Shown here one piece after another: positions 1 through 64,000 of a stretch of 64,000 nt of DNA. Source of the DNA: a phage; sequence record PZ000613.1. The stretch is one strand, 5' to 3'. The translations under genes were made by a program, and so were the position numbers. Numbering within the stretch: the stretch's first letter is position 1; the number at the start of each line of letters is the position of its first letter. The notes beneath the pieces are model-generated. The model saw nothing but the letters and a program-made list of their open reading frames with translations. It was not told where the DNA came from and made no database searches.

Positions 1-1713
1 GCGAGGAGTCTTTATAGCGAGACATGTGCAGCAATGCCGCATACGCGTCCCCCCAGTTAACCCCATTAGCCCCAGCACCTGCATAAATGCCGTTAGTAGT
101 AAAGTCGTTTGCATTTAGGCTGACACCTACTGATATACCTCCCTCATCACCTAATCCTGTTTTTACATCAGTTAGAATCTGTCCAGACGGTCCATTCAAA
201 TAGTAGTGAGCATCGGTGATCGCAGTTCCGCCGCTATTGGTTGCGTTATTGTAAAAATGGATTGATGATTGGTTGGCATCCCCAACCTGCCAATCGGCTC
301 TCATGCTGGCAATGGCGCGGTCTACTCCGTTAATCTGATACTTAGACATAACCTGCCCGCCAGATACATAAGCGTCGGGAGTGGCAGACGCATCACTGTT
401 AATAACAGCCCAAGATGTATTAGCAGCTACGAATCCACCATGAGCACGGATGGTCCACACACCAGTAAATGCGTTAGGACGAACCTCTGCTGTCCCATCT
501 CTGCCGTAAGAGGGGTTTGATAGACTGGCATCTATTCTAAGACCATTCCTATAGTTAAGGCTTGTATTGCCTGTGTTGTCAATTTTTAGGCCCGGAATAA
601 TAACTTCAGCGGGGACGATAGCCCCTTCGCCAGTCTGACCGGCTGTGTTGTATTGAGTGCTGATAGAGACTCCGACACTACCTGTAATATTCGGAGCAGC
701 GTTACTCCTTACAATACCGTTAAGAGAACTATCACCGCCATCCCCACGACCAAATAGTCCGGGAACAGAGCCACTCTGAACACCATTCTTATCAGGAACA
801 CGGAAGGTAGTAGTACCGTTACCTGAAGAGTATTTACCTCTCTGAGCTGTTGAGCTTAGCCATAAAGAATCCTCAATAGGGGAAAGCAGTTGTGCGTAAG
901 CCCACAGGTCAGGGTAGTCTGCTCGGTTAAGAAGCTGACCATCAGCAAACACCTCAAAAGCTGGGATAAAAGCTCGACTATCACGTAAGTGGAAATCACC
1001 AATACCGTAGTTAGAGATACCACTCATGGTAGGACCACCAGAACCACCCCCACTGTTACGTAACTGTCTCATAGTCACAGCATCATAATCACCCACACCA
1101 TCTGCAATTGTTACAGGCTGTTGGAAGGTAACTTTCTGAGTAAACTGTTTGATATCAGAGTTGATTCCTGTACGGTTCACCCCAATAGTACGGCCTTTAG
1201 AATCTTTAACATAAGAACCAATAGCTGCAAATGGCAGATCCTCAATCTCAGGACGAAATCGTTTGGAATAAATTGGATATTTAGTTTCCACACCAGAATC
1301 GTTTTTGTCAACAACTGAAACACGACCAGCAGAGTGAATCTCAACCCCTTGAACAGAAGACTCATAGCTGCCAAGCTTGATTGAGTTCTCTGGAGTGACC
1401 TTAATCATATCTACGGATTCTACACCATTAGCTCCAGCAGAACGGAAAGGGATATTATTATCTACGAAAGGGTCAGCTTTAAACAGAGCACCTTCCATGA
1501 TAGGTTGGATTGAATCTAAAACGTAAGTCTTAGAAGCACCTTCGGTTTTTGTTTGATAAGTAGCTGCCGCATCTGTCTTCTGTAGATATTTACCAGTAAG
1601 ATCGACTGCACCAGCAACCCCGTCGACAGTAGAAACACCAACTACCGCAGCATCTCGGTTAATCACTACGTGTGGCATCATTATGCCAGATTTGGGCATT
1701 AATTCTCTAGACA
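1..1713 (-). CDS. tail fibre / receptor-binding protein paralog, partial (about 570 N-terminal codons in window; 3' end beyond window start)
   Basis: Minus-strand frame open from ATG at 1713-1711 (AGGAGG RBS just upstream) to the window edge; nt ~800-1300 are clearly homologous to nt ~2880-3300 of the 1075-aa fibre (shared FTQKVTFQQPVT, DYDAVT, LLNRADYPDLWAYAQLL, GNGTTTFRVPD motifs, tail-collar-like). Confidence 0.6.
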
Positions 1714-1723
1714 TTAAATCCTC

Positions 1724-1747
1724 CTAAAAGCTCCCCGAAGGGAGCGT
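1724..1747 (-). terminator. hairpin plus T-run between the two fibre genes
   Basis: Minus-strand GCTCCC-TTCG-GGGAGC stem-loop followed by TTTTA, immediately after the stop of the 1075-aa fibre and before the RBS of the next gene. Confidence 0.4.
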
Positions 1748-1753
1748 TGTTAA

Positions 1754-4700
1754 TCATTTAGCAGCTAGCTGCTTTTCCAACTCTTCTACTTTAGCAGACA
1801 AAAGCTTGATAGCAGCAAGGGCATCTAGTAAAAGCGGGTTAGTGTCAAGAGTCATGACTCCACTTTTTTCTGCACTGTGAACATACTGAGGGTCCACCTG
1901 TTCTGCTTGTTGTGCAATAACCCCTCTACGTGGTGATTTCTTCTCATCGTTCTTATAAGTAAAGTTTTTAAACTCAAGAGATTTAATATTACTTAGAGCG
2001 ACATTTAGATCTAAATCATCTCCAATGTCCTTAACGTTTGCGTCAGAGGTTCCAGCATTCTGAAGAGTTGTCCACGGAAGATTGGATTTGAGTTCTTTTG
2101 GGTTGTTGTTCAAGGTGTTAGATCTGATATAAGCCGACCCACTCAGACTTACCCAAAATTGACAGATTCTATTTACAGCATAGGAAGTTTGTATACCCCC
2201 TCCATTAGCAGCTGCCCACGAAGAGTTACCATCCGAGTCGGTTATGAATTGGTTATAGTTAGAATCAGGTAATACTGTACCACCCTGAACCCCAACACCA
2301 TAATCATCTTTCACCAAAACACGACCCCTAGGAGTCTCTATATTACCAGCCTCAGTGAAATCAAAAGTAGTTCCTTTACTTGATGTTTTGTTGTAAACAC
2401 CAATTCTAGCAGAGTAAGAGCTTCCTATCGTCCCAACCATTCGGAACTCGGCTGAACCTTCAGATTCTACTCCTACTTTATACTCAGATACCACATTACC
2501 GCCGGTTACAGGGGTTCCATCAGAAGGGCGAGTGCCGTCGCTATTGATTACTGACCATGTTGTGTTGGCAGCAATGAATGCACCCTTAGCACGAATGACC
2601 CAAACACCTACAAAGTTATCAGGACGGACTCTTGAAGAACGACCATAAGCAGGGTTGTTTATTGATGCGTTAAGGGACAAGTTGCTTGAACGATTACCAC
2701 CTACATCACCTTCTGTGATTTTTGGTGGGTTCTTAGTTTCACCACTTGGTTGTAAGGCTGATTTACTAATAGACCCACCTACATACGCAAAAGCACCACC
2801 CACTGAAACAAAGTCAATAGTGCCTGTTATATTGGGGGCACCATTCTCAAAGACATCGCCGTTAGAGCCACTATTACCACCATCACCTCTGCCATAGAGT
2901 TCATTGATAGAGCCAGACTGAACACCGTTCCTATCAGGAACACGGAAAGTTGTTGTTCCATTACCTGTAGAGTATCTCCCCCTTTTGGATGGAGAGGCCA
3001 ACCAATCTGAATCAGATATCGGTGTTAATAACTGTGCATAAGCCCACAGGTCTGGATAATCAGCACGGTTGAGAAGCTGTCCGTCTGATGTTACATCATT
3101 TGGGTGAATAAAAGCCCGGCTATCCGCTAGTCTGAAATCACCAATGTTGAAATTGGAGATACCATTCATTGTAGGACCACCACCGCCACCACCTTGGTTT
3201 CTTAATTGACGTAAGGTAACGGCATCATAGTCACCAACAGCATCTGCTACAGTAACCGGCTGCTGGAAGGTAACCTTTTGAGTGAAAGTCTTAATATCAG
3301 AGTTCACACCATTAACATCGATACCAGCTGCGCCAACATCAACATTCGTGGGTTTATTATCCTCTGTATAAAATTTATAGTCCCCTCCCGGCTTAGAGAA
3401 GATCGGTGTTTCGGAAGAAGCTACTACAGTTCTAGCTAAGTGATCCCCAAATACAGAAGAATCAGAGCCGCTTCTTGATACCATGTTAACTTGAGTGTCA
3501 TTATCTTTTATTCTGCGTAAAGCTATAGTTTTGTTAAGGACTAAGTTTCCATCCATGATACCACCGGATTTAGCCAAAGCCCCTATGTTTGCAGCTGTTA
3601 TGTTAACGTTTCCTGTGATATCATTAGGGGAGATTCCGTTAACAGTAACAATATAAGGTTTCTGGTCTATTGGTTTACCATCATAAGAAGTATCTCCAGT
3701 TAAGCTAGGAGATCTAATAGCTTCACCACCAGTCCAATCAGGAAGACGGATGTTGATGTAGTTGGTAGAGTCTGCATCAGTCAGCCCATCAGCCAGTTTA
3801 CCCCAAGAATAATACTGCTTAGCGCCTGCTTGCCATTCTGTTTCAGACACAACTGGAAGTTGACCGCTAACCAAAGAAGCACCTAAATCACTAGCCAAAT
3901 CCTTGGACACCAAACGACCGTCAGCAGGTAAGATCCCCGGATAGGAAATAGGGCGAGTTGGGTCATAAGGGAACATTAACAGCTCACCAAGATATAAGGA
4001 TGGGTTACCTGTAGGGATTGTGATATCAATATTGCCACTAGAGTCAGGAATACGAGAGTTAACAGTAACAACCCGAGGTTCAGTTTTACTCAAATCAAGA
4101 ATCTTATCGGCAGCCACTTTGTAGAAAACATACTGAGTGTTTTCCCACACTAAAACAGTTTCTCCTGCCTGACGATTAACAGCATCTGCGTCCGCTTCAG
4201 CTTTAGAGCTGTATGTTTTAATAAAACCATCAACTTTGTTATCAACAACTTCTTTACTATAAGAAGCTACGTTCTCTACATTACTCAGCCCAACAGTGCT
4301 TTTGTCAAGAGTTAAAGAAACCTCACCACTCTCAGCAGGACCGCCGTTTACAGAGATAGAACGAACAGATGGGATAAGGTTTGCAATATTCTCTAAAGAT
4401 GTTTTGTGAACAGTGTTGTCATCTTTATCAACATAGAAACCTACATCACCAAGAACAGGAACGCCAGTTGGTGCGTTATCTAAATCTGTTACTGTACCAT
4501 CTTTACCCGGAGCACCTTGAGGGATACCCAAAGAGATAACACCAGTATTAGGATCAAAATGCCCAGAAGCTTCATTTCCCGGAGGAAGTGTGGTGACGTC
4601 TACTGACATACCTAACAGGATATCCAGTCGTTCCTGAACCTCAATCAACTTCTGGTCCATAAGAGCCAGAGCGTTCTGTGCGTCAGAGACTGCTGCGTTA

Positions 4701-4981
4701 GTTTGAGCAATAAGTTGCATTAAACGAGCATCTTGATCTTTAAAGTCCTGCTTCAAAGCTTCAATGTCTTGCTGCATCAGGACACCCTGTTGATACAGAC
4801 GTTCTACTTCAGCGATCAGATCATCAATTGTACCAAACTTAGACTCAGCTAGTAATGCCCAATATTTAGAATCAGCTGCATATTCTGCTGCCTGCTTGTA
4901 AGCTCCGATAGAGCCTTCTGTAGCACCAAACTGCCCAACGTTATTCACTGCATCAGGTGCTTGGTTATTATAAACGATCAT
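1754..4981 (-). CDS. tail fibre / receptor-binding protein (1075 aa)
   Basis: Long ORF after the capsid genes; Gly-X-Y-like stretch (GIPQGAPGKDG), poly-Gly hinge, tail-collar-like motif (LLNRADYPDLWAY ... TTFRVPDRNG), Ser/Gly/Asn-rich beta-type composition, coiled-coil C-terminus. Confidence 0.7.
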   Translation of the reverse strand: MIVYNNQAPDAVNNVGQFGATEGSIGAYKQAAEYAADSKYWALLAESKFGTIDDLIAEVERLYQQGVLMQQDIEALKQDFKDQDARLMQLIAQTNAAVSDAQNALALMDQKLIEVQERLDILLGMSVDVTTLPPGNEASGHFDPNTGVISLGIPQGAPGKDGTVTDLDNAPTGVPVLGDVGFYVDKDDNTVHKTSLENIANLIPSVRSISVNGGPAESGEVSLTLDKSTVGLSNVENVASYSKEVVDNKVDGFIKTYSSKAEADADAVNRQAGETVLVWENTQYVFYKVAADKILDLSKTEPRVVTVNSRIPDSSGNIDITIPTGNPSLYLGELLMFPYDPTRPISYPGILPADGRLVSKDLASDLGASLVSGQLPVVSETEWQAGAKQYYSWGKLADGLTDADSTNYINIRLPDWTGGEAIRSPSLTGDTSYDGKPIDQKPYIVTVNGISPNDITGNVNITAANIGALAKSGGIMDGNLVLNKTIALRRIKDNDTQVNMVSRSGSDSSVFGDHLARTVVASSETPIFSKPGGDYKFYTEDNKPTNVDVGAAGIDVNGVNSDIKTFTQKVTFQQPVTVADAVGDYDAVTLRQLRNQGGGGGGPTMNGISNFNIGDFRLADSRAFIHPNDVTSDGQLLNRADYPDLWAYAQLLTPISDSDWLASPSKRGRYSTGNGTTTFRVPDRNGVQSGSINELYGRGDGGNSGSNGDVFENGAPNITGTIDFVSVGGAFAYVGGSISKSALQPSGETKNPPKITEGDVGGNRSSNLSLNASINNPAYGRSSRVRPDNFVGVWVIRAKGAFIAANTTWSVINSDGTRPSDGTPVTGGNVVSEYKVGVESEGSAEFRMVGTIGSSYSARIGVYNKTSSKGTTFDFTEAGNIETPRGRVLVKDDYGVGVQGGTVLPDSNYNQFITDSDGNSSWAAANGGGIQTSYAVNRICQFWVSLSGSAYIRSNTLNNNPKELKSNLPWTTLQNAGTSDANVKDIGDDLDLNVALSNIKSLEFKNFTYKNDEKKSPRRGVIAQQAEQVDPQYVHSAEKSGVMTLDTNPLLLDALAAIKLLSAKVEELEKQLAAK

Positions 4982-4990
4982 ATTATCTCC

Positions 4991-5743
4991 TTATACACGA
5001 GAAGTACGAATACCATAAATATCAGGCAAGCTGCTCTGAAGTCGAGTCATGTTATTCGGAATTGCGATAGGTGAACCTGAGTACTCTTGTTTCTTATTCT
5101 GTTCTACCATTTCATCAAGGATAGCTTTTCCTAATGCTGACCATTTCTGAACTCCATTATCATCTTGAACAAACAAGCAAGCATGACGTAGAGTGAAATA
5201 CAGAAGAAGTTCTGGTGCAATAGTAAGAATAGCACTGGTATCTGTATCTTCGTGGAATTCCGGTGGGTCTGCATAATAACTAAGAATCACTGAGTTTTCT
5301 GCTGGGATCAAAGGGCTTCCATCATCAGGATAGTACGGAGTATCTGCTTCAATACTAGGGTAGAAAATGAAACGACTCCCGAAACGAGCAAAGTTAACAG
5401 GTTGGTTATTCCAGTGAGATGGGTTAATTGCTCCATGCTGTCTACGATAGCTAATCTCCTCAGGAGATGTTACTTGGAAGATTGCACCATCTTTGGCTCT
5501 CATCATCCATTGAGCTTCTAAGTAATCAGGAGGAATATAAGCCACCCCATCTTTGATATCTAAATAGACTTCTTTTTCCAGAGGAGGAATACGTAAGTTA
5601 CGATAAATCTCTTTCTCTGCAAAGTTAATAAAGTTTGGAATTTGATTAACAAATTCATCATCGTCCCTATCTGCCCAGAGGGCCACGGCCTTCTTTAGCC
5701 ACCCATAGGTATTGATGGGGTATTGAACATCTGGCATTGCCAT
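4991..5743 (-). CDS. hypothetical virion protein (250 aa)
   Basis: ORF with AAGGAGG RBS, located between capsid and fibre genes; no motif recognised. Confidence 0.4.
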   Translation of the reverse strand: MAMPDVQYPINTYGWLKKAVALWADRDDDEFVNQIPNFINFAEKEIYRNLRIPPLEKEVYLDIKDGVAYIPPDYLEAQWMMRAKDGAIFQVTSPEEISYRRQHGAINPSHWNNQPVNFARFGSRFIFYPSIEADTPYYPDDGSPLIPAENSVILSYYADPPEFHEDTDTSAILTIAPELLLYFTLRHACLFVQDDNGVQKWSALGKAILDEMVEQNKKQEYSGSPIAIPNNMTRLQSSLPDIYGIRTSRV

Positions 5744-5807
5744 AGGTTGTCCTCCTTGTTATATGTAGACAAAGAATATACATTACACACTGGCTTGTAT
5801 AGGTCTT

Positions 5808-5838
5808 AAAACGAAAAAACCCCGCCCGAAGGCAGGGT
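5808..5838 (-). terminator. rho-independent terminator after the capsid/Ig genes
   Basis: Minus-strand GC-rich hairpin (CCCTGCC-TTCG-GGCGGGG) followed by TTTTTTCGTTTT; sits directly downstream of the Ig-like ORF stop. Confidence 0.55.
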
Positions 5839-5844
5839 CTAGTT

Positions 5845-6357
5845 TTAAGCAGGTGTTACACCAGTAAAAGTGCATGTTGCATTGATGGACGGGTCAGCTG
5901 TCAAACTTGCTTGAACAGTAACTTCGCCACTTGCAGCAGCATCTAAGGTTAACGCACCAGCGGCGCTTACTGTACCAGCTTCTGTAGGAGTTACAACAAA
6001 CGTGTAATCCGCAGCAGCAGAATTAGTTACAGTAAACATGGTAGTGAAATTAGTGGAGGAACCACCAGTTTTACCCGTAATTGGACCCTTAGCTACAATA
6101 GTAGGAGCAGGAGCAACAATTTCAGAAATGGTTGCTGTACCAGAAACACCTTCTAAAGTTGCAGTAATGGATACATCAGTGGATTGAGACGCACTCGGAG
6201 CAGTATACAAACCCGACTGAGTGATAGAACCACCTCCTGTCACTGACCAAGTAAAGCCAGTTGTTTCGGTAGAACCATCACTTTTCTCCGCGCTTGCAGT
6301 GAACTGCCGAGTAGCCCCTGTCTCTAGACTAGCTAAAGACGCAGGGCTAACAGTCAC
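5845..6357 (-). CDS. Ig-like (Big_2-type) domain ORF, probably expressed as a C-terminal extension of the capsid protein by -1 frameshift
   Basis: Thr/Ser/Gly/Ala-rich beta-strand sequence typical of bacterial Ig-like domains (VTVSPASLASLETGATRQFTA ... ITATLEGVSGTATI); no AUG or RBS of its own (GTG only); frame is -1 relative to the capsid ORF and open across its stop codon. Confidence 0.6.
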   Translation of the reverse strand: MTVSPASLASLETGATRQFTASAEKSDGSTETTGFTWSVTGGGSITQSGLYTAPSASQSTDVSITATLEGVSGTATISEIVAPAPTIVAKGPITGKTGGSSTNFTTMFTVTNSAAADYTFVVTPTEAGTVSAAGALTLDAAASGEVTVQASLTADPSINATCTFTGVTPA

Positions 6358-6368
6358 ACTGTCTACTG

Positions 6369-7427
6369 TTACGCCGCCACCTTTCCCGCAGCAGTGAACA
6401 GAACGCCGGAAGCATACGGGTTGCGGTGACGCAGACCAACTTCCATTTCAATCATCCACTTCTCGTAAGAACCATCTTTCGCCAGTTCAGTACGTTTCGG
6501 AGCACGCAGAACCATCTGGGTCCAGTCAGCGCTACGGAAGAAGTAAACTGCATCGGTAGGCATCCAACGGTTAACGATGATTTTGTAGCTCTGGCCCAGC
6601 GGGTCAGTGATGCTGTTAACTTCGTAGATGAACTGCTTGGTGTTCTCAAAGATACGCTTACGTGAACCCTGAGTATTTTCTTGCAGACCAGCGAAGATCT
6701 TAGCATGAGCCGGGTTAATCATGATGATATCTGCTTCAGAACCAGCGGTATATAGTTGCAGAGTCATATCAAAGATATCAGCTTCGTCGAAACCAATGTT
6801 AGTGGTCGGGTTAGAAGCATTCTGTGCAACTTTAACAGTTACTGCACCAGTATCCGGGTCAGCAGGGCCATTTTTGGTCTTGTCAACAAAACCACCAGAC
6901 AGACCGCCGTGAGCACACAGGAACTGGAAAGCACCAGTCTTACGAGCTGCATGGGTGTCGTTCAGACCAACAACATCGGGATCAGTTGCAGAGTTAGTCA
7001 GGTACTGGTCAGCCAGAACGTCGGTACGAGCCTGACCGGACAGAAGGATCTTCTCGAGGTCACGCTTGATCTCTTTACCTTTCTTCTCCAGCTGATACAT
7101 CAGTTCACGACCACGACCATAGTTAGCGGTGGTGTTAGCAGTATCAGAAACACGAACAACCTTACGCAGAATCTGAGTAACGTTAGATTTGATAACAGTC
7201 GGTTTCATTTCGCCGTCTTCAGCACGAGAGCCTTCGACGTGTGCGTTATTAGCGTCAACGCTTGCCAATGCATCGGTCTGCCAGCTAAAGATAGTCTGGT
7301 TGATAGACTCTTTACCGGTCATAGATACGAACGGGGTATCCTGAGGGGACAGAACAGAAATCCAGTTAGCAAAAGAAAGTTTTTTACCATTCTGGTCATA
7401 CGATACAAATAAAGTTGGATTAGCCAT
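6369..7427 (-). CDS. major capsid protein (352 aa)
   Basis: Position between scaffold and Ig-like extension, size, strong RBS, followed by terminator; assignment by gene order and composition, not by a diagnostic motif. Confidence 0.6.
   Translation of the reverse strand: MANPTLFVSYDQNGKKLSFANWISVLSPQDTPFVSMTGKESINQTIFSWQTDALASVDANNAHVEGSRAEDGEMKPTVIKSNVTQILRKVVRVSDTANTTANYGRGRELMYQLEKKGKEIKRDLEKILLSGQARTDVLADQYLTNSATDPDVVGLNDTHAARKTGAFQFLCAHGGLSGGFVDKTKNGPADPDTGAVTVKVAQNASNPTTNIGFDEADIFDMTLQLYTAGSEADIIMINPAHAKIFAGLQENTQGSRKRIFENTKQFIYEVNSITDPLGQSYKIIVNRWMPTDAVYFFRSADWTQMVLRAPKRTELAKDGSYEKWMIEMEVGLRHRNPYASGVLFTAAGKVAA
6381..6387 (-). promoter_or_regulatory. -1 programmed ribosomal frameshift slippery heptamer G GGA AAG
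   Basis: Minus-strand GGGAAAG in X XXY YYZ register with the capsid frame, 4 codons before the capsid stop; the -1 frame continues without stop into the Ig-like ORF. Confidence 0.6.
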
Positions 7428-7467
7428 GTTATGTTAGCTCCTATACTATTAATAATTAATTTGTCGA

Positions 7468-8553
7468 TTAATCTACGAGGAATTTGAATGCGTCTTCGTG
7501 ACTAACGCGACCCTCTGCGAATGCCTTGGCAACCTTAGCGTTGTCGGGCTTATTGGAAGTACGAGACTTTGCAGCATCAGACTTCACAACCTTGCGTGGA
7601 GCACCGGGACGTTTAATCTTAGCCATCACCTGTTGCTTACCTTTATCAAATTGGTATGCTTTATGGAGAGCTAGGAAAATAGACGGACGGTTTTCCTTCA
7701 ATACTTCTTCTTCAGTAGCACCTAAGTCAATTGCGTATTGCATTAAGTTTTGATATAAGTTTTCATCCCAATTTGGAATCTCACGTTTCAGAATATTAAC
7801 ACATTCAATACTCTTGGCTTGGAAAGCTTCCTGCTCTTTAGCTGCTGCTTCCTGCTTAATACGGACCTGAGCCTGTTCAAGCTGTTGACGGCGAGCTGTG
7901 TACTTCTCTAAGAAACGTTTGTTTTCAACATATGCTTGAGGATCTTCTACTGCAAGCTTGTCCCAATCAAAACCGTTATAATCTTCAATTACTCGGTCTG
8001 CTTCTAAAGACGCTAGTTCTAATACATCCTTCAAACCTACTACACGTTCCTCAAATGCTTCCATATGACGCTGAAGAGTTGACTCTCGTTCTGTCATATC
8101 AGCACCAGTAAGATAGCCATTGGAGAGCTCTTCAATAGTCATCTCACGTCCATCAGGAAGGGTGATAACGGTTTCGTAGTCTACATCAAAGACTTCACCT
8201 TCACCGTCAGCAGAATCATCTTCATACCCTGCATCGCTTGAGTCTTCCTCTTCTACTTCAGTGTCTTCAGCACCTTCATCAGAGTCGTCCTCATCTTCTT
8301 CGACTTCGCCTTCCTCATCGTGATCTTCCCAACCATCTTCATCTTCGAACTTAAGCACATCGCTTTCACCGAGAAGGTCGGTATCAAAGTCGAAATCATC
8401 ACCGTCTTTTTCCGGGAACTCATCGTCAATGTCCACTTCTGGTTCTTGTTCAGATTCTAATCGACCGAGTTCTTCTTTGAAAGAACCTTTCAGGTCATCC
8501 AGTTGGAGGAAAGATTTAAAATCGTTCGGGTCAATATAATTATCTTGTGGCAT
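7468..8553 (-). CDS. scaffolding protein (361 aa)
   Basis: Highly acidic, Glu/Asp-rich with predicted coiled coil, located between portal and major capsid genes. Confidence 0.55.
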   Translation of the reverse strand: MPQDNYIDPNDFKSFLQLDDLKGSFKEELGRLESEQEPEVDIDDEFPEKDGDDFDFDTDLLGESDVLKFEDEDGWEDHDEEGEVEEDEDDSDEGAEDTEVEEEDSSDAGYEDDSADGEGEVFDVDYETVITLPDGREMTIEELSNGYLTGADMTERESTLQRHMEAFEERVVGLKDVLELASLEADRVIEDYNGFDWDKLAVEDPQAYVENKRFLEKYTARRQQLEQAQVRIKQEAAAKEQEAFQAKSIECVNILKREIPNWDENLYQNLMQYAIDLGATEEEVLKENRPSIFLALHKAYQFDKGKQQVMAKIKRPGAPRKVVKSDAAKSRTSNKPDNAKVAKAFAEGRVSHEDAFKFLVD

Positions 8554-8789
8554 TATGAAACATCTCCTGCACTATTGATAGCAGCTTTTATGACCTCTTT
8601 TAAGCTACCAACCATTTTATACTTTTGATAACAATCTTCGCGTTTCTTATTCTCATGAGGTTCTGTTTGAACTATCTCTGTCATGAGTCTTTCTTTCAAT
8701 GCCTCTAATGCTGCGTCAAGACTGCCGTTAAGGTTGAGAGCCGCCAAAGCGGCGGCGTGCTCTTTATTAAATTGATGTCTAATGTTCAT
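8553..8789 (-). CDS. hypothetical protein (78 aa)
   Basis: Small ORF between portal and scaffold genes, start overlaps the downstream gene (coupling). Confidence 0.35.
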   Translation of the reverse strand: MNIRHQFNKEHAAALAALNLNGSLDAALEALKERLMTEIVQTEPHENKKREDCYQKYKMVGSLKEVIKAAINSAGDVS

Positions 8790-8798
8790 TCGACGTCC

Positions 8799-11042
8799 TT
8801 AGTTTTTACTTCCAAGACGTTTGCCTGGAATCCGTGAATCTTTGAGAGAAGCTTGTTGCTCTTTCTTAGTTACATTAGCCTCTTTCTTTTGGAGTTCCAA
8901 AGTTTTATCCTGAACACGAGTTTGCTGAACAATCTTCTCTTGGTCTACTTGATGAGACATAACCATCTGCAATTCTTTCAGTACAGATTCATACTGACGG
9001 ACCTGCTGTTGCATAAGAGCTAACTTGTGCTTAGCTTGTTCCAGAGTAGCATTGTTATCTTCTTTACGGTTTTCCAGAGTCATTGCATCTGCTGCATTTT
9101 CTTGCTTGAACTGCAACTCTTCCTGACGCAGACTTAATTCATCCGCAGCTTTCTGCTGTTCGAATGTAGTACGTTCACGTTGGTCGAATGCATCAGCAAT
9201 CATCTTCTGAGAAGAAGCCTGTACGTTCTCAACCTGTGCTTTAGTCATCTCAAGCTGGAGGATTTCCATCGGAGACGGCTCAGGAGGCTGATACTGTTCC
9301 AGAGGCAGAAGGTATTTATGAGTATCTTTAATACCCATCAACTCAAAGATCTGTGCAGTCATGTAACGGTCTTGCTCCAAACCAAAGAGAGGTGCTAACT
9401 GTGCATCTGCTGCAATCAACTGTTTCAAGCTAATCAATTTCTGTGCACGTTCTGCTTTCTCATTAGGAGAGATAGCTACAACAACTTGAAGATTGTGGCG
9501 AGCTGGCAATTGTTTCGGATTTACCTGAATCATACCACGAGGGGTTTGTACCTCGATAGGAACTTCACCATTTTCTCTGATAAGATTGTAAATACCACGC
9601 ATCAATTCAACCATACCGTTGTGAGCAATGTTACGACATACCATACGGAGACGGTTCTGTGCAGCATTCATCATCAAGCCTACAGTTGCATAAGCGTTAT
9701 CATTCTTAAACACATCAGGGTTGATACCCATGCCAAGTTTAGTTACACCTGTACGAGTCTCTTTAAGCTCCTCAGACATACCTAGGAGGCCGTCAATACC
9801 TTGAGGTAGGTTATGGTATGGGAACAGGTCAATAGCATCCTGACGCTCCATTTCAACCACTCCACCGGGACGGTTATCAAGCAGAGAGCGACGATCGTAT
9901 GCACCAACAAGAGCTTTGTATCGACCATAGTTAGCATTGTTGACGTTATCAATATAACCACGAACTAACGCGGTACGTAAATCTTGAATATCTTTCGTAA
10001 TGTCATAGACGGATTGACCATAGAAGGAACCCGGAATTGGATACGGGCAGAAGGTTACAAACGGAATGTGAGTTACTTCTTCAGTGTGAAGGATATGCTC
10101 ACCAGCTTGAATAACCTGATAGAGTTTAGACTCTTTATTCTTATCTAGAACACCAGTACGAATGTAGTGCTCATAAACCCAAACCATAGAAGCAATGTCT
10201 TCGGTATCTGTACCAATATCAGCATCAATATCCTGACGCCAGTCAGTACGAGACCAAGCAACTGTAGATTGAGTAGTATCCATCGTGTCTGTCCAGTCGT
10301 TGAATGCTTCAATCTCGTCTTTAGGGAAGCCCATAGCAACCAGATCTTCTTTAGAACGACGTACACGATGACAGAAATATTGTGCATCTGCAAAAGAGGT
10401 AGCATGTTCATCAACAAAGATTTGCTCTGAAGGAACATATTCAACTTTCACACGTTTAACAGTTTGTTCATAAGTGACTTTAACATCCACTGTACCGTCT
10501 TCATTTTCTTCAGTGAAGATTTCCAGATTCTTGAGTCCACCAGCTTCTAATCCCTGAACATATGCAGCCAATGCTTCCGGTGGTACACCTTCAGCCTCTT
10601 CAGTTTGAGTAGAAGTTTGCTCATCCCAATAGTATTTGATAAAAGAGTTACGAGTAACCAGACATTCTTGTGCAGCAGAAGAGATAATATTGTATCCCGG
10701 ATTATCACGCAGAAGAATTTGGTTAACTAACTTAGTTGCTACATCAGCAGCATCAGAATCCTGTTGGTTGTCAGCTACGAAAGTAACTGCTTCATCACCA
10801 GAACAGAATACGTTAATAATATCTTGCAATGTACCGTTAACAGATTCCCAAACAGTACGATCTACCCAACTAGAGCTGCCAGCAGTTACTGGTGCAGGTA
10901 AGTTACCATAGAAATATTCCCAAGCTTCACGAGCATAGCCCTTAACAGCCATGTCCACGTATCCTTGAGCGTAATTAAAACGACGTTGAAGGTCAACACG
11001 TAACTCGTCCAACACCTCTTCACTATATTTTTGCTTAGCCAT
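8799..11042 (-). CDS. portal protein (747 aa)
   Basis: Large ORF immediately downstream of the large terminase and upstream of scaffold/capsid; size and order typical of portal. Confidence 0.6.
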   Translation of the reverse strand: MAKQKYSEEVLDELRVDLQRRFNYAQGYVDMAVKGYAREAWEYFYGNLPAPVTAGSSSWVDRTVWESVNGTLQDIINVFCSGDEAVTFVADNQQDSDAADVATKLVNQILLRDNPGYNIISSAAQECLVTRNSFIKYYWDEQTSTQTEEAEGVPPEALAAYVQGLEAGGLKNLEIFTEENEDGTVDVKVTYEQTVKRVKVEYVPSEQIFVDEHATSFADAQYFCHRVRRSKEDLVAMGFPKDEIEAFNDWTDTMDTTQSTVAWSRTDWRQDIDADIGTDTEDIASMVWVYEHYIRTGVLDKNKESKLYQVIQAGEHILHTEEVTHIPFVTFCPYPIPGSFYGQSVYDITKDIQDLRTALVRGYIDNVNNANYGRYKALVGAYDRRSLLDNRPGGVVEMERQDAIDLFPYHNLPQGIDGLLGMSEELKETRTGVTKLGMGINPDVFKNDNAYATVGLMMNAAQNRLRMVCRNIAHNGMVELMRGIYNLIRENGEVPIEVQTPRGMIQVNPKQLPARHNLQVVVAISPNEKAERAQKLISLKQLIAADAQLAPLFGLEQDRYMTAQIFELMGIKDTHKYLLPLEQYQPPEPSPMEILQLEMTKAQVENVQASSQKMIADAFDQRERTTFEQQKAADELSLRQEELQFKQENAADAMTLENRKEDNNATLEQAKHKLALMQQQVRQYESVLKELQMVMSHQVDQEKIVQQTRVQDKTLELQKKEANVTKKEQQASLKDSRIPGKRLGSKN

Positions 11043-11102
11043 CTATTCTCTCCCTCGGTTGATAGCTTAAATAAAAGAAGGGAGGACAAACCTCCCCTTA
11101 CT

Positions 11103-12644
11103 TTAGTAGCTCTGATTCCATCTGCTTACGTTTGCCTCATACAGAGAAGCACTTCCGTAGCTAACGTCATGCTTAGAGCGACCACGATGTGTAACAGAGC
11201 ACGCTGAATAGCGCATTGCATCCATTAAGTCATCATGTTCTTTAATAATCTTACCAACCTTACGGTGATATCTAGCTTTCTCTTCGAATAGCTTAGCGTT
11301 AGCGGCTGTGTTAAAGACTTTAAAGCGTCCACTCATCATTCTTTCTCGGATATCTGTGATTCCGGGTTCTACAAAGAAGTTCTTTTTACCATCCATTCCA
11401 ATTTTGTTGTAGAAGGTCTCACTCTGCACATTAACTCCTGCATTCTTATAGAATTGAGCAACAGATGAGCCACTGCCTTTCTCAATATTGTCCGCATCAT
11501 GCGGTAGGATGACAGGAATCCACTGACCACGACCATTAATAGCTGGAGCATGATACACTGGAGTAAAGCCACCTTCTTTATATGAGTCGTAAACATAGAT
11601 AGTATCCGTGTTTGCATCGTAAGCTGTCCAAACAGCAGCAGTTGGGTGATCAATACCAATATCAATTGCACAGACACGTTTCCACGTATCAGGAATTTCG
11701 AATGGTTCACATTTAATTGTGTCATCCGATACATCATATATCAAACCACTTCCTAACAATGGCATACCTTTCGAACGCATCTCTAATTGCCACGCTGGAA
11801 TACCTTCAGTCATATCTTTTATATCTTGGTCAGTGATATGTCCACCTAGGTCTGCATGAGCATCCCACCAAGAGGCATTCTGGAAATATAGAGAACCTGT
11901 GTTCTCATCCCCTTCACCTTTCATAAATTTATCTACCAGTTCAGTTAAACCGTTCTCTGGTGTAGCTGTAATTGTAACTAGACCTTTAGTTGTGAGTGTA
12001 CGTGTGACGCACTGTGCGAATATAGCCATAGACTCGTATGGATCTTCTTCGTCTAACCAAATGTAGTCAACTGTTGCACCCATCAATGTGTGTTCACCCT
12101 GTTGGGTTGAACGGAATTCTAATGTACTTAAACCGTCAAACTCTCCTCTTTCATTTTGATGTTTGATTTGTACGATTTGAAGTTTGTTACCATCTCGCTC
12201 TATCGTGTCAATGACGATAGCATCACGAGGAATGACACCTGTCCCTAATAAATTTGTATCCTTTCCGATAGGTGTACCAAACAATTCCTTTTGCAATACT
12301 TTCCTTGTGGAATCCCCTGTAATACCAACTGCCCATGCTAAGATAGGTCTTTTAAATTTATATCCTGTCCACCAAGTTGGGTAGCGACCTGTGACATGAC
12401 AAGCAAACTCGTATGCCTCGCTGTAAGATTTACCAACACGGTTCGCTGCACACAAGAATCTAAAGCGATGCTTCAATCCTGCTGCATAAAATTTCTTTTG
12501 GAAGTCATACGCCTTGAAAGACAAAATCCTATTATACTTCCTCCATTGGTCACGCTCTTTCAACATATTCAATAGTGCTTTCTTTTCCTCTACACTAAGA
12601 TTGTTACCAGTTAGAGCTTCATAAATTTGTTTATCTAATGACAT
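11103..12644 (-). CDS. terminase large subunit (513 aa)
   Basis: ATPase P-loop-like segment (ANRVGKS), Walker-B-like IWLDEED, and RNase-H-like nuclease motif (AIDIGIDHPTAAVW) in the C-terminal half. Confidence 0.8.
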   Translation of the reverse strand: MSLDKQIYEALTGNNLSVEEKKALLNMLKERDQWRKYNRILSFKAYDFQKKFYAAGLKHRFRFLCAANRVGKSYSEAYEFACHVTGRYPTWWTGYKFKRPILAWAVGITGDSTRKVLQKELFGTPIGKDTNLLGTGVIPRDAIVIDTIERDGNKLQIVQIKHQNERGEFDGLSTLEFRSTQQGEHTLMGATVDYIWLDEEDPYESMAIFAQCVTRTLTTKGLVTITATPENGLTELVDKFMKGEGDENTGSLYFQNASWWDAHADLGGHITDQDIKDMTEGIPAWQLEMRSKGMPLLGSGLIYDVSDDTIKCEPFEIPDTWKRVCAIDIGIDHPTAAVWTAYDANTDTIYVYDSYKEGGFTPVYHAPAINGRGQWIPVILPHDADNIEKGSGSSVAQFYKNAGVNVQSETFYNKIGMDGKKNFFVEPGITDIRERMMSGRFKVFNTAANAKLFEEKARYHRKVGKIIKEHDDLMDAMRYSACSVTHRGRSKHDVSYGSASLYEANVSRWNQSY

Positions 12645-12760
12645 ACTTCCTCCAGTTTAAAAATAGAAAAGGGAAAGTCCCTTCGTCAAAGAACCTCCCC
12701 TCTTCGTATAGGGTAACAAGTCTCCTAGCGCTTTACTAGAAGGGGAACCCTTTCCTTTAC

Positions 12761-13234
12761 TTAACTCTCGTCCGCTTCCTCCCCCTTTTCAGCGTCCTCA
12801 GAGTTGTCTTCTTCTGGAGGCATAACGTCGATACCAAGTGCTCCAGTCAAGAAGTCCTTGATTTGTGCATTCAATGATTCTTCGTTGATTACATTCTCTT
12901 CCTCAATCTTAACTTCAACAGAGGCCGCCTTAGGATATACCAGATCTGCAACTTTTGATGCAGCCTTGAATCTAAGATCAGGTGGAATATTAGGATCTTC
13001 GTAAATTTGAATTAACACTTCATCAGGAGACAAATGACTTGCAGCAACACGGTCCAACATTAATTGTGTCAGTTTACCTCTACTACCTTTGGGTCGTCCG
13101 AATTTATTTCCCTTTTGAAACTTCCCATTGCTTGGGTTCATACCACGGCTTTCGAGTTCTTCCGTTACTCCGGGTAATCTTCCTGTAACCTCAGCTACCT
13201 GTGCAGGCGTGAGTTCTCCGTTTTCTCCAAACAT
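12761..13234 (-). CDS. putative terminase small subunit / DNA-binding protein (157 aa)
   Basis: Directly upstream of the large terminase; N-terminal GNKFGRPKGS motif common in small terminases, acidic C-terminal tail. Confidence 0.45.
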   Translation of the reverse strand: MFGENGELTPAQVAEVTGRLPGVTEELESRGMNPSNGKFQKGNKFGRPKGSRGKLTQLMLDRVAASHLSPDEVLIQIYEDPNIPPDLRFKAASKVADLVYPKAASVEVKIEEENVINEESLNAQIKDFLTGALGIDVMPPEEDNSEDAEKGEEADES

Positions 13235-13290
13235 TTTATACTCCTTCTACATTATCAACAACACAAAAAGCCTCCCAAGGGAGGCAAACA

Positions 13291-13860
13291 TTACTTACAA
13301 TCACCAACGGACAGGTTGAACATCTTACCTAGAGCAATCGTCTCACCTTCCCACGGAAGTTCTGCACCCTTCTCTTCCTCTAAAAGAATAGAGCCGTCGA
13401 CCAAAAATTTTTCGTAGTCTCGCAGTGCGTCGTCTACTAACTCACTCTTGTGAATCCACGTAATTGTTTCTGTACCATCCTCTTCGATTCGAACATCACG
13501 ATGCCATTCATCTTTGGAGGTAATGTAATCATGGAGCATTTCATATTCAGCTTCTTCAATCATCTCAATCATTGCACGAGCATAGTCAGGGAGGTGATCA
13601 TGTTTAGTAGATTCGTATTCAACTACTTCCAGAGTAGATGGTGCTGATTTAGTTTTAGAATTAGGGCGAGTAGTATGAATCAAATCTAACATGTTTTTGT
13701 TCTCCGTAATATTTGGTTTAAGAATACTTCCACTATATAGATCTTGTACAGCCAGTCCTGAAACATTTCCCATAGTCTCTAAATGCTGTAAGCTACAACC
13801 AGAGCGACACAGCTGTGAATTGTATTCGTTAAGGTCCATCGCTTTGATTAAATTATTCAT
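13291..13860 (-). CDS. hypothetical protein (189 aa)
   Basis: ORF with RBS in the late (minus-strand) block; no motif recognised. Confidence 0.4.
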   Translation of the reverse strand: MNNLIKAMDLNEYNSQLCRSGCSLQHLETMGNVSGLAVQDLYSGSILKPNITENKNMLDLIHTTRPNSKTKSAPSTLEVVEYESTKHDHLPDYARAMIEMIEEAEYEMLHDYITSKDEWHRDVRIEEDGTETITWIHKSELVDDALRDYEKFLVDGSILLEEEKGAELPWEGETIALGKMFNLSVGDCK

Positions 13861-14158
13861 CTGTCTCTCCCTTGCTGTAGTCTTTGTATGTTTCTACTTT
13901 GTAAGTGCGGAATGCTCTGAAGAAGAGCCAACCTAAGCTACTCACATCAATTGTAATATCGAAATCTGTTTCATCATCTAAGTCAACAAGTCGACCTAGG
14001 CATGTAGCTTCCATCCCTTCTTCAGAGTCACTGTTGACCACGAAAGCGTATGTCTCCGTTCTGAACCGAGGCACAATCTCTGATAAAAAGTCTAATACTA
14101 AATTCATAATTCTTCTCCTCTGAATAAGAGTATAAAGGGCTAGGCATATCGTCATCAA
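13853..14158 (-). CDS. hypothetical protein (101 aa)
   Basis: ORF overlapping the start of the downstream gene by 8 nt; no motif recognised. Confidence 0.35.
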   Translation of the reverse strand: MMTICLALYTLIQRRRIMNLVLDFLSEIVPRFRTETYAFVVNSDSEEGMEATCLGRLVDLDDETDFDITIDVSSLGWLFFRAFRTYKVETYKDYSKGETDE

Positions 14159-14347
14159 AGATGACTATCCAACCCGTAAAGGCCTCCTCATACCAACAAC
14201 CCGTGATCGCTGAAGTAAAGGGGACTTCATGTTAAGGCACCCTCACGTTAAGGCCATGTCATTAGTCATACTTGATACATCTTGCTATAGAGAAGCAGAT
14301 GAATAAACAGAAGACTATTACTAACCAAAAGATTATTTCCATTAAGG

Positions 14348-14635
14348 CTACCCCATCTCCCGTAAAGCTTTAGTTAGCATTAATACTAAAGAGACTGCTT
14401 CTACCCGTTCATCGTCTGGAAGAGAGGGATTTGATACTTTCTTTAAATTGTTTTCTATTGCAATCTCAATGAACTTTTTAGTGTCCAGATTCATACTCAT
14501 CCTTATATATAAGAGTTTAAAATTCTGATTTGACCGAATGGGGCTAGCCGCTCCGCGACGAATTCCTAAAAAGGGGGAGTCCTCATTTAAAAAAGGGTTA
14601 TTCAGGATGCCTTTAAGCCCATTCCCACGTTCCAA
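14348..14635 (-). CDS. hypothetical protein (95 aa)
   Basis: First minus-strand ORF after the divergent control region. Confidence 0.35.
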   Translation of the reverse strand: MERGNGLKGILNNPFLNEDSPFLGIRRGAASPIRSNQNFKLLYIRMSMNLDTKKFIEIAIENNLKKVSNPSLPDDERVEAVSLVLMLTKALREMG

Positions 14636-14640
14636 CCTTT

Positions 14641-15088
14641 CCCCGTGCCTACTCCCCGTAATTATTTCCCCGTGTATACCATCCTATTCATTAACTACCC
14701 GTTAAATTAGTTCCCCTTTAGAGAGTGAGAGAAAGGCCAGCACTGTACAGGCACTACCATAACAGGTCTAATAATACCCATAAGCAATAGCCCACATCCC
14801 CCATAGTTTGAATGTAAATAGTTTCAATAGTTGTTATTATGAGTGCAATAATGATATATGTATTAATTAAGTGGAAAGATTATGTTTGATGTTTATTATA
14901 TTCTTTTTATTCTTTTCTTTTTCAGCGTTCTTTTATTCTTTTTCTTTTAACGTTTGATGCTTGAGTAATGCTATTAATAGTTAACTAATTATTTAAGTGG
15001 TATATTATTACCGCACTATCTGGCTATGTTTCCCCGTGGTCTGTTCTGCGGTTGTGTGTTCCCCGTTTGTCCTGGTATGTTGGTCTGC
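14641..15088. repeat. array of seven (T)CCCCGT / CCCGT(A/T) repeats in the divergent control region
   Basis: Copies at about 14641, 14654, 14668, 14698, 15024, 15054, 15082; the first three are 13-14 bp apart, the last three 28-30 bp apart. Confidence 0.5.
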
Positions 15089-15212
15089 TACCCGTAGGAT
15101 TAGTGTTATAAAGTAACAATATCCAGTAAGCTGATGCTCTGAGTATGGGAAGTTTAGTAAATTAAATTTCTTTAGTTTTCAGTAAGATGCAAGAAAGTTA
15201 GAAAATAAATGG

Positions 15213-15240
15213 TTGACAGTCTTTTCCTTTATTATATAGT
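15213..15240 (+). promoter_or_regulatory. sigma70-type promoter TTGACA-16-TATAGT
   Basis: Consensus -35 hexamer, 16-nt spacer, TATAGT -10, AT-rich upstream; about 40 nt before the first plus-strand gene. Confidence 0.55.
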
Positions 15241-15278
15241 CGGTGACAGTTGATTGAATTTATATAAGGGATAAAGAA

Positions 15279-15770
15279 ATGACTAAAACGATGCAGATAG
15301 TTAATCTGGCAAGTTATGCAATCGTTGCAGCGATCGGTGTTAGTGCACTGGTAACATCTTTTTCTGATAAGGCTATCGCTGGCCCTACTCCTACAACTGA
15401 TGCGGCTAGTGTCTTTATTAGTTCCATCAATAAGGGTTGGCTGATTTGTAACGGTGCAGATAGTGACACCAATAAGATCGTTTTAAAGGTTAAATTCAGC
15501 AACGTTTCCCGTGATGGTCTGGTCGTTAGTACCAAAACACTAGATAATCAGTCTAACAGTGATCTAGTTCTCAAGCGCACCGATAATGATGCGGATATGG
15601 TTACATTTGGCACTGTACAACGTTACAACCATGCGAAAGCTGTTACAAATCTGGTTAGTTATGGTCCGGTTAATGAGTCGATGATCGCCACCACGGTTTA
15701 CAATAACGCTGATAACGCTGTTTATACTGTTCACGTTAATTTAGCCAACTGTATTAAGGCTAGTAAATAA
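15279..15770 (+). CDS. secreted/periplasmic protein with N-terminal signal peptide (163 aa)
   Basis: RBS plus hydrophobic N-terminus (IVNLASYAIVAAIGVSALVTSFS); first gene of the plus-strand block. Confidence 0.5.
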   Translation: MTKTMQIVNLASYAIVAAIGVSALVTSFSDKAIAGPTPTTDAASVFISSINKGWLICNGADSDTNKIVLKVKFSNVSRDGLVVSTKTLDNQSNSDLVLKRTDNDADMVTFGTVQRYNHAKAVTNLVSYGPVNESMIATTVYNNADNAVYTVHVNLANCIKASK

Positions 15771-15797
15771 ATAACCTATTTTCAGGAGTGTAAAAAC

Positions 15798-16064
15798 ATG
15801 ACTATCAAAGAAGTTAAATTGTCTAGCGGCTTTTCTGTTTTTGTTGGCGATACCGCTATCACGTTCAATCTGCGTCATGGTCAGCTAATGTTGCCCGTTG
15901 TTACTTTCTGCGTCATGGATTTTAAAAAGGCTAAAAATTGGTTATCTGCTGTAGGGATTGATATTAACCGCGATGACTTCCGTTCAATTTATTTTGACGG
16001 TGGGTTGTCACTGGCAAATCTGCTAAATCATGGGCTTAATGGGGATGATACTAATGGGAAATGA
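15798..16064 (+). CDS. hypothetical protein (88 aa)
   Basis: ORF with CAGGAG RBS. Confidence 0.45.
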   Translation: MTIKEVKLSSGFSVFVGDTAITFNLRHGQLMLPVVTFCVMDFKKAKNWLSAVGIDINRDDFRSIYFDGGLSLANLLNHGLNGDDTNGK

Positions 16065-16317
16065 AACTATTGCGATAATTGATACGCATAATTACGGTGG
16101 CGTTACGTTGTCTTTCGATGAACCTATCGACGCTGGTTATTTGTCTTTTCTTTCTAAGGGTGAGATACAAACTATCCGTTTTCCTATTGTCTGCTTAGTG
16201 CAAGATTATCTAACTATAGGTAAGTATCTTGCCCAACGTGGGATTTTGTTGTCGCTGGAAGAAGTGGAACATATCAGCGTAGCATTTTTTAGCGAGGGTA
16301 ACAATGATGATTCATGA
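16030..16317 (+). CDS. hypothetical protein (start uncertain, 16030 or 16054)
   Basis: ORF overlapping the end of the previous gene; several in-frame ATGs. Confidence 0.35.
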   Translation: MGLMGMILMGNETIAIIDTHNYGGVTLSFDEPIDAGYLSFLSKGEIQTIRFPIVCLVQDYLTIGKYLAQRGILLSLEEVEHISVAFFSEGNNDDS

Positions 16318-16411
16318 TTATTTCTGGCGTTGCTTGTTCGTCGTTACAGTGGCGTTATTCGTCGCTGATATGCTTTATTCTTACATCCTTTAATTAAAGA
16401 GGTTTATATCT

Positions 16412-16777
16412 ATGCGGTTCATTAGATTCGTCGTTAAAATGGTTGTGGGCTTTTTCCTTGTCGTTCTCTTATTGGGTGTTCTCCTATCGTCTATGGGTAG
16501 CGTTAAAGCTGCAACCTTTTCCCCTGATACGGTGGAAGGTTTACAGTGCACCTATTTGATAGAAAACTATTCGACCGGTAAAAAGTCACCTAAGGTTATT
16601 ATTTTGCATTTAAATGATTTTGATCAAGTGCATTCATATGATAAAACCATTCAACTGGTAAATGAAACTACCGGTAAACAAATCACGGTCAATCACTTGA
16701 TGCGCTCATCGTTGACGCTCTTTGATGAGTCCATGAATGAAATGGCATCCGGTAACGGTCAATGTGTAAATCCATAG
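16412..16777 (+). CDS. membrane/secreted protein (121 aa)
   Basis: RBS AAAGAGG; N-terminal hydrophobic segment (MVVGFFLVVLLLGVLLSS). Confidence 0.45.
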   Translation: MRFIRFVVKMVVGFFLVVLLLGVLLSSMGSVKAATFSPDTVEGLQCTYLIENYSTGKKSPKVIILHLNDFDQVHSYDKTIQLVNETTGKQITVNHLMRSSLTLFDESMNEMASGNGQCVNP

Positions 16778-17038
16778 GCTTAATCTTTATCCTGTATTGT
16801 GCCGTAGTCATGCCTATGGTCATAATCTATCTGATTCTCTAATCCTTCCTGTAAGCCTCCCAGTGAGGCTTTTCTCTTTTATAAGGTGATTGTATTCCTT
16901 ACTCCCCTTTAGCTCGTTGTGATGCGTTATAGGCCGCTTATTATTGCTTTACAGGCTGTTTCCTATGATGTATCGCGTGCGCCCGTTCCTCTATCTCTCC
17001 CTACAGTGAAAAAGTTTAAAATATTTTGCTTTACCCTA

Positions 17039-17066
17039 TTGCATAGCCATAAAACTGGCGTATACT
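17039..17066 (+). promoter_or_regulatory. sigma70-type promoter TTGCAT-16-TATACT
   Basis: Near-consensus -35 and -10 hexamers within the ORF-poor 16780-18560 region. Confidence 0.45.
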
Positions 17067-17165
17067 GATTTCTATCGGGTACGATGTAAAACATACAAGG
17101 CAAGGAAACTTGCCCCGCTCTTTAAGAGTCAGGCTAGAAAGTGAAAAATATTCTTAAAAAGAGTA

Positions 17166-17194
17166 TTGACACCAGAAAAAGCCTGATATATAGT
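17166..17194 (+). promoter_or_regulatory. strong sigma70-type promoter TTGACA-17-TATAGT with A-rich UP element
   Basis: Upstream AAAAAGAGTATTGACA closely resembles classic strong phage early promoters. Confidence 0.6.
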
Positions 17195-17310
17195 GAGCAT
17201 AGTCAGCGATGACGTGAAATATCCCGCTCTTTAATAATTTATCATCTTGCCCTTTCGCAAAGATTCACGCGAGATAAGGGAAAAGAATAAAAGAAGATGA
17301 TAAAAAAGGG

Positions 17311-17339
17311 TTGCAAACGTGGTTAAGGTAGTTCATACT
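17311..17339 (+). promoter_or_regulatory. sigma70-type promoter TTGCAA-17-CATACT with A-rich UP element
   Basis: -35/-10 hexamers at optimal spacing, A-tract upstream. Confidence 0.5.
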
Positions 17340-17612
17340 AACCACAAGTTAGCAAAACATCGCTAACTAGTTCCCAAATCAACGTATCACGGGAAAGGTA
17401 GCACATAGTGCAGTGAGTAGTTCAGGTGTAGGCGGCCTGTTAATGAATAAGTAAGCCTTTAATGTGACAGTGATTAGCAGACACTCTAAAAGGCTAACGC
17501 TCTTTAACAATATGAATCATAAGTTAAGCCTCACCGCTTAATCTTCAATCAAATAAAGCTGATTGATATATCCTCCCAATAGCGGGAACGACGAAAAAGA
17601 TTAAAAAAGCGG

Positions 17613-17641
17613 TTGACAGCTAAAACAACATGATTCATAAT
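17613..17641 (+). promoter_or_regulatory. strong sigma70-type promoter TTGACA-17-CATAAT with A-rich UP element
   Basis: Consensus -35, 17-nt spacer, CATAAT -10, upstream GAAAAAGATTAAAAAAGC. Confidence 0.6.
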
Positions 17642-18561
17642 GAGCACACTTAAGCAAATCACCGCTTAAGGAAAGCGTAACAACGGCTAACGGTTGCATA
17701 GTGTGAGAAAGCACACTGATAGATTTACCGCTCTTTAATAATTTAAACATTCTCCTATATCGGTTGAATATGTTAGATGATAATAACCATCGGATAACAT
17801 ACCAGATAAAACGGTGTAAGACTCTCTAAACTATCAGAGAAAAACAGCCTTACAATCCCTTACTGGAAACGTCACCACTGATAAACGGATTCATTGAGTG
17901 CACGCAAAGACTTAAGCTAATCGCCCACGGTTAAGGGTAGCGGCGGTCATCGCTAACAAGGCGCTACAGTGAAAGAAGTTAATCAGGGTAGGCAAGCCCG
18001 AAGAAATAACGCTCAATTGAGAGCGGCGGGGAGTGGTTAAAAAGTGGCAAATTGCTATTTAACAATGAGGTTTAGTGTGAACGTTTATGATGTGAACGGC
18101 TTGAGATTCATCTTATGATGAAAGTACATAGTCGGTTTATGTAGTAAACTTGCCGAAAGATATAAAACGTCGGAACATTAGACGGTCAATGACTCTTTCG
18201 CAATAGTATCCCGTAGTGGGCGATGACTGGCGATTGAGAGTTGATATAAAAGGATAGGCGAGAGCGAAAGCAAAGTAAACGATATTGCCGACGGTTACAA
18301 TAACGTAACTAATTAGAGTCGGACGCACTGCCTTATTGTGATGATTGATCATCGCTATCAGGTCGGCTTCGTTTATAGCGGCTAATTAAAGATACCAGAT
18401 GAAACATCACGGATAAGGGGGCGGCAAGGTTAACTCCTGATAAGACCGCCCCGCTTACCTATAACTACTTACAATGAGTGGTTATAGTTAAGTTAATAGT
18501 GACTTAAACAAGCTCATAGAGAGCGGGGCAATAGCGCCCTTACAATTGAAAGGTGAATATT

Positions 18562-19461
18562 ATGGCTAAAATCTTTAATCTGGTAAAAGAATCTGGCTTT
18601 AACGCACTGGCTAACAACATCCGTAGCAATAACGCGGCTATCAAACAAGATGTTTCTAATTTTCTGTTAGGGCACTTACAGCACTTTCGTAGCAACGGCA
18701 AGAAGTTAGATGTATTGCAATCGGCGGTAGATTTTCTGTTAACCGAACGTTTCCGCGATATGGACGTGATCGCCACTGCAATCACTTTCTTAACACCTAT
18801 CAAATATAACACCGAGGCGGCGAACGGTCGTAAAAAGTGGATTAATCTGGAAGGTGAGGCGAAAGCGAAAGAAGATGCGAAAGAAGCGCAGATCAAGGCG
18901 AAAATGGAACAAAACCGCGCTCGCTGGTCGAATGCTTTCGAGAATTTTGCTTTAGGTCGTGAAATTGAAGTGGATAACCCTAACTTCTTTAAAGGCTGCA
19001 ATGACAACGTGGCGGCCCACCTTCAAATACCGGCGAAAAACAAGGAAGATTTTAATCAGGATATTTACGCTTTAGTTGAACGCTTGAATGCAATCCGTAT
19101 CGAAGCCAAATTGCTGGCTGATGAGCGCAACGGCGCTACCAGTGATAACACTATTGCCTTAAGTGAAGAAGTGGGCAAGGTTAAAAAATCTTTCGACACA
19201 CTGATCAAGAAAGTCACGGCCTCAACGGTAGCGATCTCCGATGACTATCTGATGAACGCATCAAGCAAAGAACTGGAGTCACTTGATTCATACGCCGATG
19301 AAATGGAAAAGGCTGTTACAGCTATGCAAGAGAAGTTAGAAAGTCTGCGCGGTCGTATCTCCTCAACGGTTGCTACCCGTACCGAACAAGCGGCGAAAGC
19401 AGAAGAGGAAGAAGTATTGCGTAAAGCGGCTGAAATTATGGCGGCACGTCAGGCGGCATAA
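18562..19461 (+). CDS. hypothetical early protein, Lys/Glu/Ala-rich helical (300 aa)
   Basis: ATG with AAAGGTGA RBS; first sizable ORF after the promoter array; terminator follows. Confidence 0.55.
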   Translation: MAKIFNLVKESGFNALANNIRSNNAAIKQDVSNFLLGHLQHFRSNGKKLDVLQSAVDFLLTERFRDMDVIATAITFLTPIKYNTEAANGRKKWINLEGEAKAKEDAKEAQIKAKMEQNRARWSNAFENFALGREIEVDNPNFFKGCNDNVAAHLQIPAKNKEDFNQDIYALVERLNAIRIEAKLLADERNGATSDNTIALSEEVGKVKKSFDTLIKKVTASTVAISDDYLMNASSKELESLDSYADEMEKAVTAMQEKLESLRGRISSTVATRTEQAAKAEEEEVLRKAAEIMAARQAA

Positions 19462-19483
19462 GTAAGACAATTCGAATAAACAT

Positions 19484-19519
19484 AAGGCGCTATCTTAACG
19501 GGTAGCGCCTTTTCTTTTA
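19484..19519 (+). terminator. rho-independent terminator
   Basis: AGGCGCTATC-loop-GGTAGCGCCT hairpin followed by TTTTCTTTT. Confidence 0.55.
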
Positions 19520-19563
19520 TCAGTGCATTGATTTAGTGCATTAATCAAAGAATCTAATCAAAG

Positions 19564-19791
19564 GTGACGATCATGTTAATTACACATACCACGATCTATA
19601 GGAATCTTGTCAACGGTCAACATTACCGCCTATCTAAAAAGTATGGCGTTGAATGTAAATGTGTTATTACCGGTGAATGGTATCCGTCGCCAATGAAAAT
19701 TGAAACGTTGGAACGTGAAGCGATCAGTTATATTATCACGCAAGAAACAACGCTAGGCCGTATCTTAAGAAAGTTGGGATTAAGAAAATGA
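19564..19791 (+). CDS. hypothetical protein (75 aa)
   Basis: ORF with RBS AAAGGTGA. Confidence 0.45.
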   Translation: MTIMLITHTTIYRNLVNGQHYRLSKKYGVECKCVITGEWYPSPMKIETLEREAISYIITQETTLGRILRKLGLRK

Positions 19792-20012
19792 TATTCAGTA
19801 GTAATTTTGGCAAGTGTCCTATTTGTGAGAAACATCGCAGCACGGGGAATCATCGCAAATGTAGTAAGATACTACAGCGCCAACGCGATAACAGTCATTG
19901 GGATACTGTACACACTAACCAGCGTAAAGAAGAAGTTAGAAAAATGGCTGTTAAAGCGTCGTTTGCTCAATCCACACGTATTGAACACATTCAAAGGTAT
20001 CAAGCATTATGA
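19788..20012 (+). CDS. hypothetical Cys-containing small protein (74 aa)
   Basis: ATGA overlap with the upstream gene; CPICEKH motif. An alternative frame 19807-20019 also exists. Confidence 0.35.
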   Translation: MIFSSNFGKCPICEKHRSTGNHRKCSKILQRQRDNSHWDTVHTNQRKEEVRKMAVKASFAQSTRIEHIQRYQAL

Positions 20013-20218
20013 TCACTAATATTTCAGAGTTTAAGAAAGCACCTTCCCGCTTGTTAGGCCGTCGTGTTGTATACCTTTACAGCAACAAAGGTAAATGTAC
20101 AACCGGACGAATTACAACGGTAAGCAGTGCCAATAAGAAACTACTAAAATTATGCGTAGCTATGGATGACGGTACAATCCTTCTACGTAGTTGGAAATCA
20201 TTTAGTTTACTTGATTAA
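20009..20218 (+). CDS. hypothetical protein (69 aa)
   Basis: ATGA start/stop overlap with the previous ORF. Confidence 0.4.
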   Translation: MITNISEFKKAPSRLLGRRVVYLYSNKGKCTTGRITTVSSANKKLLKLCVAMDDGTILLRSWKSFSLLD

Positions 20219-20287
20219 GTTATTTGTTCAAGCCTATCTCCTTGATGGGCTTGCCCGATATAACTTATCACTGAAAGGAATAAGATT

Positions 20288-20731
20288 GTGGCTAAATCTA
20301 AAATCAGCATGAAGGGCGGGCGTTGTTTTTCTATCTCTGAACTGGAGAAAGAGAAACCAAAGGCAACCAATCACGTTAGCAAGCGTAGTTTAAAACGTCG
20401 TGCTGTAAAGGCTGTGGCTGAATCTCATATTCCTTCCAGTGTGGCAAAACGTGTAGGCCATCGTGTCCATCGTGCTGATGCGTTGTTGTTAGCTGATCAT
20501 AAACGTTCTCTGTTAAAGAGCGGGGGAGCTAAAACAGAAGAAGAGAAGAAGTTAGAAATCTTCTGTAATGGTCGCACTCGAGGTAAACAGAAGTTTAAGG
20601 GGAGCACGAAAGACCCTCAGGCATTCCCTAAGACAAGCCAGTGTGCACCTGATGTTTTCTACGCAGATAGTAAACACAAGTGGGGCGTTGAGAAATACAT
20701 TGACCCCATCAAAGAGGCAAGGGTTAAGTAG
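20288..20731 (+). CDS. hypothetical basic protein (147 aa, GTG start)
   Basis: Lys/Arg-rich ORF with GTG start after AAAGGAA. Confidence 0.4.
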   Translation: MAKSKISMKGGRCFSISELEKEKPKATNHVSKRSLKRRAVKAVAESHIPSSVAKRVGHRVHRADALLLADHKRSLLKSGGAKTEEEKKLEIFCNGRTRGKQKFKGSTKDPQAFPKTSQCAPDVFYADSKHKWGVEKYIDPIKEARVK

Positions 20732-20892
20732 TAGGAATATAGCCCCCCCTCTTTTAGTACTATGACGCTCTTTCTGTAGCGTCGTGCCCTCTCCCCATTT
20801 GAAGCTTCCGCATAGCCGCCTTTGAGCGGCTTTTTGCGTTGCTGTAAGTGCATTTGCGAGTGTATTTATAGCAACGGTCATGTGTTGCTTTC

Positions 20893-20926
20893 AGGTTTGC
20901 CCCGGCTACGGCTGGGGCTTTTTTAT
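20893..20926 (+). terminator. rho-independent terminator
   Basis: GCCCCGGC-TACG-GCTGGGGC hairpin followed by TTTTTTA; a second hairpin plus T5 lies at about 20816-20840. Confidence 0.55.
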
Positions 20927-20973
20927 GCCCGTAAAACAGGAGGTATCAAGTTCTGATAACAACGGCCCAGCTA

Positions 20974-21363
20974 ATGTTGACATTGACTATTTATTATGAG
21001 GCAGGGAATCAGCCAACCGCATGTAAGGCTTTAGTTGCGGATACCGTAATAAATAGAATGGCACAACGAAAACTGACCGCTGAACAGGTGATAAGACAAA
21101 AGAACCAGTTTGAGTGGATTCCGGTACTATTAAAACAGGAGAAACCTTATAAACGTTATGTAAAGCTGATTCGTGATAAAAATCCGATGACTGAGCAAGC
21201 CATTGGAGAAAGCGAGCGACTTGCTAAACGTGCCCTTAAGAAGAATTATGTTCCTCTGTATAGTGGGACTTACTTTCAGAGTAAGAGCGAAGGGGTGCCA
21301 AAATGGTATGCCAATCCTATGTATTGTGGTGATTTAGTGTTCGATAATAGCTCTAGGGAATAA
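20974..21363 (+). CDS. SleB-like cell-wall hydrolase (candidate endolysin or virion lysin)
   Basis: Motifs IYYEAGNQ ... VADTVINRMAQ ... QKNQFEW match the SleB/Hydrolase_2 signature; start codon uncertain (weak RBS at the ATG, AGGAGG further upstream). Confidence 0.5.
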   Translation: MLTLTIYYEAGNQPTACKALVADTVINRMAQRKLTAEQVIRQKNQFEWIPVLLKQEKPYKRYVKLIRDKNPMTEQAIGESERLAKRALKKNYVPLYSGTYFQSKSEGVPKWYANPMYCGDLVFDNSSRE

Positions 21364-21561
21364 TCACTAGTGCCAGATTTGACAAACTAAATTCCTTTAT
21401 AAACCAACCACTTAGTAAATTTATTGAAAAAGATGGTAGTATTCTGGGACTATGGGTAATGCTCTGTATATAGACCCTTTGAAAATTTCTTAGAAAATAA
21501 GTTTACTAAATATAACTTACTTAAATAATATTACTTTTAATCTCTGATAAAGGTGAATAAT

Positions 21562-21858
21562 ATGACTTTAGAAGTATATAAATTCCTTTTTGTAAGCTGT
21601 TTAACTATCAGCGTTATAGGGTTTATTGTTCTCAGAAACAAAGCAGCAAGCTGGGAGAGAATGTATAAATCTCTAGTCCGAGTGGATGAGATGTATAATG
21701 AGAAAGTTAAAGTAACACTCAACGATCTTATTATGCAAGTTGAAGACAGAAACAAACGTCTTCAGAACCTCAACCACGAGGTGTTACGCCTTGCTCGTGC
21801 TAATGAAGACTTGCGAGTGGCTATTGCTAAGCAGCAGGAGATTAACAGTGAAAGTTAA
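21562..21858 (+). CDS. membrane-anchored coiled-coil protein (99 aa)
   Basis: RBS AAAGGTGA; N-terminal transmembrane helix followed by charged helical region. Confidence 0.45.
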   Translation: MTLEVYKFLFVSCLTISVIGFIVLRNKAASWERMYKSLVRVDEMYNEKVKVTLNDLIMQVEDRNKRLQNLNHEVLRLARANEDLRVAIAKQQEINSES

Positions 21859-22084
21859 TATTAAATCCGATCGTACAATGCTTCGCTTAAACAACATGAA
21901 GCCGGGCGTTCTATTTGAGCGTAAAGATTCCCTTTACATTAGAACCGACACCCTGTACGCAGATAATTATGTCAACTGTGTTGATGTGGTAACTGGAAAG
22001 CTCATGCCTTTTAAACGGGATGAAGTCTGCCAAGTACGTAACGATCTCCACATAACCAACATAGAGGCTAAAGATGAAGATTGA
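21848..22084 (+). CDS. small paralog-family protein (GTG start, 78 aa)
   Basis: Shares the L-x-x-G-x-x-F ... V-x-L ... V-P-V pattern with eight other small ORFs in 22074-28669. Confidence 0.4.
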   Translation: MKVNIKSDRTMLRLNNMKPGVLFERKDSLYIRTDTLYADNYVNCVDVVTGKLMPFKRDEVCQVRNDLHITNIEAKDED

Positions 22085-22325
22085 TCTTGAGTTGAAGAGT
22101 CCGGAGCTAAAAGTGGGTGATTTGAAACTTGGAGATGTATTCCAAGTGAAGGCAACATGTATTGACCATTACATGATTGTTCAGCTATACACACCACATG
22201 TATCAGAGACTGATCTTCGGGATGGTTGTGTGGTTCTTAGTTTACGTACTAATCAAGTGATGAAGCTAGACCCAAACTTACCTGTTTCAGTTATCCATGA
22301 TGTAGTAATTACTAATCGGAAGTGA
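22074..22325 (+). CDS. small paralog-family protein (83 aa)
   Basis: Family pattern KVGDLKLGDVFQV ... VLSLRT ... LPVSVI. Confidence 0.5.
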   Translation: MKIDLELKSPELKVGDLKLGDVFQVKATCIDHYMIVQLYTPHVSETDLRDGCVVLSLRTNQVMKLDPNLPVSVIHDVVITNRK

Positions 22326-22633
22326 GTATGTCTGTTTCTTCTTTTGTAATATGCAAACCAACCGTAATAATTCGTGCTCAAATGAAACACTGTTCTGGTG
22401 TCACATATCTAGAGTTCGATCATAGTGATAGCCGATATAATCCCGGATTTACAGTGGCGATTAAATCTCCGTGGTTTAATATGACATTGTTGCCGGAAGA
22501 AGTAGAGTCAGCGTGTCGTGGCATCAAGACGGGGAGTTTGAGTCTTCTGTCCTCTAACTTAGGGGACGAGTTTATGCCTTTGATTCAGAAAGGTGTGGCT
22601 AACGTTCGTAAGATGAAGGAAGCGGTTAAGTAA
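22322..22633 (+). CDS. hypothetical protein (103 aa)
   Basis: ORF with ATGA-type overlap to the upstream gene. Confidence 0.45.
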   Translation: MSMSVSSFVICKPTVIIRAQMKHCSGVTYLEFDHSDSRYNPGFTVAIKSPWFNMTLLPEEVESACRGIKTGSLSLLSSNLGDEFMPLIQKGVANVRKMKEAVK

Positions 22634-23121
22634 CACCGACTTATAGCCCTTGTGTCTATCAGAGGGCTATGTGAGGGTGTTCCTCATTAACTTATTAATT
22701 CAGGCATATGCCACACCGCTAGGGAGAGCTTGCTCGAACATCCGGTGTTAGACTAAAACCTGTTAATTTTCGAAAGACTTTCTGATATGTAGGGGTACAT
22801 ATTGGTTTGGGATTCAGGAGACTTCCTAGGGGTAGGGAGTCTTCACCAGTTGGAATAAGAGATAGCTCTAGAACCTGAACTCTTAGGCAGAGAAGGTCGG
22901 CAATGAGTACGCGGTCAGGATTAGTCTACTGACTAGGGCTATCCCTTATATCAACTGGCAATAATGCCTCCACTAACAAAGAGAGATAGGTATGAAAGTA
23001 TCAACCAAACGTATGAACCGCCCTGAACGTATGGATGCAGTAGCTAACGGTGCTCTGAAACTGGAAGGCTTCTGGATTCATGCAATGTCAGCTGTTCGTA
23101 ACAAGCAAGGCAATTGGACCT

Positions 23122-23331
23122 ATGCCGGTTAAAACAGTTCATGTAATAGGTATGCGAGAAATCATTCGCATTGCCTTGATGGAACACACTGAACGTAACA
23201 TGCAACTAACTCAAATCTCTAAGTGTCTTAATTGCTCAAGAGATGTGGCTAAGGAGTTGATGTTCGCATTCCTGTATAATGCAGAAGACGGGACGCTACA
23301 GAATCATCTGATTCGTGGTGTGAGTCAATAA
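23122..23331 (+). CDS. hypothetical protein (69 aa; start uncertain)
   Basis: ORF ending just before a terminator; start chosen at the first ATG after the upstream small ORF. Confidence 0.35.
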   Translation: MPVKTVHVIGMREIIRIALMEHTERNMQLTQISKCLNCSRDVAKELMFAFLYNAEDGTLQNHLIRGVSQ

Positions 23332-23336
23332 AGAGA

Positions 23337-23366
23337 GGCTGCCTTCGGGCGGCCTTTGTTGTTTTA
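23337..23366 (+). terminator. rho-independent terminator
   Basis: AGGCTGCC-TTCG-GGCGGCCT hairpin followed by TTGTTGTTTT. Confidence 0.55.
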
Positions 23367-23409
23367 ACTAAGGGACAACTCTTACTTAAACTAACAAGAG
23401 GAAGCTAAA

Positions 23410-23586
23410 ATGTCTAAGCAAACAATCAAACATACGCAAGCTGGTTACTCTTATGTCAACTCTCCTTGCTGTGGTGCTCGTGTTAATCTGGTTAAGGAAG
23501 AGGTTCGTATCGTTCAGCGTGGAGCTACTGTTGTTCGTTCATGCTGTGTCTGTGGTAATGATATTTTCATTAAAGGTAAAGTATGA
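23410..23586 (+). CDS. small Cys-rich zinc-ribbon-like protein (58 aa)
   Basis: RBS GAGGAAG; paired Cys clusters (CCGARV ... CCVCGND); stop overlaps the next start. Confidence 0.4.
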   Translation: MSKQTIKHTQAGYSYVNSPCCGARVNLVKEEVRIVQRGATVVRSCCVCGNDIFIKGKV

Positions 23587-23810
23587 ATATTGTTTTAGAT
23601 TCAACTAAACCAAATCAAAAGACTTTCCGAGATTTGAGTGTGGGTTCTGTTTTCTCACTTGATGATTGCCCTTGTGATAGAAAGAAATTCTACATGAAGA
23701 TTGGGGGAGGTTTTTCTGTAAATCTATCACACCCTGCTCATAAACTCTCATTCGCTGGTCAAGTACCAGTTACAGAATATAAAGCAACTCTTAAGTTAGA
23801 GGAAATGTAA
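23583..23810 (+). CDS. small paralog-family protein (75 aa)
   Basis: Family pattern FRDLSVGSVFSL ... VPVTEY. Confidence 0.5.
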   Translation: MNIVLDSTKPNQKTFRDLSVGSVFSLDDCPCDRKKFYMKIGGGFSVNLSHPAHKLSFAGQVPVTEYKATLKLEEM

Positions 23811-24061
23811 TGAAAAACTTCCAAGCTGCACCAATAACTAAAGTGATTGAAGTTGACGGTGTAATGATGACTGTTCCTCTGAACACTCGTTACATTGCAA
23901 TTGACAAGATGGGTTATGTATGGGCTTGGAAGATTAAGCCTAGCTATAACGCATTATTTGATGAGTTTGTTTGTACTGGTACGTACAGTCCTACATTCTT
24001 AGGTTTGTTTGGAGAGTTTGACGGTCAGTATAAAATCATCACTCTCCCTGCTTGTGCTTGA
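23810..24061 (+). CDS. hypothetical protein (83 aa)
   Basis: ORF with overlapping stop/start to the upstream gene. Confidence 0.45.
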   Translation: MKNFQAAPITKVIEVDGVMMTVPLNTRYIAIDKMGYVWAWKIKPSYNALFDEFVCTGTYSPTFLGLFGEFDGQYKIITLPACA

Positions 24062-24068
24062 GGTTAAT

Positions 24069-24245
24069 GTGAGAGTAAAGCAAATCCATAAAGACTACTG
24101 GAGAGTCGCTGATAGTGAAAACCAAAGGCTTGCAGGAATCTCTCTTATAGGTCAATGGTTTGTTGTAACTTCTGCCGCAGGTCAGTATGTTGGACGGTTT
24201 CGTTCCCTAAATGAAGCTATATCCTTTTCTATCAAAGGTTCTTGA
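24069..24245 (+). CDS. hypothetical protein (GTG start, 58 aa)
   Basis: ORF in operon context; start uncertain. Confidence 0.3.
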   Translation: MRVKQIHKDYWRVADSENQRLAGISLIGQWFVVTSAAGQYVGRFRSLNEAISFSIKGS

Positions 24246-24246
24246 T

Positions 24247-24411
24247 ATGATCAAGTGGTTTAAACGTTTCTTCCATCTCCATGATTGGGAGACAATAAAA
24301 GAAATTCGTTTACACATATACAATGAGATCGGTCAAATAGAAGACACAGGTACTCGTTATATACTTCGATGTAAAACATGTGGTCATATCACCAAGCGAG
24401 ATATGATCTAA
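24247..24411 (+). CDS. small zinc-finger-like protein (54 aa)
   Basis: CKTCGH motif; starts 1 nt after the upstream stop. Confidence 0.35.
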   Translation: MIKWFKRFFHLHDWETIKEIRLHIYNEIGQIEDTGTRYILRCKTCGHITKRDMI

Positions 24412-24419
24412 ATAATTCT

Positions 24420-24495
24420 GCGCTCTTAGCTCAATGGATAGAGCAGTAGCCTTCTAAGCTATTGGTTACAGGTTCGAGTCCTGTAGGGCGCACCA
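24420..24495 (+). tRNA. tRNA-Arg (anticodon UCU), CCA encoded
   Basis: Cloverleaf read by eye: acceptor GCGCTCT/AGGGCGC, D-arm GCTC-AATGGAT-AGAGC, anticodon stem GTAGC/GCTAT with loop CTTCTAA (UCU), T-arm ACAGG-TTCGAGT-CCTGT, discriminator A plus CCA. Confidence 0.85.
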
Positions 24496-24635
24496 CATTT
24501 AGGGCTAGTATGGGTGCGGCACCAGAGTTAGTGTATCCCTGTTGAGGCAAGTGCTTTTATAACAGTGGGAATTACTTTCTTAGTGAGCTTCTGGTTCGAT
24601 TCCAGATAGTCCACCAAATCAAATAGGAGGTAGTT

Positions 24636-24917
24636 ATGAGTTGGGGTGGTGTAATATCCTTAATCTGTATCTTCCTTGTCTGCATAGCCCTTACAGGCTG
24701 CGTACAGAGCCGTCCTGATGGATGGTGTGCAGTAGCAGTGGAAGGTATTTGTGTTTCTCGCTGGCACCAAGGCGAGAAGGTTCCTTCTGGTGAAATTGAT
24801 ATGCGTTACAGTGGTATCTCATGTCTTAACGGTGCAGCAGTAGATGAGGAGACTAAAACCTTATCCAATGCTCAATGGTGTGGCGGTTCTGTAACAACAA
24901 CCGGTAAGGAGTGGTAA
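24636..24917 (+). CDS. lipoprotein (93 aa)
   Basis: Strong RBS AGGAGG; signal peptide ending in lipobox LTGC; several further Cys residues. Confidence 0.55.
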   Translation: MSWGGVISLICIFLVCIALTGCVQSRPDGWCAVAVEGICVSRWHQGEKVPSGEIDMRYSGISCLNGAAVDEETKTLSNAQWCGGSVTTTGKEW

Positions 24918-24918
24918 T

Positions 24919-25167
24919 ATGACAGCTCATTATTGGAATACAAAGAAGCTTCTTGAAGAGATGGCTGGAGGTAGTAGGGTACAGTTAATCTCTATGCTTC
25001 GAATGGATGCTCGCTCCTTACGCTTCCAAGTAAAGATTGGTAACTTCAGTGACGGCCTTTATTACACGCTGAAGGAAAGGATTAAGAAGACTCACTTCAT
25101 CATGTACGGAATCAAACCGAGAACGTACGTTAACTACATGTATTGGAATACATGCTACGATAATTGA
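24919..25167 (+). CDS. hypothetical protein (82 aa)
   Basis: ORF starting 1 nt after the upstream stop. Confidence 0.4.
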   Translation: MTAHYWNTKKLLEEMAGGSRVQLISMLRMDARSLRFQVKIGNFSDGLYYTLKERIKKTHFIMYGIKPRTYVNYMYWNTCYDN

Positions 25168-25174
25168 GGTTATT

Positions 25175-25396
25175 ATGAAACTAGACTCTAAGCAGTCACT
25201 TAAAACCGTTGAGCTGTCCACTCTGCCAAACGGAAGTATTTTTGGTCATGATAAACACTTCTGGATTAAAACAGACATCATAAACGATGGATATATCACC
25301 TGTGTCAATCTTTGGAACGGCTCAGTGGATGGCTATCGCCCTAGCGCAAAGGTGGTGCCTCAGCCTGATGCAAAGGCTACAGGTTTGGTTTACTAA
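25175..25396 (+). CDS. small paralog-family protein (73 aa)
   Basis: Family pattern TVELSTLPNGSIF ... ITCVNLWNGSVDG. Confidence 0.5.
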   Translation: MKLDSKQSLKTVELSTLPNGSIFGHDKHFWIKTDIINDGYITCVNLWNGSVDGYRPSAKVVPQPDAKATGLVY

Positions 25397-25698
25397 GGAG
25401 TTCAGTATAAATGAAACTCAAACGAATGCTTTTTCGAAATGGAATGTACACTCTCCGAGAATCCCCTAAAGGGGACACTACAAAGTGGAGTGTAGGGGAT
25501 TGGATTTCATTCATAGATGAGAAGGGCAGCTGGATTCTCGAGTAACAGGAGCCTGTATGAGTTGTTTTGGTGGCGGTGAAGTGGATGACGATGATGATAT
25601 GGAATCTAACGGTACATGTCCTGATTGTGGATGTGAGACGTGGGATGGCGTGTCAGTGTATCCTGCCTGTAGTTACTCACCAGTGATCTGTAAAACAT

Positions 25699-25956
25699 GT
25701 GGAGATCAACCTTGTGACCAGTCTTGTTAGTGTGTTAATAGCCTATTTAATAGGGTCAGTAGTATCAGGTGTTCTAATTAAGATCATAGATGTTAAAGGT
25801 AATCAGTGTTTCAGAGGTTGGGATGGTGAACCAGATCTCGGAAAGATAGCAGCTATGGTTTTCTTATGGCCTATTATTGCTGTACTGTTTATAGCACTTG
25901 TAGCATGGGCTGCCCTTTGGGATTTCATCCTTCCTAACAAAAAGTATGAGGACTAA
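25699..25956 (+). CDS. small membrane protein (start uncertain)
   Basis: Two predicted transmembrane helices; shares an LWPI motif with the 26099 ORF. Confidence 0.35.
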   Translation: MEINLVTSLVSVLIAYLIGSVVSGVLIKIIDVKGNQCFRGWDGEPDLGKIAAMVFLWPIIAVLFIALVAWAALWDFILPNKKYED

Positions 25957-26098
25957 TGACTGAAGAATTTTTAAAGTGGTTTGGTGATACCTTCAAAGAG
26001 TATCTATTCTCTCCAGAAGACTTTGAAGAACTGAAAACCTACACTTGGTTGGCTTGGAGAGATAGCCGACGAAAGTTGAACAAGTAAGAGACGATTAA

Positions 26099-26356
26099 AT
26101 GGGTTTACTTGATATTTTTATCTCAGTTTACTTTATTGGAGTATTCCTTTCTGTTTTAGTGCTGAAACTACTATACAAGAAAGGTCTACTAAAAGGGGTC
26201 ATTACAACAGGGTCTACCAGCTCTGAACCTGATGAGATGATGGTTGTGATCTTAATTGTGTTATGGCCCATCTCAATACTGGCAGGAGTCTGTTATCCGA
26301 TAGGTTGGCTTCTGTCTAAAGCATATGATGCAGTTATACGTTTTATATTTAAGTAA
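26099..26356 (+). CDS. small membrane protein (85 aa)
   Basis: Two hydrophobic helices (ISVYFIGVFLSVLVL, VVILIVLWPISILAGV). Confidence 0.45.
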   Translation: MGLLDIFISVYFIGVFLSVLVLKLLYKKGLLKGVITTGSTSSEPDEMMVVILIVLWPISILAGVCYPIGWLLSKAYDAVIRFIFK

Positions 26357-26596
26357 TATCGTGAAGGATTCTTACGAGAGTCCTTTGAGATAGGACTTCA
26401 GATCTCCTATCAAACTAACATTCATGTAACTAGCCCATAAGGGCGTTACCCTTTAATAACCCAGCCCACTAAGGGGGCGGGAGTTTAGTGCTGGATTGGC
26501 TTTACGCTTATTCCTACAAAGGCAACCGATTGTTAGATCTTACATGCAATATTAACTAATAGGGTAAGGGAGGATTCGTCCCCTCCCCCTATTTTA

Positions 26597-26625
26597 TTGA
26601 ATCTTTATCTAAGCAAGTCTTATAT
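26597..26625 (+). promoter_or_regulatory. candidate sigma70-type promoter TTGAAT-17-TTATAT
   Basis: Follows a GGGAGG...CCTCCC hairpin; about 20 nt upstream of the RBS of the 26647 gene. Confidence 0.35.
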
Positions 26626-26646
26626 AAATGTTTAATTGGAGGATGT

Positions 26647-26958
26647 ATGAAAGCACGAAGAACTATATGGACTCCTATGCAGATTGAAAACCTTCGGAGA
26701 CTAATCAAAGAGTACTCGGTTCAAGAAGTTGCTCAGATTATGAATGTAACGGAGAATGCTGTTAACACAGCTTGCACTAAATTCGGAATATCAAGAGCTT
26801 CAATCCGAGTTAAATGGTCTGAAGAAGAAGACCAGTTCCTTATCCGTAATGCTGGGTTCATGTCTATTCAGAGAATGGCTGACATGCTCGGTAGAAGTTA
26901 TGCTGCTGTACAGAACAGGGCATGTATGCACCTTAACATTAGCCTCAAACTTAAATAG
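26647..26958 (+). CDS. putative DNA-binding regulator with two helix-turn-helix-like repeats (103 aa)
   Basis: RBS GGAGGA; internally repeated segment (VQEVAQIMNVTENAVNTAC / IQRMADMLGRSYAAVQNRAC). Confidence 0.45.
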   Translation: MKARRTIWTPMQIENLRRLIKEYSVQEVAQIMNVTENAVNTACTKFGISRASIRVKWSEEEDQFLIRNAGFMSIQRMADMLGRSYAAVQNRACMHLNISLKLK

Positions 26959-26966
26959 GAATCGAT

Positions 26967-27221
26967 ATGAAAGTTAACGAGTTGAACAAAACCATCAAGA
27001 CTGTGAAACTCCACACTCTAAAGAATGGTGACACATTCCGTAAAGAGGAGAACGGCCCAATCCACATGGTGTGTACTGCGTCGTCTACCAATTGGGTGGA
27101 AGTTGCACGAGATCGAATTGTGTGCGTAAGACTGGAAGATGGCAGTCTGAGTGGTCCGGTTGACGGCATCTCTGTCATACCGGTCAAAGTTGAAGCTAAC
27201 GTTATTAAGGGTTCTAAATGA
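26967..27221 (+). CDS. small paralog-family protein (84 aa)
   Basis: Family pattern TVKLHTLKNGDTF ... VRLEDGSL ... VIPV. Confidence 0.55.
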   Translation: MKVNELNKTIKTVKLHTLKNGDTFRKEENGPIHMVCTASSTNWVEVARDRIVCVRLEDGSLSGPVDGISVIPVKVEANVIKGSK

Positions 27222-27457
27222 AGATTACAAAGAGAGTGGATCGTGTCCCACTTGAGTCCTTAGAAAACGGGGCCGTGTTTAAGCATCCAGACAGTGACAC
27301 ACTCTATGTTAAAGGTTTTGTTCACGGCACACCTAATGTGTCCGTAAATAATGGACGTACTCTATCTCTTCGTCTACATGACGGGCTTGTAACAGCACCT
27401 GATTCTACGTGCCAAGTTATCCCTGTGTCAGCTGAACTTTTAGTGAGTGATTGCTAA
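27218..27457 (+). CDS. small paralog-family protein (79 aa)
   Basis: Family pattern RVPLESLENGAVF ... LRLHDGL ... VIPV. Confidence 0.55.
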   Translation: MKITKRVDRVPLESLENGAVFKHPDSDTLYVKGFVHGTPNVSVNNGRTLSLRLHDGLVTAPDSTCQVIPVSAELLVSDC

Positions 27458-27702
27458 TGAAAATCATCCCAAAGAAAAAGGATAATACGGTTCGATTGGA
27501 AACAATCATTCCCGGAAACCCTTTCGTGGTTCAGAACGGAAGTGCTTCTCCTCAGTATTATATGAGGGTTGAAAATGCTTCTGGTAATATCCGTATAGCT
27601 AGTGGTTGGATTCCTGTAGTGAATCTATTCACAGGTGTGCTGTGTGTTAAAGGTGCTGACGAACAGGTTGAAATGATTCGTATGTCAGTTGTTCAGGAGT
27701 AA
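27451..27702 (+). CDS. small paralog-family protein (83 aa)
   Basis: Family pattern TVRLETIIPGNPF ... IPVVNLFTGVL. Confidence 0.5.
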   Translation: MLMKIIPKKKDNTVRLETIIPGNPFVVQNGSASPQYYMRVENASGNIRIASGWIPVVNLFTGVLCVKGADEQVEMIRMSVVQE

Positions 27703-27704
27703 TC

Positions 27705-27965
27705 ATGAGCACTATTCATATTAAAGTTAAGAGCAAAGAGGAAACAGTCCTCCGTGTTAAAGATCTAAATATGTCAGATGTGTTCACTCTCCAAGAGTGC
27801 CATCTTCAAAAGACTTACATGCTGACAGCCAAGAGTAGGGGCAGTCAACCTGCTGGAGCTGTTAACCTAGGCACTGGAGAACTACGTGTCATCTCTGGTG
27901 ATATGGTTGTTGGTGAGAAGTTTAGTAAAGCTGAAATTATCTTAACTCCACAGGAAAACAAATGA
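27705..27965 (+). CDS. small paralog-family protein (86 aa)
   Basis: Family pattern VLRVKDLNMSDVF ... VNLGTGEL. Confidence 0.5.
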   Translation: MSTIHIKVKSKEETVLRVKDLNMSDVFTLQECHLQKTYMLTAKSRGSQPAGAVNLGTGELRVISGDMVVGEKFSKAEIILTPQENK

Positions 27966-28184
27966 GACGTAAAGCATATTCTTATGACGATATGATTAAC
28001 CAGAAAGGTTTTGGTCAACGACAGCCTGATGGTTCAATTATCTGGTTTGTAAACGGACAGAAAAAGGTAACTAAATAAGCCCTCTTCTCTCCTCCTTTTA
28101 GTACTATGACGCCTCTTTTTAGACGGCCCAATTTGCGTAGGGAATTCCCTCTACGCAGCCATGACTTTTTAAGGAATTTCCCCT

Positions 28185-28418
28185 ATGTCTAAAGTAAGCG
28201 CAATCGATGCAATCCGTCAACCGTTCCAGTTCCAATCCAAATCAACCCAAACCTTCAGTGAACCTAAGCAAATTCGCTTGGGCGGCACGGAGAAAACTGT
28301 GTTCGATCTGGCTAAAAACAAGAGCGTTACCGTAGTTGATGGTGGCACTCTGGTTAACGTTTCCCATCGCATCCGCACTGGCAAAACTGCCAAAGATCGT
28401 GCTAAGAAAGGTCTGTAA
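28185..28418 (+). CDS. hypothetical protein (77 aa)
   Basis: ORF preceded by the conserved 19-nt intergenic motif and a hairpin. Confidence 0.45.
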   Translation: MSKVSAIDAIRQPFQFQSKSTQTFSEPKQIRLGGTEKTVFDLAKNKSVTVVDGGTLVNVSHRIRTGKTAKDRAKKGL

Positions 28419-28669
28419 TGCAAATTTCCAATAAAACACCTCCTGAGCCTACTGTTCAAGTAAAAGATATGACACCGGGAGATGTGTTTCGTTCGGTTGA
28501 ATATCCGGGGGAATTCTTTATCCGAATCCCTTCTGCCTCTGTTGATGGTGTCACTAAGCCGGTAACAGCAGTTCAGTTGAGCACAGGTCATCTCTTCCGT
28601 TTAGAGCTTGACATGGCAGCTATTCCTGTTCCGACAGCAATCCTCCGCTTCGACGGAGACACAGAGTAA
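28418..28669 (+). CDS. small paralog-family protein (83 aa)
   Basis: Family pattern TVQVKDMTPGDVF ... VQLSTGHLF ... IPV. Confidence 0.55.
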   Translation: MQISNKTPPEPTVQVKDMTPGDVFRSVEYPGEFFIRIPSASVDGVTKPVTAVQLSTGHLFRLELDMAAIPVPTAILRFDGDTE

Positions 28670-29058
28670 CATCTATAGCCCTCGTAAGTATCAGAGGGCT
28701 ATGTGAGCTATTCTGGCTCAACTAACCTAATCTTAATATATTTCCCGTATGGGGCCGATGCTAGGGCGAGGAGTGTTCCTCAAACATCCGTCGGATAGAT
28801 ATTTTAAGAGCAGGTTATCCACAGATATTGGGTAATATCTTTTTTTGGATTTAAAGCTTGGCTCTTTTCGGAGAGTCCTTTTTTAAATTCAACGAGAGGA
28901 AATATGTCTAAATTAGATTTAAAACTGCTAGCAGCAGCGGTAGTGATTTGTGCACTAGCACTGGTAACGCAGAGAACATCTGGATTTATTCAGTGTTTCT
29001 TTTCTGGGCAATCCACTTATCAGTGGGTTATTGACGAGTGTAAACAACAGGAGTAAGT

Positions 29059-29421
29059 ATGAATACACGTCCCATCAAGGGCAACGTTAATATTGAAACT
29101 CTGAACAAGGTTGCATCAAACCTCGGTGGTATGTCCAACGAAGAACTTGAGCAAGAACTTGCTTGGATTGCAAATGGTATCACAATTGCTAAAGGTAAGA
29201 TGGCTCGTGAGCAAAGTAATATGAAAGCTCACAAGTATATCATCCGTCGTGCAAACATGTTACCGGATCGGGTTGTACATCTTGCCCGTAAGAACTACGA
29301 AAGTGCTAAAGAAGCCCTGCTTGAAGCAGAGTTTCAGAAGCATCAATTTATGAACAACTATCGAAACTTCCGAGATATTCTTTATATCCGTAAATCGATT
29401 GAGTTGATTAAAAACCAATAG
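29059..29421 (+). CDS. hypothetical protein (120 aa)
   Basis: ORF with RBS AGGAG. Confidence 0.45.
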   Translation: MNTRPIKGNVNIETLNKVASNLGGMSNEELEQELAWIANGITIAKGKMAREQSNMKAHKYIIRRANMLPDRVVHLARKNYESAKEALLEAEFQKHQFMNNYRNFRDILYIRKSIELIKNQ

Positions 29422-29432
29422 AGGTTGGTATA

Positions 29433-30629
29433 ATGTTTCCAGTAACATTAGAAGATACTGAAGGTAATGTTTTAACGGTCAACCCCCCTTGTTATGGGTT
29501 CCTTCAACTTCGAAACTATAATGGCGGCGTTGATGAAAATGATGACGAAGATGATGACTACTTCGACCCTAACATGTATGAGGCAACTCATGGATGGAAT
29601 ATGCACGTTCGAGTGTGGCATGAAGAAGCTAACGTTCGTAGTGCTGATGGGGAAGAGTTCCTGTTAAGCCGAGAGATGGATATGTGTAAAATCAAACATA
29701 TCTGGAACTCCGGAACTCACATGAAGATGTTAGGTTTTAGACGTTGGAGTGATGAAAAACCTGTATCCGCAGCTTTAGGTTGGGGTGCAATCGATCATGA
29801 AGGCGAGCTTAAAAATAACATCGAACGTTGGAACGACAAAAACCCTGAACACCGAACCACACCTCGTGCTGTACTGGAAGCTATGGAAGCATTTGTGGAC
29901 AAAGATCGTCCCTCCTGTTTACGCTGGCACGATAAAGGTTTTATGGGGGTAGCAACTGAGAACATCCCTGCTGATCGTTGTCTGTTCTATTTGATGTTAG
30001 ACCGAACCTTCTATTGTGAAGATGAAGAAAGTCAAGTTGAAACCTTCCTCCATAAATGGTTGGTTGAAGGCTGGACAATCCTTCAGGCTTATGTTTACTC
30101 ACGAATGGTTAGCACTTACACTAACCTCTTGGGTGAAACGAAAGCAACTCTGGTTGGTAATGATTGGGATGCTTGTATCTTCCCAGCGTCGCTATTTACA
30201 GTTGGTATGGCTGATAAATACGCTGAAGCATTTCAAGTGCCTTGGCGTCAACAGTCATACAGAGATGGATGCGGTCACTTCCGTGATGAAGACTTTAAGT
30301 GGATCCATTATGAGAATGATGAAACAGCAGAATTACGAGTTAACAACTCAATGTTCTTGCCAGTGATGCACCCCGATCTAGTAAAAGATGGTTCAGAGAT
30401 ACTTAAAGGTGATAATCTTTTGGTTAACTTTACCCGTCGCGTGTCTAAAAATGAGAGAACAGCTAACAAGCTAATCTACGGTATTCGTGCCGAGGCTAAA
30501 GACCTGTTCAACATCTACAACATCATTCAGCGATTTAGTAGTGGAACTCTGGACCAAAGTTCGGAGTATTCAGTGATTCCATCCTCTGAGTGGGATGGTA
30601 TTATGAGCGGATTATTTTTAGGAAAATAA
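29433..30629 (+). CDS. hypothetical protein, first gene of the amidoligase cassette (398 aa)
   Basis: ORF with RBS GAGG; tightly spaced with the downstream cassette genes; no motif recognised. Confidence 0.5.
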   Translation: MFPVTLEDTEGNVLTVNPPCYGFLQLRNYNGGVDENDDEDDDYFDPNMYEATHGWNMHVRVWHEEANVRSADGEEFLLSREMDMCKIKHIWNSGTHMKMLGFRRWSDEKPVSAALGWGAIDHEGELKNNIERWNDKNPEHRTTPRAVLEAMEAFVDKDRPSCLRWHDKGFMGVATENIPADRCLFYLMLDRTFYCEDEESQVETFLHKWLVEGWTILQAYVYSRMVSTYTNLLGETKATLVGNDWDACIFPASLFTVGMADKYAEAFQVPWRQQSYRDGCGHFRDEDFKWIHYENDETAELRVNNSMFLPVMHPDLVKDGSEILKGDNLLVNFTRRVSKNERTANKLIYGIRAEAKDLFNIYNIIQRFSSGTLDQSSEYSVIPSSEWDGIMSGLFLGK

Positions 30630-30639
30630 AAGGTTAGTT

Positions 30640-31611
30640 ATGTCAATCTCCACAACGATCGTACCTCTGAATCTTCAACAAGATTTAGGGGAACAGAAGT
30701 TCTTAGGTCGTGGGTGCTTCGGTATTCACAACTACATGCAAGGCCAATGCGTAATTGATATTAATGGCGAAGTTATCACGGAGGAAGGGCGTTATAGACG
30801 CTTCAACCGTGATATCAACTTGCAATTGGAGATGTTGAATTACTGGACTCACTCTTTTCACGGTCATGTTGCATCTGATATTGAAAAGAACCTGGTTGAA
30901 ACAGCAGACATTATGAACTCTATGTCTTGCTATCGTGACGTATTTACAATCACTTCAGCGAATAGTGTAGCTGTCAACCTCCGTGAGCATCCAGCAGATC
31001 AAATCTTCACAGGACTTATGCTCTTTCGTAGTATTCTGGAAGGGCAATATCGTGGAATGGATTTCCTAGCAGAAGGAATTGAAGACAGGGAAGAGTGGCT
31101 GAAGCGTAAACGCATCGGCATCGCTTTAGTGTTAGCTGGGTTGGGTCGTGACTTCTTCGGTGGATGGTCTCAACGAGGAAGAGCCAATGGGAGTAGTGAG
31201 AGCACATCTATTGTTGTCAACAATAATATGTCAGCAGCAGCCTTCCTTCCTTTGGTTGTAGACTCTGATGAATACACGAAGCAAGTATGGGTTCAAAACC
31301 CCTTCGGTGTTGGCGACAACGAGAATGGTTATGTTCGTAACCATAACCAAGATGCCTTACGAAGATTTGCTCGTGCTAAAGATCAATACCCTGGCGAGTA
31401 TGAAACAATGTCAGAGTGGTTAAGACTCTGGTCCAACTGTCATGGTCACAAACGTGAAGCAATAGACAATAAGTTGGAAAACATTACAGTACAAAACTTT
31501 ACAGCCCGACTAATTCAGCGTACTGGAGCAGATTCCGGTCTTACTCTTGAAGAAGTTGGTAACACAATCTCATCTCTCTTTTCTGAACTAGTGGAGTATT
31601 ACAATGACTAA
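30640..31611 (+). CDS. hypothetical protein in the amidoligase cassette (323 aa)
   Basis: ORF overlapping the downstream amidoligase start; no motif recognised. Confidence 0.5.
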   Translation: MSISTTIVPLNLQQDLGEQKFLGRGCFGIHNYMQGQCVIDINGEVITEEGRYRRFNRDINLQLEMLNYWTHSFHGHVASDIEKNLVETADIMNSMSCYRDVFTITSANSVAVNLREHPADQIFTGLMLFRSILEGQYRGMDFLAEGIEDREEWLKRKRIGIALVLAGLGRDFFGGWSQRGRANGSSESTSIVVNNNMSAAAFLPLVVDSDEYTKQVWVQNPFGVGDNENGYVRNHNQDALRRFARAKDQYPGEYETMSEWLRLWSNCHGHKREAIDNKLENITVQNFTARLIQRTGADSGLTLEEVGNTISSLFSELVEYYND

Positions 31612-32410
31612 GCGCAAATTTCTTATCGGCTCTGACCCTGAAATGTTTGTTCGTACTAGCAACGGTATCATCACCTCTGTAGCCGGTTTATTAGGCTGCT
31701 CTAAGGACGATAAGATCGCTCTGGCTAAGGATGTTCGTCTCCAAGAGGACAACGTACTGGCTGAGTTTGATATTGACCCACAGAGCGGTTTTGAAGCGTT
31801 TAACGATAACATGCAACGTGGTATTGATCTCACCAATAATGTCCTGAACAAACTGGACATGGAAACAGCTCCGGGTGTTAGCTCTCACATCTTCACTGAA
31901 GAAGAGATGAAGACTTTCAATGAATCAGCGTTCATCTTCGGATGTACTCCTGACTTCAACGCTTTCACTGGTCAGAAAAACCCATCCCCAACTTCTCAGA
32001 ACAAGGGACTTCGTACTGCCGGTGGTCACGTACACCTTGGTGTGGTTGGTGCTTTGGATATCACTCTTCAAACTCAGATGATGCTTGGCGTGCTGTGTGA
32101 CTACTTCCTGTCACTCCCAGCAGTAATTATGGACAAAGACACTCGCCGTAAAGAACTCTACGGTAAAGCATCTGCAATCCGTTATAAAGACTATGGTATT
32201 GAATACCGTTCGCTGTCTAACTTCTGGATTAGTGATCGTGAAAACCGTAAGTTTGTTTACGATCAGGTTGACAAGGTTGTTCAGCAGTGTGATATGTCTA
32301 CTCTCATGGCATTGCACTCTCGCCTTCCGATTGAGAAGCTTCATGAAATCATTAACGGTAACAACGTTAAAGAAGCGGACCAGCAGATCAAACTCCTTCA
32401 GGTAGCATAA
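31604..32410 (+). CDS. GCS2/amidoligase-type carboxylate-amine ligase (268 aa)
   Basis: N-terminal LIGSDPEMF (acidic E/D motif) and central GGHVHLG (HVH motif), typical of the glutamine-synthetase-like amidoligase fold. Confidence 0.55.
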   Translation: MTKRKFLIGSDPEMFVRTSNGIITSVAGLLGCSKDDKIALAKDVRLQEDNVLAEFDIDPQSGFEAFNDNMQRGIDLTNNVLNKLDMETAPGVSSHIFTEEEMKTFNESAFIFGCTPDFNAFTGQKNPSPTSQNKGLRTAGGHVHLGVVGALDITLQTQMMLGVLCDYFLSLPAVIMDKDTRRKELYGKASAIRYKDYGIEYRSLSNFWISDRENRKFVYDQVDKVVQQCDMSTLMALHSRLPIEKLHEIINGNNVKEADQQIKLLQVA

Positions 32411-32419
32411 GAGGTTATC

Positions 32420-33037
32420 GTGAGCTTAGTAGCTGATTTTTCTCATTACTATAATGGTACATGGATTGCTAAACGAGCAGGTAATATCAACCTTCCATGT
32501 TTTGTGATTGGTGTTGAGCAGAGCGGTAACTTCCGCAGTGATGACTTCTCTCACGAAGCAGAGCAGGCTCTGTACTTTGTTGTAGAGCAGTGGTACAAGA
32601 ATGAGCATGGGAATCTCCGAAACACTACGATGAATATTCCAGTGTTCGACCCAACCTTGATTCTTGAATCACCTGATGTTGGTTATCTGTTCCATAACGG
32701 TAACACTGTAAGCTGGACTCATATCAACCCTGTTCGACAGAGAGCGAAGGGTTTGATGGGTAATAAGATTAGAAACGCTCCGGGGATTGGTCGTTCTATC
32801 TCTGGTGAAATGGTTTACAGTCTGTTCAATCCTGAATTTGATGGATTGGTTACTCGTTATATTTACATCAATCCTACAGATGGTAAAGTGCATTATAAAG
32901 GTGCACTGGTAGGTCAGGTAGATCTGGAAGCACCTCGTGACTCTTACGGTCAACAACCGATGCGACTTCTGGAATATTTTCATCACATCTCTGAAAACCT
33001 TAGCAATTATAATATTACGTTGGTGGATTCGTTATGA
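32420..33037 (+). CDS. hypothetical protein in the amidoligase cassette (205 aa)
   Basis: ORF with ATGA-type overlap to the next gene. Confidence 0.45.
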   Translation: MSLVADFSHYYNGTWIAKRAGNINLPCFVIGVEQSGNFRSDDFSHEAEQALYFVVEQWYKNEHGNLRNTTMNIPVFDPTLILESPDVGYLFHNGNTVSWTHINPVRQRAKGLMGNKIRNAPGIGRSISGEMVYSLFNPEFDGLVTRYIYINPTDGKVHYKGALVGQVDLEAPRDSYGQQPMRLLEYFHHISENLSNYNITLVDSL

Positions 33038-34137
33038 CAACTGTAGCGCAAACTTTTGGATATCGAGAAGGTCGTTTAACTGAGGCGCATAGTTCAATTG
33101 CACTTCAGTGCGGTGTCGGTATTGAACTTGAACTCGAAGGTTCTGAACATATCGAAGCAGATATGTGGGATTGCACAGAGGATGGTTCCCTGCGTAATGG
33201 TTGTGAAATGGTATGTTCACGGCCTTACAATGGACAGGAGTTGTTAGACGCTATCAACAACCTGAGTGAAGCAGTAGCTGAATCGCACGCCGAGGGGACT
33301 TGGCGTTGCTCTACTCACGTTCATATGGATATGAGGGATGCTGATAGTAATATCCTCAAGAAGACCATCCTTGCTTGGACCTTCTATGAAAAGATGCTGT
33401 TCAAGTGTTCAGGCTACCATCGTTACCGTAGCAATTTCTGCCCTGCGTTTGCAGTGGTACAAGCGCAGGTAATGAATGCCTCTGACGCATTTAACTACGA
33501 TGGTGAAGAGTTCTTCAACCGTCTGGTTCGTTCATGGGATAAATATACATCTCTGAACCTTCTGCCACTTGCCCAATACGGTTCAATTGAGTTCCGTATC
33601 AGTGAGCCTAAGTGGAAACGTGGTCAACTTCTCAATCTGGTTAACCGCTTCTTGATGTTGAAGAAGCTGGCTTTAGATAACGCAGACATGAGCAATGATC
33701 AGTTTATCGAGCACTTAAATACTGTACGATTTGCCCCAATGCTTCCTTACCTTCCTCTGGATTACAATCTGGATGAATCGGATTTGCATTCAGGGTATTG
33801 TATGGCCCGTGATGTTTTGTATTGTCGTTCTCATGAAGTAGAACAGTCTGGTCGTATTCGTTTACGTCGAACCAACTCCAACGGAGAGGTTCTTGTTGAC
33901 TTACGTCTTATGTCAGACTTCTACGGATTCCTTGGGTATGTCCGAGGGAACGCTAACAATTTGTACCAAGAGATTCTGGTTATGCTTCGTACAGCAGACC
34001 TATCTCAAGTAAGACACGCTCCAGAACAACGTATCCGTGCTATTTTTGACTTACTTCGTGAGTCAGGTCACAGTGATAACAATATCACAGGGTACATTCC
34101 AGACCATCTGGAAAATCAGTTAGAGCAAGCGCTGTAA
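33034..34137 (+). CDS. second GCS2/amidoligase-type ligase (367 aa)
   Basis: GVGIELELEGSEH (E-x-E motif) and CSTHVHMDM (HVH motif). Confidence 0.55.
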   Translation: MTTVAQTFGYREGRLTEAHSSIALQCGVGIELELEGSEHIEADMWDCTEDGSLRNGCEMVCSRPYNGQELLDAINNLSEAVAESHAEGTWRCSTHVHMDMRDADSNILKKTILAWTFYEKMLFKCSGYHRYRSNFCPAFAVVQAQVMNASDAFNYDGEEFFNRLVRSWDKYTSLNLLPLAQYGSIEFRISEPKWKRGQLLNLVNRFLMLKKLALDNADMSNDQFIEHLNTVRFAPMLPYLPLDYNLDESDLHSGYCMARDVLYCRSHEVEQSGRIRLRRTNSNGEVLVDLRLMSDFYGFLGYVRGNANNLYQEILVMLRTADLSQVRHAPEQRIRAIFDLLRESGHSDNNITGYIPDHLENQLEQAL

Positions 34138-34216
34138 TCAATGGGTGCCTCTGACAAAGGGGCACAATTTAAAGGTTAATTAGATGAAAGGGTTTACCCT
34201 TCAGGTGGATTAGAAA

Positions 34217-36247
34217 ATTTGTGGCATCGTATTAGCTGGCGGTAATCTGTCAAGCACTGATTTAGACGTATTTAACCAACTCTTTTATGCTGGGGTGTTC
34301 CGAGGGCAGCATTCCTCTGGTATCTTCGGTCAGCGTAAAAGCACTAAGGAAGTCTTCACTTATAAAGAAGCTCTTCCTTCTTTCGCATTCATCCTACAAG
34401 ATGAGTACAAGAAGCATACCACTGGTGAAACAGCTTACACTGTAGCACCTTCATGGATTGTTGGTCACAGCCGTCATGCAACGAAAGGTGCAGTTAACGC
34501 CAAGAACGCCCATCCTTTCCAACATGGTAACATCACTCTGGTTCATAACGGAACCTTGATGGACCAAGATCTGTTACCTGACAGCAAAAACTTCGAGGTA
34601 GACAGTGAGAACATCTGCCACTCTATTAACACAATTGGTGCAGCAGAGACTATTCAAAAGCTGGATGGTGCTTTCACTTTAATCTGGCATGATGCTTCTG
34701 ATAACCGCCTTCATATCATCCGTAACGAAGAGCGTCCATTCCACCTCGCACGTTGTAACAGAGATTGGTTTGGTGCTTCTGAAGAAGATATGTTGATGTG
34801 GATTCTGAAGCGTTCTAAGTCTCATAAGAACCGTATTGACGAGCATTTTGAATGTAAAGTTGGTACAGAGTATATCTTTGATATGTCAAACAACGGCATG
34901 ACTTTGGTTGAAGAGGTCGCCCACGAGCTTCCGGTTTTTACGGTAGCCAATCGTTGGGGCAGTTATTACTCGAACAACTACAGCCAAAGCAACTATCAAA
35001 GTTCCTCAAAAAGCAGTACAAGCAATCCTTACGACACGAAGCCGGGAGTGACAGCGGCAGACGTTCGTCGAAGAAACGCAGTGGTAAGTCAAAACAAAAT
35101 CGCAAGCGATCGAAACATTGATATTCGCCGCGATATGACTGTGGAAATCACTCCGCATGAGTTTGTTCCTTATGCAACTGCTGGTGCTGTTCCTTCTCGT
35201 GGTAAGATGATTGGTTATATCTACGATGAGAAATCTCAAGAGTATATCGAAGGGGATGTTCATAACGTAGACATTAAGGCTTATCAGGATGCCCTGAAAG
35301 ACCCTAAAATTGTTTACCGTGGGACAGTATCCTGTATCTCCGAAGTTAATGCTATGGTTCGCTTAGTGATCACAGCAGGTCGTTTTGTTGACCCATCTCT
35401 GGAGAAAAAGGAGCCTGAGTCTACTACTGCTGACTTTGATGATGATATCCCTTTTGACATGAATGATAGTTTCGTCAACAAGAATGGCGTTACTATCACT
35501 CGTAAATTCTGGGAAGCACATTCTCATGGTGATTGTGGTGGTTGTGACAAACACATTGATTGGAAGGATGCACCTAAAGCAGTCTTCGCATATCAGTGCT
35601 ACTGGCATCCTGAATGTCTGGAAGGTTTGACTAAACCTAAAGAGGAAGAAGAGGAGGAGACTCCTATTGGTGTTTGTGAAATCTGTGGTGAAGTTAAAAC
35701 AGAGAATGAGTTCGATGATGAGCTTAGTCGTCTTCGTGGTGAAGATATCTGTAAAGTCTGCGCTGTAGAAGTAAAGAAGAAAGTATCTAATGCTACGATC
35801 AAAGATGGTTATGTCTGGATTAAAGCGACAGATACAACAAACGCCCGTCGTCCTGAGTTTGCTTTACGTGTAACTGAAGACATGATCGGTCGTATGACGG
35901 TATTACCTTCCTCAGCGAAACAGACAGGCATCACTCTGGAGGATGTTGTTGATGCTTATGTTGAGAAACGTAGCAACAGTATTTTTGCAATCTCAACTAA
36001 GCCAAAAAAGGAGGAACCTGCTGAGAAAGCAGGTGTGTTTCCTGAATCACGAACAGCTCTCCGCAAAACTGTTGTCAGCTTCGACGGAAACCGAAGCACT
36101 GACTTCACCAAAGCCATGTGGTCAACCCTCGGATACTGCTCAGAGTGTTTTAAGCAGATTCCGTGGCGCGATGCTGAAAGTTGTACGCTTGGTTCTATGA
36201 ATCAAGTTTATTGTAATTCTCCTAAATGTTCATTGAATAGAGGTTAA
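34217..36247 (+). CDS. class-II (Ntn) glutamine amidotransferase domain protein with Cys-rich C-terminal region; apparent AUU start (about 676 aa)
   Basis: In-frame ATT-TGT-GGC-ATC-GTA right after a TAG gives the canonical GATase-II N-terminus (M)CGIVLAGG; further motifs FRGQHSSGI, GHSRHATKG, NAHPF, HNGTLMD; C-terminal half has paired Cys clusters. The ORF track starts at the internal GTG 34295. Confidence 0.6.
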   Translation: MCGIVLAGGNLSSTDLDVFNQLFYAGVFRGQHSSGIFGQRKSTKEVFTYKEALPSFAFILQDEYKKHTTGETAYTVAPSWIVGHSRHATKGAVNAKNAHPFQHGNITLVHNGTLMDQDLLPDSKNFEVDSENICHSINTIGAAETIQKLDGAFTLIWHDASDNRLHIIRNEERPFHLARCNRDWFGASEEDMLMWILKRSKSHKNRIDEHFECKVGTEYIFDMSNNGMTLVEEVAHELPVFTVANRWGSYYSNNYSQSNYQSSSKSSTSNPYDTKPGVTAADVRRRNAVVSQNKIASDRNIDIRRDMTVEITPHEFVPYATAGAVPSRGKMIGYIYDEKSQEYIEGDVHNVDIKAYQDALKDPKIVYRGTVSCISEVNAMVRLVITAGRFVDPSLEKKEPESTTADFDDDIPFDMNDSFVNKNGVTITRKFWEAHSHGDCGGCDKHIDWKDAPKAVFAYQCYWHPECLEGLTKPKEEEEEETPIGVCEICGEVKTENEFDDELSRLRGEDICKVCAVEVKKKVSNATIKDGYVWIKATDTTNARRPEFALRVTEDMIGRMTVLPSSAKQTGITLEDVVDAYVEKRSNSIFAISTKPKKEEPAEKAGVFPESRTALRKTVVSFDGNRSTDFTKAMWSTLGYCSECFKQIPWRDAESCTLGSMNQVYCNSPKCSLNRG

Positions 36248-36249
36248 GT

Positions 36250-36483
36250 ATGGAAATTCGTAAGATGATGCTGGATAACGTTGTAACTACTCGACGTATC
36301 CCGATGACGAGCACAGGATGTGATAACCTTCGTGCAATCCAGAAGTGGATGCAAGCTGGTATTGGTCAAGTACTTGAAACACAGGTTGAGGTTCCTTTCC
36401 CAACGGTGATCAATAACGTACTTGCTGATTATGTAAAAATCAAAGGCATTAAGGTAGAACCTCATGTCAAATCTGGTTCCTAA
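36250..36483 (+). CDS. hypothetical small protein (77 aa)
   Basis: ORF between the amidotransferase and ATP-grasp genes. Confidence 0.4.
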   Translation: MEIRKMMLDNVVTTRRIPMTSTGCDNLRAIQKWMQAGIGQVLETQVEVPFPTVINNVLADYVKIKGIKVEPHVKSGS

Positions 36484-36688
36484 GAAACCGAAGATTACTC
36501 TCCTACAGTATTACATAGGAGTTCATATCGAATTAGTAACGGAGCAGCGAAAGCTGTATCCGTTTGCTTTCGGTCTGATTGATGCACCATCCGACGAAGT
36601 AGAGAACGATGCGTTCAATGACTACTTCGAAATTGAAGCTCAGATTCAAAAAACTCGTAACGAAATTCTTAAACTTAAAGGTATCTAA
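36464..36688 (+). CDS. hypothetical small protein with acidic C-terminal region (74 aa)
   Basis: ORF immediately upstream of the ATP-grasp gene. Confidence 0.4.
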   Translation: MSNLVPKKPKITLLQYYIGVHIELVTEQRKLYPFAFGLIDAPSDEVENDAFNDYFEIEAQIQKTRNEILKLKGI

Positions 36689-36690
36689 CA

Positions 36691-45929: not shown

Positions 45930-46157
45930 ATGAAGATTCTTAAGTCAGGCTCCACTTTGTTATGGGCAATTACTATATCAAACAAAAATCCTGAGTTAGA
46001 TCAAAAACCGATTGTTTCTTTTTTCGAAACTAGACAGCGTGCACGAGATCGAGTAAAAGATCTGAGATCTGTAAGAGTCCATATGAACGTATCTATGCAC
46101 AAATGCATCATCTCTAAAGTAGGGATTATCACTATTTTACATAAGAAAGAATATTAA
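45930..46157 (+). CDS. hypothetical protein (75 aa)
   Basis: ORF in operon context. Confidence 0.4.
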   Translation: MKILKSGSTLLWAITISNKNPELDQKPIVSFFETRQRARDRVKDLRSVRVHMNVSMHKCIISKVGIITILHKKEY

Positions 46158-46172
46158 TAAGGATATTCACGG

Positions 46173-46829
46173 ATGAATGAACAACTACAAGCAACATTAA
46201 TCGAAGCTATGGGAAGTGATCGTAGCGTAGTCAACGCAGCTCGAGTTTCCTTTGGCGTAACCCGTGAAGGTGATTTAAATGAACGTGATGAACGTCTCAT
46301 CAACTTCCTCGCAAGAGAGAAGCATGTTACCCCATTCCGACACCCGCAAGTCAGTTTCCGATGCAAAGCACCTATCGCAATTGCGAGACAGCTGGGCAAG
46401 CATCAGGTTGGATTCTCGTGGAACGAAATGTCCCGGCGGTATAAAGATGGAGCAGTTGAAGTCTTCATCCCTAAAGAGATTTTTGCGAGACCTTCGGACC
46501 TCCATGCAGGTTCAGGGGTTCAGCTCATCGACGGAGAGCGAGCTGAAGCATTAATGTTAATTAACGATGCATATGAAGCTTCTCTAGCAGCATATGACAA
46601 GTTGATTGAGTTTATTGCACCAGAGCAAGCCCGATTTGTACTCCCTCAGGGGATGATCACTGAGTGGGTGTGGACTGGTTCTTTGTATGGATGGTTTGAG
46701 TTGTGTCGTCAGCGACTCTCCTCTCACGCTCAATATGAAGTTCGAGTGTTTGCTCAATCTCTGGATGAAGAGATGGCTAAACTCTACCCAATCTCATGGG
46801 CAGCTCTGAAGAAAACTTTGGAGAGCTAA
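46173..46829 (+). CDS. thyX: flavin-dependent thymidylate synthase ThyX-like (218 aa)
   Basis: ThyX-type motif KHQVGFSWNEMSRRY (RHR-x7-S-x-RY variant), upstream FRHPQVSF and downstream ARFVLPQG. Confidence 0.7.
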   Translation: MNEQLQATLIEAMGSDRSVVNAARVSFGVTREGDLNERDERLINFLAREKHVTPFRHPQVSFRCKAPIAIARQLGKHQVGFSWNEMSRRYKDGAVEVFIPKEIFARPSDLHAGSGVQLIDGERAEALMLINDAYEASLAAYDKLIEFIAPEQARFVLPQGMITEWVWTGSLYGWFELCRQRLSSHAQYEVRVFAQSLDEEMAKLYPISWAALKKTLES

Positions 46830-46830
46830 G

Positions 46831-47076
46831 ATGGTTAGGAAGGATATTTGGATTCTGAGGCGCGTTGAAGTCACGGACAGAGGTGAAGACATAGAAGTAC
46901 TTTGCTCTTTCACTGACTACCCTACAAAACAACAGATTGAGGATGTTGGAGTAGAAGAGAGTGTTTCTCAATCTCTTTTTGATAAAAAAGTTTCCAAGTC
47001 AACAGCCCCATTCTTTGGTTATTATTATACACTTGACAGCGTGGAATTACTGTCCAATGGTTCTTGTTTGGAGTGA
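46831..47076 (+). CDS. hypothetical protein (81 aa)
   Basis: ORF abutting the thyX stop. Confidence 0.4.
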   Translation: MVRKDIWILRRVEVTDRGEDIEVLCSFTDYPTKQQIEDVGVEESVSQSLFDKKVSKSTAPFFGYYYTLDSVELLSNGSCLE

Positions 47077-47231
47077 TAATATTGGAAGAGGAAAATGATG
47101 ATGATGTGTTCTGCACCAAGTGTGGGATGACAGTTGATGATGCATATGACCCAAGTGTAGAAATTTGCCCTTGTTGTGGAGTATGTGAATATTGCTGTTC
47201 CCACAACTCAGAGGATTAGCAGGAATTTCTG

Positions 47232-47465
47232 ATGAAAATCAAACATATTACAGATATTCAGGAGGCATTTAGAATGCTTCCTCGAAGAGAGAAGGATAAG
47301 ATTAAAAAGCTTATTCAAGTTTATGGTCATACATCTAAAAATGATGTAGACTATATGCCTTCTACTTTCGTAGAGTGTGGGATTGCTCGCGGTTTCACAT
47401 TCGACCATAAAGTGTTTCAGCAATTTGTTGACCACTGGAGAAAAGATGGAAAAGAAAGTCTGTAG
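47232..47465 (+). CDS. hypothetical protein (77 aa)
   Basis: ORF with RBS GGAA. Confidence 0.4.
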   Translation: MKIKHITDIQEAFRMLPRREKDKIKKLIQVYGHTSKNDVDYMPSTFVECGIARGFTFDHKVFQQFVDHWRKDGKESL

Positions 47466-47631
47466 CTTCTGTAAGAAAGAGAAGCCTGTCGCCAACTTTA
47501 AACCTAATCTTGTAACCGGTCTGACTCATGTCATGTGTCACTCTTGCAGGATATATCTTGAAACAAAGCACACTATCAATAGGTTGCATTATTATCACCC
47601 AACAACATTCAAATTTAAGGTTGTGAAATGA
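47446..47631 (+). CDS. small zinc-finger-like protein (61 aa)
   Basis: CSFC ... CHSC Cys pairs; start overlaps the upstream gene. Confidence 0.35.
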   Translation: MEKKVCSFCKKEKPVANFKPNLVTGLTHVMCHSCRIYLETKHTINRLHYYHPTTFKFKVVK

Positions 47632-47831
47632 AAACTTTGTGGACTCTTGACTGCCAAGATGATGACGGAGAGCGTTGGACTTGGAAATATTTCCTAGGGA
47701 AACCAACACCCGATAACCCTGCTTTGGATTGTGCTTCGTATGAAGATGCTAAGAAATTAGTAAATGGAGAAAAGGTTTGGTCTCCAGATAATGAAGTTCA
47801 ATACTTTTTAACAGAACGGAAATTTTCATAA
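47628..47831 (+). CDS. hypothetical protein (67 aa)
   Basis: ATGA overlap with the upstream gene. Confidence 0.4.
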   Translation: MKTLWTLDCQDDDGERWTWKYFLGKPTPDNPALDCASYEDAKKLVNGEKVWSPDNEVQYFLTERKFS

Positions 47832-48154
47832 TGATCGACGGTAATACATTTAGGACTTCAAATGGAAGTGAGATAAGTCCCGCTGAAGTAATCAATCGGC
47901 ATAGAAGGCAATTGATCATCCATTCCTATTTGTATTACTGGTTGGATGACCCTATCTGGTCTGATGATAAATGGCAACAAGTTGCTAACGATCTAGTGGA
48001 GCTGCAAGCTCTGTATCCAGAACCTACCGGAGTCTTTGACAATGAATTCAGAGATTGGGATGGTTCTACAGGTATGCATCTCCCACATAACGAAGCTGTT
48101 GCTTGTATGGCGACAGCTGTTTACAGACTTCATAAAGAGGTTAACGTCGCATGA
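47831..48154 (+). CDS. hypothetical protein (107 aa)
   Basis: ORF in operon context. Confidence 0.45.
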   Translation: MIDGNTFRTSNGSEISPAEVINRHRRQLIIHSYLYYWLDDPIWSDDKWQQVANDLVELQALYPEPTGVFDNEFRDWDGSTGMHLPHNEAVACMATAVYRLHKEVNVA

Positions 48155-48351
48155 GCGTAGTTTATGTTCTAGAAAGATACGCTGAAGATCACAACAGTAT
48201 TGTTGCCATATTTAAATATGCCCCGGATGTTGAGGACATTTTGAATGTGACTCACTTAACTGATGTTGATAAAATCAAAGACCTCATCAGGAATGACAAT
48301 GCCCACATAGGTGACTCTCTGTGGTCTCTTACTGAATGGACATTGTGGTGA
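48151..48351 (+). CDS. hypothetical protein (66 aa)
   Basis: ATGA overlap. Confidence 0.4.
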   Translation: MSVVYVLERYAEDHNSIVAIFKYAPDVEDILNVTHLTDVDKIKDLIRNDNAHIGDSLWSLTEWTLW

Positions 48352-48533
48352 AGTGCTCTAAATGTGAAGGAACCAACCTTCATTTAAGTAACAAGGTTAT
48401 CAGAGAGCTTGCCAAAGGCTCTCCAACCAAAGGGAAGAACAAACGATTTACTAACGTCAGGGTTTATACAGCAATCTGTAAAGACTGCTTAACTACTGAG
48501 TGTCATTACGAAGAAATTGGAGAGCGTAAATGA
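48336..48533 (+). CDS. small zinc-ribbon-like protein (65 aa)
   Basis: CSKCEG ... CKDC Cys pairs. Confidence 0.35.
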   Translation: MDIVVKCSKCEGTNLHLSNKVIRELAKGSPTKGKNKRFTNVRVYTAICKDCLTTECHYEEIGERK

Positions 48534-49267
48534 GTCGTCGTCAATCACGGAAAGAATCACGGAAAGACCTTCGTCGGGAAGCACTTGTTACTCGTAAAGG
48601 TAAGCGAGAGTATGAAGAGGTGGTTTTAGCAAAGCCTGTAGTCCCTCAGAACCAGTTTCAGTCTGAGCTACTCAATGCTATTAAGACTAAACAAGTTGTG
48701 TTCACAGACGCTCCTGCGGGCTGTGGTAAGACCTTTGTAATCACTTCCACAGTTATTGATGCACTGAAGAGCGGTAAGATTCAGAAGATCATCCTGAGTC
48801 GACCTTCAGTTGGCATGGGCAATTCTCTTGGGTTACTTCCGGGAGGAATGCGTGAAAAGTTTGAACCGTACCTGATGCCTATTATTGATGTTATTACTCA
48901 GCGATACGGTAAGGGGTTCTATGAATGCCAAATCGGAAATGGTAACATTGAATTCGTACCTCTGGAATACCTCCGTGGTCGTTCTTTCAATGATGCCATT
49001 GTTATCGTGGATGAGTTCCAGAACACCACTAAAGATGAAGCCTTCTCAATCATGACTCGATTGGGAGAAACCTCTCAGTTGTTCTGTATGGGTGATACAA
49101 ACCAGCATGATATGCGTGGTCGTGAGAGTGGTCTTACTTGGGCTACGAACTTTATTGATGAACATGATTTGTATGAGTTCGCTGAGATTGTGGATGGTGA
49201 ATCAGATGACATTGTTCGTTCTGGTTTCTGTAAAGCGATTGTTAAAGCGATGGAAAAGAAAGCTTAA
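48530..49267 (+). CDS. phoH: PhoH-like ATPase (245 aa)
   Basis: Walker A APAGCGKTF, Walker B IVIVDEFQN, consistent with the PhoH family. Confidence 0.75.
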   Translation: MSRRQSRKESRKDLRREALVTRKGKREYEEVVLAKPVVPQNQFQSELLNAIKTKQVVFTDAPAGCGKTFVITSTVIDALKSGKIQKIILSRPSVGMGNSLGLLPGGMREKFEPYLMPIIDVITQRYGKGFYECQIGNGNIEFVPLEYLRGRSFNDAIVIVDEFQNTTKDEAFSIMTRLGETSQLFCMGDTNQHDMRGRESGLTWATNFIDEHDLYEFAEIVDGESDDIVRSGFCKAIVKAMEKKA

Positions 49268-49323
49268 ATAGTAACTTATAATGTATACTCCTTAGTGTAC
49301 ACTGATATATTAAGGAGTTCTAA

Positions 49324-49641
49324 ATGGCAGACCATGTAGGAAAGAGAGATTATGCACAAGAAAGACGTACCGCAATTGCCCGTGGTGAAACAGGCGTTGG
49401 GAGCAAGAGCGGAGATGCTCAGCGCCACCGTGCACGTCGCATCGTTGAAAAGCGCGATGGAAAAGCTGCTATCAGAGGTAAGGACGTTGGACACAAACGA
49501 GCTGTCAAGTCTGGAGGCTCTAATGCGTCAAGCAACTTACGTGTTGAATCAGTCAGCTCAAACCGTTCAAACGGCGGCAAAAGTGGTGATCGAGCTGGAA
49601 AAGCAAACGGAGCTAGGAAGGGGGCGTTGAGTGGTTCTTGA
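49324..49641 (+). CDS. hypothetical basic Gly/Arg/Lys-rich protein (105 aa)
   Basis: Strong RBS AAGGAG 8 nt upstream of the ATG; an overlapping alternative-frame ORF (49352-49630) also exists. Confidence 0.4.
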   Translation: MADHVGKRDYAQERRTAIARGETGVGSKSGDAQRHRARRIVEKRDGKAAIRGKDVGHKRAVKSGGSNASSNLRVESVSSNRSNGGKSGDRAGKANGARKGALSGS

Positions 49642-50122
49642 TGACACCCTATCTTACGATGCGGTCACAGGTAACCTATACTACACAAGATCTCCAAGCA
49701 AAGGAGCGATGTGGAACAAAAGCCATCCCGGAAAGATAGCTGGGTGTAGGATATCGAAAGGTTATATAGGTGTGTATTTCCAAGGAAGACAATGGAGAGC
49801 GCACCGACTTATAGCTACACACTTTATACCAAACCCTAACAATTATCCAGAAGTCAACCACATTAATGGGGTAAAAGACGATAATCGACTGGAGAATCTT
49901 GAATGGGTATCCGCTTCTGAAAACATACAACATTCCTTTGATATAGGATTGAATAAAGGACATATTCGTGACAATAACGGAATGACCAAGCTATCCTCTG
50001 GAGATGTTGTAAAGATCAAACAGATGTATGTGAAGGGTTCTAGGGATTTTGGCTCTAGAGGTCTTGGTAAGCTGTTTGGCGTGAGCCATACAGCTATACT
50101 CCATGCTTTAAAGGAGCTTTAA
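49631..50122 (+). CDS. HNH homing endonuclease (163 aa)
   Basis: HNH motif EVNHINGVKDDNRLENLEWVSASEN with C-terminal helix-turn-helix-like region. Confidence 0.75.
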   Translation: MVLDDTLSYDAVTGNLYYTRSPSKGAMWNKSHPGKIAGCRISKGYIGVYFQGRQWRAHRLIATHFIPNPNNYPEVNHINGVKDDNRLENLEWVSASENIQHSFDIGLNKGHIRDNNGMTKLSSGDVVKIKQMYVKGSRDFGSRGLGKLFGVSHTAILHALKEL

Positions 50123-50140
50123 GCTCATAAAGAGGTTATA

Positions 50141-50434
50141 GTGTCAGCAGAAACAAAAAGATGTACAATTCACACTTACTGTAAATTCTGTAAAGCAGAG
50201 GGTGTAAAAAGAGTTGCAACTTTAATGACCAAGTATTCTCCAATTAGGGGGTACAGGGACAACTATAAGCACTACTCTTGCAGTGATCACTCCCATCTGT
50301 TAGAAGATACAGATCCGAATAGAACAAGGAGAGAGCATAACATCAACCTGAGAGCTACTCTCAAGGAGATGAAAAACAGCTCTCGGAACAACCATTACAC
50401 TGAAGCTGACTATCAAACTTGGCTTCGTCTCTAG
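50141..50434 (+). CDS. hypothetical Cys/His-containing protein (97 aa)
   Basis: ORF followed by a terminator. Confidence 0.4.
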   Translation: MSAETKRCTIHTYCKFCKAEGVKRVATLMTKYSPIRGYRDNYKHYSCSDHSHLLEDTDPNRTRREHNINLRATLKEMKNSSRNNHYTEADYQTWLRL

Positions 50435-50439
50435 AACAA

Positions 50440-50469
50440 AGGCTGCCTAATCGGGTGGCCTTTTCTTTT
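50440..50469 (+). terminator. rho-independent terminator
   Basis: GGCTGCC-TAATCG-GGTGGCC hairpin followed by TTTTCTTTT. Confidence 0.5.
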
Positions 50470-50503
50470 ATATAAACTAAATTAAACTTCTTAGGTAATA
50501 ACT

Positions 50504-50752
50504 ATGTCTATTGTAAAAACTGTAACTATTATTGATGTAATGCCTATCCGTCTTGTTAAGTGGAAATTCACTAATAATCACGGCATTGCTGATATCATTG
50601 CAAACCAGATTAGCCACAACCCAAAAACAGCTCGTACTAACGTAATCCTCCGTGGTGCTGACGGGAAGTTCATTTCTTATAAGAATAAAGATGTAGAGAA
50701 AGATTTTCGTGTTGCAGTAGAAAACCTCATCCCATTCCCTAAAGGAGTTTAA
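50504..50752 (+). CDS. tandem paralog 1 of 2 (82 aa)
   Basis: Shares KTARTNV-x-LRGADGKFISY ... PFPKG with the next ORF. Confidence 0.5.
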   Translation: MSIVKTVTIIDVMPIRLVKWKFTNNHGIADIIANQISHNPKTARTNVILRGADGKFISYKNKDVEKDFRVAVENLIPFPKGV

Positions 50753-50753
50753 T

Positions 50754-51038
50754 ATGAATAAGTTAGCTATGGTTCAAATTCGGGACACATACCCTAACCG
50801 CCCGGAGCAGAAACCGCGTACTTGGTCTTATCTGTTGGCTGAAAGTAAGACTATTGACAAATACGCTGTAGGAATTGATGCTATCCCAACTAGTATCACA
50901 TTGCTCCCTCACAAAACAGCCAGAACCCATGTGATGTTACGTGATAGTAAAGGTAAGTTTATCTCTTATCGTGATTCACGAATCAATAATGAAATTAAAT
51001 CTGCTATGGAATTTTTGATGCCATTCCCGAAAGGTTGA
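50754..51038 (+). CDS. tandem paralog 2 of 2 (94 aa)
   Basis: KTARTHVMLRDSKGKFISY ... MPFPKG. Confidence 0.5.
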   Translation: MNKLAMVQIRDTYPNRPEQKPRTWSYLLAESKTIDKYAVGIDAIPTSITLLPHKTARTHVMLRDSKGKFISYRDSRINNEIKSAMEFLMPFPKG

Positions 51039-51201
51039 GTGATGAAAGAATACATTTACGTAGGACAGCGCTGGTTCGGTGATGAATGGGAAGGTGGATA
51101 CAGCGTTGTGAAAGCTTTTAAGTCTGAAGAAGATGCCAAGTCATGGGTCTTAAAAGACGACGTTGGCGAGAGAACTTACATTGAAGTAGAGGTGGAGTAG
51201 G

Positions 51202-51624
51202 ATGCCATTACCAGCTAGACACCAAAACCGTTTCTTAGTTCTAAAGTGGGATGATATCGAAATGAATCTCACTGAACATGAACTAGATTTGTTCCATGAA
51301 CTATTATCAGAGATTCGCTCTGGTATTCCTGAACGTCAGTATGTGGTTATCAGCGATAAACACCCTCAAGAGTTTGAAGAAGCTTGGGGTATGAAGCTAG
51401 CTTACATTCAAAGAGCTATTCGAGAAAGGGAAGAGGTTGCTAATCAGAGAGTTGTGGCTCATCTGGTACGAGAACAACCTCGTGAAGCCAGAGCTACACA
51501 TACACCTCCTCCGCCCCCTCCTTGGACAGTTGTCAACGGGACGGTTAGGGCTTATAGTGATGAAGCAACTATGCTGAATGTAGTAGAAGATAACCAAGCA
51601 TTTACAGATTTACTTTACCAATAA
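51202..51624 (+). CDS. hypothetical protein (140 aa)
   Basis: ORF immediately upstream of the DNA polymerase. Confidence 0.45.
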   Translation: MPLPARHQNRFLVLKWDDIEMNLTEHELDLFHELLSEIRSGIPERQYVVISDKHPQEFEEAWGMKLAYIQRAIREREEVANQRVVAHLVREQPREARATHTPPPPPPWTVVNGTVRAYSDEATMLNVVEDNQAFTDLLYQ

Positions 51625-51640
51625 TTTAAAGGAGTATAAA

Positions 51641-53485
51641 GTGAGCAACCCGGACGCTCTTCCATTTTTGACAGAGATGACTGTCGCTGATATAATCTCT
51701 AAGCAAGCAAAGCACGGAGTGAGTTTCAACCGAAGAAATGCTCGGTGGTATGTTCACCTCCTTAAAGAGATTATTGTTAATATTGACAGAGAGTTGATTC
51801 CTCTCTTACCTAAGATGAGATTAGACGGCTCTACTTATATGAAGCCGTTTAAGAAGTCTGGAGCTTTACAGAAGTGGCCTCAAGCCTATTGTGATAGGGT
51901 TGGGCTGAAGAGAGAAGATATTGGTGGAGCTTTCACCTGTGTCGAATACGTAGACTTTGACCCATCGAAAGATGCACGAGTTAAAGAAGCTCTTATGGAT
52001 GAGGGCTTTCTTCCTCCAGAGTTTAACGTATCTAAGAAGCCTTGGAATACTTTCGAAATTAAGAAAGATATGAGAAAGTATGGAACATATCAAGCATGGT
52101 ATACTGCTTGGATGCGAGGCAATGCTAAGCAGAAGCAGACAGCCGAGATGGTTGACGCTGATATTAAGAAGTTCTTAGAAAAGCATTTCAGGTTTAAGAC
52201 TAAGAACTATATGAAGGCTTACGTATTTGGTTTAGGATTAAACCCTAATCGCCGTAACCCTGTAACGTTTGATGAGATTAAGAAAGCACTAGCCACATCA
52301 AACAAGTGGCCTACAGCTCCTACAAACCTCGAGGAGACTCTTGAAGAAGGGTTAGGGGGTGAGCTAGGGAGTGTTGGAAGTTTGCTTAAGAGACGCGTTG
52401 TAGCGGCTCACAGGCTAGGTCTTATCAGTGGACTCATAGCAAAGGAACGCGAAGATGGTAAACTTTCGGCAGAAGCTAACAGCTGCGCTACGCCAACTTT
52501 TCGATTCAAACATCGTATCGTGGTTAATATTCCCTCCCGTGGTTTGTTTGGTCACGAGTGTCGCAGTTTGTTTGAGTCTGACTATAACTCAGACAGTGAT
52601 CACTCTCGTCCTTTCGTTATTACTAACGTTGTTCCTGATGGTTGTTATATACGAAAAGGTACTAACGTAATTTATGAGAAAGGTAAGCCGGGGAAGAAAG
52701 ATAAACCTATAGGTGCTTACAAATATTACATACCCGCTGGTAAAGAAGTATTCTTAGGGTATGATGGTTCTGGACTTGAACTTCGTATGCTCGCTCACTA
52801 CCTCATTAAAGAGTGTAGAGATATGCTTGCTGAGGCAATTGAAGAGAACAATCCAGCTAAGAAAGCTCTGGCAGAACGTGGTTTAGCTTCTGCTATTATG
52901 TATCGTGATATCCTTCTTGAAGGTGATATCCACTCCCACAACCAGAAACTTGCTGGCCTTCCTACTCGTGACAACGCTAAAACGTTTATCTATGCATTCA
53001 ACTATGGTGCTGGCGACGCTAAGCTTGGCTCAATTGTAGGTGGTGGGGCTGACGAAGGTTCAGTGATGCGAGCACGTTTCTTAGCAGAGAACCCATGTAT
53101 TGCAATCCTCATTGATCGTATGACAGAGAAAGCTGCTCAGGGATACTTGATTGGTGTTGATGGTCGTAAGATTACAATGAGAAGAGATGCCACTGGTAAA
53201 GTTATGGTTCATAAAGCCCTTAACACACTTCTGCAATGTGCTGGTGCTGTTGTTATGAAATACGCTATGATGTTCCTTAACAAGTGGATTGAGAAGGATG
53301 GGGTTCGTTGTGCTAAGGTAATTGATATGCACGATGAGGGCCAATTCTCAGTGAACCGTAATGATGTACAGAAACTCAAAGAACACACTGAGCTTTGTGT
53401 TAAGAAAGCTGGTGAGTACTTGAACATGGAATGTCCTCTGGCTTCTGATTGTCAGATTGGATTAAATTGGATGCATACGCACTAA
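51641..53485 (+). CDS. family A DNA polymerase, polymerase domain only (GTG start, 614 aa)
   Basis: Motif A DGSGLELRMLAHY, motif B RDNAKTFIYAFNYGAG, motif C IDMHDEGQF; no exonuclease motifs in this ORF. Confidence 0.85.
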   Translation: MSNPDALPFLTEMTVADIISKQAKHGVSFNRRNARWYVHLLKEIIVNIDRELIPLLPKMRLDGSTYMKPFKKSGALQKWPQAYCDRVGLKREDIGGAFTCVEYVDFDPSKDARVKEALMDEGFLPPEFNVSKKPWNTFEIKKDMRKYGTYQAWYTAWMRGNAKQKQTAEMVDADIKKFLEKHFRFKTKNYMKAYVFGLGLNPNRRNPVTFDEIKKALATSNKWPTAPTNLEETLEEGLGGELGSVGSLLKRRVVAAHRLGLISGLIAKEREDGKLSAEANSCATPTFRFKHRIVVNIPSRGLFGHECRSLFESDYNSDSDHSRPFVITNVVPDGCYIRKGTNVIYEKGKPGKKDKPIGAYKYYIPAGKEVFLGYDGSGLELRMLAHYLIKECRDMLAEAIEENNPAKKALAERGLASAIMYRDILLEGDIHSHNQKLAGLPTRDNAKTFIYAFNYGAGDAKLGSIVGGGADEGSVMRARFLAENPCIAILIDRMTEKAAQGYLIGVDGRKITMRRDATGKVMVHKALNTLLQCAGAVVMKYAMMFLNKWIEKDGVRCAKVIDMHDEGQFSVNRNDVQKLKEHTELCVKKAGEYLNMECPLASDCQIGLNWMHTH

Positions 53486-53682
53486 AGCCAGAACTGAAAG
53501 ACAGGAACACAAATGAACTAGTATTATTGATTAGTTCATCATAAGGAGATTGAAGTGGAAGAGATGCCATCGGATTGGTGTTATCGTCAAAGCGCCATCT
53601 GTAATGAACAAGGACGTCCTGATGAGGCTGAGTTCTATCTAGAGCTGGCTGAGTTGTGGAAAGAACGAGAGGAGAAAGAGTG

Positions 53683-53847
53683 ATGGAAGGTATTTACCGT
53701 AAACCACCTCCTAAGTACAACATCCTATATACTACATCGGGTGGTGTATTTGAGAGTGTGCTAGTGTATACAGATTTAGAACGAGATGAGAAGATTGCCG
53801 AAATTGAACTAGCCGGTGGTACAATCATGCGAATTTATACAATGTAA
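53683..53847 (+). CDS. hypothetical small protein (54 aa)
   Basis: ATG with AGGAG RBS. Confidence 0.35.
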   Translation: MEGIYRKPPPKYNILYTTSGGVFESVLVYTDLERDEKIAEIELAGGTIMRIYTM

Positions 53848-53861
53848 AATAAGGAATATCA

Positions 53862-54038
53862 ATGACTGCTTCTGAATTAAAAGAAACCCTATCCACGGAA
53901 GAAGGTAAAGCTTTCTTCTTATCTCAAGTACACTCTATGGGTAAAGATGCCCTTCGCCAAGCAGTCGTTGAGCTTACTGGTGTAGTGATTGACTTGAGTA
54001 TTGAAAATGAAACACTTGAAGCTAAAGTGAACGGTTAA
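53862..54038 (+). CDS. hypothetical small protein (58 aa)
   Basis: RBS AAGGAA; followed by a terminator. Confidence 0.35.
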   Translation: MTASELKETLSTEEGKAFFLSQVHSMGKDALRQAVVELTGVVIDLSIENETLEAKVNG

Positions 54039-54043
54039 ATAAG

Positions 54044-54070
54044 AAGCTGCCTTAGGGCGGCTTTTCTTGT
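54044..54070 (+). terminator. rho-independent terminator
   Basis: AGCTGCC-TTAG-GGCGGCT hairpin followed by TTTCTT. Confidence 0.45.
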
Positions 54071-54477
54071 CTAAAGGATTTGACATGAATATTGGTTTAG
54101 ATTACGATGATACTTACACCTCAGATAAGAAGCTGTGGCGCTCTGTGGTGGCATTAATGCAAGCCAAAGGTTATGATGTACGATTTGTAACTTATCGCTT
54201 TGCAGAGCCTAATGGATATGATAATCACGACATTAAGATTGATGCAGAATGTTTGCAGATTCCTATCATCTTTTGTAATGGTGTGCAGAAGGATGAGGTC
54301 TGTCGACAGTTAGGCTTCTTCGTTGATATCTGGATTGACGACTTCCCTGTTGGAATCCCCAAAAAGGACCACCTAGACGGTATGCTGAAGGGCGTAAGAC
54401 TTAATGACCTTAGGGCAGCACCTCCTGTAGAAATAGCCGCTCCTGTGTACTCTGAAGAGCCTTTGGTGATTCGATGA
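54067..54477 (+). CDS. hypothetical protein, possibly HAD-like phosphatase (136 aa)
   Basis: N-terminal IGLDYDDT resembles HAD motif I; weak. Confidence 0.3.
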   Translation: MSKGFDMNIGLDYDDTYTSDKKLWRSVVALMQAKGYDVRFVTYRFAEPNGYDNHDIKIDAECLQIPIIFCNGVQKDEVCRQLGFFVDIWIDDFPVGIPKKDHLDGMLKGVRLNDLRAAPPVEIAAPVYSEEPLVIR

Positions 54478-54650
54478 AGAAGATAATTCTTTGGGCTTTA
54501 GGTATAGCTCTATTCCTGTATCTTATCGATATCGGAGGGGATGCCAGTAGAGAAGACTGTGAAGTGAGATTGTCTCAGGAATTTAAGTCAGAGACAAAGT
54601 GGGTTAACGGTCGATGCTATGTAAAAGATTGGGGAAGAACTTCTCGATGA
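54474..54650 (+). CDS. small membrane protein (58 aa)
   Basis: ATGA overlap with upstream gene; N-terminal transmembrane helix (IILWALGIALFLYLI). Confidence 0.35.
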   Translation: MKKIILWALGIALFLYLIDIGGDASREDCEVRLSQEFKSETKWVNGRCYVKDWGRTSR

Positions 54651-54814
54651 AAAAGTATAGTGTATGGTTTAACGAAGTAGAAGAAGGTTTTGATGAAGTT
54701 GGAGGATGGGTAAATATCCTAAACACTGACGACATAGAAGAGGCCGAGAAGTGCGCCCTAAACTATAACTCTGGATATTATGAAAGAAATTGGGAATATA
54801 AGGAAGAAGTATGA
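54647..54814 (+). CDS. hypothetical small protein (55 aa)
   Basis: ATGA overlap with the upstream ORF. Confidence 0.3.
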   Translation: MKKYSVWFNEVEEGFDEVGGWVNILNTDDIEEAEKCALNYNSGYYERNWEYKEEV

Positions 54815-54969
54815 TTTGGATTCACACTTACAGAATTGGAAAGAAAGAGATCACCGTTGTACATCACTCTGAGGAAAGTGCAATTGCTTCTCAGGAAGTC
54901 TTGAAAGGTGAAGTTAAAACATACGTCGAAGTAAAAGCTAAATCTTGGTCATAATTAATAGGAGTAAAA

Positions 54970-55185
54970 ATGGAATACATTGATAAATACTCAAGTGAAG
55001 ATTCAACAAACGCTGAAGTTTTATTTATACTAAAAACAGACTGTCTTGAACATGGTCAACTTATCAATTTCATTGAGTTGGCAAAACTTAAAGAAGAGAT
55101 AGATCAACTGTATAGCGATGAGCAGTCTCGTTTGTTGTCACTGTCCCTTCTCGGAGATCTTACCTGTGATGGATGTACTATCTAA
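54970..55185 (+). CDS. hypothetical protein (71 aa)
   Basis: RBS AGGAG. Confidence 0.4.
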   Translation: MEYIDKYSSEDSTNAEVLFILKTDCLEHGQLINFIELAKLKEEIDQLYSDEQSRLLSLSLLGDLTCDGCTI

Positions 55186-55345
55186 CTCTGAGAAAAAGAA
55201 GATCTCAGTATTTAAAGAACCTGTAGTTTATAAAGACTCTATCAGAGATCAATATAATGAGATGTTAAAGAAACAAGCTGATTCTAATCTTCGTTATCAG
55301 AGGATATTAGAACAAACTAACTTTAAAGGTTTACTTGAATGGTAA
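55169..55345 (+). CDS. hypothetical small protein (58 aa; start uncertain)
   Basis: ORF overlapping the previous gene end. Confidence 0.3.
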   Translation: MDVLSNSEKKKISVFKEPVVYKDSIRDQYNEMLKKQADSNLRYQRILEQTNFKGLLEW

Positions 55346-55761
55346 CTTATATCCTTTACTTTTTAGCTTTCTTAGGAATAATCTTTTTATCTATTATTCT
55401 TGAATTTGGTTTAAGTAAGTTAGTTAATTATTTAGGTAATAAGTAATTAATATTCTTTTAAATAGAGAATCAAAGTCCCTAGGAGTCCCTACAACCTAAA
55501 TCAAGGATTCCTTAATTCTCTATTTTTATCTCGCAGGTGGCTCCTGCCCTTCGGTACTTGCAAGGGATTCTGTGAATTGCCCAATATACAAGCCTGCAAT
55601 AACTTTATCAGCTATACAATATATACATTACTAGTGTGTTATATCTACTACCAAAGATACTTATATTATATAGTACTCTTATCGGTATAAGCGTAATGTA
55701 TACTATACATAACCGCTCAAAGAGAGCAACAATCTTTCAAATTAAATAAGGAAATTAAAAT

Positions 55762-56508
55762 ATGTCTATGATTCCAACTATCGCAACTGCTTCCCGTAAA
55801 TCCAACTACGATGTAATCCCTGATGGTGAATACGAAGCACGTATCGTTCGTGTGGTAGGTTTAGGTGTTCACAATCGTGACCCTTGGATTGACCCGAAGA
55901 CCAAAGCAGTAACTCCTAAGAATCCGGCTTTCCGTATGGATTTGGCTTTCGAGCTGATTGGTGTTGATGCTACTGGTAAAGATTCCGATGGTAAGGCATT
56001 AGAACCACGTCCTGCTTGCCAGTTCAAGAGCTATGATGTAAACCCACGAGCTAAGAACTCTGGTATTCTTGATCTTTGCAAGATGATTGACCCAAGTATT
56101 CAAGCACTGAAAGGTGATCTGTCTTGGTTCAAGGATGTTCTGTTAGGCCAGCCTGTTAACATTCTGGTTAACTCTTACACTAACAAAGCTGGTGAAGTTA
56201 AAAACTCCATCAAAACCATTTCTCCAATCCCAACCAAATATCGTGCAGCAGTTGGTGAAGCTCGTAGTCCTCTGGTATTCTTCGAACCGTATGCTGAAAC
56301 CGATGAGAACGTAGCATCCTATCAACTGATGTTCCCGTTCCAGCGCAACCTGCTTACTCAAGCTAATGACGCTAAGAACATGCCTCTGGCTGGTCGTGAA
56401 ATTACTCGTGCTTCTGAAACAGAGCAGAAAGAAGCTACTCCTTCAATCCCTACGATTGATAAAGAGCCTGCTTCTACTTACGAAGACGACAACGATAGCC
56501 CATTCTAA
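55762..56508 (+). CDS. putative single-stranded DNA-binding protein (T7 gp2.5-like, 248 aa)
   Basis: Acidic C-terminal tail ending in Phe (YEDDNDSPF); flanked by a promoter-rich leader and a strong terminator. Confidence 0.5.
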   Translation: MSMIPTIATASRKSNYDVIPDGEYEARIVRVVGLGVHNRDPWIDPKTKAVTPKNPAFRMDLAFELIGVDATGKDSDGKALEPRPACQFKSYDVNPRAKNSGILDLCKMIDPSIQALKGDLSWFKDVLLGQPVNILVNSYTNKAGEVKNSIKTISPIPTKYRAAVGEARSPLVFFEPYAETDENVASYQLMFPFQRNLLTQANDAKNMPLAGREITRASETEQKEATPSIPTIDKEPASTYEDDNDSPF

Positions 56509-56528
56509 TAACTCTCCTTGTTATAGCT

Positions 56529-56553
56529 TAGCCACCTCCGGGTGGCTTTTTTC
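56529..56553 (+). terminator. rho-independent terminator
   Basis: GCCACC-TCCG-GGTGGC hairpin followed by TTTTTT. Confidence 0.65.
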
Positions 56554-56800
56554 GTTGGAGACAACATGCAAAACACATTAAGTGATAACTTAGGGTTTAT
56601 CGTTTTCTCAGCTCTTGTATTCTTTGGTGGTATGAAGTTTAACGAGTACCAAACAGACAGCAGTAATCTGGACAAAGAGAAGCACCAGCAAGAGTTAGAG
56701 ATTGAAAGAAGTAGGGCAGCTGATGAAGTTGCTCAGAGGGTTCTTACCGGTTTATCTAACTGGAAGAAGAACACGGAAACCGTTTATAAAGAGATGCATT

Positions 56801-58084
<1,284 letters not shown>

Positions 58085-58094
<10 letters not shown>

Positions 58095-58621
58095 CCGAGT
58101 TTGAATCCAAAAAAGCAGAAGTTATTGTACTAACAGAGAAGTTAAAAGCGAAGACTAAGACAATCTCTATGTTACGTGCAATTATTGACAGTTATCGTAA
58201 ATCCATTGAAGAGGTTTCATCCGGTTCTGCTGATACAGAGATACGGTATGCAATGAGAAAATTGACAGTAAAACCACCAGTAGGTGAAGAATACCCAATC
58301 TATTCTTCTGTTCCTGTGGTTAGTTTTAAGAATATAGCTGAACAAACCAGCAAAAGAAGTCCAGCTTTAGACACTATGGTTGGGGGTGCACACTATAACC
58401 CTGAATCTAAAGTTATTCAGCCTATTGAATTTTACCATGCAAACCCACAGTTGAACTTCCAACAAACCAACATGATCAAATATGCTTATCGACACAAAGA
58501 TAAGAACAAGACTCAAGATTTGTTGAAGGTTGTTCACTATGCACTACTTGAGTGTGGGTTTGAGTATCCTGAAGAGTACGATAATTTCCGCAATGAAATA
58601 CGTAAGCTGTTAGGAGAATAA
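58085..58621 (+). CDS. conserved phage protein (DUF3310-like, 178 aa)
   Basis: C-terminal NMIKYAYRHKDKN ... DLLKVVHYALLE pattern resembling a phage domain of unknown function. Confidence 0.3.
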
Positions 58622-58622
58622 T

Positions 58623-59441
58623 ATGGAAGACGTTAAGCTCCCTGAAGTAGCTATAGTGGATGCTGACGTTCTTCGATATGAAGTGGGTGCTCTTACTCAG
58701 GAGCATCCCTTCCTTGACACAGGACGTGTTCCAGTTGATTACAATTTCATGATTGAACGACTTCAGTATAAGATTGATACGATCATAGCTAGATCGGGTT
58801 GCAGTAAAGTTGTGTTCTACTTCAGCGAAGGTGGTAATTTCCGTTTCGATGTTGCCAAGCAACAAGGTTACAAAGCAAATAGACCTCCTGGAGAAAGACC
58901 TTTCCACTGGCAAAACGTTGGTGATTACATCAAAGACAAGTACGAATACATTGATGTATTTGGAAGAGAGGCTGATGATGCGCTAGCTGAGAGACAGCGT
59001 AGGGATAAGAACACTATCATCTGTACCAGAGACAAAGATTTATTAATAACCCCCGGATGGCACTATCGTTGGGCCTGTGGAGAGAAACAAAGAGAAGTAC
59101 CTCCTCATTATGTATCTGACTTGGTATCATGGCAAAATTTCTTCTATCAAATGTTGATTGGGGATGGTACAGATAACATTCCCGGATGTGGTGAACGTAA
59201 AGAAGTTATGTGGGGCGGTAAGCTCCAGCTACGACGTCAAGGTGTCGGGAAGAAAGCAGCAGCTAGTCTGTTGGCTGGTGTTACAGATAAGTGGACCATG
59301 TATCATATAGTACGAATGGAATATTATAAGAAGTTCGATACTGAAGATGAAGAGAAGATGCTTGAGAATGCTCGGCTGCTCTTTGTTGGTCAGACTCCGG
59401 AAGACCTGTTCGACTGGACATGGTTAGATAAATCTTGGTAA
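58623..59441 (+). CDS. 5'-3' exonuclease / flap endonuclease (272 aa)
   Basis: PIN/FEN motifs: IVDADVLRY, YKANR, GREADDA, TRDKDLL, IGDGTDNIPG. Confidence 0.8.
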   Translation: MEDVKLPEVAIVDADVLRYEVGALTQEHPFLDTGRVPVDYNFMIERLQYKIDTIIARSGCSKVVFYFSEGGNFRFDVAKQQGYKANRPPGERPFHWQNVGDYIKDKYEYIDVFGREADDALAERQRRDKNTIICTRDKDLLITPGWHYRWACGEKQREVPPHYVSDLVSWQNFFYQMLIGDGTDNIPGCGERKEVMWGGKLQLRRQGVGKKAAASLLAGVTDKWTMYHIVRMEYYKKFDTEDEEKMLENARLLFVGQTPEDLFDWTWLDKSW

Positions 59442-59620
59442 TAAGGATATTGTAATGGGTAAATTTGATTATCGTTCATATGATGAAAACTCCTCCAATC
59501 GTGAATCTCGTAAAGACCAAAAGATTAAACATCAACTGTTTGATCAGCGGACTGGTCGTATTCCTCGTGAGGGCAAAGTGAGCCATCGTGTAAACAAACG
59601 AGTTTGGGAAGAAGCTGATT

Positions 59621-60022
59621 ATGGCGAAGTCTGAGAAGACTCGCTGTAGTGGAATGTGGACTGAAGCTCGTTACAACTCTTTCATCAAGTCAGGGATTCG
59701 TTCTCTGACTAGAAAGTGGAAGCCCATGTTCGATGCACTAGCAGACGCCAAGACAGAGCAGAAGATTAATCCGAAGACAGGAAGACTGGCAATGCACTTT
59801 AAGTGTGCCATGTGCGGTTCTGACCACCCTGTAAAGGATATGGCTATTGACCATATAGAACCTATAGTCCCTCTTGACCACGAAGCAACTTGGGATGAGA
59901 TCATCTCTCGTGCTCTGTGTGAGAAAGAGGGTTTTCAGGTTCTATGTAAAGACCCTTGTCATAAGATTAAAACAAAAGAAGAGAATGATGCAAGAAAACA
60001 ATTCAAAAAAGGAAATGAGTGA
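59621..60022 (+). CDS. HNH endonuclease (133 aa)
   Basis: CAMCGS ... AIDHIEPI ... LCKDPCHKIKT (HNH zinc-finger nuclease signature). Confidence 0.65.
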   Translation: MAKSEKTRCSGMWTEARYNSFIKSGIRSLTRKWKPMFDALADAKTEQKINPKTGRLAMHFKCAMCGSDHPVKDMAIDHIEPIVPLDHEATWDEIISRALCEKEGFQVLCKDPCHKIKTKEENDARKQFKKGNE

Positions 60023-60242
60023 TGATCAAAAATCTACGCAACAAGTGCTTCGCTTTCGCTATCGCAATTGGAGAGGCGAGGTTGCTGACCGGTCCGTTAT
60101 TCCACTCCGAACCTCCGTTGCTAGCTCCCGTTTTCATAACGATGGCAAACCTTGTTGGATTATGACAGCGATAGATGTAGAGAAAGATGAGATTCGAGAG
60201 TTCAAACTCTCTGACATTATTCAGTATTACAATTTAATCTAG
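60015..60242 (+). CDS. hypothetical protein (75 aa)
   Basis: ATG overlapping the HNH stop by 8 nt. Confidence 0.4.
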   Translation: MSDDQKSTQQVLRFRYRNWRGEVADRSVIPLRTSVASSRFHNDGKPCWIMTAIDVEKDEIREFKLSDIIQYYNLI

Positions 60243-60569
60243 GAACTGACATGATCACACAAGCAGATAAAAATAAACTCTTCGACTTAATCCACGATCT
60301 ATTAGAAGCTCAGAGTTTTATTGACAATGCCGATACTTGGGAGATGGAAGCAGCTGGAAAAGCTTTTGATGAAAGTGAAGAGAAACTTACTAATTTTATA
60401 AACACAATCTAGGGGGAGTTATATGAATGAAGAAGTTGTTATTCTTGGAAGTAAATCAGATTGGTTCTACGGAGGCATCTCAGGATGCTTTGAAGATGAA
60501 CATCCAGACTTCTGAAGAGAATTGGAATGTATGACGAATTTGATGGTTTTTAAAACTTAGAAACAAATA

Positions 60570-60605
60570 AAGCCCCTTCCTTTCGGTTGGGGCTTTTCTT
60601 TTATC
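60570..60605. terminator. bidirectional terminator between convergent plus and minus blocks
   Basis: AAAGCCCC-loop-GGGGCTTT hairpin flanked by A-run and TTTTCTTTT; lies between the last plus-strand gene and the stop of the minus-strand giant gene. Confidence 0.55.
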
Positions 60606-63600
60606 ACTCCTTAGGTCGAACTCTTACACGGAGTCTCGATTGACGCTTACTGCGTTCAAGCTTCTCTGACAATGAGCCACGTTTAATCTTCGGCTTCCCT
60701 TCGTCATTAAACTTCTCCAAGAACTGCAAGTACTCAGTACGATTGGTTGTCTTGTAAGAAGGAATCTTAATATCAGGGTTCTCTTCAATTACACGTCTCA
60801 TCTTCGCTACATCATCCCTACCAAGCAATTTACTCTTAGCCTGTTCAGCTGTAGAACCAAAGATCTTCTCCAGTGCTCTGGATTTGTTACCACCTGCGGA
60901 AGAAGCACCAAGTTTAGCAATGGCAGAGTAATCATCAGCACTAAACCAAGCTACTGGATTATCACCATACTTCTTCTTGTTTTCAGCAGCGGTCTGCAAT
61001 GCACGTACAAAGCGACGGTTGTTACCAGCCTTATCTGCACCATGAACCCTGTCTAAAACTTCAGCCACACTGGCTAACTCATCCAAACTCTTCCCATTCA
61101 AGAAAGCTTTCTCTGCTTTATCAGCAAAGGCTTCTTCCTGCTGTTTAATACTTTCCAAGATATCAGAACTTGCTTGAGATCTTTCATCATCAGGCAGAGC
61201 AGAACGAATCTTCTCCATCTCCATCTCTTCCTCTTGCAGTTTCTTAATATCAGAGTCAACCTTCTGAGCCTCCTCAATAGCCTTCCTAGTATCCGCATCC
61301 AAGTTATCAAGCTTACCTTCAGTATCTCCAGTAACCTTAGCAATCTCCTTCTCGATAGGAGTCATTGATTCATACTTCTTAGCGAACTTCTCAACATCAG
61401 CTTCGATACGAGAACGAGCATTCTGATGTTCAGTAGGAGTCATAGGCTTCTCAAGAAGTGCATAACGGTTATCCATATAGGAACCAGCAAACGCTTCAGC
61501 ATCCTCTCTAGATATGCCCTTATCTTCCATAGTACGCATCAGGCGGCGATGAATGTCATCACGTTGACGTTGTACTGCCATAAGGTCATTCTCACGTTCT
61601 TGGGCCGCTTTAAGCTCTTCGCTGCGCTTAACTCTCTTGTCCACATCAAACTTACGGTTCATTTCTTCCGCTTGCTCATACATCTTATTCCACTTAGCCT
61701 GACGAGCATCTTCCTCTGCATCAGTTAAACGACGCTGACGATCAAGGTAGTCTGACTCGGCGTTATGGATACGTTCAATGTAACTACGGAACTTCTCTGG
61801 AGGAACTGGAGAGTTCTTATCGTGGTGAGCAGCCAACTGTTTCAATGTACGAGATTCCTGAGCCTCACGAACAGGTTTAGGTAAACCTTCCATCATCTTC
61901 TCAATCTCACTCTTCTGAGCTGCAATAGCCTCTAGAGTTTTACGTTCATTCTCAACAGCAGCCTTAGCATCTGAACGAGCCTGAGCCTTTTTCCTGAGGG
62001 TAGCAAGACGTTCTTCACGAGCCTGTAAGTGCTTAGCAGCAGCTTCGTACTGAGAGTTCTTGTTAGCTTTGTTGAAGGCATTCACTTCTCTGTTGTAGGT
62101 GTTAATAAACCCATCCCAAATATCCTTCATCTGACCAACTTCCAAAGCCTCTTCCCTACCAGCCTTCTCTGAAGATTTAAACTTCCCATCTACAAAGTCA
62201 TTCATCAGCTTACGCATAGCATCTTTCTGAGCAGGACGTAAAGGTTCTGAATCAATCAAAGTATCAATCTCAGACTGAAGCTCTTTCTTCTGGTCAACCA
62301 GTTTAGGAGCATTCTTGTTGTCGAAAGCTTTGTTCTCTTCTAGAGCTTGTTGATACAATCTATCAAACTCATCCTCACGCTGCTTCTGATATAACCTTTC
62401 AGCACGACGTTTTAAACTATCCAAGTTAGTTACGTTCCCACCTAAACCCTTCTCTTCAGCACGTAATGCCTTAGTAGCAATGTCTTCTGGCAGACCACGT
62501 TCCTTAACCCATTCAGCAAAATTAGTTCGTACAGTGTTGTTCTTAGCAGTAGCAATACCTTGCTGAGAAGCTAGCTGGTTACGAGCCATCTCTTCATGAC
62601 GTTCAGTGTTGATAGCATTATCTTCCTGACGAATACGACGCATCAATTCCTTAGGATCACCCTTATAAGCCAAGAAGTTTTCAGCAGTAGCTTTAGCCTT
62701 AGCAGCCTTAGAGTACAGAGAACGAGCAAAACGTTCTGCACGATCTTTAGTAGCCTGACGAGCAGCACTAGACATAGCAGCTAAACGTTCTACACCACTT
62801 GCCGGTTTAACGTCCTGTACAGCTTCCTTAGGAGCTTTAGGGGCACGGGCAGGTAATGGCTCAGCTTTGACTGTTGGTTCCTCTACGGTTGGTTCTGGAG
62901 CCTGTGCGGCCTCTTCTTGAGCACGTTGCTGCTCCATTGCACGACGCTCCTCTAAAGGATTGCGAGCAGGGAGAGGTTCAGCCTGTGGAGCTTGTTCGAC
63001 CGGAGCTTCTTGAGCAGCCAATGCCTCTTCTTCAGCGCGACGCTGTTCAGCCTGACGGATAGCACGTCTTTGCGCAACTAAATCACGAGCTGTAAGAGGG
63101 GTTTCTTGAGGAGCAGAAGAAGGAGGATTTTCTTCCGTCACAGTACTAGAAGAAGGCTCCCGAACCGGTTCGGTTTCCACGTCATTTTGCGTCTTAAATT
63201 TAATGTCATCAACAACTGGTTCTTCTTCCATCTTAGCACGAGCTTCAGCAGCAGTAGACTTAGCACGAGCAACTTCCAAATCACCACGAGCAAGAGAGCG
63301 GATAGCTTCGCTGTTAGCTTCTTGTTGCTTAACACGTTGAGAACGAGCACGCTGAGAAGAGAAGCGATTCAGGGCATACTTAGCAGCACCGAGGGTGTTC
63401 ATTACTAGACTAGGTGAAGAAGCCTCACGGAAGCCATCATCAGTCAGGGAAGTCCAACCACGATCTTGGTTACTCATGAACTTAGCTGTATTGTTCAGAG
63501 TGTAAGCATCTTGAATAGGATTAAAACCTTCAGGCATACCTTTCAGTTTCTTCAACCCACCGATAGCTTTCTTCATCTCTGGAGAAACATTATCAGCCAT

Positions 63601-64000
63601 CTTCTGTAGTTCAGCAGCTTTCTCTACAAAGTTATTAAAGTCTTCACCATCACGAGCTTTGAATCGATTTGCTTCATTGTAGAAAGTCTTGTAAGCATCA
63701 ATGAAATCACGGTCAGCTTGTGTACGATTCTTAATATCAATCGGACTACCAGTAAAATCACCAGAAGCTCGGAGAGAAGTTAATTCACGATCTAGGTTAT
63801 CTAGAACATCTGTAAGAGCTTTCGTGTTATCTTTGGTGTAGTCAGCCATTGCATCCTTCATAGCAACAGCCTGCTTCTGGTTGTGCTCGTTGTCAGCGAA
63901 TGCTTTACCGCGAGTCTTAGCAGGAGAAGCTAAAGGATTGAGGCCCGGAATGTTGGAATGTTCTTTCTGAACGGAAGCAGCTTTCTCAGCACGAGCTTGG
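60604..64000 (-). CDS. giant charged coiled-coil protein, partial (over 1130 aa; N-terminus beyond window end); candidate internal virion / ejection or tape-measure-like protein
   Basis: The minus-strand frame stays open upstream of the annotated ATG (63861) to the window edge, so the 1085-aa track ORF is truncated; Ala/Glu/Lys/Arg-rich heptad-like sequence. Confidence 0.45.
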   Translation of the reverse strand, partial: QARAEKAASVQKEHSNIPGLNPLASPAKTRGKAFADNEHNQKQAVAMKDAMADYTKDNTKALTDVLDNLDRELTSLRASGDFTGSPIDIKNRTQADRDFIDAYKTFYNEANRFKARDGEDFNNFVEKAAELQKMADNVSPEMKKAIGGLKKLKGMPEGFNPIQDAYTLNNTAKFMSNQDRGWTSLTDDGFREASSPSLVMNTLGAAKYALNRFSSQRARSQRVKQQEANSEAIRSLARGDLEVARAKSTAAEARAKMEEEPVVDDIKFKTQNDVETEPVREPSSSTVTEENPPSSAPQETPLTARDLVAQRRAIRQAEQRRAEEEALAAQEAPVEQAPQAEPLPARNPLEERRAMEQQRAQEEAAQAPEPTVEEPTVKAEPLPARAPKAPKEAVQDVKPASGVERLAAMSSAARQATKDRAERFARSLYSKAAKAKATAENFLAYKGDPKELMRRIRQEDNAINTERHEEMARNQLASQQGIATAKNNTVRTNFAEWVKERGLPEDIATKALRAEEKGLGGNVTNLDSLKRRAERLYQKQREDEFDRLYQQALEENKAFDNKNAPKLVDQKKELQSEIDTLIDSEPLRPAQKDAMRKLMNDFVDGKFKSSEKAGREEALEVGQMKDIWDGFINTYNREVNAFNKANKNSQYEAAAKHLQAREERLATLRKKAQARSDAKAAVENERKTLEAIAAQKSEIEKMMEGLPKPVREAQESRTLKQLAAHHDKNSPVPPEKFRSYIERIHNAESDYLDRQRRLTDAEEDARQAKWNKMYEQAEEMNRKFDVDKRVKRSEELKAAQERENDLMAVQRQRDDIHRRLMRTMEDKGISREDAEAFAGSYMDNRYALLEKPMTPTEHQNARSRIEADVEKFAKKYESMTPIEKEIAKVTGDTEGKLDNLDADTRKAIEEAQKVDSDIKKLQEEEMEMEKIRSALPDDERSQASSDILESIKQQEEAFADKAEKAFLNGKSLDELASVAEVLDRVHGADKAGNNRRFVRALQTAAENKKKYGDNPVAWFSADDYSAIAKLGASSAGGNKSRALEKIFGSTAEQAKSKLLGRDDVAKMRRVIEENPDIKIPSYKTTNRTEYLQFLEKFNDEGKPKIKRGSLSEKLERSKRQSRLRVRVRPKE

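Follow-up and report, generated by a model that had tools for sequence, protein, structure and literature searches.

A ten-base element conserved in phiEco32-like coliphages coincides with the nick-site consensus of tf- and LUZ24-type Pseudomonas phages

That phage DNA can carry localized nicks has been known since the 1960s, from T5; in phage phikF77, the nicks are repaired in early infection and made anew in late infection. In the Pseudomonas putida phage tf, 14 nicks on one strand of the virion DNA were mapped by primer extension, which gave the sequence 5'-TACT/RTGMC-3'; more than 90% of the molecules were nicked at the two nicks that were measured, and ligase can seal the nicks of tf. Nicking in tf tolerates substitutions at positions 5 and 8, and natural variants at position 1, 3 or 4 stay un-nicked. 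In the LUZ24-like phages of P. aeruginosa, sequencing reads pile up at GTACTATGAC and GTACTGTGAC, and in phage Rembedalsseter the Nanopore coverage of one strand falls to zero at all 13 WACTRTGAC sites. WACTRTGAC is enriched in one cluster of 61 Pseudomonas phages and has been reported to be un-enriched outside it; this cluster is so far the only one for which a TACTRTGMC-type motif has been reported. In the literature searched, the original phiEco32 descriptions aside, neither the motif nor nicks were reported for phiEco32-like phages or for Salmonella phage 7-11. The published motif searches in 7-11 covered only the region from -100 to +200 of each start codon, and other motifs or none were found.

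A 64,000-nucleotide stretch of phage DNA, hereafter the window, was analysed here. When its positions 19000-30000 were compared by megablast, 144 phage records were matched, and the best matches were Kuravirus phages such as phiEco32, SU10 and WFI101126 (92-95% identity). Judged by these matches, the window is from a phiEco32-like (Kuravirus) Escherichia coli phage of the subfamily Gordonclarkvirinae. Its orientation is reverse-complemented and rotated relative to that of phiEco32. The + strand carries the early and then the middle genes from approximately 15 to 60 kb, and the late genes are on the - strand.

An earlier note on this DNA had pointed to near-identical sequences at two intergenic sites, each lying just past a stop codon, and both points were borne out. 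The exact 18-mer CTTTTAGTACTATGACGC occurs on the + strand at 20751-20768 (site 1) and at 28095-28112 (site 2), beginning 20 nt and 17 nt past the stop codons that end at 20731 and 28078, respectively. Both sites are within the early gene region. Site 1 is flanked by the ORF 20288-20731 (+ strand, TAG stop at 20729-20731) and the ORF 20974-21363, homologues of phi32_120 and phi32_117; site 2 is flanked by a 38-codon ORF at 27962-28078 (+ strand, TAA at 28076-28078) and the ORF 28185-28418, homologues of phi32_94 and phi32_93. The genome-wide motif search proposed in the same note brought out a third copy with 3 mismatches, CTTCTAGTACTGTGACGG, at 63135-63152 on the - strand (site 3). It is located within a 1085-aa ORF (60604-63861, - strand), the phi32_26 homologue, which is a late structural gene. 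With up to 3 mismatches allowed, 0.03 matches to CTTTTAGTACTATGACGC are expected in the window, and none of 100 shuffles reached 3. All three copies are carried by the sense strand of the local gene.

The orthologous spacers were then read base by base in 11 genomes (the window, WFI101126, phiEco32, EcoN5, 4E8, KarlSchell, EP335, KBNP1711, SU7, ECBP2 and EK010), which represent the genera Kuravirus, Nieuwekanaalvirus and Suseptimavirus of the Gordonclarkvirinae; for Paul, the site 1 spacer only was read. The homologous intergenic positions were filled in 11 of the 11 genomes, and the signal is thus phage-specific, as the earlier note had proposed, in the sense of being specific to this lineage. 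The sole invariant block at both spacers was TACT-R-TGACG (R = A or G), so that the conservation across phages covers only 10 of the 18 to 20 bases common to the two window copies. In the window this core reads TACTATGACG at 20758-20767 and at 28102-28111 (+ strand, exact match at both sites). Position 5, either A or G, was the only core position that varied in the 21 aligned instances and in 8 more from four further genomes. The triplet upstream of the core is TAG, AAC, AGC or TAC, depending on the genus, and the bases 3' of the core vary by site and by genus: site 2 has CCTCTTTTT, KBNP1711 site 1 has TTTCTCTG and site 3 has GAAGAAAA.

The upstream flank is semi-conserved and not invariant. 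At site 1, the pyrimidine-rich CCCCCCCTCTTT and the triplet TAG occupy 20743-20757 (+ strand); at site 2, the pyrimidine tract CTCTTCTCTCCTCCTTT and TAG occupy 28082-28101 (+ strand), and this tract is kept in Kuravirus and Suseptimavirus, with partial conservation in Nieuwekanaalvirus. All three window copies, even the coding one, have a pyrimidine run in front of them, and the register alignment of the 21 instances gave the upstream consensus 'cc.t.tt..a.' at a level of at least 70%.

Inside the late gene, the core lies at 63136-63145 (- strand), approximately 720 nt into the ORF. It is part of TACTGTGACGGAAGA at 63131-63145 (exact match), a 15-column run that was invariant in six genomes of three genera in an alignment with a mean column identity of 79% and with indels. 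Three codons within this run, ACT GTG ACG, are four-fold degenerate, and their third positions are thus among the invariant columns.

A BLAST search with the motif matched approximately 100 phage records, nearly all of them Escherichia or Shigella phages. Most of these records had two copies; those of Suseptimavirus had one, and EcoN5 had three owing to a local duplication. In 5,426 complete E. coli genomes, no match that would indicate a host-derived motif was found. Scanning IMG/VR with the 15-mer of site 3 gave 54 matches, mostly chance-like in unrelated contigs, together with five contigs (76-78 kb) that resembled this phage group and added no diversity. Moreover, the window contains its three conserved WACTRTGMC sites and no stray copy, with approximately 4.1 expected by chance. 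The phiEco32 sites in 8001-77554 are exactly the three conserved ones as well, and the homologue of the remaining left end is covered by the window. The missing stray copies in these two genomes hint at avoidance of the motif.

The homology between genomes also tends to break at the motif. Of the 60 alignments that BLAST listed for the site 1 spacer, 15 start at window base 20752. For site 2, all of the 14 lowest-ranked alignments listed end at 28120, every listed Suseptimavirus genome included. Such clustering of the breakpoints of mosaic homology suggests a link between the motif and recombination.

The core was compared with the consensus from the Pseudomonas phages. TACTRTGMC occurs at 20758-20766 (+), 28102-28110 (+) and 63137-63145 (-), with G at -1 and at +10 in each case. 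LUZ24 has nine such sites on a single strand, with G at -1 in all nine and G at +10 in eight, and its form GTACTRTGACG is identical, letter for letter, to the Kuravirus form, including the flanking bases of gTACTRTGACg at site 1. Furthermore, the only variation seen in the coliphage core, at position 5, falls on one of the two positions that tf nicking tolerates. The core thus matches a DNA nick-site consensus mapped in related phages. A role in RNA processing was not upheld, and if the motif is a processing signal, as suggested in the earlier note, it would act on DNA and not on RNA.

By analogy with these phages, we consider the two spacer repeats and the late-gene copy to be probable recognition sites for a nicking activity of the tf/LUZ24 type. 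A phage-directed, putative nicking activity would recognise the asymmetric sequence (A/T)(A/G)(G/C)-TACT/RTGAC-G and cut between T and R on the strand that bears it. The predicted nicks are T20761/A20762 and T28105/A28106 on the + strand, which is sense for the early genes, and T63142/G63141 on the - strand, which is sense for the late gene. In phiEco32, the matching cuts would fall at 27944/27945 on the top strand and at 70589/70588 and 63067/63066 on the bottom strand. If tf is a guide, each would be a ligatable 3'-OH/5'-P nick that persists in the packaged DNA. All of the predicted cuts would be on the sense (non-template) strand, where RNA polymerase would not be blocked. Our confidence is kept moderate, in part because two defining features of the Pseudomonas sites, a single physical strand and numerical enrichment, are not seen here: TACTRTGMC was observed 3 times in the window vs 2.0 expected.

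The two phage groups share a core genome. Fourteen LUZ24 proteins matched the window in colinear order, namely four proteins of an amidoligase/amidotransferase cluster, the primase-helicase (45% identity), three parts of a split DNA polymerase, the HNH endonuclease gp30, a 5'-3' exonuclease, the major capsid protein, the scaffold, the portal and the large terminase (40%). Outside the Gordonclarkvirinae, the closest primase-helicase was that of Aeromonas phage BUCT695 (56%), followed by those of LUZ24-like phages (44-45%). BUCT695 has a single copy of the motif vs 5.7 expected; therefore, the motif system is not universal in the lineage, and this one copy in the phage with the closest primase-helicase outside the subfamily counts against reading the motif as a nick site.

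A nickase was sought among the common proteins. By BLAST, the sole nuclease common to LUZ24 and the window was the HNH_3 endonuclease encoded by the ORF 49631-50122 (LUZ24 gp30-like), a sporadic homing HNH. A gp30-like HNH would sit beside the DNA polymerase gene, inside the stretch 8001-58000 of phiEco32 that was searched, and it was absent from that stretch. Since phiEco32 keeps all three sites without an HNH gene in 8001-58000, the HNH protein was rejected as the nickase. When the LUZ24 proteins found in the window, which has the sites, were compared with those found in BUCT695, which has one motif copy, only gp30 and the scaffold protein differed. Pfam scans of the other LUZ24 proteins and of the middle-gene proteins of the window revealed no clear common nuclease, and the comparisons of LUZ24, the window and BUCT695 yielded no nickase candidate.

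The shared replication and packaging proteins also bear on another explanation, namely that the motif is bound and left uncut by a replication, packaging or recombination protein common to LUZ24-like phages, for instance in priming, as part of an origin or as a hot spot of recombination, and that the nicks of the Pseudomonas phages are a lineage-specific by-product. The primase-helicase, the DNA polymerase, the exonuclease and the large terminase common to LUZ24 and the window would provide candidates, the mosaic breakpoints cluster at the motif, and a purine always follows the cut position, as would be expected of a primer start. However, one sequence would then need two functions. The primase-helicase and polymerase of BUCT695 are equally similar, yet this phage has essentially no sites; moreover, the lack of stray copies is more readily explained by an activity that does harm, as cleavage would, than by binding alone. 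We therefore regard an uncut binding site as unlikely.

Salmonella phage 7-11 (Moazamivirus, Grimontviridae) is phiEco32-like and belongs to another family. It has 13 TACTRTGMC sites, vs approximately 5.9 expected for a looser 8-variant pattern and roughly half that for the 4-variant one. Twelve of the 13 lie on the - strand, the one that is sense for the early and middle genes of this phage, and the sense strand of the local gene likewise holds 12 of the 13; seven are in the early region at 75.9-88 kb. The base at -1 was C at all 13 sites, and that at +10 was G at 12. The 7-11 form, (A)C-TACTGTGAC-G, thus has the same core as the window sites, and its C at -1 is common to the Suseptimavirus and Nieuwekanaalvirus copies. 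Compared with the window, 7-11 has many more copies (13), mostly intragenic, and only a weak tendency to a downstream hairpin (p = 0.02); in LUZ24 this tendency was absent (p = 0.87).

The earlier note had described a hairpin after each of the two spacer copies. Both hairpins exist; however, they are not homologous. At site 1, the hairpin GACGCT-(8 nt)-AGCGTC at 20764-20783 (+ strand, arms 20764-20769 and 20778-20783) overlaps the motif, its 5' arm being the 3' end of the core. The hairpin cited for site 2, GCGTAGGGAATTCCCTCTACGC with the arms GCGTAG (28135-28140) and CTACGC (28151-28156), occupies 28135-28156 (+ strand), 24 nt downstream of the core, and is a feature of the spacer and not of the motif. 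It is present in the minimum-energy structure and is kept in Kuravirus and Nieuwekanaalvirus, and it is missing from SU7, ECBP2 and EK010. The site 2 counterpart that overlaps the end of the core is a weak, imperfect hairpin at 28111-28127 (+ strand), and at site 3 a hairpin of CGGAAGAA-(8 nt)-TTCTTCTG at 63114-63137 (- strand) begins in the 3' end of the core.

The fold energies of these three motif hairpins were -10.5, -5.9 and -8.3 kcal/mol at sites 1, 2 and 3, which place them at the 1st, 10th and 2nd percentiles of the 30-mers of the genome, respectively (p = 0.003), and their 5' arms all start in the GACG of the core. In WFI101126, the site 2 stem is a perfect GACGCC/GGCGTC (-11.2 kcal/mol). 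Between sites and genomes, the stems change on both sides together (GACGCT/AGCGTC, GACGCC/GGCGTC, GACGCTC/GAGCGTC and CGGAAGAA/TTCTTCTG). The site 1 hairpin is missing in KBNP1711, 4E8 and KarlSchell, and weaker versions of the site 3 hairpin occur in SU7, ECBP2 and KBNP1711.

These hairpins raise the question of an element that works in the sense transcript, either as an endoribonuclease or processing site or as the site of a phage RNA-binding protein, with the hairpin as part of the signal. Such a role would agree with the finding that every window copy is carried by the sense strand of its transcription unit, and this placement, which is expected of an RNA-level element as well, counts against the nick reading. 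A hairpin directly follows each window copy, the stem partners co-vary between sites, and 12 of the 13 copies in 7-11 are also sense. On the other hand, the same sequence is a physically mapped position of DNA nicks in relatives, and LUZ24 (29861, +) and 7-11 (27719, -) have one copy each that is antisense to the local gene. The hairpin, moreover, is gone not only from site 1 of KBNP1711, 4E8 and KarlSchell but also from the LUZ24 sites, and no Rfam family covers the element: at the gathering threshold, Rfam gave only a tRNA-Arg in the window, and nothing was hit at the motif even at E <= 5. An RNA-level element is thus rather improbable in our view.

The earlier note had also proposed a promoter or an operator that marks operon boundaries. 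Sites 1 and 2 are intergenic and just past stop codons, and site 1 does stand at a transcription boundary: two intrinsic terminators at 20814-20831 and 20899-20918 (+ strand), each with a T run after it, bracket a long hairpin downstream of the site (span 20814-20924). They are separate from the motif, both are annotated as terminators in WFI101126, and the whole site 1 spacer folds with z = -3.74. The invariant core, however, also occurs inside a late gene on the other strand, approximately 720 nt into the ORF, which counts against a transcription signal.

The promoter and operator did not survive scrutiny. A sigma-70 promoter was rejected, as no pair of -35 TTGACA and -10 TATAAT hexamers (16 to 18 bp apart) overlapped 20740-20790 or 28080-28130; strong sigma-70-like matches were seen elsewhere, at 15213, 17166 and 17613. 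The phiEco32 phage sigma factor gp36 uses the element tAATGTAtA, 6 to 8 bp before the transcription start, at genes 6, 13, 26, 40, 58 and 68. The motif, TAGTACTATGACG, contains no AATGTA, and its sites precede the homologues of gene 117 and gene 93, neither of which is among the mapped promoters; a gp36 promoter was rejected as well. An operator on the 8-bp palindrome TAGTACTA was rejected since the palindrome is not conserved and reads AACTACTA or AGCTACTG in other genera.

Termination and antitermination were considered in the same way. In the window, the motif hairpins have no T run, and the true terminator-like elements are separate from them; the motif was therefore rejected as an intrinsic terminator. 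A terminator-like T run does follow the motif hairpin at site 1 of SU7 and at site 2 of EP335 and KBNP1711. A lambda-type nut site consists of a conserved boxA (CGCTCTTTA-like) and then a boxB hairpin. Site 1 contains CGCTCTTTC, which we take to resemble boxA, and it is found at site 1 only, so that a boxA/nut antiterminator was rejected. With TACT-R-TGACG as the sole invariant block, conservation extends to neither the palindrome TAGTACTA nor the boxA-like CGCTCTTTC. In sum, a promoter, operator, terminator or nut/boxA-like antiterminator at operon boundaries could draw on the intergenic positions, the terminators after site 1, the T runs in three relatives and the boxA-like bases, but none of the T run, the boxA-like bases and the palindrome is conserved, and we judge such a transcription signal to be very unlikely.

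That the repeats have no function, being left over from an ancient duplication or from gene conversion between the spacers, and match the nick consensus by coincidence would suit the two to three copies per genome and the un-enriched 9-mer, but can scarcely be credited, given that 10 bases are invariant at three loci in three genera while the flanks diverge freely, that variation is confined to a position at which nicking tolerates it, that a chance match of 9 fixed bases and the same degenerate purine has a probability of about 1e-4 (a rough estimate that allows for offsets, both strands and dozens of candidate motifs), and that the copies in 7-11 have conserved flanks and are distributed 12:1 between the strands.

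Returning to the predicted nick sites, we speculated on what the nicks may do. Since the blocks of homology between genomes start and stop at the motif, our guess is that recombination would be stimulated at the borders of the variable early-gene cassettes. A bolder proposal, which we hold to be doubtful, is that programmed sense-strand nicks would provide 3'-OH ends, or one-ended breaks at forks, that start recombination-dependent or strand-displacement replication and so drive the exchange of early cassettes between co-infecting phiEco32-like phages; the pyrimidine run, the core and the hairpin would then form one 'nick-and-recombine' module. Nick-induced read pile-ups can pass for genome termini. 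Had nicks been misread as termini, some records would end at the motif; among the listed BLAST matches, none did. The boundary of the phiEco32 terminal repeat (…GTACAGTGCT/AGCC…) resembles the core only loosely, and the 40-mers of the phiEco32 repeat that were searched had no match in the window.

If the phiEco32-like coliphages and 7-11 use the same site as the Pseudomonas phages, the system would be ancestral to a much wider lineage of podophages. It could then be tested in an E. coli phage for which both the transcription programme and the interactions with RNA polymerase have been worked out. Site-by-site genetics would be feasible, with three invariant sites of which one, site 3, is alterable by a synonymous mutation (AGT to AGC). 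Should the nick-and-recombine proposal be true, these phages would offer the first tractable system for finding the nickase and the function of localized phage nicks. The motif sites would also mark recombination-prone borders, which is relevant to the engineering of these therapeutic-candidate phages.

Several known systems can be set beside the coliphage motif. The PeSL elements of T4-type phages are promoter-early stem-loop cassettes that flank variable ORFs. Like them, the present element is short, conserved and intergenic, has a stem-loop, and stands at the borders of variable early cassettes where homology breaks. Unlike them, it has no promoter, and its conserved part is a 10-base asymmetric core that is also found within a gene. 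The nicks of T5/BF23 (5'-R/GCGCRGG-3') and of phiKMV-like phages (5'-CGACNNNNNCCTA/CTCCGG-3') resemble the coliphage motif in being few per genome and specific for sequence and strand, but their recognition sequences and lineages are unrelated to it.

The closest comparison is with the tf/LUZ24-type sites. The window differs in having 3 sites per genome of approximately 77 kb and no enrichment, vs 9 (LUZ24) and 14 (tf) per approximately 45 kb, and in having two sites on the + strand and one on the - strand, whereas all sites of tf and LUZ24 are on one physical strand. Its sites have an upstream pyrimidine run and a downstream hairpin, unlike those of LUZ24, which lack the hairpin. Its host is E. 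coli and its subfamily the Gordonclarkvirinae, and the coliphage nick is a predicted one. Nevertheless, the core is identical over 9 to 11 bases, with G at -1 and +10 as in LUZ24; in both groups there are copies in the early region, some of them in spacers just past ORF ends, and mostly on the sense strand. The core genomes of the two are colinear as well, and both groups have convergent transcription units and genomes that end in short direct repeats.

The core sequence TACTRTGACG, a predicted nick site of the type known from tf and LUZ24, was observed in Salmonella phage 7-11 (NC_015938) as 13 copies of the extended form (A)C-TACTRTGAC-G. All but one of these were located on one strand, and the majority were intragenic; examples on the minus strand lie at positions 88039, 87012, 86028, 85070, 83748, 79975 and 75918. 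No earlier description of the 7-11 copies was found in the literature searched. From this copy number, about 13 nicks would be predicted in the 7-11 virion DNA. Furthermore, the internal RTG of the motif serves as the annotated gene start codon in several copies of 7-11 and LUZ24: at positions 57087 and 83744 of the 7-11 record (gp089, starting with GTG, and one unnamed gene), and at position 25353 of LUZ24 as the ATG of gp47. The LUZ24 copies are preceded on their 5' side by G-rich, Shine-Dalgarno-like bases.

In the window, the spacer 3' of site 1 (core at 20758-20767, plus strand) displayed exceptionally strong RNA folding (242 nt, -83.8 kcal/mol, z = -3.74). At 20797-20926 (plus strand), a hairpin of approximately 18 bp lies between two intrinsic terminators. 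Only sub-threshold sRNA-like matches were returned for this spacer by Rfam, MicX reaching 22.7 bits where 75 would be needed. Possible readings of the spacer are a small RNA and a double-terminator module. In phage EcoN5 (NC_070986; regions 2153-4874 and 11391-13118), homologues of phi32_125-128, whose usual place is the start of the early region, lie directly 3' of the site 1 spacer. The gp89-92 block of EcoN5 is duplicated in tandem, so that the site 2 motif is present three times. The spacer of site 2 (core at 28102-28111, plus strand) contains a near-palindromic hairpin, GCGTAGGGAATTCCCTCTACGC, at 28135-28156 (plus strand), 5' of the phi32_93 homologue. This hairpin is kept in Kuravirus and Nieuwekanaalvirus but missing from the Suseptimavirus phages SU7, ECBP2 and EK010, and no T run adjoins it in the window.

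At the right end of phiEco32 (record about 77340-77362), the bases directly preceding the right terminal repeat (…TGTACAGTGCT|AGCC…) loosely resemble the core (GTACTGTGAC), matching it at 7 of 10 bases, and this resemblance is probably due to chance. The 40-mers of the phiEco32 terminal repeat were not found in the window.

Two places in the window bear on nucleases. An ORF of 163 aa at 49631-50122 (plus strand) encodes an HNH_3 homing-type endonuclease; it has no counterpart in phiEco32 8001-58000, and across all phage records only 6 matches reached at least 95% identity while 56 fell at 60-80%. The ORF has the look of a sporadic mobile insertion 5' of the DNA polymerase gene. At 59621-60239 (plus strand), two conserved, overlapping ORFs close the middle gene cluster. 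The equivalent stretch of phiEco32 carries phi32_30 and phi32_31, which are both annotated as HNH endonucleases. Pfam gave no significant nuclease match for either ORF of the window, one showing a weak WYL-domain match and the other no meaningful match.

In Aeromonas phage BUCT695 (NC_070977), WACTRTGMC occurs once in 86 kb against approximately 5.7 expected. BUCT695 may represent a lineage that lost the putative site-specific nicking system, and, if so, it would be a useful negative control in the search for the nickase. Its primase-helicase is 56% identical to that of the window, and its core genome is LUZ24-like.

Follow-up and report, generated by a model that had tools for sequence, protein, structure and literature searches.

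A family of nine small proteins with a predicted SH3-like fold in the early region of a Kuravirus

Described relatives and database status

Small barrels of the SH3-like type are known from KOW, EF-P domain I and uL2 C-terminal domains, from Tudor/PWWP and from FeoA/DtxR-SH3; conflict systems use small SH3-like binders too, such as the VapX antitoxin (PDB 6zn8) and Nip, a counter-defence protein of Phi3T. The window analysed here, a 64,000-nt stretch of record PZ000613.1, comes from a Kuravirus (a phiEco32-like podophage infecting E. coli) and contains nine small genes of a family with members in other phages. In phiEco32 the homologs are phi32_95-98, 104, 109 and 113-115, and others were found in N4 (gp21, profile E 1e-19), LUZ24 (gp7, E 1e-13) and PaP3 (ORF.65, E 4e-12), those of N4 and PaP3 matching the family by fold as well. 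The homologs of all four phages lie within early or middle gene clusters.

An exhaustive profile search of 1.84 billion representatives returned about 1,930 protein clusters at E <= 1e-3, and fold matches in BFVD came from dozens of phages, all to uncharacterised proteins. Judged by these sequences, the family is common among virulent phages that infect Gram-negative hosts, and the proteins of the wider family have a median pI of 5.7, in the acidic to neutral range. Tandem twofold and fivefold forms consist of the same domain alone. Domain fusions offered no functional clue: useful Pfam domains were absent from proteins of 201 and 388 aa and from two giant ones (2,217 and 2,667 aa), and two further candidates, P0095 (NHL-like) and P0130 (FN3-like), were false positives caused by repeats. 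A tblastn search of phage genomes with the family consensus was too insensitive, retrieving nothing beyond Kuravirus and a single group of Vibrio phages; the second run of a word-indexed protein search gave mainly Kuravirus orthologs again, and a search for related loci using the neighbouring regulator gave four loci.

An earlier note on this DNA did not recognise the family, and no curated family (Pfam or NCBIfam model) exists for it. Scans of the nine proteins and 22 relatives with Pfam, NCBIfam and PADLOC (for Pfam, also of 136 relatives) yielded nothing consistent. The PADLOC defence-protein models produced noise only (ZorC, E 0.03, in one of 22 sequences), the Pfam gathering score for KOW (PF00467) or EFP_N (PF08207) was passed by none of the nine proteins or 136 relatives, among which a single sub-threshold EFP_N match had an E-value of 0.015, and the FeoA profile (PF04023) was not matched. 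PHROGs phrog_6570, 7832, 7431, 16423, 12612, 8365, 9955 and 10911 contain the window proteins and their orthologs, with E-values down to 8e-49 and extensive cross-matching among these groups. One homologous family is there divided into at least eight groups, each labelled 'unknown function', and neither its unity, its fold nor its multi-copy nature is recorded; the literature contained no mention of these PHROGs and no description of the paralogy.

Nine homologous genes in the early cluster

The earlier note had listed nine small ORFs, four of them directly tandem, with a shared sequence pattern, and most of this description stands (Table 1). All nine ORFs are present on the + strand, eight with the proposed boundaries; for the seventh, ATG 27457 (MKIIPKK...) is a likelier start than the proposed TTG 27451 because it agrees with the phi32_96 annotation and with the family N-terminus M-K-[IV]. 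Beyond the stop/start overlap at its first junction, the tandem block 26967-27965 has 1-base overlaps or a 2-nt gap. The pattern is real, with the consensus MKI..(8-10)..tV.L..L..GDvF......YMK......V.L..G.l......V.PV; across 136 sequences F24 never varies, and conservation of G21 and G59 reaches at least 90%. A Shine-Dalgarno-like sequence precedes most of the ORFs, only a weak one being found at 27457. Since such sequences occur at most of the nine and the orthologs are under purifying selection across genera (dN/dS 0.04-0.38), the nine ORFs are, by these sequence criteria, real, expressed-type genes.

Table 1. Predicted promoters, regulator gene and family members (window positions; dN/dS against orthologs)
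Feature	Position	Strand	Length (aa)	Orthogroup	Ortholog	Leave-one-out E	Outgroup-only E	dN/dS	Remarks
sigma70-type promoter	17166-17194	+							near-consensus TTGACA-17-TATAGT; 11/12 in consensus scan
sigma70-type promoter	17613-17641	+							near-consensus TTGACA-17-CATAAT; 11/12 in consensus scan
Paralog 1	21848..22084	+	78	OG1	phi32_115 / SU10 gp113	4.5e-4	1.7e-13	0.04-0.18	GTG start; AGGAG ribosome-binding site
Paralog 2	22074..22325	+	83	OG5	phi32_114	1.6e-5	9.4e-11	0.08-0.32	11-nt overlap with paralog 1
Paralog 3	23583..23810	+	75	OG13		5.4e-3	1.5e-8		most divergent of the nine
Paralog 4	25175..25396	+	73	OG2	phi32_104 / SU10 gp102	4.7e-4	5.7e-17	0.06-0.14	
D5-like regulator gene	26647-26958								immediately upstream of paralog 5
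Paralog 5	26967..27221	+	84	OG9	SU10 gp98				opens tandem block
Paralog 6	27218..27457	+	79	OG7	phi32_97	1.7e-5			ATGA stop/start overlap with paralog 5
Paralog 7	27457..27702	+	81	OG3	phi32_96	4.2e-6		0.11-0.29	length from ATG 27457
Paralog 8	27705..27965	+	86	OG4	phi32_95 / SU10 gp96	1.5e-7	1.3e-12	0.14-0.38	
Paralog 9	28418..28669	+	83	OG11		1.1e-6	2.2e-15	0.19	acidic, pI 4.8

The similarity among the nine, which the note proposed to check by multiple alignment and HMM building, is significant. When the paralogs were left out one at a time and a profile of the remaining eight was run against the 392 six-frame ORFs of the window, each left-out paralog was the top non-training match (E 3.7e-10 to 5.4e-3) and the next ORFs had E-values of at least 0.14. 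An outgroup-only profile of 123 relatives from outside Gordonclarkvirinae also recovers all nine (E 9e-20 to 1.5e-8; next ORF 0.41); these relatives were themselves selected with a profile of the nine and are thereby biased toward the consensus. No tenth member was found in the window with three different profiles (best extra ORFs E 0.23-0.4), and 'at least nine' can be narrowed to exactly nine at profile sensitivity. In profile comparisons the nine ORFs are thus one homologous family. They are also as strongly diversified as had been supposed, with paralog-paralog identities of 10-30% and isoelectric points of 4.8-9.1, four of the nine being basic (pI 8.6-9.1).

The predicted promoters (17166..17641) lie upstream of the rightward early cluster that contains the nine genes, and their positions at 17.2-17.6 kb agree with those published for the early promoters in phiEco32 and SU10. 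The region is syntenic with phi32_95-115 and SU10 gp96-114, whose orthologous genes are assigned to the early class in the literature. The location in the early region is upheld by both lines, and the nine genes belong to an early cluster predicted to depend on host RNA polymerase. Proteomics of SU10 detected no family member among 34 proteins; the sample consisted of PEG-precipitated virions and is thus uninformative on the family.

AF2 models of two of the nine paralogs, 26967 and the most divergent, 23583 (pLDDT 85.7), are both confident all-beta SH3-like barrels with many BFVD matches in common, the two models being not fully independent because they were built on family alignments; the small beta-rich domain suggested earlier has here a recognisable form. 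The models show the small, partly open barrel of 5-6 strands that defines the SH3-like class and have significant structural matches in several superfamilies, the best being the uL2 C-terminal domain, EF-P/eIF5A domain I, Spt5 KOW, CarD and the UvrD C-terminal domain. An extra N-terminal strand is paired with the C-terminal strand. No solved structure was a close match in the fold search or the profile search of PDB sequences, and the latter, over all PDB sequences at E <= 10, gave noise only. As modelled, family members are proteins of about 70-86 aa that stand alone and fold into a small beta-barrel of the SH3-like type.

Copy number and descent

The copy-number comparison across related phages that the note had suggested gives 1-11 copies per genome across Gordonclarkvirinae, with 19 orthogroups over 10 Gordonclarkvirinae loci. 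Phage 7-11 has four copies and two unrelated metagenomic phages have five and seven; from their sequences, these multi-copy sets are judged to have arisen independently. N4, PaP3 and LUZ24 each have a single copy, against nine in PZ000613.1. Relatives offer a natural contrast, since most have about nine copies, LAMP has three and the viable Bas92 has one (genome scan).

Repeated duplication, by which the note had explained the set, is not borne out in this lineage. Eight of the nine paralogs score higher against proteins of other phages than against paralogs of the same genome, every paralog belongs to a separate lineage of orthologs conserved across genera, and no DNA-level repeats were found among the nine genes as a trace of recent duplication. 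Together these observations suggest that the nine-gene set is made up of old lineages of paralogs, or of acquired members, within a pan-phage family. Paralogs 5 and 6, mutual best matches at a phmmer E of 1e-7, are the sole pair resembling a local tandem duplication. The repeat search returned only an unrelated 34-nt hairpin repeat.

The lineages differ in how widely they are kept. OG3 (paralog 7) is the most widely kept and the sole one remaining in Bas92, according to the orthogroup table and the Bas92 scan, and OG2 (paralog 4) is present in nine of the 10 loci compared, where OG13 (paralog 3) occurs only in the window. Paralog 3 occupies the slot of phi32_109, to which it is less than 50% identical, and the slot of paralog 9, whose nearest ortholog is in Suseptimavirus EK010, is held in phiEco32 by the membrane-protein gene phi32_92. 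Column entropy falls from 2.44 bits between orthogroups to 0.52 bits within them. Family-wide conservation is limited to the hydrophobic core and turn glycines (conserved columns I/V3, L17, G20, V22, F23, Y/W32, V48, L50, G53 and V64), and the remaining positions differ among paralogs and are conserved within each lineage.

Candidate functions and comparison with known systems

Because only core and turn-glycine positions are shared family-wide, the others being conserved per lineage, the SH3-like fold may be a rigid scaffold and the proteins would not be enzymes. Tentatively, the nine could form a set of accessory, non-enzymatic proteins that bind host or defence factors in a target-specific manner. 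Each paralog would bind its own partner stoichiometrically, early in infection; the partner would most likely belong to the host, to a defence system or to a competing element and would be blocked or redirected, and the genes would be accessory and conditionally useful, outside the core takeover programme. What we infer here is how the proteins bind and what kind of target they have, as distinct from the observed homology, fold class, location, selection and copy-number turnover. The absence of a uniformly basic charge among the nine proteins was counted for the target-specific binder reading, as were accessory turnover, early-cluster context and the precedents of VapX and Nip; the lack of informative domain fusions was counted against it.

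LUZ24 gp7, when screened in its host, was not growth-inhibitory; this is less in line with a shut-off toxin than with a conditional or anti-defence role. Unusual resistance to restriction and other defences is reported for Gordonclarkvirinae and N4, neither of which is known to owe it to an inhibitor, and Bas92 belongs to a group reported resistant to the defences tested. Since Bas92 and LAMP, with their one and three copies, are in the resistant clade, multiplicity is not needed for resistance on E. coli K-12. The non-toxicity of gp7 and the single copy of Bas92 temper the note's host-takeover and anti-defence reading, which context alone makes plausible.

The structural matches bring up a different function, in which the proteins would be small KOW/Tudor/Sm-like nucleic-acid-binding barrels that bind RNA or DNA of phage or host, the ribosome or RNA polymerase and tune early transcription or translation. 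The uL2, EF-P/eIF5A, Spt5, CarD and UvrD matches are in keeping with this, as are the four basic paralogs, a fairly conserved K/R in the Y-M-K strand and the putative transcriptional regulator gene preceding the tandem block. However, the wider family is not basic and paralog 9 is acidic, surface residues conserved throughout the family include none that is basic or aromatic, and the KOW, EFP_N, Tudor and Sm profiles are unmatched save for one noise-level match. Nucleic-acid binding appears unlikely.

A role in inter-phage competition or superinfection control, with proteins of competing phages or mobile elements as targets, seems more doubtful still. The genes are accessory, early and of fast turnover, and N4 gp21 adjoins a superinfection-exclusion gene and a lipoprotein gene, but the proteins are without membrane or signal features; because this role invokes the same binding mechanism with a different target class, present data do not distinguish it from target-specific binding of host or defence factors. 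It is very improbable that the proteins serve as substrates or adaptors for the neighbouring peptide-modification module (amidoligase / glutamine amidotransferase / ATP-grasp), with which they co-occur in Kuravirus, Bruynoghevirus (PaP3, LUZ24), phage 7-11 and one metagenomic phage: common ancestry of these podophages explains the co-occurrence, the module was not seen at the loci that hold members in N4 and in two large metagenomic phages, and the idea was rejected because no polar motif, at the C-terminus or elsewhere, is conserved as a modification site, the nine C-termini all being different. Although several pairwise similarities alone are not significant (for example, 27451 against the others, E > 0.2), resemblance by chance or composition, or an origin of the ORFs as non-functional remnants, is refuted almost beyond doubt by the leave-one-out and outgroup-only profiles, which recover all nine and nothing else, by the dN/dS values and by the confident, concordant structure models.

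A domain family of some 1,900 clusters that recurs in early or accessory regions of many virulent phages has thus far had no Pfam or NCBIfam model; treating it as a single SH3-like family merges at least eight 'unknown' PHROGs and yields an annotation profile. The nine genes are defined candidates for binding-partner and anti-defence screens, and if the proteins are ordinary dispensable ORFans, the outcome is only a tidier annotation. In a bolder and rather improbable version of target-specific binding, the family would be a pan-phage evolvable binder scaffold, the viral counterpart of polyimmunity arrays, with each paralog neutralising a different defence or host factor; the 9-11-copy sets of Gordonclarkvirinae and the N4-like single copies would then contribute to broad defence resistance.

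The phage family shares its modelled barrel type with the KOW, EF-P domain I, uL2, Tudor/PWWP and FeoA/DtxR-SH3 domains without belonging to their sequence profiles. In contrast to KOW/Tudor/FeoA-type domains, its proteins stand alone and have the extra N-terminal strand, and they lack the basic residues or the aromatic cage that are conserved in those domain families. VapX and Nip are functional analogies only: VapX was not returned by the family profile search of PDB sequences (E <= 10), no VapD-like partner lies near the nine genes, whose neighbours are other small early ORFs, and Nip carries an HU-like dimerisation domain in addition, unlike the window proteins. Polyimmunity loci such as SUKH were reportedly described by Zhang, Iyer and Aravind in 2011. 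The fold of the nine-gene set differs from those of SUKH and anti-CRISPR arrays, and for the phage family a role in conflict is what we infer; what the set has in common with both is several small, highly diverged paralogs, each conserved in a lineage of its own, clustered or in tandem within a fast-turnover accessory region.

The nine small ORFs and their genomic setting

All nine small ORFs described in the earlier note are present, the seventh more probably starting at ATG 27457 than at TTG 27451, and multiple alignment bears out their shared sequence pattern. Pairwise similarity between the proteins, named here by start coordinate, is significant for some pairs only (26967/27218, E 1e-7; 27705/28418, E 2e-3; pairs among 21848, 25175 and 26967, E about 1e-4). 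In leave-one-out tests, with profiles built from the other eight proteins, the protein left out was always the top hit of the window's 392 six-frame ORFs (E 3.7e-10 to 5.4e-3; next ORFs, E >= 0.14). A profile built solely from 123 relatives outside Gordonclarkvirinae, under 40% identical to any member, recovered all nine (E 9e-20 to 1.5e-8) and no further ORF (the next scored 0.41). The similarity is significant by both kinds of profile. No tenth member was found in the window with three different profiles. The family is real, and the earlier estimate of at least nine members becomes exactly nine detectable ones.

Eight ORFs start with ATG and one (21848) with GTG; a Shine-Dalgarno-like sequence precedes most of them, the one at 27457 being weak. 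Comparison with orthologs in phiEco32, SU10, LAMP, EP335, EK010 and IMG/VR contigs gave dN/dS values of 0.04-0.38, dS reaching about 2. The nine ORFs are protein-coding genes under purifying selection.

The 9-kb stretch around the ORFs matches 143 phage records, the best being Kuravirus Escherichia phages (92-95% identity), including phiEco32, SU10, WFI101126 and Paul. The region is equivalent to phi32_95 to phi32_115 of phiEco32 and gp96 to gp114 of SU10; published work assigns these counterparts to the early class, transcribed by host sigma70 RNA polymerase, with promoters at the cluster start. GC skew points to rightward transcription from ~18 kb to 60 kb in the window.

Positions of the nine ORFs and of other features in and around the early region
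Feature	Position	Strand	Remarks
Sigma70-type promoter, near-consensus	17166-17194	same as nine ORFs	predicted from sequence
Sigma70-type promoter, near-consensus	17613-17641	same as nine ORFs	predicted from sequence
Paralogs 1-9 (starts)	21848, 22074, 23583, 25175, 26967, 27218, 27457, 27705, 28418	+	
Stretch of ~360 nt	22634-22991		no coding-strand ORF >=40 aa; begins at first hairpin repeat
34-nt direct repeat, first copy	22642-22675		
34-nt direct repeat, second copy	28674-28707		follows paralog 9
Cysteine-rich ORF	23410-23586		58 aa
Cysteine-rich ORF	24211-24411		66 aa
Cysteine-rich ORF	25557-25730		57 aa
tRNA-Arg (anticodon TCT)	24420-24495		mid early region; kept in related phages
Membrane protein	25699-25956		85 aa, two helices predicted
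Membrane protein	26099-26356		85 aa, two helices predicted
Amidoligase module	29433-36247		conserved; directly downstream of small-ORF region

The two copies of the direct repeat are 88% identical, contain an internal hairpin (TATAGCCCT-N12-AGGGCTATGTGAG), begin 5-9 nt past a stop codon and have no match in Rfam; the repeat could act as an unusual terminator or mark a site of processing. The ~360-nt stretch, whose equivalent in phiEco32 (between phi32_113 and phi32_112) is likewise unannotated, could hold a non-coding RNA or regulatory region. Lying among the barrel paralogs, the three cysteine-rich ORFs carry paired CxxC-type motifs and probably encode zinc-ribbon proteins. The two predicted membrane proteins have an E-P-D...L-W-P-I segment in common at matching positions (BLASTP E 0.002 over 18 residues) and could form a further, weaker paralog pair of the early region. 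Annotations in relatives describe the downstream module as COOH-NH2 ligase, amidoligase and glutamine amidotransferase; Bruynoghevirus (PaP3, LUZ24), phage 7-11 and an unclassified 62-kb metagenomic phage share its arrangement.

Fold and breadth of the family

AlphaFold2 models of 26967 (pLDDT 87.5) and of 23583, the most divergent member (pLDDT 85.7), are all-beta, with a small barrel around which the N- and C-terminal strands are predicted to pair. The models assign the proteins to the SH3-like class by fold alone; tests for membership of KOW, EFP_N, FeoA and VapX were negative. Pfam, NCBIfam and PADLOC gave no match for the nine or for 22 relatives, nor did Pfam for 136. In PHROGs the nine are split among eight families that cross-match and are all labelled as of unknown function. 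Database entries for the proteins and their orthologs already exist, as hypothetical proteins and as PHROGs; the literature yielded no account of the family as one unit, of its fold or of its paralogy.

A word-indexed protein search returned Kuravirus orthologs only; when 1.84 billion cluster representatives were searched exhaustively with a profile, 1,930 proteins matched at E <= 1e-3. Of the best 150, 131 carry the same motif and consist of one domain, with lengths of 60-95 aa. Several proteins are tandem doubles and one has five repeats; two were rejected as obvious repeat-driven false positives. Two giant proteins from this search (P0129, 2,217 aa; P0150, 2,667 aa) lack a Pfam domain and contain many short 'L.pGD.F'-type segments, which give weak matches to the profile's N-terminal half through either true homology or motif coincidence. 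Foldseek matches among predicted viral structures, many common to the 26967 and 23583 models, are all uncharacterised small proteins, from PaP3, ZC08, N4 (gp21), several N4-like, T4-like, rV5-like and jumbo phages, and Vibrio, Proteus, Erwinia, Dickeya and Serratia phages. Profile scans of individual phage genomes identified N4 gp21 (E 1e-19), LUZ24 gp7 (1e-13) and PaP3 ORF.65 (4e-12).

Copy number and origin of the paralogs

Copy numbers across Gordonclarkvirinae, phage 7-11 and metagenomic contigs show that multiplication of the domain is recurrent and not a Kuravirus oddity. In the 191-kb contig, from a large uncultured phage, the set includes one fused double domain, is scattered among genes for DNA ligase, RNA ligase, glycosyltransferase and R2K ATP-grasp proteins, and is an independent expansion.

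Family members per phage or contig
Phage or contig	Members	Remarks
Window	9	
phiEco32	9	
SU10	9	
Three IMG/VR Kuravirus contigs	9-10	
EP335 (Nieuwekanaalvirus)	11	
EK010 (Suseptimavirus)	5	
LAMP	3	
Bas92	1	early-region locus only
Salmonella phage 7-11	4	
62-kb metagenomic phage contig (L013)	5	within 20 kb; same amidoligase module
191-kb phage contig (L016, Logan SRR22868748)	7 genes (8 domains)	within 20 kb; locus positions 6962-13890
183-kb phage contig	2	

At 50% identity or more, the 83 members from ten Gordonclarkvirinae loci fall into 19 orthogroups, five present in most genomes and the others patchy. The window lacks two common orthogroups (phi32_113 and phi32_109 types). Two rare orthogroups are present, represented by 23583 and by 28418, whose slot in phiEco32 is taken by a membrane-protein gene. 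Column entropy is 0.52 bits within orthogroups versus 2.44 bits between them, and the columns conserved family-wide are hydrophobic core and glycines (I/V3, L17, G20, V22, invariant F23, Y/W32, V48, L50, G53, V64).

Eight of the nine proteins score higher against proteins outside their subfamily than against any same-genome paralog; the outside sequences in this comparison were selected using a profile built on the nine, which may have biased them towards the consensus. No DNA repeats common to the nine genes were found. Thus, the nine are best read as lineages that are old, have been maintained separately and belong to a pan-phage family, with at most one local tandem duplication still visible. 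The repeated duplication proposed earlier could survive at most in 26967 and 27218, the sole mutual best matches.

Possible functions

Our tentative first choice is that the proteins are non-enzymatic, paralog-specific binders made early in infection: each would have its own partner, most likely a host or defence protein that it would block or redirect. An enzymatic function is unlikely because no polar residues are conserved family-wide. Bas92, a viable K-12-infecting relative, retains the 27457-type gene alone; the family proteins are accessory. LUZ24 gp7 was included when 13 early proteins were produced in P. aeruginosa and did not belong to the four growth inhibitors. Against the binder reading, fusions and gene neighbourhood yielded no target clue, and reports do not describe the low-copy clade of Bas92 and LAMP as more sensitive to tested defences.

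The best fold matches of the predicted models are RNA-binding domains, which also counts against such binders and favours binding to nucleic acid, the ribosome or RNA polymerase. However, pI values of the nine span 4.8 to 9.1 and the median for the wider family is 5.7, which counts against a uniformly nucleic-acid-binding family, and we consider this alternative unlikely. A role of the paralogs in inter-phage competition is less probable again, and that they are substrates of the neighbouring amidoligase module is highly improbable. Chance or junk ORFs are refuted.

The main value of the family lies in a defined, testable candidate set and an annotation gap to close. For the binder reading, conflict systems offer precedents of small SH3-like barrels working purely by binding, namely VapX and the counter-defence protein Nip, with its SH3-like domain. 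Published work reports Gordonclarkvirinae to be unusually resistant to restriction and other defences and comments on N4 in a like manner. We regard the barrel proteins as a new family of a known type, that of small, accessory, early phage proteins with a common fold.

Follow-up and report, generated by a model that had tools for sequence, protein, structure and literature searches.

Two Copies of an Element in the Early Gene Cluster

What kind of element stands twice, in diverged copies, between the genes of a 64,000 nt stretch of phage DNA (PZ000613.1; hereafter the window)? The original prediction had described two intergenic hairpins with an identical stem, and these had been placed correctly: ATAGCCCT, a 12-nt loop and AGGGCTAT, followed by GTGAG, are found at positions 22643-22675 (copy 1) and 28675-28707 (copy 2). 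The pattern ATAGCCCT-N12-AGGGCTAT-GTGAG has only these two matches in the window, even if three mismatches are allowed, and none in 100 shuffled sequences. Likewise, the combination GCTAGGG-N-AACATCCG is present exactly twice. Both copies start 6-10 nt after a stop codon. The approximately 350-390 nt without an ORF that had been ascribed to both sites are found at copy 1 (358 nt, 22634-22991), but the spacer of copy 2 has only 234 nt (28670-28903). Neither spacer contains an ORF of at least 34 aa and homologues differ by 1-nt indels, so a protein-coding role of the spacers was rejected.

A megablast search with positions 21000-30000 returned 143 phage records, the best of which belong to Kuravirus (phiEco32 group) with 92-95% identity; judged by its sequence, the window is a phiEco32-like coliphage of this genus. 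The region is the early gene cluster, in which every gene lies on the + strand. Copy 2 marks the border between tiny ORFs and large metabolic and replication genes, and a small basic gene, gp112, is located just downstream of copy 1. For the early genes of SU10 (CDS 120 to 69), the genome paper describes three sigma-70 promoters where the cluster begins and no terminator where it ends (PMC4281155). In Salmonella phage 7-11, validated promoters are present only at the far right end of the genome (PMC8948821). In our scans, no sigma-70 promoter was found on the + strand of either spacer, and neither spacer contains the gp36 promoter motif TAATGTATA. The two copies are probably transcribed by the host sigma-70 RNA polymerase, as parts of a long early polycistronic RNA. 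Inside this unit, a terminator scan listed intrinsic terminators at 23334, 26568 and 28860. The literature searched yielded no Kuravirus transcriptome or end-mapping data.

A Five-Helix RNA Domain With an Invariant Internal Loop

The element of about 130 nt with its hairpin is real but more extensive than had been described, as a five-helix domain continues downstream of the hairpin, H1. Each copy contains, in this order, H1, H2, a linker, H3, and H4 enclosing an internal loop and H5, and the domain covers about 110-125 nt (22640-22753 in copy 1, 28672-28800 in copy 2). All features given below lie on the + strand. In copy 1, H1 (22643-22670; stem ATAGCCCT/AGGGCTAT, 12-nt loop) starts 10 nt after the TAA stop codon at 22631-22633 and is followed by H2 (22672-22686; TGAGG-GTGTT-CCTCA), H3 (22703-22712; GGC-ATAT-GCC) and H4/H5 (22713-22748), in which the outer stem ACACCG/CGGTGT surrounds the internal loop CTAGGGA/GAACATC and the apical hairpin GAG-CTTG-CTC. 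In copy 2, H1 (28675-28702; ATAGCCCTC/GAGGGCTAT) starts 6 nt after the TAA stop codon at 28667-28669. It is followed by H2 (28704-28720; TGAGCT-ATTCT-GGCTCA), the linker (28723-28743; TAACCT..TCTTAATATATTT), H3 (28744-28753; CCC-GTAT-GGG) and H4/H5 (28755-28794; outer stem CCGATG/CGTCGG, internal loop CTAGGGC/AAACATC, hairpin GAGGA-GTGT-TCCTC). The block GTGTTCCTCA, which had been counted among the sequences shared by both copies, is not homologous: it belongs to H2 in copy 1 (22677-22686) and to H5 in copy 2 (28772-28781).

Behind the domain, each copy carries a 3′ tail. The tail of copy 1 (22749-22844) consists of the invariant single-stranded TAGACTAAAACCTG and the hairpins P6 (22783-22804) and P7 (22817-22844), both with a GGGG loop; these hairpins covary across Kuravirus and Suseptimavirus, and the stretch UAGACUAAAACCUG in this tail is invariant. 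P7 is not followed by a U-tract, and no terminator follows copy 1. The tail of copy 2 (28799-28832) is succeeded by a weak hairpin P6 (28823-28846; AGATATT-GGGT-AATATCT) with a run of seven T, which is absent in phage 7-11, and by the intrinsic terminator at 28860-28884 (7-bp stem, UUCG loop, T6), which leaves 20 nt up to the start codon of the following gene at 28904. This terminator is conserved with covariation in 7-11-like phages (loops UUCG, GAAA and UUGCGAU) and is annotated as such in 7-11 and SU7. As had been stated, no U-tract follows H1, since GTGAG and helix H2 come next, and H1 is not listed by the terminator scan. The claim that the hairpin is not a canonical terminator is hence right, but in copy 2 an intrinsic terminator is found approximately 160 nt downstream.

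Covariance analysis with homologues, one of the checks proposed with the original prediction, revealed paired helices with compensatory changes. In an alignment of 35 distinct sequences made with the covariance model described below, 98.4% of the pair cells contain standard pairs, compared to 34-49% in slid controls, in which the pair partners were moved by 1-3 columns. Two-sided changes were found at 12 of 29 pairs, mostly separating a few clades and thus representing few independent events, and the covariation score is 0.378 (0.143 ± 0.009 in shuffles). When the copy 2 lineage is taken alone, 99.1% of the cells are paired and eight pairs show two-sided changes. A covariance model was built from 20 sequences of the copy 2 lineage only (Kuravirus, Suseptimavirus and four 7-11-like phages), leaving copy 1 out. 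With filters off, this model scored 143 bits for copy 2, 59.7 bits for copy 1 (E about 2e-12) and 16.2 bits for the next-best match in the window; only the two copies are significant.

The helices differ in what is conserved. H1 has 8-10 bp and is invariant at its base (UAUAGCC/GGCUAU) and covarying towards the top; its nine aligned pairs are paired in 100% of the cells, while the apical half and the loop vary freely (12-nt loop, UUCG, CUCC, UCCCGA). H2 follows after one base with 5-6 bp, and its copy 1 sequence covaries with GAGC/GCTC and GAGT/ACTC in copy 2 lineages. Beyond an AU-rich linker, H3 has 3 bp and a tetraloop, with pair types such as GC in 19 and CG in 16 sequences or CG in 24 and GC in 11. 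H4 (6-7 bp) is built around a symmetric 7x7 internal loop (5′-CUAGGGN/5′-NAACAUC), and the apical hairpin H5 has 3-5 bp and a hypervariable loop. Three or four pair types are seen in each of the helices H2 to H5. The 7x7 loop is invariant apart from one covarying non-Watson-Crick pair next to H5, which it closes (A/G in 21 sequences, C/A in 11, A/A in three and C/G in none); the C/A state is found in Kuravirus copy 2, Suseptimavirus copy 1 and 7-11.

G.U pairs are frequent (e.g., U.G in 20 of the 35 sequences at one H4 pair) and would be C.A mismatches on the opposite strand, and the loops include UUCG, GAAA and UACG; the folded molecule is therefore RNA of the + strand, with the polarity of the early-gene mRNA. 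The proposal of a conserved structured RNA element is thus strongly supported by covariation, by strand-specific G.U pairing and by tetraloops typical of RNA, and on this comparative evidence the domain is strand-specific and has two paralogues per genome. Within the alignment, the internal loop of H4/H5 is the invariant, information-rich part and H1 the least specific one. Attention had been drawn to hairpin H1, which is real, whereas the internal loop had been noticed only as the AACATCCG block. An Rfam scan, also among the proposed checks, matched neither copy: in Rfam 15, no family matches the domain at the gathering threshold (the sole such match in the window is a tRNA-Arg), and with E-values up to 10 the two spacers yield only sub-threshold chance matches of 13-16 bits. 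Likenesses noted by eye to the 11-nt tetraloop receptor (CCUAA/UAUGG), the sarcin-ricin loop, a kink-turn, the RfaH ops element and boxA were rejected, being coincidental or inconsistent across lineages.

In copy 2, RNAalifold additionally predicts a long-range helix, P_LR, in which the linker at 28723-28743 pairs with 28797-28817 (UAACCU..UCUUAAUAUAUUU with AGAUAUUUUAAGA..AGGUUA behind H4); the linker is thus its 5′ strand, and the 5′ part of the tail contributes the 3′ strand. P_LR has approximately 18 bp in Kuravirus and shows some covariation between Kuravirus and the Salmonella phages. The single-sequence fold of copy 2 agrees with it and is markedly more stable than shuffles (z = -3.99). 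P_LR, H3 and H4/H5 would form a three-way junction. For copy 1, P_LR was rejected, as it is neither predicted nor conserved. A three-way junction with an invariant loop and a fold of such stability, placed right before a conserved terminator and the gene that follows, could suggest that copy 2 is a riboswitch-like attenuator, whose junction would be an aptamer sensing a ligand or protein and controlling the terminator. However, there is no conserved antiterminator alternative and no Rfam relative, copy 1 has the core but neither P_LR nor a terminator, and the downstream genes differ, i.e., gp90 in Kuravirus and the endolysin in 7-11. We regard attenuation as highly improbable.

Distribution of the Domain

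We searched phage records, IMG/VR, metagenomes and one genome per bacterial species. Using BLAST and pattern scans, the domain was found in three groups only, namely Kuravirus, Suseptimavirus and 7-11-like Salmonella phages. A loose pattern scan of viral contigs gave 120 loci, nearly all of which are chance matches, with only the NJ01 genome being real; tighter patterns applied to the viral, metagenome and genome collections returned the three known groups and a few chance matches in unrelated contigs. Kuravirus and Suseptimavirus possess two copies each, and EcoN5 has three, via a segmental duplication. The Moazamivirus-like Salmonella phages 7-11, SE131, SeKF_80 and pSal-SNUABM-01 carry a single copy, orthologous to copy 2; no second copy was found in the early and middle half of the 7-11 genome. 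At the orthologous place of Salmonella phage PKM.Hi.22.6, there is only an H1-like hairpin with ACUAACCU, but neither H3-H5 nor the antisense block described below. Phage 7-11 contains an additional stand-alone H1-like hairpin. Since H1-like hairpins stand alone in these two phages, H1 is separable and H3-H5 define the family.

Possible Cis-Acting Roles Within the Early Operon

Occurrence of H1-like hairpins on their own is one of several findings which would fit elements that act in cis as processing or stability cassettes of the early mRNA, similar to the RNase III sites of T7. An RNase III or RNase E processing site had been among the original proposals and may be present: the cut would fall in the AU-rich linker (RNase E) or in P_LR or the stack of H4, loop and H5 (RNase III), leaving H1 and H2 to protect the new 3′ end and H3-H5 to protect the new 5′ end. 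The similarity to nrdD (see below) would then be a non-functional relic. The elements are located directly behind stop codons, in untranslated spacers of one long operon (PMC4281155), and consist of very stable hairpins, some with UUCG-type loops, separated by an AU-rich linker. H4, the 7x7 loop and H5 together provide approximately 18 stacked positions, near the size of an RNase III substrate, and P_LR has approximately 18 bp. Further, a processed or stalled 5′ end with an associated hairpin is known from elsewhere in the 7-11 genome (PMC8948821). However, a simple nuclease barrier does not require a 14-nt internal loop that stays invariant in two phage families and contains a non-canonical pair that covaries isosterically, and copy 1 lacks P_LR. 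A relic would not remain invariant while its flanks diverge, and the nrdD match is far beyond chance. Taking these points together, we consider such cassettes somewhat unlikely, though they deserve to be kept in mind.

A second cis-acting role would be antitermination of the HK022 put type, in which the RNA acts alone, or of the lambda nut type, in which a small phage protein assists it; the host RNA polymerase would be modified so as to pass the terminators of the early operon. The architecture of the operon is suggestive: the early genes are reportedly served from promoters at the cluster start (PMC4281155), those of 7-11 being validated only at the far right end (PMC8948821), conserved internal terminators are found at 23334, 26568 and 28860, and the gap between the last of these and the gene at 28904 is too short for a promoter. 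Within the 50-kb early and middle half of 7-11, a single terminator is annotated, directly behind the element. The presence of two diverged copies, in which the stems covary and the unpaired bases are constant, would correspond to putL and putR, and copy 2 lies where tiny ORFs give way to large metabolic and replication genes. The order of copy 1 and gp112 resembles that of lambda, where the N gene follows nutL. Nevertheless, gp112 was rejected as an N-like partner, as its distribution, and so its co-occurrence with the element, merely follows phylogeny. The element shows no sequence or model similarity to known antiterminator RNAs in Rfam, and its variable apical loops make a boxB-like loop recognition unlikely. 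A conserved alternative pairing with the terminator is absent (AAGAGC/GCUCUU has only 4-6 bp and is not conserved), the single copy of 7-11 is approximately 18 kb away from the promoters, the terminators may simply be leaky, and nothing mechanistically links the RNA to a terminator. Antitermination is, in our view, clearly unlikely.

The Copy 2 Tail Is Complementary to the Host nrdD Leader

When positions 28672-28890 were searched against 5426 complete E. coli genomes, a match at one place each was found in 5326 of them (50 bits, 36/42 identities in E. coli; E ~1e-6 for a single genome, an estimate scaled from the reported 5e-3). This place is the treC-nrdD spacer, 14-55 nt upstream of the start codon of nrdD, the gene of the anaerobic ribonucleotide reductase. 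As nrdD is on the opposite strand, the phage RNA made from the early strand is complementary to the nrdD 5′ leader, from about -12 to -47. The copy 2 linker, in turn, resembles the sense sequence of this leader. The copy 1 spacer and about 1 kb of other early spacers, used as controls, have no comparable match in E. coli.

The complementary block has approximately 33 nt, and its target lies immediately upstream of the nrdD Shine-Dalgarno sequence. Pairing is predicted to comprise 6 bp, a U.U mismatch, 15 bp, a G.U pair, 8 bp, a one-base bulge and AUAU, ending beside the GGAG of the Shine-Dalgarno sequence. According to RNAduplex, the Kuravirus tail and the E. coli leader form a duplex of -49.5 kcal/mol (shuffles -14.3 ± 3.1). 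For the Salmonella phages, the Salmonella leader was recovered via its NrdD homologue; it keeps the target core CUGUGGAUAACCUGUUCUU (CUGUGGAUAACCUGUUCUUACAAAUAUGGAG). The 7-11 tail reaches -35.3 kcal/mol with this leader (shuffles -15.6 ± 3.6). In pSal-SNUABM-01, complementarity is down to approximately 11 contiguous bp, and the energy of -30.4 kcal/mol falls within the range of its shuffles (-17.6 ± 3.8, lowest -30.8). Between Kuravirus and 7-11-like phages, AGGTTATCCACA is the sole invariant island of an otherwise diverged tail, and the pairing core AGGUUAUCCACA is invariant in copy 2 tails. A host-specific co-variation was not found, as cross-host duplex energies are similar: the Kuravirus tail gains only about 4.5 kcal/mol on E. 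coli over Salmonella, due to six E. coli-specific pairs, and the Salmonella phage tails gain no energy on the Salmonella leader. In the phage RNA, the antisense block is predicted to be partly sequestered by P_LR; pairing with the linker alone could explain the conservation of AGGUUA, and the similarity to the nrdD leader could be a relic of captured host DNA.

The same tail could also act as DNA. TTATCCACA at 28815-28823 (GGTTATCCACA of the copy 2 tail) is the window's only perfect match to a DnaA box and is invariant in all copy 2 lineages, and the host nrdD leader, which shares it together with its flanks, carries two such boxes. Bound by host DnaA and perhaps by further proteins, it might be a roadblock or a regulatory site ahead of the terminator, or belong to a replication origin. 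However, a single perfect 9-mer in 64 kb is close to the chance expectation, and sites with one mismatch are not enriched (23 vs. 18.4 expected). There is neither a cluster of boxes nor an unwinding-element architecture, and copy 1 has no box. Moreover, the identity to E. coli over 36/42 positions extends far beyond a 9-bp site, and the rest of the element is clearly a strand-specific RNA. A function as DnaA site is accordingly very unlikely.

Does the target belong to the transcribed nrdD leader? NrdR and FNR boxes have been described upstream of nrdD (PMC2892513). A perfect TATAAT sits just downstream of these boxes, approximately 150 nt upstream of the nrdD ATG, and the target therefore probably lies within the transcript. 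The nrdD leaders themselves show no clear structure when folded (z = -0.8 and +0.6). In the minimum-energy fold of the E. coli leader, UGUUCU inside the target pairs with GGAGCG, but this fold is weak (z = -0.8). With its end 2-5 nt from the Shine-Dalgarno sequence, the predicted duplex could prevent translation initiation or invite cleavage by RNase III; if the UGUUCU/GGAGCG fold holds, pairing with the phage RNA could instead free the ribosome-binding site. No report of RNA-level control of nrdD was found in the literature searched.

A Proposed Operon-Embedded Regulatory RNA

Based on these results, the best reading of both copies is, tentatively, an operon-embedded structured regulatory RNA; we give it the largest share of probability, although this share stays somewhat below an even chance. 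Right behind the stop codon, H1 and H2 would give the upstream cistron stable 3′-proximal hairpins. A recognition or scaffold domain for a conserved partner, either a protein or an RNA, would be formed by H3 and by H4/H5 with its invariant 7x7 loop. This domain would head a non-coding segment in which the 3′ tail is the effector. In copy 2, this tail would be the antisense of approximately 33 nt to the host nrdD leader, with the intrinsic terminator after it, and copy 2 might act as a 3′UTR-type regulatory RNA on nrdDG expression. Of the roles originally proposed for the element, a small RNA hence gains support in copy 2, from the antisense match and the downstream terminator.

These statements differ in strength. 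Existence, extent, structure, strand and distribution of the domain, as well as the complementarity to nrdD, can be read directly from the alignments and searches. Processing and accumulation of the RNA, its pairing in vivo and a regulation of nrdD by copy 2 are suggested by these sequence comparisons and would follow if the regulatory reading is correct. Further, nrdD does not explain the function of the domain itself, because copy 1 has the domain without a detectable host match. A bolder version would assign a host factor to the internal loop: H3-H5 would be a scaffold that binds this factor and presents the antisense to nrdDG, thereby reprogramming anaerobic dNTP synthesis of the gut host, and copy 1 would combine the same scaffold with another target. 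The virulent phiEco32-like and 7-11-like phages would then possess a modular RNA system of a scaffold and exchangeable antisense tails. We consider this version unlikely. The annotation of the early and middle half of the 7-11 genome lists no ribonucleotide reductase, so that the phage would presumably depend on the host enzymes.

The RNA family is new, being absent from Rfam and undescribed in the literature searched, but its general kind is familiar. It constitutes a structured RNA family of two phage groups which are now part of therapy collections, and the invariant internal loop implies a specific partner. The proposed antisense pairing would link the early transcript of a phage to anaerobic ribonucleotide reduction of its host and, thus, to the dNTP supply under gut-like anaerobiosis. 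The element might also explain how a sigma-70 unit of approximately 25 kb is punctuated where the small genes of host takeover give way to the large genes of metabolism and replication. Should the antisense link fail, an ordinary but well-defined new intercistronic RNA motif remains.

Comparison With Known Systems

To our knowledge, little has been mapped of the regulatory RNAs that virulent phages encode, the majority of known phage sRNAs being prophage-borne. In its layout, copy 2 resembles trans-acting enterobacterial 3′UTR and operon sRNAs (CpxQ, SroC, RaiZ) and the prophage-encoded DicF and svsR. Like these, it shares an intrinsic terminator with an mRNA, contains a conserved stretch complementary to a target leader by the ribosome-binding site and has a structured body upstream of the pairing region. 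In contrast to them, it is encoded by a virulent phage inside an early operon of approximately 25 kb, its complementarity of approximately 33 nt is far longer than typical seeds, its pairing region is partly pre-paired in cis, and transcription of the downstream genes requires passage through its terminator.

The RNase III sites R0.3-R1.3 of early T7 RNA are repeated, homologous, irregular hairpins with an internal loop. They resemble the phage element in being located between cistrons of an early transcript made by the host polymerase and in leaving a 3′ hairpin on the upstream message. The phage element, however, is a five-helix domain, predicted to include a three-way junction in copy 2, has only two copies, and its cleavage is putative. 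With HK022 putL/putR and lambda nutL/nutR, it has in common two diverged copies per genome in an early transcript upstream of terminators, whose stems covary and whose unpaired bases are invariant, as well as a presumed action of the RNA in cis. Yet both phage copies are part of the same operon and far from the promoter, no sequence or model similarity was found in Rfam, and the variable apical loops are not boxB-like; antitermination is only a candidate function here. Finally, H1 recalls the CUUCGG intercistronic hairpins of the T4 type (Tuerk et al., 1988, discussed in PMC8948821), since in many copy 2 variants it is a stable, C(UUCG)G-capped hairpin between genes. It differs from these in that its base UAUAGCC/GGCUAU is invariant and in being coupled to four more helices.

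Copy number and 5′ edge of the RNA domain

Phage EcoN5 has three copies of the RNA domain, owing to a segmental duplication of the block comprising gp93–gp91, copy 2 and gp90–gp89 (L125 7027-8230 and 8545-9748). The genes upstream of copy 1 and of copy 2 vary from phage to phage, while the first bases of the conserved block are always ‘(A)AG TAA/TGA C’, both in the window (22631-22642 for copy 1, 28664-28674 for copy 2) and at the homologous sites of other loci; the stop codon therefore belongs to the element. Since the upstream genes differ and the start of the block stays constant, the 5′ edge of the element resembles a recombination junction at which genes of the early region are shuffled.

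The 8-mer AGGGCTAT, which forms the 3′ arm of the first helix of the domain (H1), is found again towards the 3′ end of the copy-1 spacer (22935-22942), where it sits within a small hairpin, AGGG-CTAT-CCCT. This second occurrence could act as an alternative partner of the H1 5′ arm; probably, it recurs by chance.

A stretch of 712 nt without an annotated gene was observed in the related Salmonella phage 7-11 (L165 42134-42846; record 82133-82845). It lies directly downstream of gp135, whose phiEco32 homolog, gp112, is encoded directly after copy 1, and is adjoined by gp136, annotated as ‘anti-termination protein Q-like’. The covariance model of the domain (R1) had no match in these 712 nt.

nrdD leaders of E. 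coli and Salmonella

The nrdD leaders (L168 1188-1335 in E. coli; L169 1320-1465 in Salmonella) would be approximately 150 nt long, provided that the TATAAT identified by reading serves as the -10 element. Each leader contains two DnaA-box-like repeats (TGTGGATAA), both of which read TGTGGATAACCTG in Salmonella. Close to the 5′ end, both leaders have a stretch complementary to their Shine-Dalgarno region, and the two sequences vary in concert (E. coli, GCUCC/GGAGC; Salmonella, CACUC/GAGUG), which hints at translational control of nrdD through its leader.

Further structured regions and terminators of the early unit

About 140 additional bases follow tRNA-Arg in the window (24496-24636), at a position taken up by only about 20 nt in phiEco32 and WFI101126. 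The stretch starts with GGGCTAG, a possible 5′ acceptor strand, and its 3′ end resembles the T-arm and acceptor end of a tRNA (CTGGTTCGATTCCAG ATAGTCCACCA). Neither ARAGORN nor Rfam called it a tRNA, the sole match being weak, partial and of tmRNA type (11.5 bits).

A separate conserved structured region was seen in the third long early spacer (26356-26647). A hairpin with a UACG loop directly 3′ of the stop codon is followed by another hairpin, the motif CAAACUAAC (copy 2 has CAACUAACC for comparison), a CCC-AUAA-GGG hairpin, several more helices with some covariation, an intrinsic terminator (26568-26597) and the sequence TTGAAT-N18-TATATA, which resembles a promoter. The region scored just 13.8 bits with model R1 in the window and 18.5 bits in phage PKM.Hi.22.6.

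Downstream of copy 1, 3′ of the second gene, lies a strong terminator-like hairpin (23334-23365; 10 bp, UUCG loop, U-rich tail), whose equivalent is annotated as a terminator in the WFI101126 record. Together with those at 26568 and 28860, this makes three intrinsic terminators within an early unit which the literature regards as one transcription unit.

Follow-up and report, generated by a model that had tools for sequence, protein, structure and literature searches.

Directly 3' of the only tRNA gene of this phage lies a conserved block that we consider, with a probability of about one half, to be a tRNA-derived non-decoding RNA gene, co-transcribed with tRNA-Arg, matured in a tRNA-like manner and analogous to RNAC and RNAD of bacteriophage T4. 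The block occupies positions 24501-24616 on the plus strand of the window (the whole analysed stretch of 64,000 nucleotides, record PZ000613.1), and the proposed tRNA-like RNA would be 115-116 nucleotides long; among 13 carriers, 112 of the 116 positions are invariant. The source phage is a Kuravirus, a coliphage of the phiEco32/SU10 type with a single tRNA gene, and phages of this kind have been described as having one tRNA only (PMC9965538; PMC4281155). The element would represent a second RNA gene for about a third of the group, annotated in no record.

The tRNA-Arg(UCU) gene, including its encoded CCA, extends from 24420 to 24495 on the same strand (ARAGORN; Rfam tRNA model, 72.4 bits), so that the first base beyond it is 24496. 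It is presumably co-transcribed with the element, and the spacer CAUUU(A) at 24496-24501 would serve both as the 3' trailer of tRNA-Arg and as the 5' leader of the element; alignments show AUUUU(U)AAACA in its place in phages with another tRNA-Arg allele. The original prediction, of a T arm followed by an acceptor-like strand and CCA, was confirmed. The T arm (24590-24606) is composed of UCUGG (24590-24594), a consensus T loop UUCGAUU (24595-24601) and CCAGA (24602-24606), with five Watson-Crick pairs, and is invariant in all carriers; TAGTCCA (24607-24613) and CCA (24614-24616) follow it. The best complementary 5' strand, AGGGCTA, was likewise found at 24501-24507. Within it the invariant GGGCUA (24502-24507) pairs with UAGUCC (24607-24612), forming six base pairs, one of which is a wobble between G24504 and U24610, equivalent to G3.U70. 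With A24501 mismatched against A24613 at the acceptor end, the acceptor has six pairs plus a mismatch instead of seven pairs, and this mismatch is G.A or A.A depending on the register. G24502 is the predicted +1 nucleotide and RNase P site, and A73 with the encoded CCA (24613-24616) the predicted mature 3' end.

It had also been stated that neither a D arm nor an anticodon arm could be folded. An anticodon arm indeed does not exist, but a D-like arm can be drawn. Preceded by U8 and A9, it belongs to the segment 24509-24524, its stem being formed by UGG (24511-24513) and CCA (24522-24524) and its 8-nt loop, GUGCGGCA, containing the GG (G24518 and G24519), which takes the G18/G19 position in the ARAGORN drawing of the graft construct described below. 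This arm, with its stem of 3 bp, was accepted by ARAGORN on that construct; the U8-A14 and G20 features are non-canonical, A14 being absent in either register. The place of the anticodon arm is taken by a long irregular hairpin (24525-24581), which in the constrained fold is built of helices 24525-24527/24579-24581, 24530-24533/24573-24576, 24536-24543/24561-24569 and 24544-24548/24553-24557 and capped by the tetraloop AAGU (24549-24552). The linker AGUGAGCU (24582-24589) is single-stranded at the variable-loop position both in this fold and in the ARAGORN drawing. Positions 1-26 and 44-76 of a tRNA can be recognised, with about 57 nt in place of an anticodon arm of 17 nt. A scan for proper 7-nt anticodon loops, with Y32, U33 and R37, outside the T arm found none, apart from one weak candidate (24588-24594) that forms only if the T arm is destroyed.

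When both strands of the window were searched for a pattern made up of a 5-bp stem enclosing TTCRANN, followed by 7-8 nt and CCA, only tRNA-Arg and the element were found, the second copy lying on the same strand as the only tRNA and 95 nt away from it. In 200 dinucleotide shuffles such motifs numbered 0.06 per window on average and never more than 1. The combination of T arm, acceptor and CCA is far beyond chance.

The element is not a decoding tRNA. ARAGORN in default, intron-aware and tmRNA modes called only tRNA-Arg and nothing at the element; with introns of 0-3000 or 0-100 nt allowed (-i, default threshold) no tRNA was found there, and relaxed thresholds yielded only poorly paired calls or ones overlapping tRNA-Arg. 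No tRNA match was detected at the element by Rfam over 24300-24750, either at the gathering score or at E<=10, and none of the 2075 variants in an exhaustive internal deletion scan was called a tRNA by ARAGORN. Failure of the predictors, which had been proposed as an argument against the feature, rules out a tRNA here and leaves the feature as such standing. On the other hand, when an anticodon arm was grafted onto the element, ARAGORN at its default threshold called a tRNA in 3 of 100 junction variants, as against none of 300 shuffled bodies, in a register with G24502 as +1, U8, A9, G3.U70, A73 and CCA. The body of the element, apart from the anticodon arm, is therefore tRNA-grade.

Could an unusual decoding tRNA, with an intron or an expanded anticodon arm, have been overlooked by standard predictors? 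Aberrant tRNA-Arg genes that escape ARAGORN are indeed present in the family, in Bas94 and in one metagenomic contig; these lack the D arm and carry an insertion of 20 nt. However, the Rfam tRNA model detects these D-armless variants, at 33.4 and 31.7 bits, and is blank on the element even at E<=10. Together with the negative intron and deletion scans, the 4-nt loop that caps the long arm and the absence of an acceptable 7-nt anticodon loop, this makes such a tRNA highly improbable. E. coli is not known to possess an enzyme that removes short tRNA introns, and the insert is too short for a group I intron. An intron-containing tRNA was rejected, because none of the internal deletions produced a recognisable tRNA. 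The earlier idea of a tRNA carrying an insertion holds as a description of the architecture, with a long arm in place of the anticodon arm, and fails for a spliceable or decoding tRNA.

Known RNA families were also considered, and Rfam assigned the element to none of them at either cut-off. A tmRNA was rejected, the tmRNA mode of ARAGORN being negative even when relaxed and 116 nt leaving no space for a tag frame and pseudoknots; the T arm and the tmRNA-type acceptor features (G3.U70, A73, CCA) are present, G4-C69 and G20 are absent. A bacterial Y RNA (YrlA) scored 14.1 bits, below the Rfam gathering score of 69. This match (24440-24548) lies mostly on tRNA-Arg and covers only the first third of the element, and the topology is opposite: the ends of the element make an acceptor, whereas in YrlA a terminal stem binds Ro and the tRNA-like domain is internal. 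A weak match to the Plastid-ycf2 family rests, like that to YrlA, mainly or wholly on tRNA-Arg and was rejected as well.

In the constrained fold the element adopts a four-way junction, with the long arm exactly at the position of the anticodon arm. The unconstrained minimum-energy fold is a rod in which the T arm is destroyed, and in the window sequence it is better by 5.6 kcal/mol; the overall folding z-score of the element is only about -2. The changes at the four sites that vary among carriers leave the cloverleaf unaffected, with 100% of cells paired and an energy range of 1.4 kcal/mol. One of them breaks the competing rod-like fold, whose energies span 6 kcal/mol. In the long arm, the pair 24525:24581 changes from G.U to A-U and the pair 24532:24574 from U-A to U.G, and the polymorphic site 24516 falls in the D-like loop. 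No double changes were found among the known copies, and shuffle controls equalled the observed values. The high identity of all known copies, 97.4% or more, explains why no compensatory base-pair change is seen, and the cloverleaf is thus a predicted fold.

The locus in the window is 100% identical to that of phage PGN6866. Of about 97 Gordonclarkvirinae records, about 30 contain the block 24501-24616, with no annotated feature under it among the carrier records listed. In EP335, IME267, UKE3, TH38, YF01 and SR02 its identity is 97.4-100% where that of the flanks is 59-88%; in the same comparisons identity is 63-89% in the 19-nt spacer past the CCA, 58-100% for individual segments of the lipoprotein gene, and 43-90% in the upstream ORF. 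On the left, homology begins exactly at 24501 in YF01, Bas91, TH42 and KM01, and the right edge in EP335 is exactly the CCA. The element is always located 3' of a tRNA-Arg(UCU) gene, which occurs in three different alleles, and is followed by three different genes, those in UKE3/TH42 and in SR02 differing from the lipoprotein gene. About two thirds of the relatives have tRNA-Arg in the same context and lack the element, and its presence is patchy across three genera. Carrier and non-carrier coliphages that are close relatives differ cleanly by 121 nt (for example TH38 versus Ptacy1532; Bas90 and Bas91 versus Bas86-88 of the BASEL collection). Judged by these sequences, the element behaves as an optional cassette, with gain or loss apparently occurring exactly between the near-repeats ACCACAT and ACCAAAT.

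Outside this group no copy was found. A blastn search with the element against 50,697 phage records returned only its own carriers and short stretches of tRNA 3' ends (T arm and acceptor), and one against 5,426 complete E. coli genomes returned no copy. Pattern searching, exact and gapped, was negative in three scans of IMG/VR, one of metagenome contigs and one of GTDB genomes, although such scans demand exact matches and diverged copies could escape them. Protein-anchored retrieval from IMG/VR and metagenomes yielded 15 related loci, none with the element. These database scans thus revealed no copies beyond the approximately 30 phage records.

The known copies of the element are far more recent than the family's tRNA-Arg alleles, which are 75-88% identical, and therefore near-identity of the copies can reflect recent horizontal spread rather than constraint. 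The chief rival explanation, possible though not probable, is that the element is a young non-functional relic, a second tRNA, perhaps tRNA-Gln-like, that was disrupted in its anticodon arm and spread by hitch-hiking with homing endonucleases. The mechanism conceivable under this explanation is that endonuclease genes invade the adjacent tRNA-Arg and repair co-converts the flanks, so that copies would look conserved only through their recency; RNase P may still cut the element RNA, to no purpose. HNH homing endonuclease genes do lie inside or against tRNA-Arg in YF01, KM01, Bas91, TH38 and Ptacy1532, where they leave 5' stubs of 19-30 nt or 3' stubs of 45 nt and bring in a new tRNA-Arg allele, and metagenomic relatives carry an endonuclease-like ORF right at the lipoprotein junction. 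The disruption of the element in the anticodon arm overlaps the site of the insertions in tRNA-Arg, between the D loop and the anticodon loop (about positions 19-32). Low divergence of the copies in comparison with the 12-25% difference among tRNA-Arg alleles, the patchy distribution, and the finding that tRNA and element form one high-identity island in EP335 and UKE3 also agree with this explanation. TH38 and Ptacy1532 share the same endonuclease arrangement, and only one of them has the element, hence gain or loss must have been recent.

A possible ancestor would be a tRNA-Gln of the T-even type (Jiaodavirus, Karamvirus), which the last 28 nt of the element match at 26 positions with one 1-nt gap (database E-value of 9e-3; pairwise score of 44 versus 13.3 +/- 2.2 for shuffles); AGGGCTA of the element and TGGACTA of the tRNA-Gln agree at 5 of 7 positions. 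Relative to this tRNA-Gln-like 3' half, the acceptor is weakened by the changes of U1-A72 to A.A and of A4-U69 to G.U, as a relic would be. The element lacks the Gln anticodon arm and the discriminator G73, the absence of which shifts the CCA register, and the D regions are dissimilar. In our opinion this sequence similarity would indicate ancestry at most. Of the earlier proposal of a degenerate tRNA, the origin is thus likely to be right, and decay is contradicted by the fact that this is the best-conserved stretch of the locus.

Several further observations are difficult to reconcile with a relic. Independent conversion tracts should end at scattered positions, but the high-identity block stops at the CCA or within 20 nt of it (0-20 nt beyond) in every comparison. 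Only four structure-neutral sites vary, with homoplasy, despite the availability of 112 others; the 13 carriers make up 7 haplotypes in which sites 9 nt apart violate the four-gamete rule, and this suggests recurrent mutation at a few free sites of the element. Some endonuclease cassettes are accompanied by the element and others are not, which means that it cannot simply be a component of one. Finally, every non-decoding tRNA feature is intact in 13 of 13 copies examined. Even if the element were only a relic, the locus would still show homing endonucleases targeting a phage tRNA gene and carrying replacement alleles.

A processing signal for the adjacent tRNA-Arg had also been suggested. This is unlikely, as about two thirds of the related phages have tRNA-Arg without it. 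A broader version, in which the element is a cis-acting processing or stability signal that would do no more than attract RNase P and 3' nucleases, so fixing where tRNA-Arg or the flanking early mRNAs end, and whose excised RNA would be a by-product, also appears doubtful to us. The element is placed in a polycistronic early operon, no promoter- or terminator-like site was seen in or beside it, and the ribosome-binding site of the next gene begins 9 nt past the CCA (AGGAGG and the ATG, 24625-24638, outside the element; lipoprotein gene, 24636-24917, plus strand). A precedent exists in the t-elements of plant mitochondria, acceptor/T modules in polycistronic transcripts near mRNA ends, which are reported to direct mRNA end formation (PMC1920247). 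Nevertheless, bare tRNA-Arg provides the same site, with a near-identical downstream CCA-AAUCAAAUAGGAGG, in about two thirds of the relatives, and with this shared downstream context the element would add nothing to processing. In contrast to the situation of t-elements, here a true tRNA already gives the processing site, and all 116 nt are conserved rather than a minihelix alone; an acceptor/T minihelix would suffice for this role, which leaves the invariant 57-nt arm and the D-like loop unexplained. The downstream gene, moreover, varies among carriers, and for this reason a cis-regulatory leader of the lipoprotein gene was rejected too. We also rejected a micropeptide, MGAAPELVYPC (11 codons, from ATG at 24510 to TGA at 24543-24545, preceded by AGGG): two of the four polymorphisms are non-synonymous and all other positions, synonymous sites included, are invariant, therefore constraint does not act at the peptide level. 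An antisense target in the phage was rejected as well, the longest complementarity within the window being 12 nt (E = 0.36).

For the non-decoding RNA gene that we favour, the following course of maturation may be proposed. The element appears to keep the determinants of maturation and of the acceptor end: a 6-bp acceptor stacked on the 5-bp T stem, the T loop, the D-like GG loop and A73-CCA. It would be transcribed together with tRNA-Arg within a long early polycistronic transcript; this region was assigned to the early operon in the SU10 paper (PMC4281155). RNase P would then cut 5' of G24502, also releasing tRNA-Arg with a 6-nt trailer, as in the dimeric precursors of T4. Short spacers in those precursors, and a range of non-tRNA substrates of RNase P, have been reviewed (PMC11143913). 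A 3' cut in the AU-rich AAAUCAAAUA, followed by trimming to the encoded CCA, would yield a stable RNA of about 115 nt, a putative functional analogue of RNAC and RNAD.

In the register of the encoded ACCA the acceptor reads G1-C72, G2-C71, G3.U70 and A73, all of which, with the CCA, are invariant in 13 of 13 copies. Together they cover most of the bacterial alanine identity set, which is independent of the anticodon (PMC9976931), and alanylation of the element RNA by host AlaRS is therefore plausible. In the alternative, 7-bp register the wobble is G4.U69 instead of G3.U70, and bacterial AlaRS fails to alanylate tRNA-Thr having a G4.U69 pair (PMC9976931). One may speculate, with little confidence, that the element RNA is an alanine-accepting, anticodon-less tRNA mimic, a free-standing tRNA-like domain of the tmRNA type that a virulent phage produces early in infection. 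Charged, or just presenting its elbow and CCA end, it would act outside normal decoding, possibly as a competitor for SmpB and stalled ribosomes, as a substrate of a transferase that depends on aminoacyl-tRNA, or as a decoy for host defence toxins attacking tRNA acceptor ends.

Among known RNAs, the tRNA-like domain of tmRNA (SsrA) shares with the element G3.U70, A73, CCA, the T arm and the lack of an anticodon, and in both a long helix emerges at the position of the anticodon stem. tmRNA is charged by AlaRS. It is also a substrate of RNase P (PMC11143913). In contrast to tmRNA (about 360 nt), the element has 116 nt and no mRNA-like domain, tag frame or pseudoknots, and a D-like stem is present. 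Outside the window, phage ECBP2 carries in the same slot, on the same strand after the CCA of tRNA-Arg and before the ribosome-binding site, an element of about 97 nt that is strongly folded (z = -5.0 to -5.8), has a 12-bp terminal closing helix and ends in ACCA. It differs from ours in sequence (the alignment is not significant), in having no T arm, in its tail UACCA instead of NCCA, and in its occurrence in one phage only.

T4 has been known since the 1970s to encode non-decoding tRNA-like RNAs beside tRNA-Arg. RNAC (species 1 RNA, 139 nt) and RNAD (species 2 RNA, 119 nt) are real small RNAs that do not decode and whose role is unexplained (PMC3014915; PMC9697503); neither has an Rfam family. 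By analogy, the element would be a new counterpart of these two RNAs. They are likewise located directly 3' of tRNA-Arg(UCU) on the same strand, in the order tRNA-Arg, 1-nt spacer, RNAD, 6 nt, RNAC, and a size of 115-140 nt is common to them and the element. RNAC has a canonical T arm, an acceptor-like terminal helix and long hairpins in place of the anticodon arm, RNAD ends in ACCA, and the T4 homing endonuclease gene segB adjoins tRNA-Arg, all of which have parallels in the element or its relatives. Local alignment of the element with RNAC and RNAD revealed no sequence similarity, 0.13 and 0.23 of the shuffles reaching the observed scores. There are also differences: where RNAC carries two long hairpins, the element combines a single long arm with one D-like hairpin; its acceptor contains G3.U70 and its CCA is encoded, and its presence within its family is optional; T4 is a myovirus of Straboviridae and the carrier of the element a podovirus of Gordonclarkvirinae. 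An independent, unrelated case at the same position in another phage family suggests that this arrangement is no oddity of T4. If the alanine-accepting mimic proved true, it would offer the first mechanistic explanation of RNAs of the RNAC/RNAD type, and the natural presence/absence pairs of coliphages make the old question of RNAC and RNAD directly testable.

The window derives from a phiEco32/SU10-type podophage (Gordonclarkvirinae, Kuravirus), its region 24380-24680 matching Escherichia phage PGN6866 at 100% and SU10 at 99% identity. The single tRNA detected within the 64-kb window by ARAGORN and Rfam is tRNA-Arg(UCU), located at 24420-24495 and provided with an encoded CCA. Re-reading of the window sequence showed that the original prediction, which described a tRNA-like 3' module with no complete cloverleaf, was accurate about the approximately 120 nt following this gene. 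A T arm (UCUGG-UUCGAUU-CCAGA, 24590-24606) is succeeded by the acceptor 3' strand UAGUCC (24607-24612), A (24613) and CCA (24614-24616). The acceptor 5' strand GGGCUA (24502-24507) makes six pairs with UAGUCC, including G24504.U24610, and A24501 lies opposite A24613. When both strands of the window were scanned for a five-pair stem with a UUCRANN loop, 7-8 nt and CCA, only tRNA-Arg and the element (24501-24616, plus strand) matched, against 0.06 matches per window expected by chance from 200 dinucleotide shuffles. Thus, the T-arm/CCA feature of the element is real.

Our main reading, to which we give a probability of about 0.5, is that the element is a functional, non-decoding RNA. A decoding tRNA was ruled out by ARAGORN, a deletion scan, Rfam and the missing anticodon loop. 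ARAGORN made no call on the element at the default threshold, in tmRNA mode or when introns of 0-100 or 0-3000 nt were allowed, and the only calls at relaxed thresholds either overlapped tRNA-Arg or were poorly paired. The tRNA-predictor part of what the original prediction named as refuting it was thus obtained in a narrow sense, which speaks against a tRNA and not against the feature. Deletion of every internal segment of 20-69 nt produced no variant called as a tRNA (0/2075). Rfam gave no match to the element at the gathering score and none at E<=10, and no acceptable 7-nt anticodon loop was found in it. An unusual decoding tRNA is thus highly improbable. As a positive control, the Rfam tRNA model scored 33.4 and 31.7 bits (gathering score 29) on D-armless, grossly aberrant tRNA-Arg(UCU) genes missed by ARAGORN, which occupy the tRNA slot in two relatives, phage Bas94 (locus L033, 610-688) and metagenome contig OERV01000030.1 (L024, 1091-1169). 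In these genes the acceptor, anticodon hairpin and T arm are perfect, the D arm is missing from its normal place, and the variable region contains a 20-nt insertion with AAUUGG. The stem around their anticodon hairpin shows compensatory changes, CUUC/GAAG in Bas94 and CCGU/GCGG in the contig.

With acceptor and T arm enforced, the element folds into a four-way junction of -32.1 kcal/mol, composed of the acceptor helix, a short D-position hairpin, a long irregular arm of 57 nt (24525-24581, with the tetraloop AAGU at its tip, 24549-24552), an 8-nt linker and the T arm. The long arm exits the junction at the anticodon-stem position. To test whether the remainder of the element is of tRNA quality, this arm was exchanged for the anticodon arm (17 nt) of the adjacent tRNA-Arg. 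At its default threshold ARAGORN then recognised a tRNA in 3 of 100 junction variants, compared with 0 of 300 controls whose body halves had been shuffled. The register assigned to the graft places G24502 at +1, with G1-C72, G2-C71, G3.U70, C4-G69, U5-A68, A6-U67 and G7.A66, followed by U8, A9, a UGG/CCA D stem, the D loop GUGCGGCA, A73 and CCA. As a caveat, folding without constraints gives a minimum-energy rod of -37.7 kcal/mol, which pairs the D region with T-arm strands and exceeds the cloverleaf in stability by 5.6 kcal/mol. The rod is made possible by the two occurrences of CCAGA (24522-24526 and 24602-24606), which let UCUGG (24590-24594) pair with either its T-arm partner or the D region. 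The folding z-score of the element is modest (-2.0 to -2.3). The element contains an 11-codon ORF (MGAAPELVYPC, ending in TGA) at 24510-24545, 5 nt past an AGGG; it is probably not a conserved peptide, as two of the four polymorphisms alter its amino acids.

Comparison with EP335, IME267, UKE3, TH38, YF01 and SR02 gave identities to the window of 97-100% for the element, 63-89% for the 19-nt spacer past the CCA, 58-100% for the lipoprotein gene (24636-24917), depending on segment, 43-90% for the upstream ORF and 70-100% for tRNA-Arg, depending on allele. YF01, KM01, Bas91 and TH42 have another tRNA-Arg allele and another spacer, AUUUU(U)AAACA, before the element, and homology to the window begins exactly at 24501; in EP335 divergence begins immediately past the CCA. 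Among 13 carriers only 24516, 24525, 24549 and 24574 vary, all by purine transitions, giving seven haplotypes and all four allele combinations at three site pairs, including sites 9 nt apart. If no recombination within the element is assumed, at least 6 changes fell on 4 of 116 sites, for which we estimate a probability of ~0.005 were all sites free. All four changes are neutral to the cloverleaf: one is in the D loop, one is the first tetraloop base, and the others fall in the helix pairs 24525:24581 (G.U to A-U) and 24532:24574 (U-A to U.G). No cloverleaf pair is lost in any of these carriers (energy spread 1.4 kcal/mol), while in the rod (spread 6 kcal/mol) G24525A, present in EP335 and UKE3, disrupts one G-C pair and weakens that alternative only. 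The modelled cloverleaf is compatible with the variation and not proven by it, since no base pair changed on both sides among the carriers aligned.

Full-length copies, each at least 97.4% identical, were found by blastn against 50,697 phage records in 30 records, all of Gordonclarkvirinae coliphages or Shigella phages from three genera (Kuravirus, Suseptimavirus and Nieuwekanaalvirus); the neighbouring lipoprotein region occurs in ~97. The element is annotated in none of the carrier records listed. Several of them, including KM044272/NC_027395 (SU10), MT127620 (PGN6866), MW741821 and PP445229, lack annotation even of tRNA-Arg(TCT) at the equivalent of 24420-24495, the features under the match being 'none' or proteins only. 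In phiEco32, MN03-type, NJ01/KBNP1711-type, XT18/XT73 and Bas87 genomes a ribosome-binding site directly follows tRNA-Arg, without the element. Ptacy1532 is the best empty-site comparator, because the 3' part of its tRNA is the same as in the window; its empty site lies between GCACCACAT and CAAATAGGAGG, and alignment with the window gives a clean indel of 121 nt between the near-repeats ACCACAT (24492-24498) and ACCAAAT (24613-24619). Five metagenome loci (L017, L018, L020, L022 and L023) lack a tRNA-Arg in the 1.2 kb preceding the lipoprotein gene, and in the 330 nt before the lipoprotein start a protein-coding gene ends directly at the ribosome-binding site; in L018, L022 and L023 its predicted product, judged from the sequence, looks like a homing-endonuclease C-terminus.

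A tRNA-Arg(UCU) gene, in three different alleles, always precedes the element, while what comes next varies: it is the lipoprotein gene in the window, an ORF of 46 codons in UKE3 and TH42, and one of 58 codons in SR02. This arrangement ties the element to the tRNA rather than to the gene downstream. It is probably co-transcribed with tRNA-Arg. In SU10 the region lies within a long early operon, whose sigma-70 promoters are situated a long way upstream (PMC4281155), and no promoter- or terminator-like site adjoining the element was found in the window. A strong terminator-like hairpin (23334-23357, plus strand; 10 pairs, UUCG loop, U-rich tail) is present in the early-gene block ~1.1 kb upstream of tRNA-Arg, with no sigma-70-like promoter predicted on the plus strand between them, and a phage sigma-factor motif, AATGTATA, occurs at 21660 (plus strand).

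The main rival explanation, which is less likely, is that the element is a neutral relic next to a cut site, whose copies could be spread and kept alike by co-conversion during homing. The copies are young, differing by at most 2.6% against 12-25% between tRNA-Arg alleles of the same family, and the locus is a homing-endonuclease hotspot. HNH genes are inserted in YF01 (L014, 341-870), KM01 (L032, 58-573; endonuclease ORF and tRNA both unannotated), TH38 (L016, 22-545), Ptacy1532 (L037, 160-685) and Bas91 (L029, 1-137), between the D loop and the anticodon loop of tRNA-Arg, equivalent to ~24438-24451 in the window. They leave 5' stubs of the old tRNA of 19-30 nt (in TH38 and Ptacy1532 ~28-30 nt, plus a 45-nt 3' stub), and every insertion carries a complete and divergent tRNA-Arg(TCT) allele of its own; in T4, by comparison, segB adjoins tRNA-Arg. 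In metagenomic relatives, the lipoprotein junction is occupied by an endonuclease-like ORF. Moreover, the last 28 nt of the element align with the tRNA-Gln of T-even-type phages of Klebsiella and Enterobacter, agreeing at 26 positions with one gap, which suggests that the element arose from a genuine tRNA gene by disruption of its anticodon arm. However, the high-identity block has sharp, consistent edges, its variation is limited to four structure-neutral sites, and all tRNA features other than decoding are intact.

If the element is a functional RNA, it would offer E. coli RNase P its signals, namely a stacked acceptor/T helix, a T-loop/D-loop elbow and a 3' RCCA. Cleavage 5' of G24502, comparable to that of closely spaced T4 dimeric tRNA precursors (reviewed in PMC11143913), would free tRNA-Arg with a 6-nt trailer, and 3' trimming to the encoded CCA would yield an RNA of ~115 nt. 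That the element is purely a processing signal is unlikely. In the encoded-ACCA register its acceptor has G2-C71, G3.U70 and A73. These are at the core of the alanine identity determinants of bacteria, none of which lies in the anticodon (PMC9976931), and this makes alanylation plausible. C4-G69 and C20 mismatch minor alanine determinants, and the wobble becomes G4.U69 if the alternative 7-bp register is taken; bacterial AlaRS makes no alanyl-tRNA-Thr from tRNA-Thr with such a pair (PMC9976931). A tmRNA-TLD-like, alanine-accepting mimic is unlikely.

Only a single tRNA is reported, and the element unmentioned, in the literature on phiEco32/SU10-type phages (PMC9965538; PMC4281155), and our literature search found no description of it. 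We regard it as a new case among phage tRNA-cluster small RNAs, a known but unexplained kind, with natural near-isogenic carriers and non-carriers available among well-characterised coliphages. The closest precedent is T4, in which a 1-nt gap separates tRNA-Arg(UCU) from RNAD (119 nt, ACCA end), with RNAC (139 nt) next in line. The fold of RNAC (z = -4.6) combines a canonical T arm with long hairpins and an acceptor-like helix. RNAD and RNAC are genuine small RNAs, with roles that the literature still gives as unknown (PMC3014915; PMC9697503), and Rfam contains no family for either of them. As the element has no sequence similarity to either, it is an analogue and not a demonstrated homologue. 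In ECBP2 the same slot past tRNA-Arg holds an unrelated structured RNA of ~97 nt (L012, 1248-1344; z = -5.0 to -5.8), with no Rfam match and found in this phage only. It forms a long hairpin, whose closing 12-bp helix pairs GUCCC(U)AAGAUGC with GCAUCUUGGGGC, and ends in UACCA. The slot past tRNA-Arg seems to accept RNA cassettes.

What the first reader, a model, noticed from the sequence alone, without database searches (positions are those of the whole stretch)
24636..24917. Early-region Cys-rich lipoprotein: candidate receptor-masking or superinfection-exclusion factor
Seen in sequence: strong AGGAGG RBS, signal peptide with lipobox LTGC, and a 70-residue mature part containing four further Cys (disulfide-type spacing), encoded right after the tRNA in the plus-strand block. 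Established knowledge: some lytic phages (for example T5 Llp) make an early lipoprotein that blocks their own outer-membrane receptor. Inference: analogous function here.
Basis: partly seen in the sequence, partly recalled or inferred. Interest (0 to 1): 0.4.

Follow-up and report, generated by a model that had tools for sequence, protein, structure and literature searches.

The report
Phage lipoprotein that likely masks LptD
This small early gene of a phiEco32-like coliphage encodes a relative of a phage lipoprotein that has been seen bound to the inside face of the bacterial LPS exporter LptD, where it blocks phage attachment, so it is very probably a superinfection-exclusion factor and hints that this phage group uses LptD as a receptor.

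Summary
Window 24636-24917(+) encodes a 93-aa protein with an AGGAGG ribosome-binding site, a lipobox LTG|C (Cys22) and four further Cys.

The window is a phiEco32-like Kuravirus. The ortholog phi32_106 has been annotated "putative phage lipoprotein" since 2008.

Rtp45 is the superinfection-exclusion lipoprotein of siphophage Rtp. Cryo-EM shows it bound to the periplasmic side of LptDE, displacing loop EL4 so that the phage receptor-binding protein cannot bind. Another family member, mEp021 gp81, excludes its own phage when expressed from a plasmid.

The protein is not related to T5 Llp or T1 Cor, and it is not the o-spanin.

Relatives of this phage also carry a DUF6453 homolog of the LptD-binding protein, directly after a J-like tail-needle gene. 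That gene lies outside this window. This suggests, but does not prove, that kuraviruses use LptD as their terminal receptor.

The parts
24625..24630 (+). Ribosome-binding site AGGAGG, 5 nt upstream of the ATG
   Evidence: Read directly from the sequence.
24636..24917 (+). Coding sequence of the 93-aa prolipoprotein, stop codon included. It is the ortholog of phiEco32 phi32_106 and SU10 gp104.
   Evidence: ORF list. Pfam PF24052 at E=6.1e-36, 122.7 bits against a cut-off of 27. 95.7% identical to phi32_106. Substitutions are biased to third codon positions.
24636..24698 (+). Signal peptide, residues 1-21 (MSWGGVISLICIFLVCIALTG). It is hydrophobic and has no Lys/Arg in the n-region.
   Evidence: Sequence and pattern match. 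The AF2 model has a helix at residues 3-20.
24690..24701 (+). Lipobox L19-T20-G21-C22. Cys22 is the predicted lipidated first residue of the mature protein.
   Evidence: Regex match. Cys22 is invariant and Gly21 nearly invariant across 24 family members.
24699..24914 (+). Mature lipoprotein, residues 22-93 (72 aa, about 7.7 kDa, pI 4.9). Val at +2 predicts outer-membrane sorting.
   Evidence: The AF2 model is all-beta for residues 31-92, mean pLDDT 85.
24651..24857 (+). Core homologous to Rtp45 (residues 6-74), including RPDGWC...GxC and the VPSGEIDMRY hairpin motif.
24726..24752 (+). Cys31...Cys39, equivalent to the Cys30-Cys38 disulfide seen in the Rtp45 structure.
   Evidence: Alignment to 9rps_D. 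Both Cys are invariant in the family alignment. The disulfide is described in PMC12685063.
24822..24881 (+). Second Cys pair (Cys63, Cys82) flanking a variable-length insert. It is present in Kuravirus alleles (93, 99 and 108 aa) and a few other long-form members, and absent from Rtp45.
   Evidence: Family alignment. Allele lengths. That the pair forms a disulfide is inferred only.

Best explanation
**What it is.** The gene encodes a small outer-membrane-anchored periplasmic lipoprotein of the Rtp45 family (Pfam PF24052). It is made from the phage's early gene block.

**Proposed mechanism.**
1. The precursor is exported. It is lipidated at Cys22 and cleaved by signal peptidase II.
2. [quoted passage not shown]
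3. It docks on the periplasmic side of the LptD barrel of the LptDE(M) lipopolysaccharide translocon and pushes a beta-hairpin up the lumen.
4. This displaces extracellular loops (EL4 in the Rtp45 complex). Phage receptor-binding proteins of the DUF6453 type can then no longer bind from outside.

**Consequence.** The infected cell, and later its debris, stops adsorbing LptD-dependent phages. That probably includes the kuravirus itself, because its relatives carry a DUF6453 protein gene immediately after the J-like tail-needle gene.

**Shown here:**
- family membership;
- the conserved lipobox and disulfide Cys;
- fold agreement with Rtp45;
- presence of the DUF6453 gene in relatives.

**Shown by others, for relatives only:**
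- LptDE binding and loop displacement (Rtp45);
- exclusion on expression (mEp021 gp81).

**Inferred:**
- lipidation of this protein;
- LptD as its target;
- early timing;
- that the phage's own adsorption is what is blocked.
For: **Family membership and fold**
- Pfam PF24052, full length, 122.7 bits against a cut-off of 27.
- PDB sequence search gives one significant hit, 9RPS chain D (Rtp45), E=7.9e-16. It aligns RPDGWC..G.CV..W..G..VP.GE.D.RY.
- The AF2 model (pLDDT 85) has 9rps_D as its top Foldseek hit (probability 1.00).
- Invariant family columns are the lipobox Cys22, Cys31 and Cys39 (the Rtp45 C30-C38 disulfide), Gly29 and Gly60.

**Mechanism known for relatives**
- Rtp45 mechanism: PMC12685063.
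- mEp021 gp81 is PF24052 (E=5.6e-31) and excludes mEp021 and mEp515 when expressed from a plasmid (PMC11893012).

**Link between the family and LptD**
- Among tested siphoviruses, the protein family encoded beside these lipoproteins tracks LptD specifically. I identify that family as DUF6453 from the Pfam hits of Rtp44, Bas84_0026 and mEp021 gp80.

**The partner gene in Kuravirus relatives**
- SU10 gp19, phiEco32 gp21, Bas86_0016 and WFI101126_00018 are DUF6453 (E about 1e-23 to 1e-25).
- WFI101126_00018 hits the LptD-bound protein 9RPT_C at E=1.2e-9.
- The gene starts 1 nt after the tail-needle gene. The needle carries the J C-terminal domain PF09327.

**Parallels and co-occurrence**
- The nearest relatives listed outside Gordonclarkvirinae are Webervirus proteins: for the lipoprotein among the phage records (about 41-42% identity) and for the DUF6453 protein (27%).
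- Webervirus F20 has the same layout: J followed directly by DUF6453, with the lipoprotein gene unlinked.
- The record counts for the two families are nearly identical across host categories.

**Timing**
- The gene lies in the cluster assigned to the early class in phiEco32 and SU10.
Against: - No experiment exists on any Kuravirus lipoprotein.
- The signal peptide lacks a positively charged n-region, so export and lipidation are predicted, not certain.
- SU10 gp19 (DUF6453) was not among the 34 proteins found by mass spectrometry of SU10 particles, although gp16-18 and gp20-24 were. It is also not mentioned in the SU10 cryo-EM study.
- The DUF6453 gene is not in this window. It should lie about 5.6 kb beyond the right end.
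- Published models assume that Kuravirus short tail fibres bind LPS core. Only O-antigen dependence has been shown.
- mEp021 and mEp515, which carry the same module, were reported to need OmpA, leakily; LptD was not tested.
- Lipoprotein alleles do not co-vary with DUF6453 alleles among Gordonclarkvirinae.
- Long-form homologs also occur in early-like blocks of unrelated large phage contigs with no adjacent DUF6453 gene.
Confidence: 0.7

Rival explanations
1. **Orphan exclusion gene.** The lipoprotein binds LptDE as above, but it only shuts out competing LptD-dependent siphophages. The kuravirus itself does not use LptD, and its DUF6453 protein has some other, non-virion role.
For: - SU10 gp19 was not detected in virions by mass spectrometry, nor in reconstructions.
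- The lipoprotein gene is about 45 kb from the tail genes, in a mosaic early block.
- Long-form homologs sit alone in early-like blocks of unrelated large phage contigs.
- Lipoprotein and DUF6453 alleles reassort freely.
Against: - Every Gordonclarkvirinae genome I examined for both genes has both: phiEco32, SU10, WFI101126, CHD5UKE1, ES17, IME267, 172-1, Bas86, NC-B, PE006 and Bas94.
- The DUF6453 gene is translationally adjacent to a J-like needle, exactly as the receptor-binding protein gene follows J in Webervirus F20.
- A single copy per virion on a flexible needle, resolved only at 15 Å with imposed C3 symmetry, could easily be missed.
Confidence: 0.2
2. **Different target or purpose.** The Kuravirus branch of the family has been retargeted to another outer-membrane protein, or it acts mainly by throttling LPS/O-antigen export rather than by blocking adsorption.
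For: - Identity to Rtp45 is only 42%, over 70 residues.
- There is an extra Cys pair and a variable insert that Rtp45 lacks.
- mEp021 and mEp515, which carry the same module, depend on OmpA.
- Kuraviruses need O-antigen, which LptDE exports.
Against: - LptD specificity holds across module pairs that have diverged at least as far. Rtp45 and the Oekolampad lipoprotein share 35% identity, and Rtp44 and the Oekolampad-type protein Bas84_0026 share 32%.
- It also holds across 12 tested LptD-specific phages.
- mEp021 gp80 is 63% identical to Rtp44. Its OmpA dependence is leaky, and dual receptors are documented (Bas01 needs NupG plus LptD).
- Existing O-antigen would not be removed within one lytic cycle (inference).
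Confidence: 0.07
3. **Lysis protein.** It is the outer-membrane spanin subunit (Rz1-like lipoprotein) of the phage.
For: It is a small outer-membrane lipoprotein with Cys residues, as o-spanins are.
Against: - The window has its own overlapped spanin pair 32 kb away. The i-spanin is at 56542-56916(+), 90% identical to the 'Rz-like spanin' Bas94_0029.
- An overlapping ORF at 56702-57061(+) carries a lipobox LSAC.
- The gene here has no adjacent i-spanin, lies in the early block, and is homologous to Rtp45.
Confidence: 0.01
4. **FhuA blocker.** It is a member of the T5 Llp family or of the Cor family (phi80, N15, T1) and inactivates FhuA.
For: It has the same general design (a small early lipoprotein with disulfides).
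Against: - The PDB sequence search at E<=10 returns no Llp chain.
- BLASTP against T1 Cor gives E=2.4. T1 Cor scores 17.7 bits against PF24052, below the cut-off of 27, and the match includes its signal peptide and lipobox (residues 3-51).
Confidence: 0.02

Closest known systems
Rtp45, the superinfection-exclusion lipoprotein of Escherichia phage Rtp (PDB 9RPS chain D; Pfam PF24052)
   Same: - Same Pfam family.
- 42% identity over the core.
- Same lipobox Cys and same disulfide pair.
- The predicted fold superposes at 2.4 Å.
- Presumed same target (LptDE) and same steric mechanism.
   Different: - Rtp45 is 76 aa and sits next to its receptor-binding protein gene rtp44, opposite J, in a siphovirus.
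- The window protein is 93 aa, with a second Cys pair and a variable insert.
- Its signal peptide n-region is uncharged.
- Its gene lies in the early block of a podovirus, about 45 kb from the DUF6453 gene of relatives.
Lpp021 (gp81) of temperate phage mEp021
   Same: It is a PF24052 member and 34-40% identical to the window protein. It is the family member with a direct exclusion phenotype.
   Different: It belongs to a prophage, lies adjacent to a DUF6453 gene (gp80) and J, and is a short form. Its phage was reported as OmpA-dependent.
Webervirus (Klebsiella T1-like) lipoproteins, for example Enterobacter phage F20 AEQ39197
   Same: - They are the closest relatives among the phage records outside Gordonclarkvirinae (42% over 87 aa).
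- The gene is likewise unlinked from the DUF6453 gene, which directly follows J.
   Different: The host is Klebsiella/Enterobacter and the phage is a siphovirus. The protein lacks the second Cys pair. No functional data exist.
T5 Llp (FhuA-blocking early lipoprotein)
   Same: It works alike in outline. It is an early small lipoprotein on the periplasmic side of the phage's outer-membrane receptor that abolishes binding of the receptor-binding protein (described).
   Different: - No sequence or fold similarity was detected.
- Llp acts on a TonB-dependent transporter by long-range allostery. Rtp45 acts on LptD by physically displacing loops.
Cor of T1, phi80 and N15
   Same: It is a small lipoprotein encoded in tail/receptor-binding protein loci that excludes phages using the same receptor (annotation).
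   Different: T1 Cor scores below the PF24052 threshold and shows no significant similarity to the window protein. Its receptor class is FhuA.
Pseudomonas podovirus DEV (gp54-LptD)
   Same: It is a precedent for a podovirus that uses O-antigen as primary receptor and LptD as secondary receptor. This is the scheme proposed here for kuraviruses.
   Different: It belongs to a different phage family and, by the paper's description, has a different receptor-binding apparatus. I did not compare the sequences. I saw no exclusion lipoprotein in its abstract.

Membership tests
Pfam PF24052 / Rtp45-type LptDE-binding exclusion lipoproteins | Full-length match to the family profile above the curated threshold | tested here: met
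   122.7 bits against a cut-off of 27, E=6.1e-36, residues 3-93 on profile positions 1-80 of 80.
Pfam PF24052 / Rtp45-type LptDE-binding exclusion lipoproteins | Significant sequence and fold similarity to the structurally characterised member Rtp45 | tested here: met
Pfam PF24052 / Rtp45-type LptDE-binding exclusion lipoproteins | Signal peptidase II signal with a lipobox Cys | tested here: met
   Lipobox pattern matched at residues 12-22, and Cys22 is invariant in the family. Caveats: there is no Lys/Arg in the n-region, and actual lipidation cannot be tested here.
Pfam PF24052 / Rtp45-type LptDE-binding exclusion lipoproteins | Conserved Cys pair forming the Rtp45 C30-C38 disulfide | tested here: met
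   Cys31 and Cys39 align to Rtp45 C30 and C38 and are invariant in 24 and 26 sequences.
Pfam PF24052 / Rtp45-type LptDE-binding exclusion lipoproteins | Binds the periplasmic face of LptDE and displaces the extracellular loop EL4 | not testable with these tools
   Known only for Rtp45. The authors report that AF3 complex predictions are wrong, and no multimer tool was available.
Pfam PF24052 / Rtp45-type LptDE-binding exclusion lipoproteins | Expression alone excludes the cognate phage | not testable with these tools
   Shown for mEp021 gp81. No data exist for any Kuravirus.
Pfam PF24052 / Rtp45-type LptDE-binding exclusion lipoproteins | Typical (not strictly defining) feature: the gene lies next to a DUF6453 receptor-binding protein gene at the J locus | tested here: not met
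   There is no DUF6453 gene in the 64-kb window. In relatives it lies about 45 kb away, after the tail needle. The same unlinked layout occurs in Webervirus F20.
T5 Llp family | Sequence or fold similarity to Llp | tested here: not met
T5 Llp family | Blocks FhuA | not testable with these tools
   Needs plating and adsorption assays.
Cor family (T1, phi80, N15) | Sequence similarity to Cor | tested here: not met
   BLASTP against T1 Cor gives E=2.4. T1 Cor scores 17.7 bits, below the 27-bit cut-off for PF24052.
Outer-membrane spanin (Rz1-like) | The gene is embedded in, overlapping or adjacent to an i-spanin gene within the lysis or late genes | tested here: not met
   There is no i-spanin nearby. 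A separate overlapped spanin pair lies at 56542-57061.

The most novel reading that the evidence does not exclude
**Proposed reading.** Kuraviruses (prolate C3 podophages such as phiEco32 and SU10) carry the complete LptD-recognition module of small siphoviruses:
- a tail needle that is a shortened J C-terminus;
- a DUF6453 receptor-binding protein encoded immediately after it;
- an unlinked early Rtp45-type exclusion lipoprotein, which is the gene in this window.

On this reading they use O-antigen for first contact and the essential LPS exporter LptD as the terminal receptor that triggers needle release. LPS core bound by the short tail fibres, the current assumption, would not be the terminal receptor.

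**Status in the literature.** No paper in the held library links Kuravirus to LptD.
Probability: 0.45. Interest if true: 0.65.

Novelty: new member of a known kind. Interest (0 to 1): 0.5.

Why it matters
**The gene itself is ordinary.** It is an already annotated 'putative lipoprotein' that can now be given a concrete, structure-based function.

**The wider implication is more interesting.**
- The terminal receptor of Gordonclarkvirinae is unknown. These phages are frequently isolated and are being considered for therapy.
- An LptD-type exclusion lipoprotein together with a DUF6453/J-like needle module gives a specific hypothesis that is cheap to test.
- LptD is essential and conserved, so a second phage morphotype that targets it is relevant to cocktail design and to predicting cross-resistance.
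- If the lipoprotein works, a kuravirus infection would make cells refractory to LptD-dependent siphophages.

It would also be an example of a receptor-recognition and exclusion module shared between siphoviruses and podoviruses.

Tried and rejected
1. **T5 Llp and Cor relationship.** No sequence or fold similarity was found.
2. **o-spanin.** Rejected, because a separate overlapped spanin pair lies at 56.5-57.1 kb.
3. **Search for the cognate DUF6453 gene in the window.**
   - It is absent. tblastn with Rtp44, Bas84_0026 and the Kuravirus tail proteins gives only noise.
   - The sole real hit is the last 300 nt of the window, matching the phi32_26-like gene.
   - The module lies in the roughly 13 kb of genome not covered by the window.
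4. **Co-variation of lipoprotein and DUF6453 alleles among Gordonclarkvirinae.** Not found.
   - WFI101126 has the 93-aa lipoprotein, but its DUF6453 is 68% identical to phiEco32's.
   - Bas94 has a lipoprotein 90% identical to the window's, but its DUF6453 is 45% identical.
   - Bas86 and NC-B have the 108-aa lipoprotein, with DUF6453 at 88%.
   - This is not a decisive test, because the two proteins bind opposite faces of LptD.
5. **Is the needle C-terminus closer to LptD-type J tips than to T1's FhuA-type J?** It is not. All score similarly (E from 1e-5 to 1e-10), so the test is inconclusive.
6. **Residue-level check of Rtp45-LptD contacts.** The contact table (Fig. S16) is an image and is not held as text.
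7. **Other libraries.** NCBIfam has no model for the protein, and PHROG 4281 is 'unknown function'.
8. **The 140-nt spacer upstream.** Rfam and ARAGORN find no bona fide RNA gene there.
9. **Promoter scan of 22.5-26.7 kb.** It found no plus-strand sigma-70 consensus site. The block is bounded by terminator-like hairpins at 23334-23357 and 26568-26587.
10. **Context of the closest metagenomic long-form homologs (P0011, P0012, P0013).** They lie in large contigs from uncharacterised phages or in tiny contigs, with no DUF6453 gene adjacent. The L012 contig region has no match in the phage collection.

Full report
**1. The observation**

Window 24636-24917 (+) is an ATG-initiated ORF of 93 codons. 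An AGGAGG precedes it at 24625-24630, and an in-frame stop lies just upstream, so the start is unambiguous.

The product begins MSWGGVISLICIFLVCIALTG|CVQS. Residues 12-22 fit the standard lipobox pattern. Cys22 would become the lipidated first residue of a 72-aa mature protein, with Val at +2, which predicts outer-membrane sorting. Four further Cys lie at 31, 39, 63 and 82.

tRNA-Arg(TCT) is at 24420-24495, 140 nt upstream.

The only atypical feature is a signal-peptide n-region without Lys/Arg.

The ORF is clearly a gene:
- It matches Pfam PF24052 'Phage_lipoprotein' end to end (E=6e-36).
- It matches PHROG 4281, of unknown function.
- tblastn finds it in 385 phage records.
- 15 of the 19 nucleotide differences from phiEco32 fall at third codon positions.

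**2. What the window is**

The surrounding 4 kb is 92-96% identical to phiEco32-like podophages of the genus Kuravirus, subfamily Gordonclarkvirinae. The ortholog is phi32_106 in phiEco32, 'putative phage lipoprotein' (95.7% identical), and gp104 in SU10. The existence of the lipoprotein gene is therefore already on record, but no function was attached to it.

The gene sits in a plus-strand block of tiny ORFs bounded by terminator-like hairpins at 23334-23357 and 26568-26587. This block corresponds to the cluster that published work assigns to the early class in phiEco32 and SU10. Early timing is thus inferred from position. I did not test it.

**3. What the protein is**

A sequence search of all PDB chains gives one significant hit: chain D of 9RPS, Rtp45 of siphophage Rtp (E=7.9e-16). 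The alignment conserves RPDGWC, the second Cys, and the VP(S/A)GE(I/V)D(M/V)RY stretch.

An AlphaFold2 model built on 26 family sequences (mean pLDDT 85) supports this:
- 9rps_D is its best Foldseek match (probability 1.00, TM 0.73 normalised to the target).

In a 24-sequence family alignment the invariant positions are Cys22 (lipobox), Gly29, Cys31, Cys39 and Gly60. Cys31 and Cys39 correspond to the Cys30-Cys38 disulfide seen in the Rtp45 structure.

The family is small: 16 clusters at 50% identity among 1.84 billion representatives.

Kuravirus alleles (93, 99 and 108 aa) and a few other long forms add a second Cys pair (63 and 82) around a variable-length insert.

**4. What the family does**

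Dunbar et al. (PNAS 2025, PMC12685063) solved LptDE(M)-Rtp45. They report that:
- The lipoprotein binds the periplasmic side of the LptD barrel near strands 5-8, sandwiched between LptE and LptM.
- It forms a beta-sheet with LptD residues 318-323.
- It sends a hairpin up the lumen.
- It displaces extracellular loop EL4 by up to 20 Å. This is incompatible with binding of the phage receptor-binding protein.

A second member has a phenotype. mEp021 gp81 is PF24052 (E=5.6e-31), and it excludes mEp021 and mEp515 when expressed from a plasmid (PMC11893012).

In small siphoviruses these lipoprotein genes accompany a receptor-binding protein family (Rtp44, the Oekolampad protein; Pfam DUF6453). That family is specifically associated with LptD.

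**5. What it is not**

- **Not T5 Llp.** No Llp chain appears in the PDB sequence search even at E<=10, nor among the fold matches.
- **Not Cor.** T1 Cor, the FhuA class, scores below the PF24052 cut-off (17.7 against 27 bits), and the match includes its signal peptide and lipobox. BLASTP against the window protein gives E=2.4.
- **Not the o-spanin.** The window has an i-spanin at 56542-56916 and an overlapping lipobox-bearing ORF at 56702-57061.

**6. Context beyond the window**

tblastn with Rtp44 unexpectedly hit Kuravirus genomes (22-25% identity over 85-90% of the query, E down to 5e-11).

The Kuravirus proteins are SU10 gp19, phiEco32 gp21, Bas86_0016 and WFI101126_00018, each 343-344 aa.
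- They pass the Pfam DUF6453 threshold (84-90 bits against 25).
- WFI101126_00018 hits the LptD-bound Oekolampad protein in 9RPT at E=1.2e-9.

Their gene starts 1 nt after the tail-needle gene (SU10 gp18, phiEco32 gp20).
- The needle carries Pfam PF09327 and aligns with the last roughly 230 residues of J-like central fibres.
- It ends ...RIRIGSW, like J's ...VGTW.

Webervirus F20 has the same layout: J, then DUF6453 directly after it, with the PF24052 gene about 10 kb away among replication genes.

Webervirus proteins are the nearest listed relatives outside Gordonclarkvirinae: of the Kuravirus lipoprotein among phage records (about 41-42%) and of the Kuravirus DUF6453 protein (27%).

The record counts for the two families by organism and host are almost identical. 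Bas94, a distant member of the subfamily, has both genes.

The window itself lacks this tail module. Its right end falls inside the phi32_26-like gene, so the DUF6453 gene should lie about 5.6-6.6 kb further on.

**7. Interpretation**

The best-supported reading is an LptDE-binding exclusion lipoprotein, expressed early, that makes the infected cell and its debris refractory to phages using DUF6453-type receptor-binding proteins.

Whether that includes the kuravirus itself depends on whether gp19/gp21 is a virion receptor-binding protein. There is evidence on both sides.

For:
- The pair is conserved across the subfamily.
- The needle is J-like.
- Webervirus shows the same arrangement.
- The podovirus DEV is a precedent for using O-antigen plus LptD.

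Against:
- gp19 was not detected by mass spectrometry in SU10 particles, although gp16-18 and gp20-24 were.
- It is absent from the cryo-EM account, in which the needle was resolved only to 15 Å with imposed C3 symmetry.

Two further caveats:
- mEp021's reported OmpA dependence is a caveat for target assignment. It is weakened by the 63% identity of its gp80 to Rtp44 and by documented dual-receptor phages (Bas01 needs NupG plus LptD).
- Lipoprotein and DUF6453 alleles do not co-vary. Long-form homologs also occur alone in early-like blocks of unknown large phages. Both points keep the 'orphan exclusion gene' rival alive.

**8. Novelty**

The gene is a new, uncharacterised member of a known and recently explained family, and it was already annotated as a lipoprotein.

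I found no paper in the held library that connects Kuravirus or Gordonclarkvirinae with LptD, Rtp45 or DUF6453. The inference that kuraviruses carry the siphoviral LptD module appears to be new, and it is directly testable.

Noticed in passing
window 24496-24635: The 140-nt spacer between tRNA-Arg and the lipoprotein gene ends in a T-arm/acceptor/CCA-like sequence (TCTGGTTCGATTCCAGATAGTCCACCA). Rfam finds nothing there. ARAGORN calls a degenerate 66-nt 'tRNA-Arg(tct)' at 24551-24616, but only at a relaxed threshold. phiEco32 lacks the spacer (22-nt gap), whereas SU10 has a gap of about 220 nt. It is probably a decayed tRNA duplicate.
   Followed up: partly
window 56542-56916 (+) and 56702-57061 (+): An overlapped spanin pair. 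The first ORF is an Rz-like i-spanin, 90% identical to Bas94_0029. The second, in another frame, contains a signal peptide with lipobox LSAC, so it is a candidate o-spanin. The pair lies in the middle-gene region, far from the holin/endolysin genes of relatives.
   Followed up: partly
beyond the window's right end (about 5.6-6.6 kb past 64000); L008:7559-8590, L009:7946-8977: The DUF6453 homolog of the LptD-binding receptor-binding protein in Kuravirus relatives (SU10 gp19, phiEco32 gp21) follows the J-like tail needle gene. SU10 gp19 is the only product of genes 16-24 not detected by mass spectrometry of particles, and it is not discussed in the SU10 cryo-EM paper.
   Followed up: partly
window 1-64000 (both ends): The window is a permuted, reverse-oriented 64 kb of a roughly 77-kb genome. 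By comparison with relatives, the left end should fall in the long-tail-fibre genes (my inference, not checked). The right end falls inside the phi32_26-like gene (63700-63999 matches aa 343-442). Relatives carry the holin, endolysin, short tail fibre, nozzle, needle, DUF6453 and ejection-protein genes in the roughly 13 kb that is missing.
   Followed up: partly
window 25699-25956 (+) and 26099-26356 (+): Two 85-aa ORFs just downstream in the same block, each with two long hydrophobic stretches. They are possibly small membrane proteins, and possibly paralogs.
   Followed up: no
window 25557-25730 (+): A 57-aa ORF with an acidic run (DDDDD) and ten Cys in CxxC-like spacing. It is a candidate small zinc-binding early protein.
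   Followed up: no
L012:6001-6264, L017:5001-5285: The closest non-Kuravirus long-form homologs (P0011 at 47-48% identity, P0012 at 46-51%, by different alignments) lie in early-like blocks of uncharacterised phage contigs of 50 to 100 kb. Their neighbours include KilA-N, TerB, NAMPT and PRPP-synthase-like genes, with no adjacent DUF6453 gene. A 6-kb stretch of the L012 contig around the gene has no megablast match in the phage collection.
   Followed up: partly
L011:1762-2915 (mEp021 gp81-gp80): mEp021 and mEp515 were published as OmpA-dependent. Yet they carry a DUF6453 protein 63% identical to Rtp44 and a PF24052 lipoprotein, so LptD may be their untested terminal receptor, with OmpA as a second requirement.
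   Followed up: partly
window 24754-24779 (+): A terminator-like hairpin lies inside the lipoprotein coding sequence (9-bp stem followed by a T-rich tail). The number of such sites in the scanned region is no higher than in shuffled sequence, so it is probably chance.
   Followed up: no
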